Positions 1 to 64,000 of a stretch of DNA of 64,000 nt are shown one piece after another. The translations under genes and the position numbers were made by a program. The stretch is taken from positions 4,541,738 to 4,605,737 of the forward strand of contig NC_057752.1 of NCBI RefSeq assembly GCF_004010195.1, given 5' to 3'. The notes beneath the pieces were generated by a model. That model had not been told where the DNA came from and did not search any database. It saw nothing but the letters and a program-made list of their open reading frames with translations. This DNA comes from Chiloscyllium plagiosum (Eukaryota). Within the stretch, counting starts at the first letter, position 1. Each line of letters opens with the position of its first letter.

Positions 1-470
1 ACTGTGTGCGAATAATCCTGTGGCCTGTGAACCGTCAATACTGTTTGTTAATAATAGTGTGGCCTGTGGATGGACTATACAAAGTGTTGAATAATCCTGT
101 GCACTGTGAATGCTCAATACTGTGTGTGAAATATCCTGTGGCCTAAGGATAGTGAGTACTGTTTGTGAATAATCCTGTGACCTGTAAGTGGTCAAAACAG
201 TGTGTTCATTAATCCTGTGGCCGGAGTGATCAATACTATGTGTGATTAATCCTGTGTCCTAAGAATGTTGAATATTGTTTGTGAACATTCCTGTGGCCGG
301 AGGTTGGACAATACTGTGTGTGACTAATCCTCTGGCATGTGAATCATTCGTACTGTGTGTGAATAACCCTTGGCCTGAGGATGATCAAAACTGTGTGTGG
401 GTAATCCTGTAGCCTATGGATAATCAATACGATGTGTGATTAATCCTGTTGCCTGAGGTGGCCGAACCCT
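1..470. repeat. Diverged ~39-bp minisatellite, about 12 copies, running off the window start
   Basis: Recurring caatactgtgtgtgaataatcctgtggcctg at ~39-40 bp spacing. Confidence 0.9.
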
Positions 471-476
471 TGTTTC

Positions 477-1010
477 TTGATGTTGCAGCTGTACAGGACT
501 TTGGTTAGGCCACAGTTGGAGTACTGTGTGCAGTTCTGGTCGCCTCACTTTAGGAAAGATGTGGGAGCTTTGGAGAGGTTGCAGAGAAGATTTACCAGGA
601 TGTTGCCTGGAATGGAGAGGAAGTCGTACGAGGATAGGTTGAGAGTTCTCGGCCTTTTCTCGTTGGAACGGCGAAGGATGAGGGGTGACTTGATCGAGGT
701 TTATAAGATGATCAGAGGAATAGGTAGAGTAGACAGTCAGAAACTTTTTCCCCGGGTACAACAGAGTGTTACAAGGGGACATAAATTTAAGGTGAAGGGT
801 GGAAGGTATAGGGGAGATGTCAGGGGTGGGTTCTTTACCCAGAGAGTGGTGGGGGCATGGAATGCGCTGCCTGTGGGAGTGGCAGAGTCAGAATCATTGG
901 TGACCTTTAAGCGGCAATTGGATAGGTACATGGATAGGTGCTTAAGCTAGCACAACATCGTGGGCCAAAGGGCCTGTTCTGTGCTGTATTGTTCTATGTT
1001 CTATGTTCTA
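477..1010 (+). mobile_element. CR1 (HER1-type) LINE, 3' end
   Basis: [19 protein letters not shown]...RRRMRGDLIEVYK...FFTQRVVGAWNALP and a (gttctat)n tail. Confidence 0.95.
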
Positions 1011-3225
1011 TATCTTTCCTCCTTTGCCCTTGAGTGGGCCTACCCTTTCTGTAGTTTCCCTCTTGCTCCTTATATATGAATAAAAGGCTTTGGGGTTTTC
1101 CTTAACCCTGCTCGTTAAAGATATCTCATGATCCCTTTTAGCCCCCTTAATTCCTTTCAGAGTGGTCGTACATTCCTGATATTCTTCCAAGGCTTCATCT
1201 GTCTTCAGTCACTGAGACCTTACGTACGCATTCTTTTTCTTCTTAGCAAGTCTCACAATTTCCCCTGTCATCCATGGTTCCCTAATCTTGCCATTTCTGT
1301 CCCTCATTTTCTCAGGGACATGTCTGTCCTGCACTCTTATCAACCTCTCTTTATAGGCCTCCCACATATTGAATGTGGATTTACCTTCAAACAGCTGCTC
1401 CCAATCCACATTCCCCAGCTCCTGCTGAATTTTGCTCTAGTTGGCCTTCCTCCAATTTAGCATTCTTCCTTTCGGACCACTATCATCTTTGTCCATGAGT
1501 ATCCTAAAACTTATGGAATAGTGGTCACTATTCCCAAAGTAATCTCCTACTGAAATTTCAACCGCCTGGCTGGGCTTATTCCCCAACACCAGGTCCAGTA
1601 TGGCCCCTTCACAAGTTGGACTGTTTTCATACTGCTCTATAAAACCCTCCTGGAAGCTCCATATACAAATTCTGCTCCACCCAGACCTCTAACACTAAGC
1701 GAATCCCAGTCAATGTTGGGAAAATTAAAATCTCCTATCACCACCACCCTGTTGCTCCTACATCTTTCTATGATCTCTTTACATATTTGTACCTCTATCT
1801 CATGTTCACTGTTGGGAGGCCTGTAGTACAACCCCAACATTGTTACCGCACCCTTCCTATTTCTGCGCTCTGCCTCACTTATTGCCTCACTGCTCGAGTC
1901 CTCCATAGTGCCCTCCTTTAGCTGTGACATCCTCTTTGACCAGTAATGCAAATCCTCCACCTCTTTTACCTCCCTCTCCATCCCACCTGAAGCATCTATA
2001 TCCTGGGATATTTTGTTGCCAATCATGCCCTTCCCTCAACCAAGTCTCAGTAATAGCAACAACATCATACTTCCGGGTACTAATCCAAGCCCTAAATTCA
2101 TCTGCCTTACCTACTACACTTCTTGCATTAAAACAAATGCACCTCAGACCACCTGTCCCTTTGCGTTCATCATCTGCTCCCTGCCTACTCTTCCCTTTAC
2201 TCACACTGACTTCATTATCTAGTTCCTTATAGGCTTTAATTGCTACGTCCTTCCTGTGCACTAACCTCCTCAGTTGGTTCCCACCCCCCTGCCACATTAG
2301 TTTAAACCCTCCCCAACAGCATTAGCAAAAGCACCCCCGAGGACATTGGTTCCAGTCCGGCCCAGGTGTAGACCATCCAATTTGTAATAGTCCCACCTCC
2401 CACAATGTCCCAAAAACCTGAACCCCTCCTGCCTGCACTATCTCTCAAGCCATGCATTCATCCTGAATACTCTATTATTCCTACTCTGACTCGCACGTGG
2501 CACTGGTAGCTTTCCTGAGATTACTACCTCTGAGGTTCTATTTTTTAGTTTGGTTCCTAACTCCCTGAATTCTTCTTGTAGGATCTCATCCCATTTTTCT
2601 ACCTGTACCATTGGTGCCGACATGCACCACAACAACTGGCTGTTCACCCTCCTTGAGAATTTTCTGCAGTCAATCTGAGACATCCTTGACCCGTGCACCT
2701 GGGAGGCAATATACCATTTGGGAGTCTCATTTTCAACCACAGAAACGCCTATATACTCCCCACACAATTGAATCCTCTATGACTACAGTCCTTCCACTCT
2801 TTTTCCCACCCTTCTGTGCAGCAGAGCCAGTCACAGTGCCATGACCCTGACTCCTGCTGCCTTCCCCTGGTGAGCCATCTACCCAACAGTATCCAAGACA
2901 GTATACCTGTTTTGGAGGGAGATGACCACAGGGGACACCTTCCTGTGGTGTCCCCTGCACTGCCTTCCTGCTCTTTCTCTGCCTTTTGGTCACCCATTCC
3001 CTTTCTTCCTCAGCAATCCTAATCTGGGGTGTGACCAATCCGCTAAACTTGCTATCCATGAACTCCTCAACATTGCATATGCTCCAAAGTGAGTCCATCT
3101 GCAGCTCCAGAGCCGTCATGTGGTCTAACAAGAGCTGCAGCTGGACGTACTTCTTGCACGTGAAAGAGCCAGGGACATCAGCTGTGTCCCTGAGCTCCCA
3201 CATTGAGCAAGAGGAGCACAACATG
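1011..3225 (-). mobile_element. CR1 LINE 5' half (ORF1 zinc finger/esterase and ORF2 APE endonuclease), decayed
   Basis: MLCSSCSMWE..FTCKK zinc finger; EDSIV esterase remnant; CFNARSV..VAITETWL and IGDFNFPNIDW endonuclease motifs. Confidence 0.92.
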
Positions 3226-4079
3226 GGTAATGAGTGGGTGCTGCAGGCCAGAATTTGTTGCTTGTCCCTAATTGTTCTTGAAACAATAGGAGACTTGAAC
3301 CCATGACCTCTGACCTAAAGGCACAAGTGCAGAGTGGCCCACAGCTGACGACAGCGGATGTGAAATAGGCTCTGCCTTTGATTGTAAGACATCCCAGTGT
3401 CATATTCAGCCCAGCTTTTCAGTATGTTATCAGATCAGTATGTCCTTGCTGAGTATGGTGACAATACTACAGCATTTAACTTGCAGTGAAAACTTGCGAT
3501 GGACGGGGAAGAGCATCGTGTGCATTTGTGTTTCATTGCCATTTTCCCTGCAATACAGGATCACAATCAGACCTGGGCCATCACTGAGGGATTGCTGAGA
3601 CTGCGATGGAAGGTTGAGGTGGTTAATTCACATGAGGCTGCTGTGGAGCAACAATCCCAAACAGACTGGGTGCAGAAGACAAGAGAAAGGAGAACTTCTC
3701 CTGGGGAATTTTGGATTGTTATCTGGCTGTTACTCTTTTTACAACCAGTATAATTCAATAAACCTCAGCCATACTCAGAGCACAAAATGTACCATTTAAG
3801 TTCATGGTGTCTGGCATTAGTTATGGCTTGTGGAGTTGAACAGGCATGTGGGCAGACTGTCTGGGAAAAGCCTGCAGCCATATCGAGCACAGTCTGAGCT
3901 CGAAGCCTTGAAATGTTTCATCCTTCACTCAGCACAATGAATTCGAGCTGGGCTGTGACGGGGTCACATTCTTGCTTCCAGTCTCTCCTGGCTTCTGGAC
4001 CATTATCTGTGAGTAATGTTGAAGGGAGTGATGTTAAAAATGATGTTAAAAAGGAATGTATTTCAATAACATAAGAGCA

Positions 4080-4340
4080 AAGTACAACAGATGCTCGAAA
4101 TCTCAAATGAAACTGCAAGTTCTGGAAATACTCAGCAGCTTCTGATAGAAGGTGCTGATGAAGGGTTATGCCTGAAACGTCGACTCTCCTGCTCCTCAGA
4201 TGCTGCCTGACCTGCTGTGCTTTTTCCAGCGCCACACGTTATTGACTGATGAAAGGTCATTGACCTGACACATTTGCTCTGTTTCTGTCTCCACAGCTGC
4301 CGCCAGACCTTCCGAAGATTTGCAGCATTTTCTGTTTTAT
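4080..4340. mobile_element. Nested Penelope-derived short elements with two hammerhead-like cores
   Basis: ctgatgaagggttatgcctgaaacgtc at 4155 and ctgatgaaaggtcattgacctgacac at 4246. Confidence 0.7.
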
Positions 4341-4354
4341 TACTATTTAATTTC

Positions 4355-4680
4355 TCTGTAGCATTGCCCGACTCCAACCCTGCTGCTGAAACCTTCGTCC
4401 ATGCCTCTGCTACCTCTACGCTCAAATATATCCAATTGTTGGCTGGTCTTACACATTCTATCCTGCACAAAAAGAGGTAATCTAAAGGTCTGCTGATTGG
4501 ACCTTTACTTGCTGCAACTTCCATTCCCCGATTGCCACTCTGCTTGCTGATTCAGTTTGGCCCCCAGTTTGATTTTAAAATTCTCATTTATTTTCAAAGC
4601 TTTCCATAGTCCTGTCATCCCCTCTAGCTCCATATCCCGCCAGGATACCTGAACTTCTCGAATACTGGCCTCGTGAGCAT
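4355..4680 (+). mobile_element. Old L2-like LINE fragment
   Basis: AETFVHASATSTLKY resembles the L2 ORF2 C-terminal motif AETLIHAFVTSRLDY. Confidence 0.6.
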
Positions 4681-4687
4681 TGTAAGT

Positions 4688-5030
4688 GGGGTGATGGAGT
4701 AGTAGCATTGGCACTGGATGAGTAATCCTGAGGGCCAAGTTAATACTTTGGCAGAATGGGTTCAAATCCCACCATGGTCAATAGGAAAATATGAATTCGC
4801 TTCATTAGAAATTCTGGAATTGAGAGCTAGCTTAACAATATGACCATGAAACCATTGTTTATAAACAAACTAAGGAAGGAAAATCTGCCATACTCACATG
4901 CTCTGGCCGGTATGTAGTTGACTCTTAACTTTCTTGTGAAATAGCCACTCAAGACACTCACTTCAAGGAGTATTAGGGATGCACAACACACGTTGGCCTG
5001 GCCAATAATACCCCAATCCTAAAGGAAACA
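4688..5030 (+). mobile_element. Old tRNA-derived SINE-like element
   Basis: B-box-like gggttcaaatcccacc preceded by an A-box-like region. Confidence 0.5.
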
Positions 5031-5171
5031 AAATTCAAAAGTTTTACCACTCCACCATTGATGGCCATATTTTGAGCATCTCTTTCCATTAGAGAGATAA
5101 AATTAGTTCTTACAGCTTGAGGAGCACCACTCTGTTGGGGATAGGGCTAAGTAAGAGGCAGGCCTCTGAAC

Positions 5172-6508
5172 TCTTACAGTTAGCATCATTCTCACTGTTG
5201 CATCTAACTGTTAGCATAATTCTCACTGTTACATCTTACAGTTAGCATCATTCTCACTGTTACATCTTACAGTTAGCATCATTCTCACTGTTGTATCTTA
5301 CAGTTAGCATCATTCTTACTGTTACATCTTACAGTTAGCATCATTCTCACTGTTGCGTCTTACAGTTAGCATCATTCTCACTGTTACATCTTACAGTTAG
5401 CATCATTCTCACTGTTGTATCTTACAGTTAACATCATTCTTACTGTTGCGTCTTACTGTTAGCATCATTCTCACTGTTACATCTTACAGTTAACATCATT
5501 CTTACTGTTGTATCTTACTGTTAGCATCATTCTCACTGTTGTATCTTACAGTTAACATCATTCTCACTGTTACATCTTACAGTTAACATCATTCTCATTG
5601 TTGTATCTTACAGTTAACATCATTCTCACTGTTGCATCTTACAGTTAGCATCATTCTTACTGTTGTATCTTACTGTTAGCATCATTCTCACTGTTACATC
5701 TTACAGTTAGCATCATTCTTACTGTTGTATCTTACTGTTAGCATCATTCTCACTGTTGTATCTTACAGTTAACATCATTCTCACTGTTGCATCTTACAGT
5801 TAGCATCATTCTTACTGCTGTATCTTACAGTTAACATCATTCTCATTGTTGTATCTTACTGTTAGCATCATTCTCACTGTTGTATCTTACAGTTANNNNN
5901 NNNNNNNNNNNNNNNNNNNNNNNNNNNNNNNNNNNNNNNNNNNNNNNNNNNNNNNNNNNNNNNNNNNNNNGCATCATTCTTACTGTTGTATCTTACAGTT
6001 AGCATCATTCTCACTGTTACATCTTACAGTTCACATCATTCTCACTGTTGTATCTTACAGTTAACATAATTCTTACTGTTGTATCTTACAGTTAACATCA
6101 TTCTCACTGTTGTATCTTACAGTTAACATCATTCTTACTGTTGTATCTTACAGTTAACATCATTCTCATTGTTGTATCTTACAGTTAACATCATTCTTAC
6201 TGTTGCATTTTACAGTTAACATCATTCTCACTGTTGTATCTTACAATTAACATAATTCTTACTGTTGTATCTTACAGTTAGCATCATTCTCACTGTTGCA
6301 TCTTACAGTTAACATCATTCTCACTGTTACATCTTACAGTTAGCATCATTCTTACTGTTGTATCTTACAGTTAGCATCATTCTCACTGTTACATCTTACA
6401 GTTAGCATCATTCTCACTGTTGCATCTTGCAGTTAGCATCATTCTCACTGTTGCATCTTACAGTTTGCATCATTCTTACTGTTGTATCTTACAGTTAACA
6501 TCATTCTG
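5172..6508. repeat. 31-bp minisatellite, roughly 40 copies, interrupted by an N gap
   Basis: Unit TCTTACAGTTAGCATCATTCTCACTGTTGTA with variants. Confidence 0.97.
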
Positions 6509-7039
6509 TTTCACACTACAGGAATCGAGCCAAATCTGCTGAACCAATCCTACATTCTAGAGTTCTCCCTTCTATCTGTTTCCCCTTGTAGATGCTTTTT
6601 AAGACCTATATCTTTGTGTCTCATTGTTGTACTTTAATATTCCTGTGCTGCAGCATGGAGTATTTTAGTATGATAAAGGTGATCTGCAAATATGAGTAGT
6701 GGAGTTGTTGTTCAATAATGTAAGGTCTTTGGCAAAAGAAAGGAGCGATTTCTTCATTCAGGGAATGATTAATGGGGAACTCGTTCCCACAGAAAGTGTT
6801 GGAGGTGAATAATGCAGATATATTTAAGCTGGATAAACAAATGATGGAGAAAGGAATAGAAGGATATTCTATTAAGCATTGATAGGGTGGGAAGAGGCTT
6901 CTGTGGAGAATGAACATCAGCATAGACCTGTCAGACTGAATGGCCTGTTTGTGTGCTATAAATGCAACACTTGTGTAACGATTGGGCTGTTAGCCCCCAT
7001 CCCCAGGTCATCTCCTCTGCCCTGAAGCTCTTCACCACA

Positions 7040-7175
7040 AGCCTCATTCCTAATGAAGGGCTTATACCCGAAACGTCGACTCTCCTGCTCCTTGGATGCT
7101 GCCTGACCAGCCTGTGCTTTTCCAGCACCACACATTTGACTCTGATCTCCAACATCTGCTGTCCTCACTTTCTCC
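7040..7175 (+). mobile_element. Penelope-derived short element
   Basis: ctaatgaagggcttatacccgaaacgtcgactctcctgctccttggatgctgcc; same family as 20690 and 26578. Confidence 0.75.
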
Positions 7176-7825
7176 TCTTAACCCTGGAGCAATATGACTG
7201 ACGGACAACACTGGGCAGTCTGGACACAATCATAATCAGCCCATCACAGATCCCACATGAAGTGGGAAAAGGGGGTCTTACACATTAGAATGGCTTAACC
7301 TTACTGTTACCACAACGATATCCCAGATCTTCTGAAAAATGTAGCCCCACCTCTCAAAAAAAAAAGATGCAAAATGTTGAATGTTAAAAATGGATTTTAT
7401 GGTCTTCTCCCTTCCCATATTGGCACCATCAAGCTCAGCATTTAGTATTGTGTCATGAATTTGCTGATTGACTTTTATTCAAAGTATTTGGCCCCATTTG
7501 GTTCATAACTTGGTGTTTGTTTTGTTGCAAGCACTTATCTTTGATGACCTATGTTTAGTCATAGTTAAGCAATGCATGGGTGGCCTGACTGTTTATTTCC
7601 ACACAAACCTGGCCTGGAGCTCACCAATTGGCCAACAGGCACTCCCAGTTTTGGAACGCCTCCACTACTCCACCCAGCCTTACTGGAGGATTGGGAAAAT
7701 CCTGGCTTCAGGAGTCCTTGCCCTAGCCTGGCGTCAGATCATTATTTTCCTCAAGTTTGGCAATTCCCCTCTTATTAGGCACTGAGAAACCCTGGGAAAC
7801 CGGGACCATCTGAGTTTGAACCTTG

Positions 7826-8220
7826 TTTTTGTAATATATTTTTATTAAGAAAAAATAGATTTTTAAATATTACAACAAATGCAAAACAATGCAATTCAAA
7901 ACAGTACAAAACTAAACCCAAATAATAAAAAAATATCCCCAACCCACCCTCCTATACGAATGTATAAACATATATAGAGAAGTATAAAATTTTAAAAAAA
8001 TCTAAATTAGCTATTTAACTAAATAAATAAATACCTAACAACAAACAAATAAATAGTAATAACTCAGCCCAGCCAAACAAAACACTCATACATTCACAGT
8101 TCCTCCTCCCTGGATATTGGACTCATGAAACACAATCATTACGGCTATATAAAAGCCCTTGTTAGTGTGGCAGATAAATCTGTGTCTAGGTATTTCAAAA
8201 AGGGCTGCCATGTCTTGTAA
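7826..8220 (-). mobile_element. L1/Tx1-clade LINE 3' end
   Basis: Minus strand reads YKTWQPFLKYLDTDLSATLTRAFI* (fish L1-type KxWxPF C-terminus), then a T-rich 3' UTR, AATAAA and an A-rich tail; the 5' part is lost in the gap. Confidence 0.75.
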
Positions 8221-8781
8221 NNNNNNNNNNNNNNNNNNNNNNNNNNNNNNNNNNNNNNNNNNNNNNNNNNNNNNNNNNNNNNNNNNNNNNNNNNNNNNNN
8301 NNNNNNNNNNNNNNNNNNNNNNNNNNNNNNNNNNNNNNNNNNNNNNNNNNNNNNNNNNNNNNNNNNNNNNNNNNNNNNNNNNNNNNNNNNNNNNNNNNNN
8401 NNNNNNNNNNNNNNNNNNNNNNNNNNNNNNNNNNNNNNNNNNNNNNNNNNNNNNNNNNNNNNNNNNNNNNNNNNNNNNNNNNNNNNNNNNNNNNNNNNNN
8501 NNNNNNNNNNNNNNNNNNNNNNNNNNNNNNNNNNNNNNNNNNNNNNNNNNNNNNNNNNNNNNNNNNNNNNNNNNNNNNNNNNNNNNNNNNNNNNNNNNNN
8601 NNNNNNNNNNNNNNNNNNNNNNNNNNNNNNNNNNNNNNNNNNNNNNNNNNNNNNNNNNNNNNNNNNNNNNNNNNNNNNNNNNNNNNNNNNNNNNNNNNNN
8701 NNNNNNNNNNNNNNNNNNNNGAATTTGCGCCGGACGTAAGTGAGTCATTTTTGCTGCTTCGCTTGGACAGTTCTCCCTGTG

Positions 8782-9450
8782 GGAGAATTGGTTTAGCTCA
8801 GTTGGCTGGATTGTTGGTTTACAGAGCAGCGTGAAGCCAACAGCGTGGGTTCAATTCCCATCACCGGCTTGAGGTTACCATGAAGGACTGTCCTCAACCT
8901 CTTCCCTCGCCTGAGGTCAGGTGACCCTCAGGTTAAATTACTTCCCTGTCTAGGATCAGAGAGAAAGGAAAAAACCAGGATCAGAGAGAGACAAAGACAG
9001 GGAAACCAGGATCGGAGAGGGACAAAAGCAGGGATCAGAGAGGAAAACTGGGATTAGACAGAAACAAAAAAATGGGATCAGACAAGAAAACTAGGATCAG
9101 AGAGAGACAAAAATCCAGGATCAGACCGCAAATAAACGGGATCAGAGTGGGGCAAAAACCAGGAATGGAGAGGGAGAAGTGTTGGGAATGTGGTGCTGGA
9201 AAAGCACAGTAGGTCAGGCAGTATCCGAGGAGCAGGAGAATCGTCGTTTCGGGCATAAGCCCTTCGTCAGGAATGATTCCTGGCACGGGGCAGCACAGTG
9301 GCTCAGGGGTCAGTACTGCTGCCTCTCAGCGCCAGGGACCCAGGTTCGATTCCAGCCTCGGGTGACTGTCCATGTAGAGTTTGCACCTTCTCCCCGTATC
9401 TAATCTAATGAGAGAGCAGCCCCTATACTCTGGTAAGACTACTACGATGA
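8782..9450 (+). mobile_element. tRNA-derived SINE interrupted by a simple repeat, a Penelope fragment and an HE1 SINE fragment
   Basis: tagctcagttgg...gggttcaattcc head; the body resumes at ~9404 (tctaatgagagagcagc); an uninterrupted relative lies at 32830-33045. Confidence 0.7.
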
Positions 9451-9828
9451 TTATACAGGGCTGTGCCGAGCTAAATGGACCTGAAGGTAATTGTGCGAAT
9501 GTACTCGCTCCCTTTCAGAAGAACTTGCCAAAGGTTGTGGGAGGAAATGGCTGAATGTGGTGAGTGTGCTTTCAGGGTTAAAATGCAGGTCGGCGGGAGC
9601 TGTTTATGTTGAATTAAGGTCTTCCCCACATCCCACAGGATTTTACAACCGCTTGAAGTGTTTTTTTTGTGAAGTGTGCTCCCTGTTACAGTGGAGAAAA
9701 CAGGACAGTTTCCCATCAACAATAATGGCCAGTTAATCTGATGTTTGTGGTGTTGATTAAAGGGATCAATACACCTTGGAAAGGTTCCCTAGGCGGAGGT
9801 GGGTACTGCAGATGCTGGAGGTTAGAGT

Positions 9829-10012
9829 CAAGATTAGAGCGGTGCTGGAAAAGCACAGCAGGTCAGGCAGCATCCGAGGAGCAGGAAAAATCAACGTTTC
9901 AGGCAAAAGCCCTTCATCAGGAATATTGAAGGGTTTTTGCCCTGAAACGGCGATTTTCCTGCTTCTCGGATGCTGCCTGACTTGCTGTGCTTTTCCAGCA
10001 CCACTCTAATCT
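9829..10012. mobile_element. Palindromic (inverted) Penelope-derived element
   Basis: Two ~85-90 bp arms in inverted orientation; hammerhead-like core on the minus strand at 9893-9920. Confidence 0.8.
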
Positions 10013-10696
10013 TGGAGAGGTTGCCCCCCCCCACTCTGTCCTTTTAAATCGTGGGGCGTGAACCCATAGCCTTCCCACTGCGAGGCGAGCAGATTACTGA
10101 GAAAGAAACGCAGCCCGAGCCGGGCTGGGGAGGGGCAGCAATCTCGGACTCCCAGTTCTGGAACAAGTCCAGGCTGCTGCTGCTGCCCCCCCCCTGTACT
10201 ATACCCCTGCTTTCCATGCACCTTCAGGCTAACAAAGCCTCAGCCCCAAGTCGCCTGCAGTTTGTTGGCTCCTCACCTCCTCCTGGTGCACTGTTTCCGA
10301 ATGCTCCCACAAAGTGCCTTTGGAAATGTTATTGCTGTCAGGACGCAGACCCGTTCCTATTTAGAGATGCTGCGACACACCCATGGGGCAGATGGGACTT
10401 GAACCTCCTGCCTGCCAGGTGTGGACACTACCACTGCCCTGCAAAGGAATGAACATGTCAGCGAGCGTGACCCGTTTGCAGAAGGCATGCAAACAACAGG
10501 AACGGTTCCTACGGGACACAGTTGGGCTCGGCCTAGTGAAGGAGTAGATTTTCCAGCCCAAGAAAGACGACACTTTTTCACTCCTTCACTAGGCCCAGTC
10601 ACACGGCAAACGCCATGTTGGGTCCCCCTTTTGAACAACTTGGTTTTCAGCAGTTGCAAACTGTAATCTCATTGGCACAAGGTCGGCTTTACAGAC

Positions 10697-10875
10697 TCAT
10701 AGAATCCCTACAGTGTGGCAACAGGCCCTTCGGCCCACCAGGTCCACACCAACCCTCCACAGGGAAACTCACCCAGACCCATTCCCCCTATTACTCTGCA
10801 TTTACCCCTGACTAACGCACCCAACCGACACATCTCTGAACACAAAGGGCAATTGAGTGTGGCCAATTCAGCCGA
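10697..10875 (-). mobile_element. HE1-type V-SINE, 3' part
   Basis: catagaatccctacagtgtgg..caggcccttcggccca tail shared with the other HE1 copies. Confidence 0.8.
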
Positions 10876-11164
10876 AACCTGTTTTCTGTGCTGGTGGTGA
10901 AGAGAGCACTGCACAGTCACGGCAGGTAGGGGTTCAACTGGGGTAATTCTCTGATTCACAGTTAAACACATTATCCATTACACCACCTGGCCCTTCCTGT
11001 AACTAGATACAAATGGCTGTTGCTGTGCTCTGCTGCTCTGAGATGGGCAGTTCTCAGCTTCCGAACTTCCCACTCCTAATGCTGGGGTGTGTGCACCCTT
11101 AACGTGGGGGATGGTTTGGGTTCATTTATCCCATGTTCTGTTCCTCCAGTCTGCTGCTAAAATG

Positions 11165-11313
11165 CTGAGCAGGAGGACACGGGGGTAACTGAGCAGGAGG
11201 GGGTAACGGAGGGGGAAGGGGAGCAGGGTAACTGAGCAGGAGGGGGTAACTGAGCAGGGGGAGGTAACTGAGCAAGTGGGGGGGTAACTGAGCAGGGGAG
11301 GAAGGGGTAACTG
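11165..11313. repeat. G-rich ~19-bp tandem repeat
   Basis: (gggggtaactgagcaggag)n, about 7 imperfect copies. Confidence 0.9.
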
Positions 11314-12189
11314 AAACCTGCATCAAGAGTTGTGTGTTGCCCGGTGTGACACCAGTCCCTTTTAGTAACATCTAATCCCGTCTGCCTGTGACAGCATTGG
11401 GTGCCCCTGAGAGCATTCAGTCTGGAATGCACCTCCCCGTTGGTCCTGTACCTCGTGGGTCAGTGTCTCCTGAAATGGCTGGATGCTGCCAGTTTCATTG
11501 GCTCCTTCACCATGACAGGGGAGCGGTGTGGGTCAACTTCTTTCTGGAAGTGGATGAGAGAAGAATGTGTGGGAGTGCCAACAATACACCCACTCCTCAA
11601 TCCTGACCCCTCCCCTCCCCTCCCCTCCCGCTGGGTCCTAGAGAGATTGTCCAACCTCCAACCTGCCTTTTCCGCTCCTCGTCCCAGTGTCCCAGCACCG
11701 CACCTGCTGGCTTCCTTTGGTCCTTTCTCACTTGGTATCTGAAGGAGGAGCCCTTTCTGCAGGCCCCTCGCAGGTAAATGCCCCCGTGGACTGGTGTTTG
11801 CTTGTGACATGGTGCCAACCTTTGAGAGGAGTGGGTGCAGCCTGTGCCCACGCTGGATGTGCCCCGATTTCTGACCAGCTGGAAGGTGGGAAAGGGAGTT
11901 GTGAAGAGAGGACATTAGGAGCTGACAAAGGGGAGAGCGAGAGGCAGGCTGAGCAGGTGAAGATGTGGCAAGGTGCAGGGACGTGCGATGTTGTCCATTT
12001 TGATGGAAAGAGTGAAAATGAAAGCACATGATCAAAAAGGAGAGAGGCTGCAGAGTTCTGAGGCGCGGAGGGATCTGGGGGAATCACAGGAGGTTAGTCT
12101 GCAGATGTGGCCAGTAGGCAGGAACACAAACAGGATGTGATGCTTTATCCTGAGGGGAACTGGACGCAAAAGTAGGGAGTTGATGCTTC

Positions 12190-13390
12190 GGTCATAGGGA
12201 TATACAGCGCAGAAACAGACCCTTCGGTCCAACCCGTCCATGCCGACCAGATATCCCAACCTAATCTAGTCCCACCTGCCAGCACCCGACCCATATCCCT
12301 CCAAACCCTTCCTATTCATATACCCATCCAAATGCCTTTTAAATATTGTCATTGTACCAGCCTCCACCACATCCTCTGGCAGCTCATTCCATACACGTAC
12401 CACCCTCTGTGTGAAAAGGTTGCCCCTTAGGTCCTTTTTTAATCTTTCCCCTCTCACCCTAAACCTATGCCCCTCTAGTTCTGGACTCCCCGACCCCANN
12501 NNNNNNNNNNNNNNNNNNNNNNNNNNNNNNNNNNNNNNNNNNNNNNNNNNNNNNNNNNNNNNNNNNNNNNNNNNNNNNNNNNNNNNNNNNNNNNNNNNNN
12601 NNNNNNNNNNNNNNNNNNNNNNNNNNNNNNNNNNNNNNNNNNNNNNNNNNNNNNNNNNNNNNNNNNNNNNNNNNNNNNNNNNNNNNNNNNNNNNNNNNNN
12701 NNNNNNNNNNNNNNNNNNNNNNNNNNNNNNNNNNNNNNNNNNNNNNNNNNNNNNNNNNNNNNNNNNNNNNNNNNNNNNNNNNNNNNNNNNNNNNNNNNNN
12801 NNNNNNNNNNNNNNNNNNNNNNNNNNNNNNNNNNNNNNNNNNNNNNNNNNNNNNNNNNNNNNNNNNNNNNNNNNNNNNNNNNNNNNNNNNNNNNNNNNNN
12901 NNNNNNNNNNNNNNNNNNNNNNNNNNNNNNNNNNNNNNNNNNNNNNNNNNNNNNNNNNNNNNNNNNNNNNNNNNNNNNNNNNNNNNNNNNNNNNNNNNNN
13001 NNNNNNNNNNNNNNNNNNNNGTGAAAAGGTTGCCCCTTAGGTCCTTTTTTAATCTTTCCCCTCTCACCCTAAACCTATGCCCCTCTAGTTCTGGACTCCC
13101 CGACCCCAAGGAAAAGACCTTGTCTATTTACCCTATCCAAGCCCTTCATGATTTTGTAAACCTCTATATGGTCACCCCTCAGCCTCCGACGCTCCAGGGA
13201 AAACAGCCTCAGCCTGTTCAGTCTCTCCCTACAGCTCAAATCCTCCCACCCTGGCAACATCCTTGTAAATCTTTTCACAACATCCTTCCTGCAGCAGGGA
13301 GACCAGAACTGCACACCGTATTCCAACAGTGGCCTAATCAGTGTCCTGTACAGCCGCAACATGTCCTCCCAGCTCCTGTACTCAATACAC
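12190..13390 (-). mobile_element. CR1 LINE 3' fragment spanning an N gap
   Basis: LYRTLIRPLLEYGVQFWSP..RRRLRGD and FTQRVVRVWNELP. Confidence 0.9.
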
Positions 13391-13394
13391 TTAT

Positions 13395-13750
13395 GCAGGG
13401 TATTGATGGGACTACATCAGGAGTACTGTGTACAGTACTGGTCACCGTATTTACAGAAGGATTGTAAGGCATTGGAAGGTTTACGAGACTAATCCCTGGA
13501 ATGAGTGGATTGCCTCCTGAGGAAAGCCTGGACAGGCTAGGCCCTGTGTCCTCTGGAGTTTAGAAGAGACAAGAGTTGACTTAATTGAAACATATAAAGT
13601 CCTGAGGGGACTGGACTGGCTGGATGTGGAAAGGTTGTTTCCTCTTGTGGGTGAATCGAAAACTAGGGTGGAGGGGGGGAGTCACTGTTTAAAAATAAGG
13701 GGGTGCCTATTTAAGACAGAGAAGAGGAAACTTTTCTTTTTCTCCCTGAG
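13395..13750 (+). mobile_element. Older CR1 fragment
   Basis: Diverged gagtactgtgtacagtactggtcacc...gacttaattgaaacatataa. Confidence 0.7.
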
Positions 13751-13825
13751 GCCTGAATCTTTGATTTAAATGATAACGAACAGTAAATGTGAGTAGATGA
13801 GTATCTTTTCGTGCTTGCTTACAAA

Positions 13826-13945
13826 TGGCTGTATGGTGGCTCAGTGGTTAGCACTGCTGCCTCACAGCGCCGGAGACCCGGGTTTGATTCCAGCCTCGGG
13901 TGACCGTCTGTGTGGAGTTTGCACATTCTGCGTGGTTGCTCTGGT
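13826..13945 (+). mobile_element. HE1-type V-SINE, 5' part
   Basis: ggtggctcagtggttagcactgctgcctcacagcgcc...gtggagtttgcacattct (tRNA-like head and V-domain start). Confidence 0.85.
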
Positions 13946-14118
13946 TTAGAACATAGAATAGTACAGGCCCTGTGACCCTTGATGTTGAGATAACCTTTTA
14001 TCCTACTCTAAGATCAGACTAACCTATGTGCCCTTCATTGTACTATCATCCATGTGACTATCCAAGAGTCGCTTAGATGTCCCTAATGTATCTGACTCTA
14101 CTACCACTGCTGGCAAGG

Positions 14119-14466
14119 ACATGCAGGTCCTGGGCCTTAAACATCACCACTCCCTCACCACCCGACGCCTGGAGGAAGAACGTCTCATCTTCCACCATGG
14201 ACCCTCCAACCCCAGGGCATCAATGTGGACTTCACCAGTTTCCTCATTTCCCCTCCCCCCACCTTACCCCAGTTCCAACCTTCCAGCTCAGCACCATCCC
14301 CATGACCTGTCCCACCTGTCAATCTTCCTTCCCACCTATCTGCTCCACCCTCCCCTCCGACTTATCACCTTTACCCCCACCTCCATCTACCTATTGTACT
14401 CCTAGCTACTTTCCCCCAGCCCCACCCCCTCCCATTTAACTCTCCACCCCCCGCGGCTCCCCGCCT
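14119..14466 (+). mobile_element. Penelope-like retroelement 3' fragment (GIY-YIG endonuclease C-terminus and pyrimidine-rich UTR)
   Basis: MQVLGL...RRLEEERLIF then, after a frameshift, GTLQPQGINVDFTSF; typical Penelope endonuclease end. Confidence 0.8.
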
Positions 14467-14546
14467 NNNNNNNNNNNNNNNNNNNNNNNNNNNNNNNNNN
14501 NNNNNNNNNNNNNNNNNNNNNNNNNNNNNNNNNNNNNNNNNNNNNN

Positions 14547-16030
14547 ATGTTCCACATCCCTTGTCACCCAAGGTTCCTTCACTCTACCATCCCTTCCTTG
14601 CCTCAGTGGGACAAACATATCCAGCACTATTAGCAAGTGCTTCCTAATTAATCTCCACATTTCTGTCGTACATTTCCCTGAGAACAATTTGTTCCCAATT
14701 CAGGTGCCCCAGTTCCTGCCTAATAACATCATAATTCCCGCTCCACCAATTAAATACTTTCCCATACCGTCTGCTCCTATCCCTCTCCATGACTATAGTA
14801 AAGGTCAGGGAAGTGTGATCACTATCACCAAAATGCTCTCCCACCAAGAGACCTGACACTTGGCCTGGTTTGTTGCCAAGCACCAAATCCAATATGGCCT
14901 CCCCTCCAGTCAGCCTATCTACATATTGAGTTAGGAATCCTTCCTGGACACACCTGACAAAAACTGCTCCAGCCAAACTAAGTAGGTTCCAATCAATATT
15001 TGGAAAGTTAAAGTCATCCATGACAACAACCCTAATACTTCTGCACCTTTCCAAACCTTTCCTCCTGATTTGCTGCTCTCTGTCTCTGTTGTTGTTGCGG
15101 GGCCTGTAGAAAACTCCCAATAAAGTGACTGCTCCTTTCCTGTTTCTGACTGCCACCCATCCTGACTCTGTAGACAAACCTTCCTCAACCCCCTACCTTT
15201 CTGTAGATGTGACACTATCCCTGGTTAGCAAGGCCACACCCCCACCTCTTTTAACTCCCCCTCTATTCCTTTTCAAACATCTAAACCCTGGAAGTTCCAA
15301 CAACCATTCCTGTCCCTGATATATCTAAGTCTCTGTAATGTCCACAACATCGTAGCTTCCAGTACTGATCTGTGTTCTATGTTCATCACCCTTATTCCTG
15401 ACACTTCTTGCATTAAAATAGACACACTTCAACCCACTACACTGACTGTAGCTTTGCCCTATCAACTGTCTATCCTTCCTCACAGATTGTCTGCACGCTT
15501 TATCTGCCTGTTCACCAGCTACCCCATCCTCTGATCCGTAGGTTCGGTTCCCATCCCCCCTGCCAACCTAGTTTAAACCTTCCCAAAGAGCTTGAGCAAA
15601 CCTCCTGCCCAGGATATTGGTGCCCCTCTGGTTCAGGTACAACCCATCCTTCTTGTACAGCTCCCACCTTTCCCAGAAGGTATCCCAATGATCCACATAT
15701 CTGAAGCCCTCCCTCCTACAACAGCCCTGCAGCCACGTGTTCGTCTGCACTCGCTCTCTATTCCTAACCTCACTAGCCCATGGCACCGGTAACAACCCTG
15801 AGATTACTACTCTGCTCGTCCTGCCTTTTAGCTTCTAACCTAACTCCCTATATTCTCTTTTCGGGTCCCCCTCCCTTTCCATACCCATGTCATTGGTACC
15901 GATGTGTATTGGCTGCTGTCCCTCCCCTTTAAGAATCCTGTAGACTCGATCCAAGACTTGTCTGGCCCTGGCACCCAGGAGGCAACATACCATCCAGGAG
16001 TCTTGTTGGCAGCCACAGAATCTCCCACTG
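14547..16030 (-). mobile_element. CR1 LINE ORF1 end and ORF2 endonuclease fragment
   Basis: HIGTND, KDGLYLN, GVFYRP, DFNFPNIDW, ILDLVLGN and GDSDH motifs. Confidence 0.92.
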
Positions 16031-16182
16031 TCCAAAGGTTAGCCTTGCTAAATTGTCGCATAGTGTGTGTGTGTGTCAGCTAGGTGGGTTAGCCATGGGA
16101 AATGCAGACACCAGAGGAAGTGGTGGAGGCTGGGACAATTACAGCATTCAAAAGGTATCTGGATGAGTATATGAATAGGAAG

Positions 16183-16485
16183 GGGGTGGCCCAGTGGTTA
16201 GCAGTGCTGTCTCACAGCGCCAGGGACCTGGGTTCGATCCCAGCCTCGGGCGACTGGAGTTTGCACATTCTCCCCGTGTCTGTGTGGGTTCCCTCCGGGT
16301 GCTCCGGTTTCCTTCCACAGCCCAAAGCAGTGCAGGTTAGGGTGGATTGGCCATGCTAAATTACCCCGCATTAGTCAGAGGGAAATTGTAGGGAAATGGG
16401 TCTGGGGTGGGTTACTCTTTGGAGGGTCGGCGTGGATTTGTTGGCCCGATGGGCCTGTTTCCACACTGTAGGGGAATCTAATCTA
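16183..16485 (+). mobile_element. HE1-type V-SINE
   Basis: A/B boxes, V-domain ggagtttgcacattctccccgtgtctg..gggtttcc, CR1-derived tail. Confidence 0.9.
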
Positions 16486-19089
16486 AACATCTCTGTGACT
16501 CTATACCGGGATAAGGTGTAGGTCTGGGTGGGGAGGGTCAATGGGCCGAATGGCCTGCTCCCACTCTGCAGGGATTCGATGACTGTCATTTGCTGTGTTT
16601 CGTTGCGAACTGGAATCGCGCCTATTCGGCTGGTGTGGCCAGTTCTTAAATCAGCAAATTCTTTTCTTTTTTTTTCTTATAAAGAAGCATTGAAAATGCC
16701 GCAAGTGTCTTAATGTGTTAAGCTGTGGTTTGATGTTGGCCTGGTTCGGAAAAAGTCTGCCAGACATGATACTCGTCAGGAAGGTGCCATTGGGATGGGG
16801 TGGAGAGGCTTTATTACCAACGGAGCAAGGGGCCGCCCCTTAAAGCGAAGCAGCTGGTTTCCCTTTCTGTCCTCCCTCCTAGAAATGGCAGAGCCTGAAG
16901 TGGGAAATGGAGAAACAGCCTGTGTCTGGGGCGAGATCTGCGCTGACAGTCGTTGTGGAAACTCCTCAGCTCTCCACATGTGGGTGTGCACCTCTGCCAG
17001 GTTTTCCAGCTCTCTCTCTCTCTCTCCCCAGTCGGTTGCAGCCACAGTTTGGACGCTGTGAAGCAGATGTGGAGACGGCGGAAATGTTTCTGCACTGACT
17101 CACTCAGTGAGGATTTTGCAGGTCATGTGAAATGTCACACACAGGGCCTCTTGAGGTGGGACAGCACAGTCGCTCAAGGAATCCTTTATTGTCTTGGCAG
17201 AGAGAGAGAGAGAGAGAGACGGATTTGTGTGTCTTGCTGCAGAATGTGCAGTGAACGTAGAAGACCGCCTGATTTATTGGAGAGCCAGGAAATCCCTTGT
17301 TAACCCCTTGCAAGATTATGCCAGCTTCGCATTCAGTTTCTTGAACTGCGGACAAATGTTTGAAGTGACAACTGAGGAAGGGTGGTGTGTGAGAGAACAG
17401 GGGTCTGGAAAAGGACTGCCTGGGAATGTTGGGGGAGGCAGGTTCCATTGAGGCATTCGACAGGGGCATTGGATGGTTAATGGGAGATTGGCACAAGGGG
17501 ATGGAGCCAACACAGACACGATGGGCTGAGTGGCCTCATTCTGTGGCTCAGTAATCCTGCGACGGTACTGTTGTTGAGAGAGTGTCTGTTCTAGCAGGAT
17601 TTGTTTCATTAAAAGTAGTCCAATTCCAAATTGTCCAACATTCTTGTGAATGTAAGTGTACGTTCCAGCGAAAAAGAAAACGGCAGGATCCGGAAAATGA
17701 CTTCAACACAAAGAAACCCAGTTCTGTTCCTGGGGCTGTTTGCTCTGAGAAGCTTGTTTTCCTCCTGTCATTTTTGCATCTCCAAAAGTTAATGAATGGG
17801 GCATCATGGACTCAAAGGTTTCTTCAGATGCTCCTCTGCAAGGGGGTGGTGGGCTTAACTCCAAAGCACTCAACAGAAAGGGAGCAGCATAGACAGAGAA
17901 CTGAGTGAGCTGTTCTGGTGGTCACTACTGTGCCAGGAACAGAACATAGTCCAAGTCCTTCACGTTCCATCACCTGCAATCATAACCCCTAAAATGTGCA
18001 TGTCGTGTCCCAACTCAATGAGAGATCAGCTCAGTCAGGCTGTTAACAGCCACCCTGACCCCACTCATTAATGAGTTTTCCTTCGATGCATTACAAACTA
18101 ATGATGCAGCGTGAGGAAGTGGAAGGGGCACTTGGATTTCAGATGCAATCCTGATACCATTCCACATCATTAACGGAGCCCTTATTTAAGTGTGTCTTGA
18201 GCTGCCCAACATGCGGTATGTGTGTTTAAAAAGAAGAAAAATCCTCGTTACTAACAGAGGAACAAACTCAACCCAACATATGTCAAACTAATAATGGGCA
18301 GGGTGGGCCCAAACGATCTGGATGCACTATATCCTATTATCCTCTGGATACAGGGAATATTCTCCAACTGAGTCGATCTCCTGGGTCGTCTTGCAGATGT
18401 TGGGGGGGAGGGGGTGTGTGAGCAGATTGACTCCATTCAGAGTGAGGGAGGGATTACGTATCTCACAGACTTCCCTCTCTCCGATGACTCTTGGCATTCA
18501 CTGAGAGCTTTGGCACAGAACTCTTCCCCTGCGATAGTGTTTCCATTATTTTAATGCGGTTTTGTTTCCCTGAGCCCAGAGTTTGAAGCACTCTGCTGCG
18601 ATAACCATCTGGAGCCGATTTTAATTTTAAAATTCTCACCCTTGTGATCAAATGCCTCCATGGCCTCGACTCTGATCCTTCTGGCAAATCTCCTTCCGCT
18701 CCACAACCTGGAAAACATTTGGGGTAATTGATTTGAGTTACATATTCTTCAGAATGCACTTTCCGTTCACATACACGACCCTATGTTCACATATTTCACC
18801 GTGTGTGCCCTTGCTTTTTACTGCACCTGGCTTAATGGAGAAACACAAGCGACACGACCAACTGCATCTTGGCAAATATTTGGGTGCAGTTTTTAGAATT
18901 CAGACCCTTTGAAGGCTGTGGATGCTGCATTATTGAACATATTGAAGACTGTGAGATTAATTGCCCTGAGGGAACTGACAAATATGGGAATGGTACAGGA
19001 AGGTGTTGCTGAGGACAATCAGCCAGGATCTTGTTGACTGATGGAGCAGGTTCAAAGGAATCAATTGGTTTCCTCTGGCATCTGATCTT

Positions 19090-20118
19090 AGAGTCATAGA
19101 TGTACAGCATGGAAACAGACCCTTCGGTCCAACCCATCCACACCGACCAGATATCCCAACCCAATCTTGTCCCACCTGCCAGCACCTGGCCCATATCCCT
19201 CCAAACCCTTCCTATTCATATACCCATCCAAATGCCTCTTAAGTGCTGCAATTAAACCAGCCTCCACCACTTCCTCTGGCAGCTCATTCTATACACGTAC
19301 CACCCTCTGTGTGAAAAGGTTGGCCCTTAGGTCTCTTTTATATTTTTCCCCTCTCACCCTAAACCTATGCCTTCTAGTTCTGGACTCCCCAACCCCAGAG
19401 AAAAGACTTTGTCTATTTACCCTATCCGTGCCCCTCATGATTTTATAAACCTCTATAAGGTCACCCCTCAGCCTCCGACCTCCAGGGAAAACAGCCCCAG
19501 CCTGTTCAGCCTCTCCCTGTAGCTCAAATCCTCCAACCCTGGCAACATCCTTGTAAATAAAGGAAAGCATACCAAACGCCTTCTTCACTATCCTATCTAC
19601 CTGTGACTCCACTTTCAAGGAGCTATGTACCCGCACTCCAAGGTCTCTTTGGTCAGCAACGCTCCCTAGGATCTTACCATTAAATGTATAAGTCCTGCTA
19701 AGATTTGCTTTCCCAAAATGCAGCACCTCACATTTATCTAAATTAAACCCTATCTGCTATTCCTCAGCCCATTGGCCCATCTGGTCCAGATCCTGTTGTA
19801 ATCTGAGGTAACCCTCTTTGCTGTCCACTACACCTCCAATTTTGGTGTCATCTGCAAACTTACTAACTGTACCTCTTACGCTCACATCCAAAACATTTAT
19901 ATAAATGACCAAAAGTAGAGGAGCCAGCACAGATCTTTGTGGCACTCCACTGGTCACAGGCCTCCAGTCTGAAAAACAACCCTCCACCACCCTCTGTCTT
20001 CTACCTTTGAGCCAGTTCTGTATCCAAATGGCTAGTTCTCCCTGTATTCCATGAGATCTAACCTTGCTAACCAGTCTCCCATGGGGAACTTTGTTGAATG
20101 CCTTACTGAAGTCCATCT
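19090..20118 (-). mobile_element. CR1 LINE, RT to 3' end
   Basis: MDFSKAFNKVPH, SGVPQRSVL, SKFADDTK. Confidence 0.93.
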
Positions 20119-20685
20119 TGTCTAACGATGAACTATAGTCACCTATAGATCCGATATCACCAATGCATCCAATCACTTCTTCACAGTCTAAAGTAGTCAT
20201 TTCCAATCAGCCTTAACCTTTAGAATTTGGATAATTGAGATAGTGGCTTGATAGCGGTATCTGCTGAAGTGTTTGTCTCTGATGCCACCCAGTGGCCAAA
20301 TACAGGATTGTAGGTGAACTCTGCCACCAGGGGGCAGGGGTGCAGTCAAAGAAGCCATGGGCACTGAGGGCAGTTGTAGTGCCCAACTGCTACTTTGGGG
20401 CTCCCAGGTACTCATTGGACAGACTCAAAGAGCTGCAGGAGAAACCCATTGCAGGAATTTTATTCTAACATACTCCTTGGCCTCTCCATTGATTGTGTAA
20501 TAATGATTTCACTGGAGATAACGCTCCTAATCATTTGGAACCTGAAGAGTTCATTGGACCAGTGCTACCCACTGCCATGTTTTTTTTCTTAAACTTTGGG
20601 TGGTCATTCAATCCAGTCCAAACATTTGTTGTTTTTTGTTTTGCTGACTCTATGTTGTCACGGTTATTGTTATTGTTACAAGGTC

Positions 20686-20825
20686 CCCCCTCATTCCTGA
20701 TGAAGGGCTTATGCCTGAAACGTCGATTCTCCTGCTCCTCGGATGCTGCCTGACCTGCTGTGCTTTTCCAGCACCACTCTAATCTCGACTCTGATCTCCA
20801 GTATCTGCAGTCCTCACTTTCTCCT
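20686..20825 (+). mobile_element. Penelope-derived short element with hammerhead-like core
   Basis: CTGATGAAGGGCTTATGCCTGAAACGTC at 20697-20724; flanked by aggtc direct repeats (20681-20685, 20826-20830). Confidence 0.8.
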
Positions 20826-21957
20826 AGGTCATCCCTCCACCTCCTCTGTGTCATCTTATACAGGAGGAATCTTTCTTGCCTTGAATTACCCTTGTACCTC
20901 AGCATGCTTCCCATAAACTGCTTCAGTGTGCAGTTGTGTAGGTGAATGCAACAACCACTTTGCACACAGCAGGATCCCACAATCAGCAACAAGCTGAAAG
21001 ACCAGTTAATCTACGTTTTCTTCAACTGTTGGTGGAAGGGGGTCTGTCAGCCAAGACACAGGGTAGATCTCCTTTGCTGTTCCTTGAATACTGCTATTGG
21101 GATCTGTCAATGTCCACTTAATTAGCAAGATATGGTCATACTTTGAACGACTCATTCAAAGGGCAGCATTTCTGAAAGTGCAATGCCCTCTTAGTGCTTC
21201 ACGTGGTGTGGAAGACTCGCTCAAGTGTGTGGAGTGGAACTTGGAACCTATTGACTCTATTTGTGGAGGGGATGGTGCTTTCTGACTGGGACAATGTCTG
21301 ACTATTGGAGAACACAAAGAGTCAATTGAGGACCAAACCTGTTGACTTGGCCCTGAGCAGTAAGGCTTAGTGTAACAGCTCTAGTGATAATAAGATGGCT
21401 CACAGTGTGTTAAGCAGATCAGTTAGACAAAAGAGCTGATTGTTGAGCAGTAGGAAAAGCTGCTAATTTCATCCAGCACTAAGACTCATTTATACAACAC
21501 AACTATTCGTTTCTCACTGTGCTGGCCAGTTTCTGAGGCAAGAGGGTGGTCCTTCTGACCCCCGAACAATGTATTTGTTGTTTAACAAGCCATTGAAGCT
21601 CCTAATCCCATTTATAATCGCGGGAATTAAGGCTTTGAACGTGGGCTGTTGGTTGGAGAATTAGTTGCAAGATTTATTGATTTGACCATGACCGTGACCC
21701 ATGTTTCACCTCCAGCACTTTAAACGTTCCAAAGTAATGTTAATAAAATTTAGGCTTCTGCTGCAGGATCTGAGACACACACTGAAAGCAGCTGAGAGCT
21801 TCGAACTGGTTCCCCACAGATCTACAAGCAGCAATTGGACACGTATGTCTATCACCTTCTGCTGCCTGTTTTTAATTTTCTGTCTTGTTCCACAGTCTTT
21901 CACTTCCTCCGAGGGTCAGTTGTGTGGTGGAGCAGTCCCATTCTGTTCTTGCTCCAC

Positions 21958-22330
21958 TGAATCCCTACAGTGTGGAAACATGCCCTTTGGCCCAACAACT
22001 CCACACCGACCCTTCGGAGAGTATCCCACTTAGACCTGCCTAATGCACCTAACCTACACATCCCTGAACACGATGGGCAATTTAGGGTGGCCAATCCACC
22101 CTAACCTGCACACTATGGGGACAATTTAGCATAGCCAATCCACCCTAACCTACACATCCCTGGGCACGATGGGCAATTTAGTATGGCCAATCCACACATC
22201 TTTGGACTGTGGGAGGAAACCCACGCAGAATGTACAAACTCCACATAGACAGTCGCCCGAGGCTGGAATTGAACCCGGGTCCCTGGTGCTGTGAGGCAGC
22301 AGTGCTAACCACTGAGCCACTGTGCCACCC
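21958..22330 (-). mobile_element. HE1-type V-SINE with internal triplication
   Basis: Full head-to-tail SINE; the ctaacct..ggcaatttag..gccaat block occurs three times at ~22049-22195. Confidence 0.9.
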
Positions 22331-23211
22331 ACACAGTGCCTCGAAACAGGTCCTCATCACCTTGGCTTAAACCAACTCCTTCAGCCCTGATTGGAGTCCA
22401 TATCTGTCTTATGCTTTTCAGAACTGGAAAGAAGGATGCGTGTTGATGAACTGGTGCAGAGCATTTACAACACACTGTTTCCTGTGGCTCACACACACAT
22501 GCTCACAACCTGCTTCAGCCAAGTCCACCAGTTTTCTGTTCTCTTCCCTGAACTATGACTCAGTGACTCCCTTCCATTGCACCTTTACGGTTGCAAGTTC
22601 CACATTCTTATAACCATCTGGTTTAAGCCGAACAGAGTGGAGACTGAGTTTATTCAAGGCAGAGTTAGTTTGATTTTTGAAGGACAAGGGAGTCGAGGGT
22701 TGTGGGGGTGGGGGTGGGGGAGGTCAGACAAAATGACAAGAAAGTGGAGTTGGGATCACAACCAAGTTCGCCATAATCTTACCGAATGGCGGAGGGGCCT
22801 CATGGGGCAGTATGGCTGGTTCTAAATCCTTAATTCCCAGAGAAGTGTATTTCCTGGATTAATTTGTAACTATCTTATATTTTGGATTCCCCCAGTTTGA
22901 TTTATACTCCCAGCATCTACCCGACTAAACTGTCGCTATTTTTGATGTAGATTCTGTCAATCACATGTTGTTTAGAGTATGTGTTACTGTATGAAGACCA
23001 AGAGGGTTTTTTTTTAATGACTACTGGACATCTCAAACTGCATTTGAACCAGTGAGGTACTGTTTGAAGAGCAGCCGCTGTTGTAATATAGGGAATATGG
23101 CGGTCAATTTACATACGGCCATATCCTGAAACCAGAACAAAGAACAATACAGCACAGGAACAGGCCCTTCGACCCTCCTAGCCTGCATCCCCCCCCACCC
23201 CCCTCAGAATA

Positions 23212-23980
23212 GAGTCATAGAGATGTACAGCATGGAAACAGACCCTTCGGTCCAACCTGTCCATGCCGACCAGNNNNNNNNNNNNNNNNNNNNNNNNNNN
23301 NNNNNNNNNNNNNNNNNNNNNNNNNNNNNNNNNNNNNNNNNNNNNNNNNNNNNNNNNNNNNNNNNNNNNNNNNNNNNNNNNNNACCTATGCCCTCTAGTT
23401 CTGGACTCCCCGACCCCAGGGAAAAGACTTTGTCTATTTATCCTATCCATGCCCCTCATAATTTTGTAAACCTCTATAAGGTCACCCCTCAGCATCTGAC
23501 CTCCAGGGAAAACAGCCCCAGCCTGTTCAGCCTCTCCCTATAGCTCAGATCCTCCAACCCTGGCAACCTCCTTGTAAATCTTTTCTGAACCCTTTCAAGT
23601 TTCACAACATCTTTCCGATAGGAAGGAGACCAGAATTGCATGCAATATTCCAACAGTGGCCTAACCATCTTGAACCTGTGTCCCCTAGTAACTGACCCCT
23701 CCACCCTGGGGACAAAGCCTCATACTTCCCACTCTATCCACACCTTTCACAATCTTATAAACTTCTATCAGGTCGCCCCTCAACCTCCTGCGTTCCAGTG
23801 AAAACAAACCCAGTCTATCCAACCTTTCTTCATCGCTAAAATCCCCCCCCATACCAGGCAACATCCTGGTAAACCTTTTCTGTCCCCTCTCCCAAAGCCT
23901 CCACATCCTCCTGGTAGTGCGGTGACCAGAACTGTACATGATATTCCAAGTGTGTCCTAACTAAAGTTCTATAAAGCTGC
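23212..23980 (-). mobile_element. Two adjacent CR1 3' fragments
   Basis: Two separate VRPxLEYCxQFWSP / RGDLIEVYK segments. Confidence 0.88.
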
Positions 23981-26900
23981 TATAGAACATAGAAAAGTAC
24001 AGCACAGAACAGGCCCTTCAGCCCACGATGTTGTGCCGAGGATTAAGCCTAATCTAAAATAAAATAACCTAACTTACGTGTCCCTCAATTCACTGCTATC
24101 CATGTGCATGTCCAGCAGTCACTTAAATGTCCCCATTGACTCTGCTTTCACTACCACAGCTGGCAACACATTCCATGCATTCACAACTCTCTGCATAAAG
24201 AACCTTCCTCTGACAACTCCTCCATACCTTCCTCCTAACACCCCTCGTGCCAATCAGTCCTGCCCTGGGGAAAAGTCTCTGGCTATCGACTCTATCCATG
24301 CCTCTCATTATCTTGTAGACCTCGATTAGGTCTCCTCTCTTCGTCCTTCTCTCCAGAGAGAAAAGTCCAAGCTTAGTCAACCTCTCTTCGTAAGACAAAC
24401 CCTCCAGTCCGGGCAGTTAAACCTTCTTTGCACCCTTTCCAAAGCCTCCGCATCTTTCCTACAATAGGGTGACCAGAACTGGACACAATATTCCAAGTGT
24501 GGTCTCACTAGGGTCTTGTAGAGCTGCAGCAAAACCTCGCGGCTCTTAAACTCAACCCCCCCTGTTAATGAAAGCCAAAGCACCACATGCTTTCTTAACA
24601 ACCCTATCCACTTGGGTGGCAACTTTGAGGGATCTATGTACTTGAACACCCAGATACCTCTGTTCCTCCACACTGCCAAGAATCCTGTCTTTAATCCTAT
24701 ATTCAGCATTCGTGTTCGACCTTCCAAAATGCATCACCTCTCATTTACCCAGGTTGAACTCCACCTGCCATTTCTCAGCCCAGCTCTGCATCCTGCCTAT
24801 GTTGTGCTGCAGCCTGCAATGGCCCTTGATACTATCAACGGCACCTCCAACCTTTGTGTCATCTGCAAATTTACTAACCCACCCCTCAATCAAGTCATTT
24901 ATAAAAACTACAAAGAGCAGAGGCCTAAGAACAGATCTCTGCGGGACCCCAGTCAACACTGACCTCCAGGCAGAATACTTTCCATCTACAACCACTCTCT
25001 GCCTTCTGTCAGCTAACCAATTCTGAATCCAGATAGTCAAATCTCCTTGAATCCCACACCTCCTGACTTTATGAATAAGCCTACCATGGAACCTTATCAA
25101 ATGCCTTGCTTAAGTCCATATATACCACATCCACTGCTTGACCTTCATCAACCTGTCTCATCACCTCCTCAAAGAACTCAATAAGATTTGTGAGGCATGA
25201 CCTGCCCCTCACAAAGCCATGCTGACTGCTTTTCCAAAAAGTCATAAATCTTATCCCTCAGAATTCTTTCCAAAACCTTGCTGACCACAGACGTAAGACT
25301 GACTGGGATTGCCAGGGATTTCCCTATTCCCCTTTTTGAACAGAGGAACAACATTCGCCTCCCTCTAATCCTCTGGTACGACTCCCGTGGAGATTGAGGA
25401 AGCAAAGATCTTTGCCAGAGGCTTAGCAATCTCCTTTCTCGCTTCCCAGAGCAGCCTAGGGTAAATCTGCTCTGGCCCTGGGGACTTATCAATCTTAATG
25501 TTTTCCAAAATTTTCAGCACATCAACTTCATCAATTTCAATCTGTTCAAGCCTGTATCCCCGCTTCTCTAAGTTTTCATTTACAACAAAGCCCCTTTCCT
25601 TGGTGAAAACCGAAGCAAAAGACTCCTTTAGGGCTTCTCCTATCTGCTCAGACCGGACGCCCAAGTTCCCTCCGCTATCCCTGATCGGTCCCACCTTCTC
25701 CCTGATCATTCTCTTATTCCTCACGCATGAGTAAAATGCCTTTGAGTTCTCCCTAATCCTTCCTGCCAAACCTTTATTGTGTCCCCTCCTGGCTCTCCTC
25801 AGTCCATTTCTGAGCTCCTTTCTAGCAAGCCTGTAATCCTCTAAAGCTGTGCTAGATCCTTGCTTCCTCCACCTTCCGTAAGCTGCTTTCTTCCTTTTTA
25901 TGAGAAGCTCCTCTGTTCTCGTCATCCAAGGCTCCTTAATCTTACCCCTTCTTGCCTGTCTCAGAGGAACAAATTCATGCATCATTTGCAACAACTGCTC
26001 CTTAAATAGTCTCCACATGTCTGCTGTGCCCTTACTGTGGGACAATTGCTCCCAATCCGTACTTCCCAACTCCTGTCTGATAGTGTCATAATTTCCTTTT
26101 CCTTAATTAAATATTTTCCCATACTGCTCCTCTCCCTCTCCATGGCTATGGTAAATGTGCGGCAGTTGTGGTCACTGTCACCACATAGCAATAACCCTGC
26201 TCCATCTGCACTTTACCAAAATCTGCCCGCCTATGAGTTCTTCAAACTCTCTACTGCTATTAGGCGGTCTGTAGAAAACCCCCAATGAGGTGGCTGCTCC
26301 CTTGCTGTTCCTAACTTCCACTCATACTGACTCAGTAGACAAACCTTCCTCAACACCCTCCATTTCTGTAGCTGTGATGCACTCTCTGATTAGCAATGCT
26401 ACACCCTTCCTCTTTATTCACCCTCCCTGTTCTTTTTAAATGTCCTAAACTCTGGAACATCAAGCAACCATTCCTGCCCCTGTGAAACCGTCTCCGTTAT
26501 GGCCACAACATCATAGTCCCAAGTACTGATCCATGCTCTAAGTTCATCACTCTTATTTCTGACACTTGTTGCATTAAGGAGGAGAAAGTGAGGGCTGCAG
26601 ATGCTGGAGATCAGAGCTGAAAATGTGTTGCTGGAAAAGCGCAGCAGGTCAGGCAGCATCCAAGGAACAGGAGAATCGACGTTTCGGGCATAAGCCCTTC
26701 TTCAAGATTGCATTAAAGCAGACACAATTTAATTGATCCCTTCGTTCCATCACATGAAAAACCTCCCTGATAGATTCACTACATCCTGTCACTGCCCCAT
26801 CTACAACTAACCCCCCCCCCCCCTCAGATTTATAGCTCTGGTTCCCACTCCCCTGCCAAACTAGTTTAAACTCTCCTGAACCACACGAGCAAATCTCCCA

Positions 26901-27420
26901 CCCAGGACATTTGTGCCCCTCCAGTTCAGGTGCAACCCGTCCTTCATGTACAGGTCCCACCTTCCCCAGAAGGTATCCCAATGGTCTAGGTATCTGAAGC
27001 CCTTCCTCCTGCACCAGCCTCGCAGCCACATGTTAAGCTGCACTAGCTGCCTGTTCCTCATCTCACTATCTCGCGGCACTGGTAGCAAACCCGAGATCAC
27101 TATTCTACTCGTCCTGCTCTTCAGCTTCCAACCTAACTCTCTGTAGTCACTTTTCAGATCCTCAATCTCTTTCCTGGCTATATCATTGGTGCCAATATGT
27201 ACCACAATTTCTGGCTGCTCACCCTCCCCCTTCAGAATCTTGTAAACCCGATCGGTGACATCCCGGACCCTGGCACTGGGGAGACAACATACCTTCCAAG
27301 AGTCCCGTTCCTGACCATAAAATGTCCTGTCAATCCGTCTCACTATTGAGTCCCCTACCACTAGCGCTTTTCCATTCTCCCCCCTTCCCTTCTGAGCCAC
27401 ACTGGCAGGCTCAGTGCCAG
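23981..27420 (-). mobile_element. Near full-length CR1 LINE (ORF1 SGNH esterase, ORF2 endonuclease-RT), frameshifted
   Basis: GDSIVR, HIGTND, DGLHLN (ORF1); [57 protein letters not shown] (ORF2); (gttctat) tail near 23985. Confidence 0.95.
26578..26707 (-). mobile_element. Penelope-derived short element inserted in CR1 with a 9-bp TSD
   Basis: TTGCATTAA at 26569-26577 and 26708-26716. Confidence 0.85.
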
Positions 27421-27849
27421 AGATTCGCCCACTTAAAAAACAATCACTTACCCTTCTCAGCAGCCCTTGCTTCTCTCCGCCCTCTCTCCTCGCCACTCTG
27501 TAAAAAATGGAGGCCCGACTTACCTATAACTTGTTTATCCTTACACTCAATGCCCCTTCCAATGAAGGCAAGTGTGCCATAGGCCTTTTTTACTCCCTTA
27601 TCTATCTGCACTGCCACCTTCAGTGATCTGTGGACCTGCACACCCAGATCTCTCTGCATATCAGTACTCCTAAGGGTTCTACTAATCACTGTATAATTTC
27701 TATCTGTACTTGATCTTCCAAAATGCATCACCTCACATTTGTCTGGATGCTAGCTGATTTAAAAATGCCACCTAAGAGGTAAATATTGGCCAGGAGAATT
27801 CCATTTCGTAGAATTATGTTAAAAATGCATTATGAATTATGTTCCACTT

Positions 27850-29840
27850 AGAGTGAAGGGTAAGGCTGGTAGGATTAGAGAACAGTGGATGAATAAAGAT
27901 ATTGAGGTTCTAGTCAAGAATAAAAAAAATTCTAGATAGAGACAACTGGGTTCAAATGAATCTCTTGAACAGTATAAAGAGTGCAGGGGCATTCTTAAGA
28001 GGGAGATGAGGAAGGCAAAGAGAGGATAGGAGGGAGCCTTGGCAAAAGAAGGTTAAGCATAATCCAAAGAGCTCCTACAAGTATATTAAAAACAAAAGAG
28101 TGACAACAGAGAGAGAGAGTAGGGCCCTTTAAAGATCAAAGAGGTTATCTCTGTGTTGAACCTCAGGAGATGGGAGAGGTATTAAATGAATATTTTGTGT
28201 CAGTTTTTACTGTGGAGAAAAAAATGGAGGTTTTCCATTTCCAACGCAGGGAAATAAATATAGATGTTTTGAAAACAGAAGTGCCAGAGGTCTTAGAAAA
28301 TATAAAGGTGGATACATCTCCAGGAGCTGACCTAGTGTATTCCAGGTCATTGTGGGAAGTTATGAGAAATTGCTGGGCCTCTTGCAGAAATATTTGTATC
28401 ATCTATAACCACAGGTGAGGTGCTGGCTGACTGGAGAGAGGCTCATGTACCTTTGCTTAAGAAGGGATGGAAGGAGAAGCCTGGGAACTGTAGACCTGTG
28501 ACTCTGACCTCAGTGGTGGGTAAGCTGTTGGAAGCGATTCTGAAAGATAGGAATTATATGCAATTGGAGAGGTAAGGAATGATTAGGGTTGGTCAGCATG
28601 GTTTTGTGTGAGGGAAACCGTGTCTCACAAACTTGATTAAGTTTTTTGAGGAAGTAACCAAGAGATTGATGAGGGCAGAGCGGTAGACATTGTTTACTTG
28701 GACTTTAGTAAAGCCTTTGACAAGGTTCCACATGCTAGACTAATTTGTAAAGTTAGATCCCATGGGATTCAGGGTGAGCTTGCCAATTGGATACAAAATT
28801 GACTTCACAACAAGAGACAGAGGGTAGTGGTGGAGGGTTGTCTTTCAGACTGGAGGCCTGTGACCACAGGGATGGGTACTAGGTTCATTTTTATTTGTCA
28901 TTTATATAAACGATTTAGATGAGAATATAGGAGGCATGGTTAGTAAGTTTGTAGATGGCACCAAAATTGGTGGCATAGTGGACAGTGAAGAAGGTTATCT
29001 AAGATTACAAACAGATCTTGATCAATTGGGTCAAAGGGCTGAGGGGTGGCAGATGGAGTTTAATTTGGATAAATGCAAGGTATTGCATTTTGGTAAAACA
29101 AACAATGGCAGGACTTATACAATTAATGGTAGGGCCCTGGGTAGTGTTGCACAATAGAGAGGTCTAGGGTTCAGTTACATAATTCTTTGAAGTTTGCATT
29201 GTATATAGACAGGGTGGTTAAGAAGGTGTTTAGCACATTTGCATTCATTGCTCAGACCTTTGAGTACAGGAATTGGGATGTTATGTTGACATTGTACAGG
29301 ATATTAGTGAGGCCTCTTCTGGAATATTGTGTCCAGTTCTGGTCGCCCTGTTATAGGAAGGATATTATTAACCTGGAGAGGGTTCACAAGAGATTTACCA
29401 GGATGTTGCTAGGACTGGAGTGTTTGGGTTATAAGGAGGAGCTGGATAGGCTGGGACTTTTTTCATTGGAGGGTAGGAGGTTGAGAGGTGACCTTATAGA
29501 GGTTTATAAAATCATGAGGGGTATAGATAAGGTGAATTTCAGATGTCTTTTTCCTGGGGTGGTAGATTTCAAGACAAGGGTGCATAATTTTAAGGTGAGA
29601 GGAGAAAGATTTAAAAAAGACACGAGGGGCAGTTTTTTCACACGTAGACCTTCCAGAGAAAGTGGTGGAATTGGGTATAGTTACAATGTTTAAAAGACAC
29701 TTAGATCCATACAAGAATAAGAAATGTTTGGAAGGATATGGGTCAGGAGCAGGCAAGTGGGACTAGTTTAGTTTGAGATTATGGTTGGCATGGACTGGTT
29801 GGGCCGAAGGGTCTGTTTCTGTGCTGTATGACTACGATTC
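27850..29840 (+). mobile_element. CR1 LINE ORF2 3' two-thirds, decayed
   Basis: [32 protein letters not shown] and 3' tail. Confidence 0.93.
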
Positions 29841-29874
29841 TGCTCAATGTGTTGCAGGGCCTTATGCTCCATCT

Positions 29875-30025
29875 TGGTTTATTATTTTGTTTGAAAGACA
29901 GCACCTCCAACAGTGCAGCACTTCCTCAATGCTGAACTGAAGAGTCAGTCTGAATTCTATGCTCATGCCCCTGGAGTGGAGAATGATGCCACATACCTCT
30001 TACTAAGCAGTGAGTCAAGGCTGAT
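29875..30025 (-). mobile_element. DeuSINE (SacSINE1/AmnSINE1-like) fragment
   Basis: Minus strand tgaggaagtgctgcactgttggaggtgctgtctttc resembles the Deu core domain; related relics at ~21080-21240, ~43500 and ~52150-52300. Confidence 0.6.
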
Positions 30026-30689
30026 TGCTTCACTGCAACGTCATGATGAAATTTCAACCCCATGAAGTTGTGGACAGGTTTCATCTATGGTACAGTGCAA
30101 TTAGTAGACTGTCTCTGAACAAGCAGTTCATTGGTATCAAACAGACAACAAGAACTGTCAGAGAGGCAGTACTATCTTTTACAACACGAAGGACAGTGGA
30201 ATAAAGTTCCCTATTAAAAACTAATTTCAAATTAAGCTTTGCTTCAGAAAGTGCTGATTTTGAGCACATGGTATTTGAGTAGGACCTAGATTGAAGTTGA
30301 ATCCAGCATGTTTATAGATAAGAATATTAAGCTATTAATTTAAATAAAGTAAATTATGTCAACATGTGAGCGCCAGAAGGAACATTATCCCTATTTGGTA
30401 CAGTCACTGTCACAGAAAAAAATCCCTATGCAATTAAGTTTCCCTTCTGTGTGTAAACTTGTTTTTTTCACATGACTCGGTCGATATTTACTGTTGACAA
30501 ATATATTAAAATTTTCTGAATTGGGGTCAGATAGGGGTTGTTGGAAGAGTAGAATAGGCTTGCATTTATATTGTACCTTAACCTAATTCCAGGCTGCCAA
30601 AGACCTTTACAAGCGTTACCTTAAAAATGTAGCCAATTCTTTAGTTATGTAATTTAAAAAGTACATCTTAGTATATTTCTACTGTTATA

Positions 30690-31255
30690 GGACATCGGTG
30701 AGGCGACTTTTAGAATATTGTGTGCAGTTCTGGTCTCCCTGCTATAGGATGTTGTGAAACTTGAAAGGGTTCAGAAAAGATGTACAAGGATGTTGCCAGG
30801 GTTGGAGAATTTGAGCTATAGGGAGAGGCTGAACAGGCTGTGGCTGTTATCCCTGGACTGTCGGAGGAGTGGGGGGAATTGACCTTATAGAGGTTTATAA
30901 AATCATGAGGGGCATGGATAGGATAAATAGACAAAGTCTTTTCCCTGGGGTGCGGGAGCCCAGAACTAGAGGGGATAGGTTTAGGCTGAGAGGAGAAAAA
31001 TTTTAAAGGGACCTAAGGGGCAACTTTTTCATGCAGAAGGTGGTGCATGTATGGAATGAGCTGCCAGAAGAAGTGGTGGAGGCTGGTACAATTACAACAT
31101 TTAAAAGGCATCTGGATGGGTATATGAATAGCAAGGGGTTTTGAGGGATATGGGCCAAATACTGGCAAATGGGACTAGATTAAGTTGAGATATCTGGTCA
31201 GCATGGACGAGTCGGACCGAAGGATCTGTTTCTGTGCTATGCAACTCTGACTCTA
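30690..31255 (+). mobile_element. CR1 3' fragment
   Basis: gaatattgtgtgcagttctggtctcc...gtatggaatgagctgccag...gactcta tail. Confidence 0.9.
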
Positions 31256-31597
31256 TACAGGAGCTATCTGAGATTTTCGGCAAGATGTGATGCCTGTTTG
31301 CATTGCTTTGAACACCATAACATTTGGAAATTCTTAAGACACAGAGAGAGAAATCTTCTTGTCTTATAGGAGGTGAGAAGAAGGACAGGTGGGGGAATCT
31401 AATTGGGTGAAAATTCAGAATCCTGACAGCCGGATGAACCCTTGCAATTAAGTTCTCTGAGTACTGAAAGCACATTGACCTTCCCAATTGCAAGAGTCAG
31501 GAATCTATTTGCATGCTTTCGCATTTTGCAAAAGGCCAGCTCGTTGGAACTAAGTTCCCCTTCCCAATTGAGTTCTTCTCAATTGAGAAATACATGT

Positions 31598-31809
31598 CGA
31601 GAGTGTGGTGCTGGAAAAGCACAGCAGGTCAAGCAGCATCCAAGGAGCAGGAGAATCGACGTTTTGGCATAAACCCTTCATCAGGAAACAAGACTTATGC
31701 CCGAAACGTCGATTCTCCTGCTCCTTGGATGCTGCCTGACCTCCTGTGCTTTTCCAGCACCACACTCTCGACTCTGATCTCCAGCATCTGCACTCCTCAC
31801 TTTCTGCTT
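31598..31809. mobile_element. Palindromic Penelope-derived element with a 12-bp TSD
   Basis: Inverted arms; AGAAATACATGT (31586-31597) and AGAAATACTTGT (31810-31821). Confidence 0.85.
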
Positions 31810-32829
31810 AGAAATACTTGTGTTCAATACCCAATTGTATACAAGAGGCATGCACCTGATGAGGCACACTTCTTTCCTGGACTTCAAAGTAAGTGCCTGT
31901 TGCTTTGACCTTCTAGTGAAATGTTTTTACAGCGATATTTGTGATGGTGTCAGTGCTTCAAATGAAGTAAAGGTGGCACAAGGGATGGAAGATCATTGGA
32001 AGGAGAAGCACTGTCTTGGAACTGGTAGAACGTTGGCAGCAAGAGGTGGTTGCAAGCCATTCCCATGCACCTATTCAGAACAACACTTGCCAACACTAAC
32101 AGGTGATCAGTCTGTGTGGCATCCCTCCACACTGGCACAATTAGACTGATGACCCTGTAATGCTACTTTGCAGTGAATAGATGGTGCCATTTCCCCTTGC
32201 ACACATCCTTTCAGTATTGCAGCCAGCTTCTTTTGTAGTGGGGAGAAAGTGAGGACTGCAGTTGCTGGAGGTCAGAATTGAGAGGGTGGTGCTGGAAAAG
32301 GAGCAGGATGATGAACGTTTCAGGCATAAGTCAGCCACTGGCACCAACCTGTGATCGCTGCTTTGCTTTGACAGTTTCTCACCCCTGAGCAATCTCTTAT
32401 TTATCTTGGATGGCTTGGCAGAGAATTGGTAGTGAGGCATTGCTGAACAATAAGGCCACGTTCTGTCTTGTCTGAGACATCTTGAAGGGATTGACCAACT
32501 CGATGGTGAGTGAACTTTCTGGCTTGTAGTGTAGCCTTTAAATATGATGCCTGGACCTTGGAAAAACCTTCTGTCCTCTGCGTACCCCATTATATTTCTT
32601 GTTCCACTCGTACAAAAAATGCAAACGTTGATGTGATGAGCTGAACACCTCAAAATCACATGGGAAAACATGGCCCACCCCTGAGACAAGTGACTCCAAT
32701 TTCCACACTTGAATTAAGACTGCAGAATGAAAGATTCCATCTGTGATGCCAGGGAGTTTTTTTTTACATTATTGCAAAACCTTTTACAGGTCATCCGTTA
32801 GCAGATAGATATTTTGTTCCTGTATTAAA

Positions 32830-33045
32830 GGTAAAGATGCCCTAGTCCCGGAGAAGCTTCTGTTCTCTCATTAGATGGAGATGACTGGTGGCAGTTTAAC
32901 CTGAGGGTCACCATGCCTTATGCAAAGGGAGACGTTGAGAAGGACAGTCCTTTGTGGTAACCTTAGCCAGTGCAGGAATTTTACCCACACTGTTGGCATC
33001 ACTCTGCTTCACAAACCAGCTGTTCAACCAACTGAGCTAACTGAT
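32830..33045 (-). mobile_element. tRNA-derived SINE (same family as 8782)
   Basis: Minus strand gttagctcagttggttg...gtgaccctcaggttaaac...ctttacct tail. Confidence 0.7.
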
Positions 33046-33457
33046 CTCCAAAACCATAGTGATACAATTATAAAGAACCAATCATTCAAATCCAAATTAG
33101 GTTACATTTGTGTAATGCAGTAATCAACATGAGATAATTCAGTTGGGTCTGTGGATTTTCCCTGTGGTTAGATATACTTCATATGCTCCATTGTGTTTCT
33201 ATTGCTGTCCAATGTTGTGAAAGCACTGAACAAAGTTCATTTGGCTCCATTCTGACTCTCCATGGAAAAATGGAATGGCCCATAGTTTAATAAAAAATTA
33301 ATCCTGTTTAATTTCAGTTTTACATGCTTCTGCAGTTTTTTTTTTGTCTCATTTCGTTTATTTTGAGTCTTTCTCTTGCAGAATTCGCAGCGCCTTGATT
33401 AGATGGCCAGACCCACTTAACATTCCCTACTCCTTCCCTTGTCGACCTCAGACAGCT

Positions 33458-33614
33458 ATGACCTCTACACTGTTGGACTTTAACCTCATGGACACAGGCC
33501 AGGAGGACATTATTGTGAACCGCTGTGACCTGGACGTGAAAGGAAAATATCAACTCATTCCATCTATTATCTATGCCATGTGTTGCCTTTTTGGAGTCAT
33601 CTACTGCTTCTTTG
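33458..33614 (+). CDS. TMEM198B: TMEM198-family transmembrane protein, coding exon 1
   Basis: Acceptor tttctcttgcag ends at 33381; first in-frame ATG at 33458; MTSTLLDF...CDLDVKGKYQLIPSIIYAMCCLFGVIYCFFG matches the TMEM198 N-terminal motif MCCLFGVVYCFFG; donor G|gtgagt at 33615 (phase 1). Paralogue B is inferred from the adjacent MMP19-like sequence. Confidence 0.93.
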
Positions 33615-33651
33615 GTGAGTGAGGTATTGACCAATGTGTGTGAAACACCAA

Positions 33652-34208
33652 ACTTGAAAGTGGAATCCAGGATAGTGAATAAGACGTTTGATATGCTTGC
33701 CTTTATAGTTCAGTGCATTGAGTATAGGAGTTGGGATGTCATGTTGTGGCCGTACAGGACATTGGTTAGGCCACTTTTGGAATACTGCGTTCGATTCTGG
33801 TCTCTTCGTTATAGGAAAAATGTTGTGAAACTTGAAAGGGTTCAGAAAAGACTTACAAAGATATTGCCAGGGTTTGAACTATAAGGATAGGCTGAATAGA
33901 CCAGGGCTATTTTCCCTGGGGTGGGGAGTCCAGAATTAGAAGGCATAGGTTTAGGGTGAGAGGGGAAAAATATAAAAGGGACCTAAGGGGCAATTTTTTC
34001 ACAGAGGGTGGTATGTGTATGGAATGAGCTGCCAGAAGAAGTGGTGGAGGTGGGTATTATTACAACATTTAAAAGGCATCTGGATGGGTATATGAATAGG
34101 AAGGGTTTAGAGGGATATGGCCAAATGCTAGTAGATGAGACTAGATTAATTTAGGATATCTAGTCAGCATGGATGAGGGTTTGTTTCCATGCTGTACAAC
34201 TCTGACTG
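33652..34208 (+). mobile_element. CR1 3' fragment in TMEM198 intron
   Basis: YRTLVRPLLEYCVRFW and CR1 3' UTR. Confidence 0.9.
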
Positions 34209-35107
34209 TAAAAGTGGGTGGATGAGTGTGGGGGGAGGTAATGGCACATTTGAAAGTAGATTTGTCCACTTACAGCATAGTTCTTGTGTTTCTATTGCTG
34301 TCCAAAGTCTATTGCTGGGTCTGTTCTACCTGGGCCAGGCAACAATTGTTGGGTATCTGAAAGCTAAAAAGGTGAGGATAAGAGAGCCGCAGTCACACCA
34401 TCTGCAGCTTACTTCATGTCATGTAGTCCTATTAAAAGTGAAATGGAAAGTAATACCTTTCTATGGAAACACTGCATCTCTCCTCCTTGACAAATCCCTA
34501 CAGCGCCACATCTAGGAGTCCTCTCTCTTACCTGTCACTCCATCTTCTGTGCTTTTGCTTCTTCTCTTCAAGCCTTCCACAGTCTGTAGCAACGTAAGCA
34601 TGAATGAGTGGAGCTCCCCTTTAAGAAACTCCCTTTCAGAGATGCAGGCTAGTTGCCATTCAAGTGGCTGGAGCTCCCCTTCAGCATGAAGTCACCAGCG
34701 TACTTTGCAATGAGCTGCACATTGACACAATTTAGACGAGGAATACAAAATTTACATTCTGTCTTCCTCAATGGAACCATGCATGGACACACCTGAAAAC
34801 ATGCTTTGATGAATTTTCCCCTTCCCTCTCTCACTGCCCCAGCCCAAGCTCATTTTTATTTGCACTCATTTTGCCCATTGTTATGATTTGACTTTTCAAT
34901 TGCCTGAGGTTTTGTCTAATCTCACTGGCCCCCCCCAAGTTGCTTGTTTTTAAGAATGAGCTGTTGCCTCCAGCAAATGCTGGAGGTGGTTGGATAAGGG
35001 AGTTAGGAAGGGAAGGGAAAAAGGTGCTCCATTGCCTTTGCTTTGTCGACTGTTTTCAGCCTCGAGGACTTGACTCTTGTTCTGCTACAAGAGAAGAAGC
35101 TAGTCAG

Positions 35108-35455
35108 GTAGCATGGCGGCTCAGTGGTCAGCATTGCTGTCTCACAGCACCAGGGACCTGGATTCAATTCCACCTTCGGGGTCACTGTGTGGAGTTTGCA
35201 CATTCTCCCCGTGTCTGTGTGGGTTTCCTCCGGCTGCTCCGGTTTCCTCCCACAGTCCAAAGATATGCAGGTTAAGGTGGATTGGCCATGCTAAAACTCC
35301 CCGTAATATCTGGGGATGTGTAGACTAGGTGCATTAGCCATGGGAAATGTGAGGTTGCAGGTATGGAGTGGGAGTCTGGGTCCATGTGGGATGCTCTTTG
35401 GAAGGTGCAGAGTTGATGGACTGAATGGCCGGCTTCCACACTGTACGGATTCTAT
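35108..35455 (+). mobile_element. HE1-type V-SINE
   Basis: Head, V domain and tail all recognisable. Confidence 0.9.
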
Positions 35456-38218
35456 TTGGTGAGTATCTGGTAAGTAATTAAGATTTATAAGTACAGAAAG
35501 CTGGAAAATTTTCCTAAATTCTTTGTTTAGAGTGCTGTCTGAACTCTACACTCAGTTCTATCTCTCTATATCACTGGCATTCCTTGGTTTCAGTATGTCA
35601 ACCTCATTTGCTCTATAAAGGCACCAGTTATACTAACTGGTGATCACAATGAAAGGTTTTATTGGATTATATTCCACCCATTTCTACTTCAAAAAAAAAG
35701 AATGTTTGAAGTTTTATCTGGTCATTATAATCTGCCTTTTGATTTTGTTTGAAGTTCCATGGAGCTAAAAAGGAATGTCAAAGGTATTGCAGATGTGTTT
35801 CTCCTTCTTTTATTCCATTCAGTCAGTTGCTCTCTGCTTACCTGTACTCTTGATCTTTCTTGAGTTAATCAGCCTCATCTTAGAATGCTGCTCATATTGA
35901 GCACAAAACTTAGGCTGACACTAAACTCTCACTGCTTACAGCAAGTGCATTTGTGTGAATCTGACTGACGGTATAACACATTCACAATCTGTGTTCCAAA
36001 CTGAGTTCCAACAATCTCAGGGCATACTCCTGATACGCATGCAGCAACAATAGAAAAACAGGAGACACTGGGCACTGGGAGGAGCAGCATAGAAACACTA
36101 AACATTGGGCACTGAGAGTAGCTATAAAAATGCTAGACTCCAGTCACTGGCAATTGACTATAAAAATACTAAAACTCTGGGCATTGATGGGAAACCATAA
36201 GAGTACTGAAACTAATGCTGGCATCATCTAAAACCAGATTATCTGGTCATTGCTATTTATGGGATCTTGGCTGTCAGGTTCCTGGAACTATAATAATGGC
36301 AGCTTTTCAAATGCACTTTGTTTGCTATAGAGAGCTTTGGGATGTCCTTATGTCATCAAAAACACTATATAAATTCATTTATTATTAATTCTGAAGGGTC
36401 ACTGGACCTGAAATGTTAACTTAGCTTTCTCTCCACAGATGCAAACAAACATTCTGAGTTTTTCCAGAAATTTCTGTTTTGTTTCTTTATTATTAGTGCC
36501 TTTACTGTGCTTTAATGGGGAAGCATAACATAACTTTAGCCCAGGGATGCTTGAGAGGCTAGAATGCTGTCAGTGTGGATCTCTTCAATATGTGCCTTTT
36601 CATATCACCTTGTGATATCTGACACAGAAATGGGCTTCAATTGCAGTTAATCGGGTTGTTGACATTTACAGTGAGAAAACCTGATGTTAAATCCTCAAGC
36701 ATTTGCCTCTAAATTAGGACAATCACAGGCTTACTCAATAAGCACTTGCATATCTGAAAGGGAATTTTCTATTCCACTATTTTTAAGCAACTTTCGGGAG
36801 AGAAATTTAATGATATAACAAATCATCTGATAGCCTCCATTTTGAAAATTACAAAATGGCTGTCGGGTTAAACCTCTTGCAGGAACCTTTGATGCTGGAA
36901 TTTATTGAACTGGCCAGGTCTGTGATGGATTAAACATTCAGATTACTTAATGAAACTGAGAAGGCAGCAAAAGAATGAGCTGGCGTAAGCCAACTTAATT
37001 GGATCCTTCCCATCCAAATAGAGGGAGTTCATATAGTCTTCTCAGATTCCGGACCAAGCTTAAGGCTGCACAGCCCTGTTTGTTAAGTGCCTGATGTGTA
37101 CAGATCTGGATCAAATCTGTTGGGATTAGTAACAGGTGCTATTGCTGCCAGTTAATACGAATGCAATTGAGAAAAGAAAAAGAATGCGGAACCTAAACGT
37201 GGATAATTTTCAACCACTTCAACATACACAGCTGCAGAGCAATCTGATGTGCCAGCATTATCGACAAACAAAAATGTTGGACCCATTTTCCTTTTGCCAT
37301 TTTGGAGGAAAAGCTGCGAGCTTCATTCTGCTCTTGGCTCTTTACACGACTTCTGCGTGTGTCTCTGAGTTGTTTACTGTATATTCCAGGCTGCCTGTCA
37401 GTGATTATTATAGATGTGCCAGTGATTCATTACACAAGCTAGTGTAGTGACTGGAGAATTTTATGACATGCAGTCAATGTGAGACACTGTCAGATTTTAA
37501 CTGAGGAAACTAGGTGAAAGGTTGCAGCTTACTTTGTGATATCACCATGGTTGAACAATGCAGATGTGAAGCTGGAGTAAATTAAGTCAGAGTTTGAAGC
37601 CAAATGTGGCTTAAGGCTGCTGCCCAAGTTAAAAAAAAAACATTCTGGTGATGCAGTCAACAAACACACCATGGCTCTCGACCCTTTACCACGACCCTGC
37701 TTTAAATATTCTGCCATATGACCAATTAATATGGAAATGAGGGACCATTTTAAAGAAAAGGTAAAATGATTTCCACGTTACTGGATTATGGGTTTTGTTT
37801 GTCCGGTGTGATTCCTCTATTGCCTCTGTGCTGCTGTCTTGTGGTTCACCTGCTCAGTTACCTACAAATGCACAGTGGTACCCCCTGCCAATAGGCTTCG
37901 TTACTAAAGTCAATTTGCAGCAAAGTCTTTGTAACAGTGCGTCTTATTCTTAAAGGAGAATGCTGTGATTGTGAAGTTAGAGATTACTTTGGAAATATGT
38001 GGTCAATAAAATATCTGTTCTCTTAAAGCACTATCCCAGTCGGTTAGACAGCAGGTCCAATGGAGTGTTGAAAGAGGCATCTGTTTCTGTCTTTGAAAGT
38101 GTTGCTGTGTCCAAAATCTGTTCCCATCATTTATTCCAGAACTCGATGTTTGAACCCATCCAACCAGACCTCTGCCCCTGTGACAGTACTGAAACAGTTA
38201 TTATCACAGTCCCCAGTG

Positions 38219-38930
38219 ACATAGGAACAGGAGTAGGCCATTCAGCCCCTTGAGTCTGTGCCATCGTTCACTGAGATCATGGCTGATCTGTGGCCTAACT
38301 CCATATACCTGCCTTTGGCCCATATCCCTTGATACCTTTGCTTAACAAATATTTATCTAACTCAGATTTAAAATTAACAAATGATCCAGGTTCACTGCCA
38401 TTTGTGGAAGAGCTTTCCAAATATCTACCACCATGTGTATAGAAGTACTTCTTAATATCTCTCCTGAACTGTCTGGCCCTAATTCTCAGACTATACCCCA
38501 TGGTTCTAGAAACCCAACCAGTGGAAATAGTTTATCTTAATTTACCCTGTCAATATCTTAAAGACTTCGATCAGATCACCCCTTAACCTTCTAAACTCGA
38601 GAGAAAACAGCCCTAATTTGTATTATCTGTCCTCATTACATAACCTTTGAAATCCAGGTATCATTCTTGTAAACCTATGTTGTACTCCCTCCGAGGCCAA
38701 TAAAGCCTTCCTAAGGTGTGGTGCCTGGATCTGCTCTCAGTAGTCTAAGTGGGCTCTAACCAGGGTTTTGTATATCTGCTGCATAATGTACTCCAGACCT
38801 CTTGATATAAAGGCCAGCATTCCATTAGCTTTCTGGATTATTTTCTGTACTTGTTTGTGGCATTTCAAAGAGTTACGCATCTGACCCCCAAGACTCTTTG
38901 GACAGCCACTGTATTTAACTTCATACCATC
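38219..38930 (-). mobile_element. Older CR1 3' fragment
   Basis: Minus strand FKSELDKYLLSKGIKGYG and a cataggaacaggagtaggccattcagccc tail. Confidence 0.8.
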
Positions 38931-39854
38931 AAGAATGTGTCCTGATCTCTCCTTTGTTGGTCCACATTGTGTGTGCTTGGGACAAAGGTAAACTTTCCCT
39001 CCTTGATCTATCTGCAACTGTTGTCATGGTGACTATACCATCCTCCTCCAACAACTCTCCATTGTTGTCCAGCTGTTGGTGGGATCTGCTCTCTCCTGGT
39101 TCCATTCTTATCTCTCCCATCTTAGCCAAAGACTCCTTACCTCTGTCATCTCCTACAAACCTTTGAGATATCTATGGTCACTTAATTCTGGCCTCTTGAG
39201 CATTCCCCCATCATATTAGGGGACTCGACAGGGGAGATGTGGAGAGGTTGTTTCCCCATGTGTGGGAGTGCCTCTGACCAAAGGGCATCACCTCAGAATA
39301 AGGGGTCACCCATTTAAGACAGAGGTGAGAAAGGATGTTTTCTGAGGGGAGTGAATCTGTGGAATGCTTTCCCACAGAGGGCTGTCGAAGCTGGCTCATT
39401 CAGTATATTCAAGGCTGAGACAGACAGATTTTTAATCAGGAAAGAAATCAAGGATTATGGGGGAAAGGCAAGAAATTCTTATCACTCTGACAAGTTTCTG
39501 ATCGTCTCTCCCAATTTTCCTTTCCTATCTGATTTCTGTACACTTAACTGTAAAGTGCATCCAGTTAGTCTGTGTGTTCGAGGTCTTATGTAAGTGCAAG
39601 TTGTTACAGATCAATTTGTCTTAAATCTCGAAAGATTCCAAACTATCAAAGAAACCTTGCAGGCCAGCGATGAGTTGTTGCCCCAAACTGAACCACAGTT
39701 GGTCAATCTGAAAGAAAACAAAAAAACCATTGGAACACTTCAGCAGGTCAGTCATCGTCTGTGGGGAAAGAAATAGAATAATGGTTCAGTTCGGTGACTA
39801 TCCTCAGAGCTTCTGTTGGGCAAAGTGACATCTTTAAAAGACCTGTTTATCAAC

Positions 39855-40937
39855 GTTTGTTTGTCACTTATATAAATGATTTGGATGAGAATTTAGGAGG
39901 CATGGTAAGTAATTTTGTGGATGACACCAAGATTGGCGGTATGGTGGACAGTGAAGGTTATTTAAGGTTACAAAGAGATCTTGATCAATTGGATCACTGG
40001 GCTGAGAAGTGGCAGGTGGAGTTTAATTTGGATAAATGCGAGGTATTGCATTATGGTAAAACAAAAAAAGGGCAGGACTTATATCATTAAAGTTAGGCCC
40101 CTGGGTAGTGTTGCAGAACAAAGAGACCTAGGGATTCAGGTATATAATTCTTTGAAGCTTGAGTCACAGGTAGACGGCGTGGTCAAGAAGGTGTTTAGCA
40201 CGGACGCCTTCATTGCTCATTTTGAGTGAAGGAGTTGGGACGTGTTGTTGAGGTTGTACAGGACATTGGTGAGGCTTCTTCTGGAATACTGTGTCCAGTT
40301 CTGGTCGCCCTGTTATAGGAAGGATATTATTAACCTGGAGAGGGTTCAGAAAAGATTTACCAGGATGTTGCCTCGAACGGAGGTTTTGAGTTATTAAAAT
40401 AGGCTGGATCGGCTGAGGCGTTTCTCGTGGAACATAGGAGGTTGAGGGTGACCTTATAAGGGTTTATAAAATCATGAGAGGTATAGATAAGATGAATAGC
40501 TAGGGTCTTTACTCGAGGGTGGGGGATTTCAAAAGTAGAGGGCATATTTTTAAGGTGTGAGGAGAAAGATTTAAAAAGGACACGAGGGGCAACCTTTTTT
40601 TTTTACGCCGTATGGTTCGTGTGTGGAATGCACTTCCAGAGGAAGTGGGGGATTTCAAAAGTAGGGGGCATATTTTTAAGGTGTGAGGAGAAAGATTTAA
40701 AAAGGACACGAGGGGCAACCTTTTTTTTTACGCCGTATGGTTCGTGTGTGGAATGCACTTCCAGAGGAAGTGGTGGATGTGAGTACAGTTACATCATTTA
40801 AAAGACATTTGGATAAGGACATGAATTGGAAAGGTATGGGTCAAATGCAGGCAAGTGTGACCAGTTTGGTTTGGGAACATGGTCGACATGGACTAGTTGG
40901 ACCATAGGATCTGTTTCCATGCTGTATGACTCCATGA
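39855..40937 (+). mobile_element. CR1 3' fragment with an internal 126-bp tandem duplication
   Basis: FVDDTKIGG and LQRDLDQL; 40519-40644 is repeated at 40645-40770. Confidence 0.9.
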
Positions 40938-41176
40938 TTTAACGTGCCTCAGGGTAGTGATTAAATAATTAACAAAATCTCCATCATTGTGTGGAGCTCA
41001 GAATTGGTTTTAGCAGCAATTTCTCTGCTTCATAATGTTGTTTAGGGATAGGGATTCCTGTTGTCTGTTCATTACTAAGAGTGGCATGAACCTGTAATTT
41101 AACATCAGGTTGCCTGACTGTCATTGCTTTAGTGTGGTAAAAGTGATTAATGTTACCTTTTCAAACTTTGTTGCAG

Positions 41177-41752
41177 GTTATCGCTGTTTCAAGGCTGTCA
41201 TGTTCCTCTGTGGGCTGATGTTTGGCTCCATCATCATTTTCCTACTGTGTTACAAGGAGCGGGTTCTGGACATTCAGCTGAGTGTGGAGGCCAGTGCTGG
41301 TATTGGTCTTGGCATCGGAATCCTGTGCGGACTGGTCACCATGCTTGTCCGTAGTGTTGGGCTCTTCATGATTGGCCTCGTCCTTGGCCTGCTAGTAGCA
41401 ACTGTCACCCTCATTGTGATGGAGCAGTTCTACCACCCGCATACCATCTGGGTGCCAGTGGGCCTTCTCATTGGTGTCGGCATGCTGTTTGCTGTCTTAA
41501 CTTTACAGTGGCAAAAGCTCTTCACCATTATCTCCACTGCAGTTTTTGGTGGCGCCATCATTACACTGACTGTGGACTACTTCATCGAGCTGTTTTCGTT
41601 GGCAATATATGTCTATGAGAGGCTCAAGATTGCTCCTTCATTGCCCATTTGTTGGTACAGTTGGGTGATCCTTGCCATCTGGCCAGTGCTGAGTATACTG
41701 GGCATTCTGGTCCAATGGAAGCTGACAGCTGAAGGCTATTCACACACTGAAG
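41177..41752 (+). CDS. TMEM198B: TMEM198-family protein, coding exon 2 (multi-pass transmembrane core)
   Basis: ttgcag|[47 protein letters not shown]...[14 protein letters not shown]; donor G|gtaagg; 576 nt, phase 1 to phase 1. Confidence 0.97.
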
Positions 41753-42570
41753 GTAAGGCCAGCTCAAAACTGGTAGGAAAGGATTTTCTACTTCTCTACC
41801 CTCTAACCAAATAGACTGCCATGAGGATACTGTTGGAGTGATGTGACAGTGAGTGTCGATGGATAATTATTGTCTAACACAGCCTGAGCTTGCTGTCATT
41901 TAGTGCATGCACGCATACACTTTATGGCAAAGGTCACTGGGCAGTGATTGGGTTAGAAACCTTAATGATTATCCCACTCACCCCTCCCCACCACCACATG
42001 TCCCTTCCTGTGATCAGGGTAGGGTGGTCTGAGACCAATTCTATTGTTCCCAGCGCTCCTCTACTTAATTCAAGCCAGACCTGGGATCAAGCATGGTACG
42101 TTGCTAGTTTGTGTGATATGGAACACACTGGATGATGATTTTAGCAACTGATTCTCACAATCAGTGCTTCAGCGTAGATATATTATGGGATTCAAAGGAC
42201 TCATTAAATTGTCCTCTCCAGTTCATGTTACATTGATGCTGATCATGAGTATTTTGACTGGGAAAACCTTTTGGGACCAGGTAGAGAGAGCTGACTGGTG
42301 TTGCTCTGGGTTCAATTGTTCTACTCGTTGTTTGATGACCAGGTTCTTGCCAAAGCACATTGTTGGGTCCAATCTTCTTCTGGCCATGCTGATTTACTGT
42401 TGACTCCACTGAGAAAAGCAAATGAGAATGACAGAAGTATGACTTGGCTCAATTGTCCTATTCTTGAGTAAAGATGGAGCCATCTTGTAGAGGGTAGGTC
42501 AAGACAAGGAGAGGGAATTAGAGCTATTAAAATAAATTCTATTGCCACTAATGCTTTCTTCTTCCTGTAG

Positions 42571-42719
42571 TCATTATCAGTAAACGACAAAAACGAGTGC
42601 AGTTGATGAGAATACGACAGCAAGAAGCAAAGAAACGACAAAGGGCGTCTCAGGCGGAGGGCACATATCGCAGGAAGCCATACCCAGTCAAACGGTACAC
42701 CGGAGACATCCTTTCACCG
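42571..42719 (+). CDS. TMEM198B: TMEM198-family protein, coding exon 3
   Basis: cttcctgtag|TC ATT ATC; (V)IISKRQKRVQLMRIRQQE...YRRKPYPVKRYTGDILSP matches the TMEM198 cytoplasmic tail; donor CCG|gtaaag, phase 0. Confidence 0.96.
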
Positions 42720-43659
42720 GTAAAGTATTCAAAGTCAAACTCTTGTCCTTGGGATATTAGAATGATAAGGGAGAACAGAAAACCTCTGATCTTAGCTTAA
42801 CAGGGAGCAGAAGAATAAAAATGCTATGTTGTTATGTAGAATTACACAGGATACATGGCTCCTAAACAGGCCATTCGGCCCAAAAGATCAATTTATGGTC
42901 CACATGACCTTCTTCTCACCCTTCCTCATTGAACCCATCAGCATAACCCTTTTCCCTCATGGCCTTATCTTCCATTCAAAGGTATCTATGTGATTTACCT
43001 CAACTTCTCCATCCAAATAAATCAAACCAATTTGAACACAGGAATTGAGTCACATTCCATTCCAGTCCATGCATGCTCTGCCTGAAGCTTTCCTGGGCTC
43101 ATGACCTACTGATGCTTCATCCTAAGTTGATTTCTTGGCAGTATGTGTCAGTGTTGGTTTGCCATTGCCTTCCATTCTCAGGGGCAGGCCTAAATCTACC
43201 TTGGCTAGAACAGGAATCGATCCCATGCTGTTTGCATTATTCCAAACCATACACTCTCTATTTAGCCAACTTTGCTACGAACCCCTTTTTTAAAGTCAGA
43301 TAGTGAATCCAAAAATATCCCCAGTGCTATGATTAAAGGTAGATGTTGGTGTGTTCACGTGAGCGAATTATGGAAAAGGAATCTGACAGTGCGATGCAAT
43401 ATAGGACCAGGACATCCACTCCACATCCAGCTAGTGTTGTTCCTCTCCCTGACAGTGGTGAATCCTTGCAAGGTGTGATTCCATGAACGTCAACTATCCA
43501 TGTGCCGTCCTTCAGGTGTGAGCCAAGGCAGTGAGGCTGGGATTTTCTGCTTGGCATAATCTCAGTGAAGTGCCAGTGGAATAAGAGTTCTACCATTCTG
43601 TTCCCAACTGATGTTCTATTGGTATTCCTACTTAATTGTGCAGCCTGCTTGGAGGAGCA

Positions 43660-44420
43660 GGAACATTACTTAACTGGAGGAAGACTGCAGGATACTATGG
43701 AGTGGAGGAAGTTGGGAGTTCTCAACCATGAATCACTAAAAGCTGGTATCCGAGTTCAGTGGGTAATAGGGAAGGTAAATAGAATGTTGACCTTTATTTC
43801 AAAGGGAATGTAGTAAAAAAACAGGGAGGTTTTGCTAAAACTATACAAGACACCAATCAGATCACAGCTGAAATACTGTGAACAGGTTTGTGTCCCTTAT
43901 CTAAGGAAAGATAGACTGACATGGGAGGCAATCCAGAGAAGGTTCATTCGGCTGATCCCAGGTATGGAGGGACTGTCTAATGAGGAGAGGGTGAGTAGAT
44001 TGGGCCTGTCCTCATTGGAGTTTAGAAGAATGAGAGGTGACCTTAATGAAACATACAAGATTCTTAGCAGACTAAGGCTAGATGCGGAAAGCTTGTTTCC
44101 CGTTGGGGGAGAATCTGAGACCAGAGGGCATCATCTCAGAATAAGGGCTCCCACATTTAAGAGAGAGATGAGGAGGCATTCCTTCTCTCAGACAGTAGTG
44201 AATCTGTGGCATTCTTTATTGCAGAGAGCTGTCAAGGCTGGGTCATTGAGTGTATTCAAGGCTGAGACAGACAGATTTTTAATCAGGAAGGGAATCGAGG
44301 GTGTATGGGGAAAAGGCAGGAAAGTGGAGTTGAGGATGATCAAATCAGCTGTGATCACATTGAATGGCAGAGCTGACTCGATGGGCTGAATGGCCTACTT
44401 CTGTTCCGATGGTTGTATGG
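43660..44420 (+). mobile_element. CR1 3' fragment in the last TMEM198 intron
   Basis: LKLYKTPIRSQLKYC..RRMRGDLNETYK..FSQTVVNLWHSL. Confidence 0.88.
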
Positions 44421-44845
44421 TATTTTCAGGAATGTGTAGGGGCTTGGGCATGGGACAGTGTGGTTCAGGATGTTGGCTCCAGGTTTCGCTTTCTGATGGA
44501 AGTGGGTGTCAGACATGAAAACCTCAGAAACACTGGTGGAAATTCTTCAGATTCCTTCAGTAACATGGTGACTGCTGCAATTTCCACTGAAGGAAGAACA
44601 TATGAGGGAAAAACAAATATCAGACAGTGAGTTGCTGGGATCTGGAATGCATTGTATGATGCAATCATTGTCTTAAATACAGAATTTGATAAATACCTAA
44701 CGGGGAAAAATTGGAAATAAAGACAAAGGGAATGGGATGAATTGGCTAGCTTCTTCAAAGAACCAGCAGGGACATGATGCGTGGAACAGCCTTTTGCTGC
44801 CCTATACTTTTTTAGAGTAATTAATTTTTCTCCATGTTTCTTTAG

Positions 44846-44989
44846 AGCTACATTCAGAGTATCCGAGATCGGCAGACAGCGACATCCATGAGCAGTCTGA
44901 ACACAAACATTCACACCGTTGTGGATCTGGATTACGACTGTGGTTCTACTGTCCCACTCACAGCCACAACCCCTGTAGTCACAGCATGA
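44846..44989 (+). CDS. TMEM198B: TMEM198-family protein, terminal coding exon
   Basis: tttctttag|AGC TAC ATT CAG; SYIQSIRDRQTATSMSSLNTNIHTVVDLDYDCGSTVPLTATTPVVTA* (compare TMEM198 SYIQSFRDRQT); TGA at 44987-44989; total CDS 1026 nt. Not present in the supplied ORF track. Confidence 0.95.
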   Translation, partial: SYIQSIRDRQTATSMSSLNTNIHTVVDLDYDCGSTVPLTATTPVVTA

Positions 44990-47900
44990 GCTAGTCACCA
45001 TCGCACAGCAAGTACTGGTCAAGGTTATTAGTGAACAACCAGTTTATTTAGCTCCCAGCTGGTGACAAGTAGATCACATGTTGACACTCTAGCCATAAGT
45101 CTCCACACACCATGGTCTGTGGGTGTGTCTCTCTCTCTCTCTCTAGGAATCACAGTTCCTGCAAGTATGAAGAAATCTTTGAGTCTGTTCATTTGTTACC
45201 TGCCTGAGTATGTTTTCAGCAATCTGACTGAAAGGAGTTGAACAGGCACCTCACACTCTGCTAATGAAAGGGTGCTTGGCATGGGAGTGGCACATCACCA
45301 GTTAAGGAAGTGTGTATCTTTGTGACCCAGCAGAGAAAGTTACGTGCCCCGTGTCCAAAAGAATAATCAGGACAAGTATGCAGCTCACTTGTGACCTTGG
45401 ATTCTGCCTGTTGCAGACGACATATTTTCCAATGTGCTTATCATCCACTCTCAACAGGTTGTCATCTTTGGGCCACCAGTCTGGCATTTTATGCAGCCAC
45501 AATTCACATTGAATTTCTTTCTAAGCAGCCATTTAACATGTAACCTATTCAACCACTTGTTTCTCAAGCCCAAATTATTTCATGCCCTTGTCTAGTAGTT
45601 TAAAACATGTCATTGTTCAGTGGCAAGCACAATTGACCTTTAAGCAGTGAACTATCTCCCTTTAATACTGTTCCTCTAAACCTGCCTCTAACAAGTATAA
45701 TCCAGCAGAGTAAATGGCCAAATGTTAAATATAAAACACAACCACTTCCTTGATTTTGTCCTCTGGTTTTCTCTGCCTGTGTTCCTCCTAATACTGATCA
45801 GAGATTTAAAATCATTGTTTGCGATGAGTACCTGTTATTTCCTGCTTTCCCACCTTTTCAAATTCCAGATCTGCATGAATCAATTCAAGATTCAAATACC
45901 ACTGGAAGGGCCAGGTCTTTCCCTTCATTCTTAGATGAATGTAAATATCTCCAGTACCTCTATCTATTCAAATGGTCTTCGCACCCGGGACAACAGCTCT
46001 CAGTTGATGAAGGACAGTCACATTGTTCTGTAATGAAATGAACTCTGGATGGGAATCTGTTGGAGATAGACTGATGGCATTGTTTATCTGTATACAATTC
46101 AAAACAGAAATGTACGAGGTCGAAGGTGGATAAAGGCAGAAGGTGCACATCTCTATGGTGAAAAGACAAAACGTATTTGCATGATGAGTAATAAACTCTC
46201 GATTCTAATTGACAGTATTACAGCCTGACCTATACCCTGTCGATGTTCTATACACTCCTGCGTGACTCCATCCACATAGACTGCATGTACCTCTTAGGTC
46301 ATTTTTTTAAAAATGCAGCTCTTATTTGCAATGAAGGTAAGTGAAATGAAAAGACAGAAAAACATCTTTACGCAGTTCAGCTTGAAGGACATATGTGAAT
46401 GGGCATAAAGAATGAGCAGGAGAGTGCATTCAACTTAGAAGACTGATGTGGGGAGAAACAGACTACACAATGCTTCAGTGTTGGAATATTCAATAATTCC
46501 TTAGGTTAATCTTGATAGTTATTGAAAGAGAAGCGTAAAATGCAAGGACTTTCTGTGCTGGTGAAAAGTACTGTATCATGTAGTATTTGCTTTGGGGAAG
46601 CATTTCAGCATTACCAGAAGTTTGCCAGTGACAGTTAAGTGTCAGTGCTTAGCACAGAGCAGTCTGCAGTTCCCCTGTGGACTTCAGTGTCTTGTGACAG
46701 TTGGGTTCCATTGTCAGTCCTGACCAGTTGCCATTGCAGCTCTTGAAGGTCTTGGGTTTTCAGTTTAACCAGCCAGATCAGAGAGGGTCAAACATTTTTT
46801 AGGCTTTGAATCTGCCAACTTTCAGCAGGAAGAAGGGAGAGAATTTTAAAGTATTTGAATCTGTTTCTTGAAATGTCTCCTTTCAAATTGCATTTTAACA
46901 GCCTGAAACATCTGGGGGAAGCTTCTTTAGGTGAATGTGTTTGCAGTGCAGGCACTTGGCACTTGACTGAGTTTTCACTCTCTTCAGGTTCCTTCAATTC
47001 TTTGGACTGCCAGTCTTGTTGGAGGACTGTTCTGTGGGTGCTAGATGTTCTCTGATGCCTGGCCCTAGAAGCCATCCTTTCTGACCGTACACAAGAACTG
47101 TAGGAACTTCCCATCTGAACCCAGTCCCATCATCACTTGAGCGACACACACTCACACCGAGAATACTGAGGACTGTGAGGAATGGGCATTCCTAGTTGTT
47201 TTTTTTTATCTTCCCCTGCCTGGTGCAGCGGCACTTAAGGTGATCAGTGTGCTCCTGTGTTGAAAGTGGAACTCACTCCCACAGGGAGTGGTTAAACGGA
47301 ATTGTATAAATGCATTTAAGTGGAACCTGGACAAGCATATGAGGAAGAAGGGGTAGAGAGTTTTATAATGATGGATTTAGATGGGATAAGTTGGGAATGG
47401 CTCGAGTGGAACATAAACACCAGTCTTATGTGATCCTATGACTGTCCCAGGTGAAATCAAGTTAAACTTGACACAGATTGGGGATTGAAACCATGGGTTC
47501 TCCTTCTCTACGTTAATCAGTATTGCACTATGCCATCAGGAAACGTACATGTTTGTGTTCATAACAGATGTTAAATATCATCAGTGACTTCTTGCAGTAT
47601 GTGGTTCCATTTTTATATTGCGTCAATATTGATGTTGATTATGAGCTAACATTACACACTATTTCCCTGAATTAATTCACTTATTTTGTTTGAATCCTTT
47701 TGATAAACAATTGTTCCATTTATTCAATGTGGAGATTCTTTTCTGTAATGTTTCTGTGTGAATTATAAAGATGATTTTTACATGAGGAAGTGCCTGCGAG
47801 TATTATTTTCATGTCTTGTCGGTGAACCTGAAATAGAATGAGGTTGGGTTTAAGGATTATCTGAGGCAAGATGTGTGTGTGTGTGTGTGTGTGTGGTGTG

Positions 47901-48309
47901 GGGGGGGAGAGAAGAATAGAATCAAGGCAGGTAGAGCTCAAACTCAAGGTCGTTGGGTTTGTGGCAAATGCAACAGTTCATTAACTACTTTCATAATTAA
48001 TACCTAGATGTCAGGAATGACAGAATTAAAAGGATAGGTTTATAACTCAGGTTGACTGTATTCCTGAAGTTTAAATCACATGAACTCCAAGCCCCGATAC
48101 TTCCTTATGGTGAATGAGCAGAAGATCCAAAGGAAACACAAGCAATGCAATTATTGCTAGGTACCTTTGATTTTACCTCCCACATTGTTCAAAGCAGTGA
48201 CCAGGGACTGAAAATTTATTCCTGGAGATTCTGGGAGAATGTTGGAGTAGTAACAACTCTGGGGGAAGTAATATTGATATTTGATATTAAAATTTGATTT
48301 TCATTGTTA

Positions 48310-48860
48310 CTCATTCATGACATGTTAGCATCACAAGTTGCCCCTTGAGGAGATGGTGTTGAGCTGCCTTCTTGAACCGCTGCAGTCCAGTGATGTAGAT
48401 GGACCCACAATGCCCTTAGGGTGAGAATTCCAGGATTTTGACCCAGCGACACTGAAGGAATGGCGATATATTTCCAAGTCAGGATGGTGAGGGGCTCGGA
48501 GGGAAACATGCAAGGGACGGTGTTCCCATGTATCTGCTGCCCTTGTCCTTCAAGATGGAAGTGATTGTGGGTTTGGAAGATGCTGTCTAATGTGCCTTGG
48601 TGAGTTATTGCAGTGCATCTTGTAGACAGTTTGCACTGCTGCCATTGTGCATCGGTGGTGAGGAGAGTCAATGTTGTCGGTCAAGCAAGGCTGCTTTGTC
48701 CTGAGTGGTGTCGAGCTTCTCGAGTGTTGTTGGAGCTGCTCCCATTCAGGCAAGTGGGGAGTATTCCATCACACTCCTGAGTTGTGCCTTGTAGATGTGG
48801 ACAGGCTTTGGTGAGTTATTCACTGCAGGATTCCCAACCTCTGACCCTGCTCTTGTAGCC
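48310..48860 (-). mobile_element. CR1/L2-group LINE 3' fragment of a second family; related pieces at 49690-49865 (+) and 58050-58380 (-)
   Basis: IxKAQVRSVMEYSPLAWM motif and a shared 3' UTR. Confidence 0.75.
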
Positions 48861-51635
48861 ACTCTTTCTGGTGATGCACATGAACTTCCTGAACCACTCA
48901 TTCAGAGGACACAATGTGGATCGCAGGCCTCAAAGATGCAATTTGAACTCATCAGATAATATGAGGAAGGTTAAGAGTCCTTGCAGCGAGGAGGAATCAA
49001 GAGTCCTTCATCACAGCATATAATTGTTTCTTTAATGATTTCTAGGTTCTTTGCATCTACCTAAATTTGGGAAAGCAGTCCAACTGTTGATTGCTCTCTG
49101 TGAAGTGAAGGTTCCTGACCTCAGTTTTCCTAGTTTAAACCTGCTTGACCTACACTTTCAATTCAATTTATGCTTCTTTGAATTTACCATTTCCGTATCA
49201 TTGACTATCACATGGATTTCTTTGATCACCTGAGATCAATCATATTTACTGGAAAAATAGTAAGGCACAATTAGGATACTGGAACATTTAAATTCTACTT
49301 GCAGTCCAATTAAGAAGAAGCTTAATGATGCATTGTGATTTCTTCAAAATCTGGTAGGTACAAAAAAAACATAAAAGATGGAAACATTAGAAACTGTCCA
49401 CAGTACACCAATTATAATTCCCAATCTATTTCATAACTAACTAAGTGTTACCCACTTACTAACACATCCCACTTGCTTTCCACCCCCTGAGGCCTCCACA
49501 CTCACCATCCCCTCTCTACCCACCCAGCATCTCACATCCTCTCCTCGCTCACCATCTCTCCTGTTCCCTGCTCAATGCACTCTCTCTAGTCACAGCATTC
49601 CCCTCATCCCGCCCATTCCCTATTTGCCAGCCCCTCCCTGTTCACCATATCTCACCCCTTAATGTGCATCACCATTAATCAATAACTGTAGCTGCAAGAG
49701 CAGGGTCAGAGGTTGGGAATACTGTGGTGAGTAACTTCCCTCCTGACTCCACAAAGCCTGTCCACCATTCACAAGGCACAAGTCAGGAGTGTGATGGAAT
49801 ATTCCCCACTTGCCTGGATGGGGGCAGCTCCAACAACTTAACACCACCCAGCTCCAACAACTTAACACTTGCCCCCTCTTGATGCCTCTGTCTGGCTCAC
49901 TTTCACTCAGCGCTCTTCTCCTGCTCGCTGAATCTCTTATGCTTGTGACTGAGTCCTGCACGCTGACTCTCACACAGTGACTCAGTCATAAGTCTCATTC
50001 TGTTACTGGTGGGGCTGGCCTGTTGGGTGCCTGAAGAGCATAAAGTGTGGTGAGCCTTTTCAAATAGAGGCAATATAGGGTCCTTGCCACCTGTCTAGCC
50101 CAGAGCCAAGACTTCTTAGCCTGCACAAGGTTCAGTCACATCCATCTCTGCTCAGACCCTCTCACTCACTGCCTCGCTCTCGTGCTCACTGCTGCCCTCT
50201 GATCTCCGTCTCACTTATCCCTTCCTTTCCTGAAGCCAAAGAGAGAGCTTGAGAGAGGGTTGGTGAGGGGAAGGAGGCAAGCAAGGGAGGTTCACAGTGC
50301 GAGCTGGTGAGTCAGAGATGGACAATGAGTGGGCTGCGTACTCAATACCATTGCCTTCGATCATTCAGGCCCAGCAGTGCTTAGGCAATGCTCCGCTCCA
50401 GTGTCTTGTATGATTGTATACCTCCAGTGCTCCATGTACAGCCCGTGTGGTCATTCTGCACCATACACCACTCTGTGTCCTGTAAGAAAAATGACACCTT
50501 TGCAAATTAGAAATCTACTCCTCATTCAAAGGCACATTTTTGGCTAAGACAGTCAGTGTGAAACTTTAACATTTGCTGCTGTGAAATCTGACCAGTCAGA
50601 ATTTGAGTCATTCAACCATTTGGAATGAAATATTAAATCTCTGCTACTCCAGGTTTTCCCTCTCTTTCCCTCTTGTTGTTATGTTATGCTTTGGTTACGC
50701 ACAGGCATTGACCTGTCTGCCATTCACTTGTTGGTGCCATCAGGTTTGAAGTTAATAATTGTGGCCTATTTGCTGGAAGGCATGAGGGCACATCAGCAGC
50801 CTGCCCAGAGATGATGTTCTTTATGATGTATCGTACCTCTTTGATCATCGAGTATCCTCTTTTGCTCTAACTGCCTGTAAATATGTGTCTTCCTGTACTG
50901 TGTTCATTGCACTGGGTGAATAGGGAAGTGTTTTATTTCATCTTTCTGTTACCCTCTCAGTGAATGAGGTAGCGTTTTCTTTATTTCTCTCTCTATGTGA
51001 ATCTCTAGGTGGGATATTTATATTTGCTCCACCCATATGTTTTATACATCCAAACCTCAGGGCCATTGAATTAACAGTAACCTTATGGAGCACATGCATG
51101 ATGACACTGAAAATCGCAGTGAGATTCGGCAGATGCAGAACTCACAAACCACGACCTGTATAAGGCTATGCTGTAACCCAAGGGTGACCGAGCCAAACCC
51201 CCAGACTCTACATTGGGCTGAGTGGGAGACCCAGTCAGTGTCAGCCCGTCAACAGGGAGATTCTGAAGCCTTCACAAAATCCCACTTCTTACCACTTACC
51301 ACCTTTCTGCTTTATGACCAAAGGTGCTTTTACATATCAAGGAGAAACAGAATCCTTTGTGATCTTGAAGTGTGTTGATTGAACCTCCTTGCTCTACGGT
51401 ACCAGCACTGTATCCACCCGAGGTCTACATGATGAAAGGTGTCTCCTGCTGATGCTTGTTACAATTCAGAGATCGAACGTGTTGGGAGATTCTCAGCTGT
51501 GTTGTGGTCTTCTCCACAAGAATACAACTTTCCAACGTATGTATCCAGTAAAGGTATCATCCCAGAAATCACATCCATCAGAAACCCCTTTGTGTATCCC
51601 CCCAGATGACTGATACATATTCAACATTGAACCAA

Positions 51636-51993
51636 TCAACAGGCACAGGTCGCCCTGTTACAAAACCACATCCCAATCTTGGCTTTGCTCTTCGGATATC
51701 CTGTTCCAGCAAGTAACTGACCGTCGACACATTCATGACAAAGAAATGACGTTTCATGAAGAGAGAATGTACTGGAATCATTCCACAGGCCAGGCAGCAT
51801 CTGCGGAGAGAGAGAAAAACAGAGTTTATATTTCAGGTCTGTGACGTTCTGTCAGAAGTAATCCTCACCAGTTTTCCAAGTGATTGCAGAATCGAGGTTT
51901 AATGGAGATCAGGTGAAGAGGTTCCCTTTCCACTTTGGGGGAACTGATGAGGCTGTTTGAGCAGTTCATGTCCCACTGCTGGTATCCATCTCC
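51636..51993 (-). pseudogene. MMP19: Degenerate MMP19-like terminal exon, copy 1
   Basis: Minus-strand acceptor tctttctgtag|GGA GAT GGA TAC CAG CAG TGG GAC (GDGYQQWD; compare MMP19 GSGYWQWD), later GYPKSKAK; frameshifts and a Penelope-derived insertion. Confidence 0.75.
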
Positions 51994-53814
51994 CTACAGA
52001 AAGAGAAAAAAACACAATTTCAATCTTTCCAGCTCTGTGATAATTACTAAACCTGTACACAGCATGATCCCACAAAACCAATTTAGATACTGCTTTGATG
52101 GTAGTAGTCAAGGGGGGAACGCAAGCCAGGATTCCAGGAAAGCTCCCTTCTACAAATAGTACCATGGGCTCTTTTACATTGCAGAGTTTTGTTTAACATC
52201 GCATTTGAAAGTGGCAGTTCTGACAATGCAATAGTCTCTCAGTACTGCGCAGAAGAAAGAAACAGAATATGTGCAGGATCTGGTCTTGAGTCCATGATCT
52301 CTTACTCAGAAACAAGCTAGCCAGGGCTCACACATGTGATACAACTGGACAGGAGAACAACTCACAGCATTAATGAAATGGAGAGCAGTTGCCTCATGTT
52401 ACCAGAAAGAATGAACTTGCATTTCTAAAACCTTCAGCTGTCCCAAAGTGCTTTCCAGTTAATGAAGCACTTTTTAAAGTGTTGTAGCATTTAAGAAATT
52501 AAGGACATTTCCATGACCATCCACGTTTGCCTTGCACCATCATCCTTTTTGTCATTTAATCTCTCCTGCTTTCTACCTTTTCACAGACCTTCCCAGTAAC
52601 TTACTCCTGCCCTCTACACCACACCTGCATCTGTGCTTGTTTAAGCCTTATTGCATCTCTAACTTTTCCCAGGCTGATTTCTACATAGACTCTTTCTGCA
52701 CGGATGCTGCCAGACCTGCCGAGTTACTTCAGTATTTTCTGTCTTTGTTTCAAATTTCCAGTGTCCACAGTACTTTGCTTTAGCAGGAGGCTGTGTTGGA
52801 GAATTGAGACAATGCACAAGGCGATGGATGTGGATCGCTCAACTTTCTCTCGTTGCAGATAACAAGTGGTTGTGGATAATCAATCACATCTTCCTGTCTG
52901 CAGTCACTCATGTTAAGTATTAGCAATTTTGAACCACTCTTATTCATCATGAGGTGGATCATGTCTCTCGGTAGGTGGACACCCACAAGTGCGGTGTTTA
53001 TAGTGCCTGGCCCCCTCATACATATAGTGAAAAGTCTGCACTGAAACATACTCAAGGAAAAGCTGGCCAAATTGACCTGTCTCCCAACAAATGATAATGT
53101 CAGTCTCTCAGACGTCCTTTTTAATATACAGTTATAGATCAATGAAATTAAAGGTTGTGTGGCAAAATCCCTTCCGACCTCTCATTCCACTGACTGATCT
53201 TTGGCCATAAACCGCAAGGATGACATGGGTTGTATGATAAAGGAAACACTCACTGCCACGCAAAATTCAGGTACATCGATAAAAAAGTTCACAATCAGAC
53301 AGCAGTACTGTTGATCAAGAATGTCTTTATATCACTGGGTGTAAAATGTGCGAAAGTATGAAAGGAAACTGATGTCACCGGAGAGTGAGCTGGCTGAGTC
53401 TCAGCCACGTAGGCTGAGCTGGGTTTGAGGCCCAGGGTGATAGCTGTCTGAAATACACATCAGGAACACCTCGTTAAGAGCCCTCATACAATCACACTTG
53501 TACACACTGGTCAGCCTCTTGTTTTAAAAAGAAATCTATTCCTACCTCAATGTAGAAGCTTGCTGTTTGGGTCATCTCCCTCTGACACTGTATCCATCCG
53601 AGGTCTACATGATGAAAGGTGTCTCCTGCTGATGCTTGTTACAATTCGGAGATTGAACGTGTTGGGAGATTCTCAGCTGTGCATGGTCTTCTCCACAAGA
53701 ATACAACTTTCCAACGTATGTATCCAGTAAAGGTATCATCCCAGAAATCACATCCATCAGAAACCCCTTTGTGTATCCCCCCAGATGACTGATACATATT
53801 CAACATTGAACCAA

Positions 53815-54183
53815 TCAATGGGTACAGATCACCCTGTTACAAAACCACATCCCAATCTTGGCTTTGCTCTTCGGATATCCTGTTCCAGCAAACAAATGAT
53901 TGTTGACACACCAGTATTTATTTCCCATGAACAAAGAAAAGATGTTTCATGAAGAGAGAACTTGCTAGAAGCATTTCACAGGCCAGGCAGCATCTGTGGA
54001 GAGATAGAAACAGAGTTTATATTTCAGGTCTGTGACTTTTTGTCAGAAGTAATCCTCACCATTTTTCAAATGATTGCAGAATCGAGATTTAACGGAGATC
54101 GGGTGAAGAGGTTCCCTTTCCTCTTTGGGGGAACTGATGATGCTGTTTGAGCAGTTCATGTCCCACTGCTGGTATCCATTTCC
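53815..54183 (-). pseudogene. MMP19: Degenerate MMP19-like terminal exon, copy 2
   Basis: tctgtag|GNGYQQWD...NLFTRSPLNLDSAII...NGEDYF[insert]FMGNKYWCVNNHLFAGTGYPKSKAK aligns by eye to MMP19 hemopexin repeats 3-4 (GLFTGVP...[30 protein letters not shown]). Confidence 0.8.
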
Positions 54184-55073
54184 CTACAGAAAGAGAAAAA
54201 ACACAATTTCAGCATTTCCAGTTCAGACTGGGTTGATCTGATATCAGCCAGGCCAAGGGGCAGCAATCTGATCATTGGACTTGGTGGCAGTGGACAGGAT
54301 TCCCATAACGGTTTACTACCCACTGGACAGTGCTCATGTGTGGACTTCAGGAGGGGACAAGAACAGGGCCAGCTGCCTGAGAAGGTCCGTGTCTTAGTTA
54401 CAACAACATCAGCAGGGGAGCAGGGCAGAGAAAAATGTCACTGTTTTGTCGAGACCAACTGGTTATGTGAGGCACAATGTCATCCTGGTGAATCTAAATA
54501 TAGTCCCTGAACCACACGGAATAATGATATATTAAAAACACCATCAGCTGATTAGATGGTAGTGTGACCCATTAAGAATAATTTTATATCATTGCACATC
54601 AACGAGCAAGAATAAAGGGAGAGCAATGTTACCAGAGGGTGAACTAATTTAATTTCCAAACTGTGTTGGATTTGATGCTCAGTGTCAGGACTGTCTCAAA
54701 CACCGCATCCTGACTCTCACAAAATCCCACTTCTTACCACTTACTACCTTACTGCTTTATGACCAGAAGGTGCCTTTACATATCAAGGAGAAACAGAATC
54801 CTTTGTGATCTTGAAGTGTGTTGATTGAACCTCCTTGCTCTGCAGTACCAGCACTGTATCCACCCGAGGTCTACATGATGAAAGGTGTCTCCTGCTGATG
54901 CTTTCGGAGATCGAACGTGTTGGGAGATTCTCAGCTGTGTTGTGGTCTTCTCCACAAGAATACAACTTTCCAACGTATGTATCCAGTAAAGGTATCATCC
55001 CAGAAATCACATCCATCAGAAACCCCTTTGTGTATCCCCCCAGATGACTGATACATATTCAACATTGAACCAA

Positions 55074-55326
55074 TCAATAGGCACAGGTCGCCCTGTTACA
55101 AAACCACATCCCAATCTTGGCTTTGCTCTTCGGATATCCTGTTCCAGCAAATAAATGATTGCTGACACACCAGTATTTATCTCCCGTGAAGAACGACATC
55201 CATCAGTTTCCAAGTGATTGCAGAATCGAGGTTTAATGGAGATTAGGTGAAGAGGTTCCCTTTCCTCTTCGGGGGAACTGACGAGGCTGTTTGAGCAGTT
55301 CATGTCCCACTGCTCGTGTCCACTTC
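55074..55326 (-). pseudogene. MMP19: Degenerate MMP19-like terminal exon, copy 3
   Basis: tttttgtcag| followed by SGHEQWD..., then FFTGDKYWCVSNHLFAGTGYPKSKAK in another frame; several frameshifts and stops; no Penelope insert. Confidence 0.8.
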
Positions 55327-56139
55327 CTGACAAAAAGAAAAAAACACAATTTCAGCATTTCCAGTTCAGACTGGGTTGATCTGATATCAGCCAGGCCAAG
55401 GGGCAGCAATCTGTTCATTGGACTTGGTGGCAGTGGACAGGATTCCCATAACGGTTTACTACCCACTGGACAGTGCTCATGTGTGGACTTCAGGAGGGGA
55501 CAAGAACAGGGCCAACCAGTTACAACAACATCAGCAGGGGAAATGAAATTGTTTCTTTCTCATTTTTAGGATATGGACTCTTTTTGAATGTAATAGAATT
55601 TGCAATTAATTTCCTGGGAAGCTTTTCAGTTTAAAATACTTGAAATAGCTAGCTCATGTCATCTATCACTGAATTTATGGAATAACAAATTACTTTCAAT
55701 AAAGTCCTGATCAATTCCTCTTTGACACGATGGACTCCCCACTTCAACACTGACTGCAATATGCTCCTGAGTTTTGAACTTTGCCTCAAGGACCCCACCT
55801 TGCAATTTACCCCGAATTCAATGCAAACTTGGCAAATAGACCTGAGTACTCTGCTCTTGTGAGAGCCAATTTTTCCTTTACAATTGCTCTAACGTGGCTT
55901 TGATGGATTTGTTTCATTGGTGCTCAGGCTGTCAGGCAAAGGGCACACTGCGTGGAGAGGACTCTAGAATTCAGATGGGTGCATCAGATTGATTGACAAA
56001 ATGAAGTGATATGACACAGTGCTATACAAGTTTGGTAACTGAAACTGGCTCTTCTGTCTATTGTTGGACAACTGTAGACAACTTTCTCTCACAGAGCATG
56101 ATTGGAAAGCAATCACTAGCACTCTTATGCAGTCGAGAT

Positions 56140-56572
56140 GAGAGTGGTGCTGGAACAGCACAGCAGGTCAGGCAGCATCCAAGGCGCAGGAAACACCGAT
56201 GTTTCGGGCAAAAGCCAGGGCTTTTGTATTACAGTGAACTTTGTAAAGTTTGTAATGGTATAACCCTCCAGACTACATAGCACCATCGAATCCTTACAGT
56301 GTGGAAACAGGCCATTTGGCCCAACAAGTCCACATTGACCCTCCGAAGAGCAACACACCTAGACCCATTCCCCTACCCTATTACCCTACATTTACCCCAG
56401 ACTAATGCACCTAATCTGCACATCCCTGAACACTATGGGCAATTTAGCATGGCCAATTCACTTAACCTGTACATCTTTGGACTGTGGGAGGAAACTGGAG
56501 CACCCGGAGGAAACCCATGTGGACACGGGGAGAATGTGCAAACTCCACACAGACAGTCACTCAAGGCTGGAA
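56140..56572 (-). mobile_element. Penelope-derived fragment (56140-56215) and HE1 V-SINE (56283-56572)
   Basis: Same diagnostic strings as the other copies. Confidence 0.85.
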
Positions 56573-58857
56573 CAATATTTCATTACTTCAGTCTTTTTTA
56601 CATAATCTGTGTAAAAAGTTGCTGTATTAGATTTTTATAGCTTTAAAGTTGTAAGCAACCTTTACACTATATCTTTTGTCTTCAAAAAAGGGGTAATAAG
56701 ACTCTTTCCAGACATTCAAAAACCACACAGAGAAAAGTAAATTACCAAATAGCTCCAAGAGCAGCAAATGATCAGTAATGAACAAGTGTTTGATTTCATG
56801 ACAACTGAGACCTGAATATCAGTTATTGGGTCCTGACTGCATAGGCTTCCTCAAAAACAACAGGGAAAGAACAATCCAAACTATTGTCTTATCTTAGGAA
56901 AAAGTAATTCAATAACAGGAGCAAACTTTAATCAAGAAGATAGGCTTATGGATAATTGCCACTTTAAGGAAGTAGTAAGGATATAACGAGAGGTGCCATC
57001 AGTCAATATCCCTCAACCGTAAAAGCCCATTAGAGATTGATCTTATGCTGCTTTACAACAAGGCTCACCTACCCTAGGCCAATCAGCATGTAATAATGTA
57101 ATAGATCATGCTGCGGCTCAGAAAGAGTTCAGTTGCTTATGAGCAGCCACTTTCAGTGACCAAAGTGCACATCTAGTTTGAACGTGAAGTAATCCTGCTG
57201 TCCAAGTGGAAGCAGAAGAACTATGAGGTTTTGGAGAGACCAGAGACTGAATGTTGACCCATTTTATAAGCTAAACCAAAAAGCGAGAGTTATAATCCAT
57301 CCCTAAAGTCACAGCCCAGCGTTAACGGGTATTATTTACAGTTTTAGTAAAGTTTCCTCAGTTACTGCACAAGCTAATATTGGGATTGGAGCTTAAATTG
57401 TAATTGAAGTTTTTGACACCTAAGTTTAGCCACAATACAACTCCACAGATTCTGGCATCCCCTCTCTCACTACCTCACACTAATTGCCATCATTTAAGTG
57501 TGAATGACAATAAGCCTAAAGGATGTGAAACTGTAAATTATGCAAATTGAGCAGCATTATATTCATAGATGCATAAGCTTTCCACCAGGGGTCACTGGAG
57601 AGCAATCAGGCACAGTTCCTGAGCAGACATTGAAAAGACACGTTCTGAAAAACACAGTTAACAATTCAGTCCATGAACCCGGAAGCTCAAGTGGCATGTC
57701 CAATGGATTTCCTGCAGTGACTGTATCAGGTTCAGGGATGTTACAGGCCCTTTGAAAGTGGCTCTTCCTGTCCTTAACTCTTACACCCATCCAAATCAGA
57801 CCGAAAACTCAAAATCCTCCCATGTTTACGTATAGGAGAATTCTCCAAATCAGACCTTTATTCTCTCTGAGTGGCTGTGTATTCCTTGAACCTGACAATT
57901 GTCTTGTGTTTCCACTGATCATGTAAAGATCAGGCACTCACCTATCCACTCCCCTGTTACATAGTTTGTAATTAGTTTCAAATTAATGAACGTGATGTAT
58001 TCCCTAGAAGGAAGAAGTAATGATCATCACCCGGGTTGGAGACTCTTTATTCTTATTCACTTATGGGACATGGGTGTCACTGGCTGGGCCCAGCGTTTAT
58101 TGCCCTGTCCATAGTTGCCCCCTTGAGAAGGTGGGGGGGGGGTGAGCTGCCTTCCTGAACTGTGCAGTCCACCTACTGTGGGTTGACCCACAGTGTCCTG
58201 TTGGGGGTTGGGGTGCAGTGTGGAAATTCCAGGATTTTGACCCTGTGACAGTGAAGCGCCTTGTAAATGGTGGACAGGTTTTGGGGAGTCAGGAGGTGAG
58301 TTCCTCAATGCAGGATCCCTAGTCTCTGACCTGCTCTTGCAGACACTGTGATTATGTTGGGAGTCCAGTTGTATTTCTGGTCGACAACTAAATAGAAATC
58401 TCCTGGAGCTCAAGGGTTAACCAGATTATCAGCATTCAGGGTTTGAGGCCCAGGGTGACAGCTGTTTGAAATACACATCAGGGACACCTAGTTAAGAGCC
58501 CTCATACGTTCACACTTGTACACACTGGTCAGCCTCTTGTATTATAAAAGAAATCTATTCCTACCTAAATGTAGAAGCTTGCTGTTTGGGTCATCTCCCT
58601 CTGACGCTGTAGCCATCCGAGGTCTACATGATGAAAGGTGTCTCCTGCTGATGCAATTCAGAAATCGAACATGTTGGGAGATTCTCAGCTGTGTGTGGTC
58701 TTCTCCACAAGAATACAACTTTCCAACGTATGTATCCAGTAAAGGTATCATCCCAGAAATCACATCCATCAGAAACCCCTTTGTGTATCCCCCCCAGATG
58801 ACTGATACATATTCAACATTGAACCAATCAACGGGCACAGGTCGCCCTGTTATAAAA

Positions 58858-59054
58858 TCACATCCAAATCTTGGCTTTGCTCTTCAGATATTCTGTTCCA
58901 GCGAATAAGTGATTGTTGACACACCAACATTTATCTCTCGCGAACATACAAATTCCACCATTTTTCCAAGTGTTTTCAACAGCGAGGTTTAATGGAGATC
59001 GGGTGAAGAGGCTCCCATTCATCTTTAGGGGACTCACCGCTAGTGTCCATCTCC
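58858..59054 (-). pseudogene. MMP19: Degenerate MMP19-like terminal exon, copy 4
   Basis: tttcattag|GGA GAT GGA CAC TAG (early stop plus a deletion), then GSLFTRSPLNLAVENTWKNGGICMFARDKCWCVNNHLFAGTEYLKSKAKIWM*, a hemopexin-repeat pattern. Confidence 0.8.
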
Positions 59055-59449
59055 CTAATGAAAGAGAAAAACACAATTTCAGCATTTCCAGTTCAGACTG
59101 GGCTGATCTGATATCATCCAGGCCAAAGGGCAGCAATCTGATCATTGGACTTGGTGGCAGTGGACAGGATTCCCATAACGGTTTACTACCCACTGGACAG
59201 TGCTCATGTGTGGACTTCAGGAGGGGACAAGAACAGGGCCAACCAGTTACAACAACATCAGCAGGGGAGTGGGGGAAGAAAATTGCCACTTGCGTGAAAA
59301 TCCGTGAATCGTTATTGATTGAACTGTTCATTGAAACAAAAACATGCACAGATTTCCCCATTGAGTTCCTCCTGGGTGAAGGGGGAAATACTCATTGTCC
59401 TGTAGTGATTGGAACCATGGCTAGGTGGATCTGATTGACTATAAGATCC

Positions 59450-59504
59450 CTGATTGGGGCTGTGAACCTGGGCCAATCAGGGAGCCCTGGCTGACAGCTA
59501 TAAA
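59450..59504 (+). promoter_or_regulatory. Putative LTR U3 promoter (CCAAT boxes and TATA box)
   Basis: ctgattgg (~59450), gccaatc (~59472) and TATAAA at 59499-59504 inside the 5' LTR. Confidence 0.55.
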
Positions 59505-59511
59505 CAGAAGG

Positions 59512-60760
59512 GGGATTTGAGGTTTGTCCTCCTCTCCCTGTAAAATGGTTGAACGGTAGGGTTTGGGGCCTAGCTTTGCTGCTCCTCTCCCTTGTAAAAT
59601 TGCTGTCTTTTGTGTACAGCTGTCAATGTTTTTTGTAAACTGGTTAGTAATTTGTTTAATAAAATAATATAAACAGAAGGGGGATTTGAGGTTTGTCCTC
59701 CTCTCCCTGTAAAATGGTTGAACGGTAGGGTTTGGGGCCTAGCTTTGCTGCTCCTCTCCCTTGTAAAACTGCTGTCTTTTGTGTACAGCTGTTAATGTTT
59801 TTTGTAAACTGTTTTGTAATTTGTTTAATAAAATAAAAAAAAAAATAAACAGAAGGCTAAGGGCAGTGTTTGTCACTGGCCACCCGGGTGTTTTCCTATC
59901 TTCCTGGTGGTGGAAATTGAATAAAGATTGGTGCACTTTGTGTCTTTCACTGTGTCTCACACCTGCACACACACACCATGGGTGCTGGGGATAAAATAAG
60001 CACTACCGCACTTAGGTGGTAGTGTGGGGGTTAAATTTGAAAAAAAAAGAGAAAAAAAAATAAACAGAAGGCTAGCTGGAGGGTGGGTAGGCCATCCTGT
60101 GAACCTGAAGGTTGGTAGGCTGTCCTGAAAGCCAGAGGGTGGGTAGGCCACCCTGATGCCAGTCGCCCCGAGAGCCAGATGGTGGGTAGGCCGTTCTGAA
60201 CACTGTTGTCCCGAGAAGGGGTAATCGGGACGGGCTGTCCTAGAGGTGGTCGAAAGGTGTCGGAGCAGCCGAGAGCCAGAAGGTGTGTAGGGGCGGGCTG
60301 AGATCCGGAAGGATTGTGGGTTACCCTGCACGCTGTCGTCCCTGGGAAAGGGGACGGGCTGTCCTAGAGGTGGCTGGAAGGTGTGTCAGGGCGGACCGAG
60401 AACTGGAAGGGGCATGGGGTGGACCGAGAGCCGGAAGGTGCATAGGGGCAGGCTGCCTTAGAGTGGCCGGAAGGTGGGAGGGGCGGGGGCTTGCTGGGTC
60501 TGTATTGTATGCACTGTTTTTTATGTAACTGGATTGTCTTATGTATAAAGGTCATTGTTGCTGTCTTTTTATATTTGAAACTGGGATTTGAGGTTTGTCC
60601 TCAATTCCCTGGAAGCTGGCTGAACGGTCGGGTTTGGGGCCTGGCTTTGCTGCTCCTCTCCCTTGTAAAATTGCTGTTGTATACGGCCGTAAATGTTAAC
60701 TGTTTTTTGTAAATTGTTTTGTAATTTGTTTAATAAAATATTATAAACAGGAAAAAATAA
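59512..60760 (+). mobile_element. Stack of A-tailed non-LTR retroposon 3' ends inserted in the Gypsy 5' LTR
   Basis: Units 59512-59668, 59681-59844, 59857-60059, 60072-60742 and 60752-60760 each end in an A-rich tail and are separated by ATAAACAG(A/G)AGG-type direct repeats. Confidence 0.85.
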
Positions 60761-62030
60761 ATAAACAGGAGGCTCAGAAGGGCTCCTCACTCGAGGAACT
60801 GGCTTGGAGCTGGCTGGTGACAGTTCATATACAGTGCACATGTAAACAAACGGTGACTTAATGATGGGATACCAGCGTCTGTGCAATTATTTCATGGCGA
60901 CAAGAGAAAACAGCACATGCTGGAAGAGAATTTGCTCACAACAGTCGTCTTTGAGTTGGGGTAAGCATTTATGGCATCATGTCGTTATTTGGGAAGCTTG
61001 ACTCATTTGATCTTGCCGTTGAAGACTGGGCACAGTATGTGGAAAGAATGTGTTATTTTTTCCGGGCAAATGACTTTGGGGCAGATGAAAAGAAATGAGT
61101 AATTCTTCTGACAGCTTGTGGACCCGCAGCTTCTTCTGTTAATAGGAGCTTAACTTTCCCTGAGGCACCAGATACTAAAACGTTTCAACAATTGATGGAT
61201 TTGGTTCAGCAATCTTACAACCCCAAACCTTCTCTAATTCTGAGACACCATCGGTAGTTCGAGAACCAGGGGAAACCTGTCTCTGGATTGCAGAGCCTCA
61301 TGCTGGGCATATCCTGAGCAGAGGGCCACTAGGCCAGCCCACAGCAAAGCTGAGCCTTGGCCAAGTGGCTAAAAAGTTCTTCAGGATCTGGGCCGGCAAG
61401 CCATTGTAGTTATTGCTGGTATCCAGGCTTGAGACAGCAAAGGAATCCTACGGAGCCTGAATTGAGTAAGAGAACTCAGAGGCCGGTATCCAGGAGAGTG
61501 CACACCTTGGAAAGCCCACCTACATCTGGCTTGGAACAGCTACATTGGTTCTGATTTGGATGTTGCTAAACAATCAAAATAAATGTCTGGTTAAATGGTC
61601 ACCCAGTTCTAATGGAGGTTGATACCGGCACGGCTGTATCAGGGATTGTGGAACCAGTCTTTAACAAACGTTGCTCTGAACCCCAACCACTAAGTTTGTG
61701 CATGACCTCAGCCAGACTGAGAACCTATACCGGGGAACCTTTACACATTAACGGTACAGTTTCTGTTCCAGTCTCTTATGAGAAGCAGTTGGTTCAGTTC
61801 CCACTGAGTGTAGTAAAAGGCTCAGGCCCAAGCTTGGTGGGTGAAACTGATTCACCGTGATTGGCTCAACATTTTCCAAATAGAAAATGGCTGCCTGAGT
61901 GAACAACTAATTAAATATCCGAAGGCTTTTCAGGAAGGTCTAGGGACTATCAGAGGCGCCAAGGCCACTTTACATGTTGACCAGGAATTCCGCAATTTTG
62001 CAAAGCCACCCAGTGCCATTTGCCTGGCAG

Positions 62031-62295
62031 GAACATTTTTAAGGTGAGATTCCATGGGGGCAATTTTTTTAAACAAAGCATTGTTCATGTTTGAAATGAA
62101 CGTCCAGAAGAAATGGTGAATGTGGGTACAGTTACAATGTTTCAAAGACATTGTGATAAGTACATGAATAAGAAATTATTGGAGGGATATGGGCTGAACA
62201 CAGGCTGGTGGGACTCGTTTAGTTTGGGATTATGGTTGGCATGGACTGGTTGGATTGAAGGGTCTGTTCCCAAGCTGTATGACTCTATGACTCTA
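62031..62295 (+). mobile_element. CR1 3' end inserted in the Gypsy pol region
   Basis: Interrupts the RT-adjacent sequence; ends in (tgactcta)n. Confidence 0.85.
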
Positions 62296-64000
62296 CAGGC
62301 AGAGATCAGGAGGCTGAAAAGCATCAAAGCAATGCAGTTTGTGGGATGGGCAGCGCCAGCCATACCGATTGTGAAGCCAGACAGGTCAGTTTGTCTTTGT
62401 GAGGATTTTAAAATGGTAAAGCATTTCTTGCAGCTGGATAAATACCCACTTCCTCGCACAGAGGATTTATACATAACACTGGCAGTGTGAAGCTGAACAT
62501 GAGCCACGCCTACCTGCAATTACAGTTAGATGAGGATTCCCAGAACTATGTTACAATTAATACCCAGAAGAATCCATTCTGGTTTTAAACTTTCTGGACA
62601 CCCTTCTTGTCACCGCTGACAATATCAGACTGTGGACACAAAAAGATCCAGTCCTGGCAAAACTAAAACAGCTGGTGCTGATGGGGGAAACAGAAGGGCC
62701 AAAACAACCAGAACTGAAGCTTTTCTGGACCCAGAGAGACCAGATCACAACATTACAATGGAGGAGCCAGAGCGATTGTCCGAAGTAAATTTCACCACCA
62801 GATACTGGCTGAGCCTCACCAGGGGTGTCCAGAATAAAGATGTTGGCAAAATGTTATGTCTGGTCGCCAGGATTGGATGCAGACATAGCCGCATTGGTGG
62901 GGCAAGGCCCAGAGTGCCAACGATAACAGCAGCTCACCCACATTTGTGGGGATGGCCAGATAAATCCTGTGCTCAGTTACACATCGACTATGCTGGTCAT
63001 TTCATGGGTTCAATGTTCTTGGCCATTGTGGATGACCATTCAAAGTGATCGGACGTGCATGGAGTTCATCCGTCAACCTCGAGGAGACGAATGAAAAGCT
63101 GCTAGCATCGTTCACAATACACGGACTCCTGGCAGGATTGGTCACAGACAATGAGATGTCATTGACCAGCAGGGAATCTGCGTATTTGCTAAAGTCAAGT
63201 GGCATTTAGCACATAAGGATAGCTCCATACCACCTGTCATCCAACAGTCTGGCGGAAAGAGCAGTCCTAACGTTGAAGGCAGGTTTAAAGAAACAGCCTA
63301 CAGCTTCACTCGATACCAAAGTGTCCTGGTTCCTGTTCGATGATAGGATCATCCCTCATGCAACCGCAAGGAGAGCTCCAGCAGAGTTGCTAATGGGGAG
63401 GAGACTCCCCACCAGGTTAAACCCGATATTCCTAGACCTGGGGGGGAGGGTGAAACGGCAGCAGGAACACCAATGTCAGTCACATGCTTCCTCGAAGTGA
63501 CAGAGACAGTTTACCTCAGGGGACGAAGTCTGGTGTCGAAACCACAGGAATGGCCCGGTATGAGTGCGAGGTCAGGTCCTGTGCTGTACAAAGTTCGGGT
63601 AGGGTAGGCGGTCCTGAACAAACATGTTCAACCACGCAAACGGGGCAAAAGCAAAACATACCCAGCCCCTCAGAATAGCCAGAAGGCCTGTCAGAAACCA
63701 TGGGTTCTACTCCTCTGTCCAGCGTCAAAGAAACCTCAAAGTCCGAGATGCATGCAGCCTTGATATCGTTACCACTGGAAGAAGAGGACGAAACTCGATC
63801 GAGATCTTCCAGATGCAAGAGATGGACTACGGTCCAGTACATGCTGCCTGTATCAGAGTCAGTCAGAGGAACCAGATCGGGGATGAAAATGACCCAAGGG
63901 AAGCTACAAGAAAGAGAACAGGCCAACATCCCTGGACTGAGTTGGGCAGGGATGTAGTGATTGGAATGAGATTGGCCAGGTGGATCACATTGACTATGAG

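Follow-up and report, generated by a model that had tools for sequence, protein, structure and literature searches.

In the 64,000-nt stretch of Chiloscyllium plagiosum DNA analysed here (the window), the last exon of MMP19, a matrix-cutting enzyme, is present in four broken copies. We consider it probable that this array is what is left, as non-coding sequence, of MMP19 at its ancestral site beside TMEM198, where the gene was damaged and then copied, blocks of the copies were homogenised, and the gene itself was probably lost.

Identity of the array

A sequence-only reading of this DNA had recognised four MMP19-like terminal exons, and homology searches bear it out, the best protein matches being hemopexin repeats of MMP19 specifically. 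For all four copies (c1 to c4) the best match is MMP19 of the sevengill shark Heptranchias perlo (residues 369-445, tblastn E 1e-13 to 4e-7), and this protein (XP_067832755.1) matches the window at these four sites only, through its residues 360-442. A profile built from pieces of the window itself brought up hemopexin-repeat proteins, among which tarpon MMP19 aligned best to the window; the best tblastn matches among the retrieved proteins were MMP19 or read-throughs of its last exon. When the copies were aligned, allowing frameshifts, to a 121-sequence profile of fish MMP19 last exons they scored 53-111, against −22 to −62 for shuffles (eight per copy), so the resemblance is not due to chance. 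Likewise, a 121-sequence MMP19 HMM run against 3098 six-frame pieces gave three matches below E 0.001, each of them within the array and at model positions 415-472 of 474. The next-best match in the window had an E of 1.2, and neither this HMM nor tblastn with the Heptranchias protein found a propeptide, catalytic or earlier hemopexin exon within the 64 kb, as the first reading had also held. Of individual pieces, a c3 piece matched MMP14 (E 3e-6) and other MMP hemopexin domains, the c4 piece by itself had no Pfam match and no useful PDB match, and a homologue search with a 42-aa c3 piece returned no candidate, yet Heptranchias MMP19 shares three overlapping 5-mers with that piece, so this absence is weak.

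The anatomy of the copies agrees with this assignment. A T-rich tract and an AG ending just before 51993, 54183, 55326 and 59054 mark an acceptor at each copy, where the sequence-only reading had put them, except that the AG of c3 is displaced inward by one base, and the G-S-G reading there borrows its G, out of phase with the acceptor. The motif remnants claimed earlier stand for QWD (c1-c3) and LFT (all four copies) and less completely for the others: WK is present in c1, c3 and c4 and was lost at a frameshift in c2, GYPKS is limited to c1-c3, and the FFxGxKYW-type motif is clear in c2 and c3, decayed in c4 and deleted from c1. MMP19 of Heptranchias (XP_067832754.1 and XP_067832755.1) and of bony vertebrates has the same exon start as the units, a G after a phase-0 AG (also present in the genomic read-throughs P0016, P0024 and P0036), and the same motif order, and the LFTR, ITWK and TGYPKSK residues are common to shark and units. 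Unlike intact MMP19, the window has the last exon alone, four times, with every copy broken. As judged from these comparisons, the array is MMP19-derived sequence.

Layout and neighbourhood

The four units are 0.76-1.0 kb each, all on the minus strand, and 79-95% identical over their main blastn matches. Unit c1 (51272-52035) consists of ~40 nt of shared intron end, a pseudo-exon, a 135-nt invariant block directly behind the exon's coding part (51505-51639) and a 3' flank of type A. Unit c2 (53421-54442) has an upstream block with a 21-nt insertion, its pseudo-exon, the invariant block (53684-53818) and a type B flank; c3 (54717-55541) has the upstream block (55345-55541), pseudo-exon, invariant block (54943-55077) and a type A flank; and c4 (58439-59290) has the upstream block (59072-59268), pseudo-exon, invariant block (about 58696-58831, with one extra G) and a type B flank. 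Each unit is followed by a polyA-like hexamer. The earlier proposal that the last exon was amplified with its flanking intron holds insofar as intron end and exon are both in the units, but c1 kept only ~40 nt of shared intron, as against ~200-230 nt in c2-c4, and the spacers are not homologous: beyond short interspersed repeats they match neither one another nor the outer flanks (blastn, word 7, E < 0.01). Since the spacers are unrelated, the units are short local duplications and not a regular tandem array. Tandem Repeats Finder reported no array within 51-59.4 kb at periods up to 500, and a head-to-tail arrangement was rejected, the units not being contiguous. An exon carried by a transposon with target-site duplications or terminal inverted repeats was also rejected: near the ends of all four units the longest shared word was 5 nt or none, giving no target-site duplication, and no terminal inverted repeat was found at the units among the 25 longest of 185 inverted pairs.

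On the plus strand, 6.3 kb away and tail-to-tail with the remnants, lie the 3' exons of a TMEM198-family gene that looks intact (41179-44990; exons 41179-41752, ~42570-42720 and ~44849-44990; PF13886, E 2e-42), an assignment at family level that would fit TMEM198B or TMEM198. The cattle gene list excerpted from PMC12075139 has the order PYM1, MMP19, TMEM198B, DNAJC14, and with this neighbour the position of the array fits the ancestral MMP19 site.

Lesions in the exon copies

No copy retains an intact last exon in phase with its own acceptor (0 of 4), in keeping with the first reading, and the phase-0 splice products would be 42, 46, 8 and 4 aa for c1 to c4. The c1 pseudo-exon (51660-51993, minus strand, as are all four) has a +1 frameshift (51924-51941), a stop at 51911, an insertion of ~120 nt and a 14-nt deletion over the KYW motif. 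That of c2 (53839-54183) has a +1 frameshift, a −1 shift near 54068 and an insertion of ~120 nt at about 53933-54057, and still matches Heptranchias MMP19 at 45 of 76 residues. In c3 (55098-55326) the one-base shift of the acceptor is joined by a +1 frameshift, a stop at 55245 and a net loss of two bases near 55200; a Pfam Hemopexin match at 55077-55202 (E 0.005) falls under the curated cut-off. The most diverged pseudo-exon, c4 (58852-59054), has a 29-nt deletion (net offset −28) and a stop at codon 5 in splice phase, though from LFT to WM it still reads in a single frame, 52% identical to Heptranchias by tblastn (E 1e-13). The insertion within c1 (51747-51866, minus strand) is common to c2 (89% identity), with weak matches at four other sites in the window; we take it to be SINE-like. 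An open frame of 102 codons that spans c3 was dismissed as a coding exon, since it is out of phase with the acceptor and without a Pfam match, and the remaining open frames spanning the conserved blocks have no Pfam match either.

One lesion is shared. In all three copies where position can be tested (c1-c3), LFT lies at offset 73 instead of 72, which amounts to a single common +1 frameshift. Its most parsimonious site is at offsets 52-69, within a stretch that c4 retains at equal length; c4 thus probably carries it as well, a placement more parsimonious than one outside the retained part by one or two changes only. The pN/pS ratio is ~0.7-1.4 in all six copy pairs (~40 synonymous sites per pair), and identity to the shark orthologue is 53-59% for the copies, against 65-70% for six of six intact bony-vertebrate exons. 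With disabling lesions and pN close to pS, albeit over few sites per pair, the units class as pseudogenes on their sequence. The shared frameshift and the similarity of pN and pS together make it most likely that the exon died before it was copied, although the shared lesion may also have spread between copies by conversion.

Fate of MMP19

The first reading had the gene either lost or situated beyond the 64 kb. Between these, the common frameshift and the neutral divergence favour loss without settling it, and loss of MMP19 in the Chiloscyllium plagiosum lineage appears likely from the sequence at hand. An intact last exon may lie beyond position 64000, in which case MMP19 would be alive upstream and the units would be debris of a 3' end that was duplicated, died and then underwent further copying. 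We regard this as unlikely, if the most serious of the alternatives. The window stops 4.7 kb above c4 in retrotransposon-like DNA, so that the remainder of the locus is outside it, and at least one shark has an intact MMP19. Against a living gene, every copy at the expected position is dead and less like shark MMP19 than are the coelacanth or frog exons. Further, Heptranchias is the only named cartilaginous fish in the best 120 of 307 matches to a window-weighted profile, and among the first 14 of 267 matches no other protein exceeds 70% identity to the Heptranchias exon; both absences are weak, as are all absences from the word-filter homologue search, which once missed Heptranchias MMP19 itself. 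In the search with tarpon MMP19 all named proteins among the best 120 of 710 matches are from ray-finned fish, a result that says nothing about sharks. Of six unnamed matches traced further, five came from bony vertebrates.

Conserved blocks on either side of the exon

While the exon differs by 6-20% between copies, substitutions are absent from all four copies of the 135-nt block behind it (c4 has its extra G inside this block), and the 196-nt upstream block of c2-c4 is 1.5-2.6% divergent. Among c2-c4, variable columns number 0 of 135 in the invariant block and 6 of 196 in the upstream block versus 42 of 193 in the exon. The contrast is present in every copy pair, 20000 permutations, whether CpG sites were included or left out, never produced an invariant run of such length, and CpG decay accounts for only 10 of the 42 variable exon columns. 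The copies also group inconsistently: the insertion joins c1 and c2, the 3' flanks join c1 with c3 and c2 with c4, and 11 informative sites split 3/4/4 over the three possible trees. Gene conversion is the likeliest source of the homogeneity of the blocks, to judge from these patterns; assembly collapse or constraint may be the cause instead. Conversion alone leaves unexplained why in every pair the divergent stretch follows the former exon so closely, and the conserved blocks are the one unexplained feature of an otherwise ordinary pseudogene remnant.

It is improbable that short-read assembly created the invariant block and swapped flanks as artefacts, through collapse to a consensus or a mis-join. 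Five sized N gaps (75-522 nt) suggest a scaffolded short-read assembly, two near-perfect adjacent duplications occur in the window, and the type of 3' flank switches ~100 nt behind the invariant block. However, no N gap lies inside the array, the divergence of the upstream block and the extra G of c4 mean that any collapse was incomplete, and the copy-specific exon lesions stand regardless.

Still less probable, in our estimate, is that the two blocks are functional: flanks of a dead MMP19 co-opted as an enhancer near TMEM198 or as an unstructured or other non-coding RNA, held by purifying selection and selected to three and four copies, with the dead exon carried along as a passenger. The paucity of variable columns, unmatched by permutation, would be expected of such constraint, but the incongruent trees are what recombination predicts. 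Neither block has an Rfam match, and folding z-scores range from −0.8 to +1.0 on both strands. H/ACA and C/D-like boxes are present though imperfect, with arms that fold no better than shuffles, and an array of snoRNAs or other structured RNAs is not supported, for want of an Rfam match and of above-chance structure in the blocks. As the block copies are identical, they hold no covariation for a test of structure. A 27-nt word of the invariant block had no match in metagenome contigs, which has little bearing on a shark. Finally, we give very little credence to the copies serving a live MMP19 as alternative last exons with short new C-termini, for despite recognisable acceptors at all four, 42 and 46 codons in splice phase in c1 and c2, and the hexamers downstream, a stop comes after 8 codons in c3 and after 4 in c4, pN is close to pS, the window has no upstream exon, and the hemopexin propeller would be incomplete.

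Proposed history

Returning to the reading of a gene damaged and then copied, the last exon would first have taken a +1 frameshift at about codons 18-23, evident in c1-c3 and supposed for c4, which would have removed most of the hemopexin repeats it encodes. A 0.7-1 kb piece comprising intron end, exon and start of the 3' flank was then, as the array displays, copied three times within 8 kb, in the same orientation and between unrelated spacers. Since neither target-site duplication nor terminal inverted repeat was found, we infer local template-switch or break-repair duplication as the mechanism. Each copy subsequently acquired stops, indels and insertion of its own, nothing pointing to selection at the protein level, and ectopic gene conversion or unequal crossover may have kept the indel-free blocks on either side near-identical while the indel-riddled exon escaped homogenisation. 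Most likely, then, the locus yields no MMP19 C-terminus and does not work as a new system.

Comparable cases are unitary or partial pseudogenes whose local duplicates have undergone non-allelic gene conversion. The array resembles them in its shared early lesion, neutral divergence, identity tracts of 100-200 nt and incongruent trees, and differs in that its units are short, lie in unrelated spacers and are not head-to-tail, and in that its divergent patch falls on the former exon. The locus is a compact test case for whether indels free a segment from conversion while its flanks stay homogenised. If the loss is true, MMP19 is missing from some sharks and retained by the sevengill shark, comparative work on matrix remodelling gains a datable gene loss, and an 'MMP19-like' annotation here would label a remnant; if the blocks were co-opted, the intron end and 3' flank of a dead gene would have become a dosage-amplified regulatory unit.

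Within the open-licence texts available to us we saw no account of cartilaginous fishes having lost MMP19, and the accessible portions of PMC8273697 and PMC13088543 gave no shark MMP19 data. In human cavitary optic disc anomaly a 7.5-kb intergenic tandem triplication at 12q13 lies upstream of an intact MMP19, according to PMC6487068. Both are copy-number gains at the MMP19 locus, but the shark copies derive from a broken gene's 3' exon, and no common mechanism is implied.

The shared lesion, unrelated spacers, TMEM198 neighbour, invariant 135-nt block and ~120-nt insertion of c1 and c2 are additions to the sequence-only reading. Of 24 sequencing runs listed for words of 53400-59400, 20 contain part of the words and eight half or more; these eight are from one organism and two studies, one of which is perhaps the source. 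No run is on record as RNA; one guessed to be RNA has 0.24 of the words, which is a lead only, since 44% of this segment belongs to units and 9% to interspersed repeats.

Identification of four broken copies of the MMP19 last exon

Self-comparison of the window, which is vertebrate DNA with abundant LINE- and SINE-like repeats, revealed four units, all on the minus strand, at 51272–52035 (c1), 53421–54442 (c2), 54717–55541 (c3) and 58439–59290 (c4). In each, the acceptor position proposed in the sequence-only reading (51993, 54183, 55326 and 59054) is marked by a T-rich tract with AG. The motifs quoted in that reading stood in part: LFT is present in all four copies and QWD and GYPKS in c1–c3, but WK is lost in c2 and FFxGxKYW is decayed in c4 and deleted in c1.

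The four units are almost certainly MMP19 last-exon sequence. A 42-aa piece of c3 gives a below-cut-off match to Pfam Hemopexin (E 0.005) and also matches solved MMP hemopexin domains. A profile built from six window pieces retrieved 76 proteins among 1.84 billion; of these, the best alignments to the window came from a tarpon MMP19 and from MMP19 last-exon read-throughs of genomic origin. A second profile retrieved an intact shark MMP19, that of the sevengill Heptranchias perlo, which matches the catalytic domain as well as hemopexin, the latter four times; its residues 360–442 align to all four copies, and it has no match below E 1 elsewhere in the window. Finally, an MMP19 HMM (121 sequences) run against 3098 six-frame pieces produced three significant matches, all in this cluster and at the model end. 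The original proposal of an amplified, broken MMP19 last exon is supported.

Lesions and copying of the exon

As had been claimed, no copy is intact: all four are dead, with short phase-0 products, frameshifts and stops. With a phase-0 splice, as in the MMP19 read-throughs from fish, the products are 42, 46, 8 and 4 residues long in c1 to c4 respectively, versus 77 in Heptranchias. Ahead of LFT, c1–c3 have a +1 shift in common, and since its most parsimonious site (offsets 52–69) falls inside a stretch that c4 keeps at equal length, c4 probably shares it, although this placement is favoured by just one to two changes. A stop lies at one same codon in c1 and c3, the exon of c1 and c2 holds an insertion of ~120 nt, deletions of 14 and 29 nt are private to c1 and c4, and the c3 acceptor is displaced by one base; the private or partly shared lesions arose after the +1 shift. 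Between copies pN is 0.07–0.26 and pS 0.10–0.25, with ratios near 1 in all six pairs (~40 synonymous sites each), and identity to the Heptranchias exon is 53–59%, compared with 65–70% for six intact bony-vertebrate exons. The simplest order would place the death of the exon before its copying.

The c1/c2 insertion, downstream of the shared frameshift, starts (51866 and 54057, minus strand) at a GT donor-like site and holds a pyrimidine tract with AG, so part of it resembles a small intron. We rejected as coding a 102-codon open frame over the c3 exon (55019–55324, minus strand), which is out of acceptor phase and has no Pfam match.

Between the units lie spacers of 1.4, 0.3 and 2.9 kb that, short interspersed repeats aside, resemble neither one another nor the sequence outside the cluster, which rules out a head-to-tail array. 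A search for target-site duplications and terminal inverted repeats found neither at the units, so nothing points to a transposon. The best fit would be short local duplications whose breakpoints differ.

Uneven divergence and an invariant block

Along the alignment of c2–c4, variable sites number 6 in the 196 columns before the acceptor and 42 in 193 exon columns; behind the exon they number 6 in 24 columns, 0 in the next 135 and 9 in the following 87. The sole difference in the 135-column block is one 1-nt indel in c4. An invariant run of 135 was never reached in 20000 permutations (maximum 113), and with CpG-type changes removed the observed run is 171 against a permutation maximum of 162. 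Groupings also differ along the unit: the insertion joins c1 with c2, whereas by the 3' flanks the pairs are c1/c3 and c2/c4; the informative sites, 11 in all, divide 3/4/4 over the three possible trees.

Gene conversion between neighbouring copies, hindered where indels accumulate, is an established mechanism. Such conversion, stopped at the indel-rich stretch, would best account here for both the uneven divergence and the shifting groupings. Assembly collapse of the invariant block is possible, because the window has sized gaps. Constraint might instead have held the block, as an enhancer or as RNA, but for RNA the blocks have no Rfam match and folding is unusual on neither strand.

Possible loss of MMP19

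The text of PMC12075139 gives the cattle gene order as PYM1, MMP19, TMEM198B, DNAJC14. Here a TMEM198-family gene, on the strand opposite to the MMP19 remnants, ends at ~44990; the four coding exons identified, at 33302–33622 (located by a motif, start approximate), 41179–41752, 42570–42720 and 44849–44990, all on the plus strand, are open in the expected frame. Within the window, which ends at 64000, the expected 3' end of MMP19 holds dead copies only. Apart from Heptranchias (rank 16), no cartilaginous fish is named in the best 120 of 307 matches to the second profile, although absences from such searches are weak, an earlier search with the 42-aa c3 piece having missed Heptranchias MMP19. 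We consider it likely that MMP19 was lost in this shark lineage. Searches of the open-licence literature, PMC8273697, PMC6487068, PMC13088543 and PMC12075139 included, yielded no report of MMP19 loss in sharks; shark-genome supplements may list it. The locus amounts to a locally duplicated pseudogene remnant, of modest interest for a possible loss specific to this lineage and for the 135-column block.

Other sequence features

Directly upstream of c4, 59401–64000 is decayed LTR-retrotransposon-like DNA, with a weak, below-cut-off aspartyl-protease match at 61570–61857 (Pfam E 0.036), and integrase-like frames judged by eye. Its 45-nt direct repeat (59401–59445 and 63953–64000, 81%) may be an LTR-end pair. 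Near-perfect adjacent duplications at 59499–59836, 60570–60777 and 40519–40729, which comprise a 169-bp unit present twice at 97–98% with an older third copy, and a pair of 85-nt copies (99%) separated by 126 nt, are either recent duplications or assembly artefacts. A 31-bp satellite of ~41 copies (89–90% match) occupies 5172–6507, broken by a 75-N gap.

Follow-up and report, generated by a model that had tools for sequence, protein, structure and literature searches.

The window, by which we mean the whole 64,000-nt stretch of Chiloscyllium plagiosum DNA analysed here, contains a Gypsy-type element whose 5' LTR carries, directly behind its TATA box, a row of retroposons set between copies of one short target motif. 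This raises the question of whether such elements seek out a promoter, which elements they are and what the site would offer them. In this work we searched the genome (3.56 Gb) for their relatives, cited below by L numbers. Taken as a whole, the results make it reasonably probable that a Tx1-clade LINE (family B) and its passenger (family A) strongly prefer the TATA box of Gypsy-type LTRs, insert in the orientation of the LTR and likely use the host LTR as their promoter. The features of the locus are as follows.

59396..59400, + strand: left 5-bp flank of the Gypsy-type element, TGTCC (the right flank of the 3' LTR is GGTCC)
59401..59499, + strand: U3 of the 5' LTR; starts with TG, 84/102 columns match the empty 3' LTR
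59500..59511, + strand: TSD copy 1, target motif, 12 nt
59512..59668, + strand: unit 1, a 5'-truncated piece of family A (young type) that lacks poly(A) and abuts the motif
59669..59680, + strand: TSD copy 2
59681..59844, + strand: unit 2, a family-A piece truncated at its 5' end, with poly(A); begins at the same base as unit 1
59845..59859, + strand: TSD copy 3, 15 nt, matched by copy 4 together with the first base of unit 4
59860..60059, + strand: unit 3, end of the family B 3' UTR plus A-tail; Tx1-clade LINE
60060..60073, + strand: TSD copy 4, 14 nt; has the A variant common to copies 1–4
60074..60760, + strand: unit 4, an older and longer piece of family A that contains GC-rich 28/43-nt repeats
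60761..60894, + strand: R-U5 of the 5' LTR with TSD copy 5, ends with CA; 103/136 columns match the 3' LTR
60895..63952, + strand: PBS-like TGGCG, decayed internal region and purine tract
63953..64000, + strand: start of the empty 3' LTR; its TATA reads TAGAAA, and it continues to L031:926

The host has the anatomy of a Ty3/Gypsy-type element, with TG...CA LTRs, a PBS, a purine tract and a 5-bp TSD (four of five positions match). Its U3 has ATTGG at 59408 and 59453, CCAAT at 59473 and a TATAAA whose first T is at 59499. Without the inserts the 5' LTR measures 233 nt (U3 59401–59499 plus R-U5 60761–60894), runs from TG to CA and is followed by the PBS-like TGGCG at 60895, in good agreement with the ~230-bp LTR that an earlier, sequence-only reading of the locus had restored by removing the inserts. 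The 3' LTR past 64000, which that reading had proposed for comparison, is empty; it is 236 nt long and extends beyond the window (L031:691-926). The internal region (60895..63952) retains protease, RT and integrase remnants with many stops and frameshifts. The order of its domains fits PR-RT-RH-IN, and in this decayed copy the matches are weak: an aspartyl protease at E 0.036, the RT/RNase H chain 4ol8 at E 0.46 and an rve-bearing K02A2.6-like cluster at a score of 0.93. A Pfam search with five window frames and a PDB search with the integrase remnant gave no match; a related element in L039 has an RT_RNaseH match at 6e-7. We call the host Gypsy on these leads, namely its anatomy, the weak domain matches and the RT_RNaseH match of its relative. 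Its LTRs (window 59401-64000) are about 80% alike and its 5-bp flanks nearly identical. Judged by sequence, the host is an old insertion, yet it received inserts that are 99% like their relatives. The Gypsy RT region is split at about 62030-62295 by what looks by eye like the 3' fragment of a LINE, with short TATGACTC repeats at its end. At window 51300-59270 lie four dispersed copies of one repeat (families D1, D2 and D6), 69-97% alike, the last of which adjoins the LTR and has a 173-codon open frame with no Pfam match.

The six target motifs stand exactly where they had first been placed (59500, 59669, 59845, 60060, 60743 and 60761), and all inserts have the orientation of the LTR. Units 1, 2 and 4 have a common 3' end, as had also been noticed, with unit 4 extending 509 nt further 5' (60074 vs 60583). 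Other parts of the sequence-only reading had to be revised. It had counted five inserts where there are four, since the supposed unit 5 is the tail of unit 4, whose last part is a target-motif copy of its own (60743-60751) followed by an A-tail (60752-60760). This stretch is not an insert because TATTATAAACAGG plus A-tail also ends a family-A copy, L090, at a non-LTR site with an unrelated TSD; similar ends are found in L014 and L023, again at non-LTR sites with unrelated TSDs. The A-rich tails ascribed to all inserts hold for unit 2, which has poly(A), and not for unit 1, which runs directly into the motif. Nor do the inserts part the TATA box from U3: U3 and TATAAA remain intact upstream, and what is displaced, by 1.26 kb, is R-U5. 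The A variant of TSD copies 1-4 is absent from copy 5, and unit 4 was therefore inserted first. A 10-bp hairpin is predicted at 60000-60025, just 5' of the family B A-tail (z -2.9), and no such hairpin was found in family A tails. An Rfam search of window 59000-61200 gave no match.

Targeting of the LTR TATA box by families A and B is near certain. On the side of the LTR, 60 loci were picked by U3 alone, of which 57 remain after removal of two query loci and one duplicate (40 scored U3 relatives range from 87 to 100%). Fourteen of the 57 LTRs are filled, always immediately behind the TATA box and at no other LTR position, and the insert starts 13-21 nt after the U3 anchor in 12 of these 14. 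The comparison of filled with empty LTR copies, called for by the sequence-only reading, thus finds most of them empty. That the whole block is a fixed part of the LTR family is ruled out, as 43/57 LTRs have no A or B match behind the TATA box (two of the 43 show short tails by eye). LTRs with an intact motif are filled in 9/20 cases vs 5/37 for a changed motif (p=0.02). U3 was absent from the background, which comprised 82,650 nt of flank and window 1-59,000. In a motif-only control within this background, plain ATAAACAG sites were filled in 0/9 cases (p=0.03), or in 1/10 (p=0.10) if an ambiguous site is counted, in what is a small sample; this tenth site belongs to a B array with a scrap of R-like sequence at its end.

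On the side of the elements, the searches gave 1594 and 2181 candidates for family A and 415 first-look candidates, with 40 scored, for family B. The flanks of relatives of units 3 and 4, tabulated as had been suggested, are not random sequence. Among resolved copies picked by their 3' ends and read by eye, 8/23 of A and 14/27 of B lie at LTR sites; the 25 A loci and 29 B loci divide into 8 and 14 at LTR sites, 15 and 13 at non-LTR sites and 2 and 2 open, and an automated count of LTR sites gave 7 for A and 14 for B. The sampled loci are top-scoring hits and not random draws, 29 mid-A loci were left out of this count because most had open ends, and its library contained a short nested repeat, liable to extend the apparent bounds of arrays, that was dropped for the U3-side count. 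TSDs are mostly 11-17 nt long, and those at non-LTR sites mostly have an A-rich word at their start; the 8-mer ATAAACAG is present at only two of the 28 non-LTR sites (L010 and L038). A LINE is described as target-specific when one repeat makes up >20% of its flanks (PMC4494074), and the above fractions of B and A both exceed this threshold of Kojima's. The stringency of Tx1L or R1, in which nearly all copies are at one site, is not reached, 28 of the 50 resolved copies being at non-LTR sites, a count that does not support the strict sequence specificity first read into the locus. With 22/50 copies at the LTR TATA box and the rest at loose A-rich sites, the preference is therefore strong and not exclusive. 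What stands of the original claim is that at least two retroposon families have repeatedly entered at the TATA box of this LTR, target-primed and with TSDs, and that one of them is of the Tx1 clade.

The clade of unit 3 had hitherto been unproven; autonomous copies were sought, as had been advised, by 5' extension and a tree, and by these comparisons family B is a Tx1-clade LINE. Unit 3 is physically linked to ORF2, which continues into unit-3 sequence in L050, L101 and L118, and the C-terminal CCHC region of ORF2 is 52% identical to residues 1117-1238 of P14381 (Xenopus Tx1 ORF2). An 880-residue open stretch in L121 (4154-6793) has an Exo_endo_phos match (6e-13) and then an RVT_1 match (5e-30); its endonuclease matches L1-EN structures. 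This ORF2 is 50% identical over 99% to P14381, and full-coverage fish matches score 35-40%. In a quick tree of 26 rows chosen from 120 listed hits, with a midpoint root and no L1 outgroup, family B groups with P14381, turtle, sturgeon and one metagenome row at SH-aLRT 100. An upstream ORF, a candidate for the gag-like ORF1, begins about 2.2 kb before ORF2; it is broken in the two copies read and has no Pfam match. The head of the element was reached in 30 of 40 loci. Three of these heads (L112, L124 and L127) stand directly on R of another LTR subtype, while the other 27 consist of a copy of B's own 3' end fused to a 35-45-nt R-like remnant; 18 of the 27 came from a query of that subtype and nine were among 12 picked by ORF2. 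The 5' copy of B's own ORF2 end and 3' UTR measures from about 25 to at least 630 nt and is cut just before B's AATAAA; loci in which B 5' ends carry this TART-like terminal repeat are L222-L241 and L113-L131. Rfam gave no ribozyme family at gathering score in L089 or L127. Rearranged copies were also seen: in L113 at about 740-1200 (oriented), an inverted copy of the B 5' UTR precedes a full-length B, and in L103 several long B pieces are clustered and rearranged.

Family A has a full length of about 1.7-2 kb (about 1.7 kb in L089) and contains GC-rich 28/43-nt repeats, and no ORF of at least 250 codons was found in the family-A loci scanned. It lacks the hallmarks looked for in a SINE: its head is LTR R, it has long T tracts inside, and Rfam matched no tRNA, 5S, 7SL or snRNA head on it (L089; window 59000-61200). 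A and B have no 3' tail in common (blastn of A vs B gave a weak head match, E 0.12), and another Tx1 family could therefore be the motor of A. The 64 distinct A ends comprise 29 with poly(A), 15 with the motif directly and no poly(A), eight with the motif plus poly(A) and 12 unclassed. Short R pieces, about 20-35 nt from TATA and followed by poly(A), were seen in L021, L071, L074 and L150; in L021 the piece comprises ~35 nt of R, and the copy stands outside any LTR. Cleavage in these pieces may be due to a new AATAAA spelled by A-tail plus TSD.

The heads of the elements bear on what the site would offer them. The first ~75 bases of A resemble R and stop before the AATAAA of the LTR, and the B head also stops before it. 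We number heads from the A after the first T of TATA as +1. In 31 A heads, mutual identity minus identity to 15 empty LTRs is 0.01 at +13..26 (95% interval -0.04 to 0.05, bootstrap) and 0.14 at +27..40 (0.09 to 0.18), and a sliding profile of A heads against LTRs turns at +26..31. Base +27 is the A of TCAGT, which we take to be an initiator-like word at the usual distance from a TATA box, and in three heads (L083, L004 and L194) a short TSD is joined straight to this base. A TATA context was found in 24/30 rows picked by A's 5' body, a set that includes the query locus and two probable duplicates, vs 8/23 copies picked by the 3' end (p=0.002); 12 of these 24 rows lie directly on U3, of several subtypes. 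In two 5'-picked copies at non-LTR sites, L195 and L204, the element begins no earlier than about +30. A strict +27 start is not borne out everywhere: at eight loci with both flanking copies, locus-specific sequence at +13..26 is common to the two in five and not in three (L065, L069 and L094). L069, the sole A copy with true R-U5 behind it, has a TSD of just 17 nt, which together with the start of L074 near +19 implies that some RNAs extend 5' of +27. The derivation of the 5' heads from LTR R, which the sequence-only reading had missed, points to promoter use and not to mere damage.

Because the front ends consist of LTR sequence, the LTR promoter would likely be borrowed in place of one of their own, and we put this promoter borrowing at an even chance or somewhat better. 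The B endonuclease would nick at the start of the ATAAAC motif and prime reverse transcription, and A, which has no ORF, would be moved in trans. The duplication would leave U3, CCAAT and TATA directly before the insert, so that Pol II could start at the LTR initiator about 27 nt behind TATA. An A RNA would thus begin with R, and its cDNA end could pair with target R, rebuilding promoter, initiator and head. Cleavage about 17 nt behind A's AATAAA would fall in the downstream TSD, so that many RNAs would end in target sequence, an end that could pair with the nicked strand. Each TSD would be a new target, by which arrays would grow, and pairing with an earlier insert would give neighbours the same 5' start. 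The most complete form of this model, for and against which we hold the balance to be equal, is that family A, a Pol II retroposon with no promoter of its own, would rebuild its transcription unit at each jump behind an intact U3, its RNA starting in R, ending in the target motif and pairing at both ends, and that the Tx1 motor would use the same promoters and would have replaced an eroding R head with its own 3' end. One raw poly(A) run with the same species label gave 215 RNA reads, in both directions, and a second run gave 0; no transcription start was observed in these two runs, where read ends show no pile-up, and no RNA record is among the listed holders. Speaking against promoter borrowing, too, are the 28/50 resolved copies outside LTRs and the 27/30 B heads that are not plain R, and an internal promoter in A or B is conceivable.

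A preference for the TATA box might also arise if the elements sought a safe haven only, with a sequence-preferring endonuclease, internal promoters in both families, and R-like heads that are relics of an old 5' capture and aid 5' joining. The Tx1L endonuclease is described as sequence-specific in vitro (PMC1950540), and a strict +27 start is at odds with L069, L065, L094 and L074, with no start site seen. Such relics fit less well with a switch from target-like to element-like sequence that falls at an initiator-like base, at which three heads begin exactly, and with heads that, in both families, stop short of the LTR poly(A) signal, and we consider targeting of this kind alone rather unlikely. 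Alternatively, a loose L1-like preference for A-rich sites would make the LTR TATA box no more than an open and frequent site, whose tails attract later insertions. The 28/50 copies at non-LTR sites, with TSDs mostly starting with A-rich words, and the U6 and tRNA copies that ride along would suit such a preference, but it does not lead one to expect 25% of LTRs filled at one position vs 0/9 unambiguous non-LTR ATAAACAG sites, nor the 8-mer ATAAACAG at just 2/28 non-LTR sites; we regard it as very improbable.

The growth of arrays can be considered apart from the choice of site. We found 23 neighbouring pairs with a common TSD and 5' start, which have 61 substitutions in their 5' halves vs 88 in their 3' halves (p=0.03); in 22 of the 23 the two members resemble each other (90-99%) more closely than they do the median copy from other loci. 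The four differences between units 1 and 2 all fall within their final 63 nt (p=0.03), and three of them are among eight sites that segregate in other copies (p=4e-4), a pattern more in keeping with two insertions than with duplication at the DNA level. Units 1 and 2 start at a recurrent truncation point: among 85 copies spanning that position, three other loci begin at the same base after a TSD and two more start within a few bases, so that homology-guided joining is not needed for units 1 and 2. Neighbours with the same start could more generally be DNA tandem duplications or independent hot-spot truncations and not homology-guided insertions, an explanation of array growth only that we hold possible if somewhat doubtful. 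It would agree with the 90-99% likeness of the pairs, with a 5'-3' gradient that is modest and with the recurrence of the units 1/2 start in other loci, but not with four differences between units 1 and 2, three of them segregating elsewhere, nor with their different tail types, and many pairs terminate at different poly(A) points.

Several arrays contain other sequences. L198 has full-length U6 snRNA at 819-925 and 1170-1276 (Rfam 109 and 108 bits) fused to a B 3' piece in a TATA array; U6-LINE chimeras have a parallel in L1. A tRNA copy lies in a B array at L035:1404-1476 (Rfam 55 bits), and the same tRNA-like head joined to a B tail, read by eye in L035 and L051 (~230 nt; Rfam gave no match in L051), is a candidate SINE. 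L242 with L232 (G000:C86386) reads U3, TSD, B head, N gap, A tail, and then the same TSD and B head, which may be an artefact of the assembly or else a long duplication that flanks a non-homologous insert. L232 and L237 are ruled out as filled and empty alleles of one site, B being directly on U3 in both contigs.

Parts of this behaviour are known from other elements. Tx1L of Xenopus laevis targets the DNA transposon Tx1D (PMC1950540). Like family B, Tx1L (ORF2 = P14381) has an APE endonuclease and an RT, the two being 50% identical over 99% and on the same tree branch, and a transposon as target; unlike in Tx1L, the target of B is an LTR TATA box, the preference is partial, arrays are head to tail and the head is target-derived. 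Two crocodilian Tx1 families, Tx1-8_Crp and Tx1-4_AMi, are described as preferring LTR retrotransposons (Kojima 2015, PMC4494074). The main text of that paper gives no position in the LTR; Tx1-4_AMi has a U1-derived head, unlike the R-derived head here (PMC4494074). For SINEU, transcription from the flank is proposed there as well (PMC4494074). R2 is described as co-transcribed from the promoter of its target, with target sequence at the RNA 5' end aiding full-length joining (PMC6895275); it has a restriction-like endonuclease, Pol I transcription and a ribozyme, whereas here the endonuclease is of APE type and the promoter would be a Pol II LTR promoter. For SART1, target-like words in the RNA are proposed to pair with the target (PMC7265360). 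HeT-A is described as starting in the 3' UTR of the upstream copy, and TART as having 5' and 3' UTRs with direct repeats (PMC1636488). Both recall the inserts here in their head-to-tail arrays, and these start sites and repeats resemble the 3'-end copy that B carries at its 5' end; they differ in being telomeric and of another clade, and the B repeat, which stops just before AATAAA, is joined to what remains of an LTR. SVA, like family A, is a non-coding poly(A) retroposon with GC-rich repeats, in SVA a VNTR. In SVA_F1 a captured external MAST2 promoter is described as transcribing one subfamily (PMC4494074); SVA captured one locus and inserts widely, whereas each new LTR site would provide family A with a promoter again. 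In a search covering mainly open-access papers, we found no report of Tx1 elements at LTR TATA boxes or of R-derived heads. LTR-preferring Tx1 families are already known; the R-derived head of A and the target motif at some of its 3' ends go beyond them, and the proposed promoter borrowing is what is new and can be tested.

Target-specific LINEs are usually taken to seek harmless sites. Here the site is a core promoter for Pol II that belongs to another transposon, and the heads suggest that the promoter itself is taken. If true, two classes of transposon in a vertebrate would be linked by a strategy like that of R2, but with Pol II, and thousands of solo LTRs would be a renewable supply of promoters for LINEs. 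5' end joining is an open step of LINE integration, and because the heads and their neighbours record the transition from target to element, they constitute a natural multi-copy data set for it. Roughly one in four of the LTRs sampled has been rewired in this way, which bears on what such LTRs transcribe.
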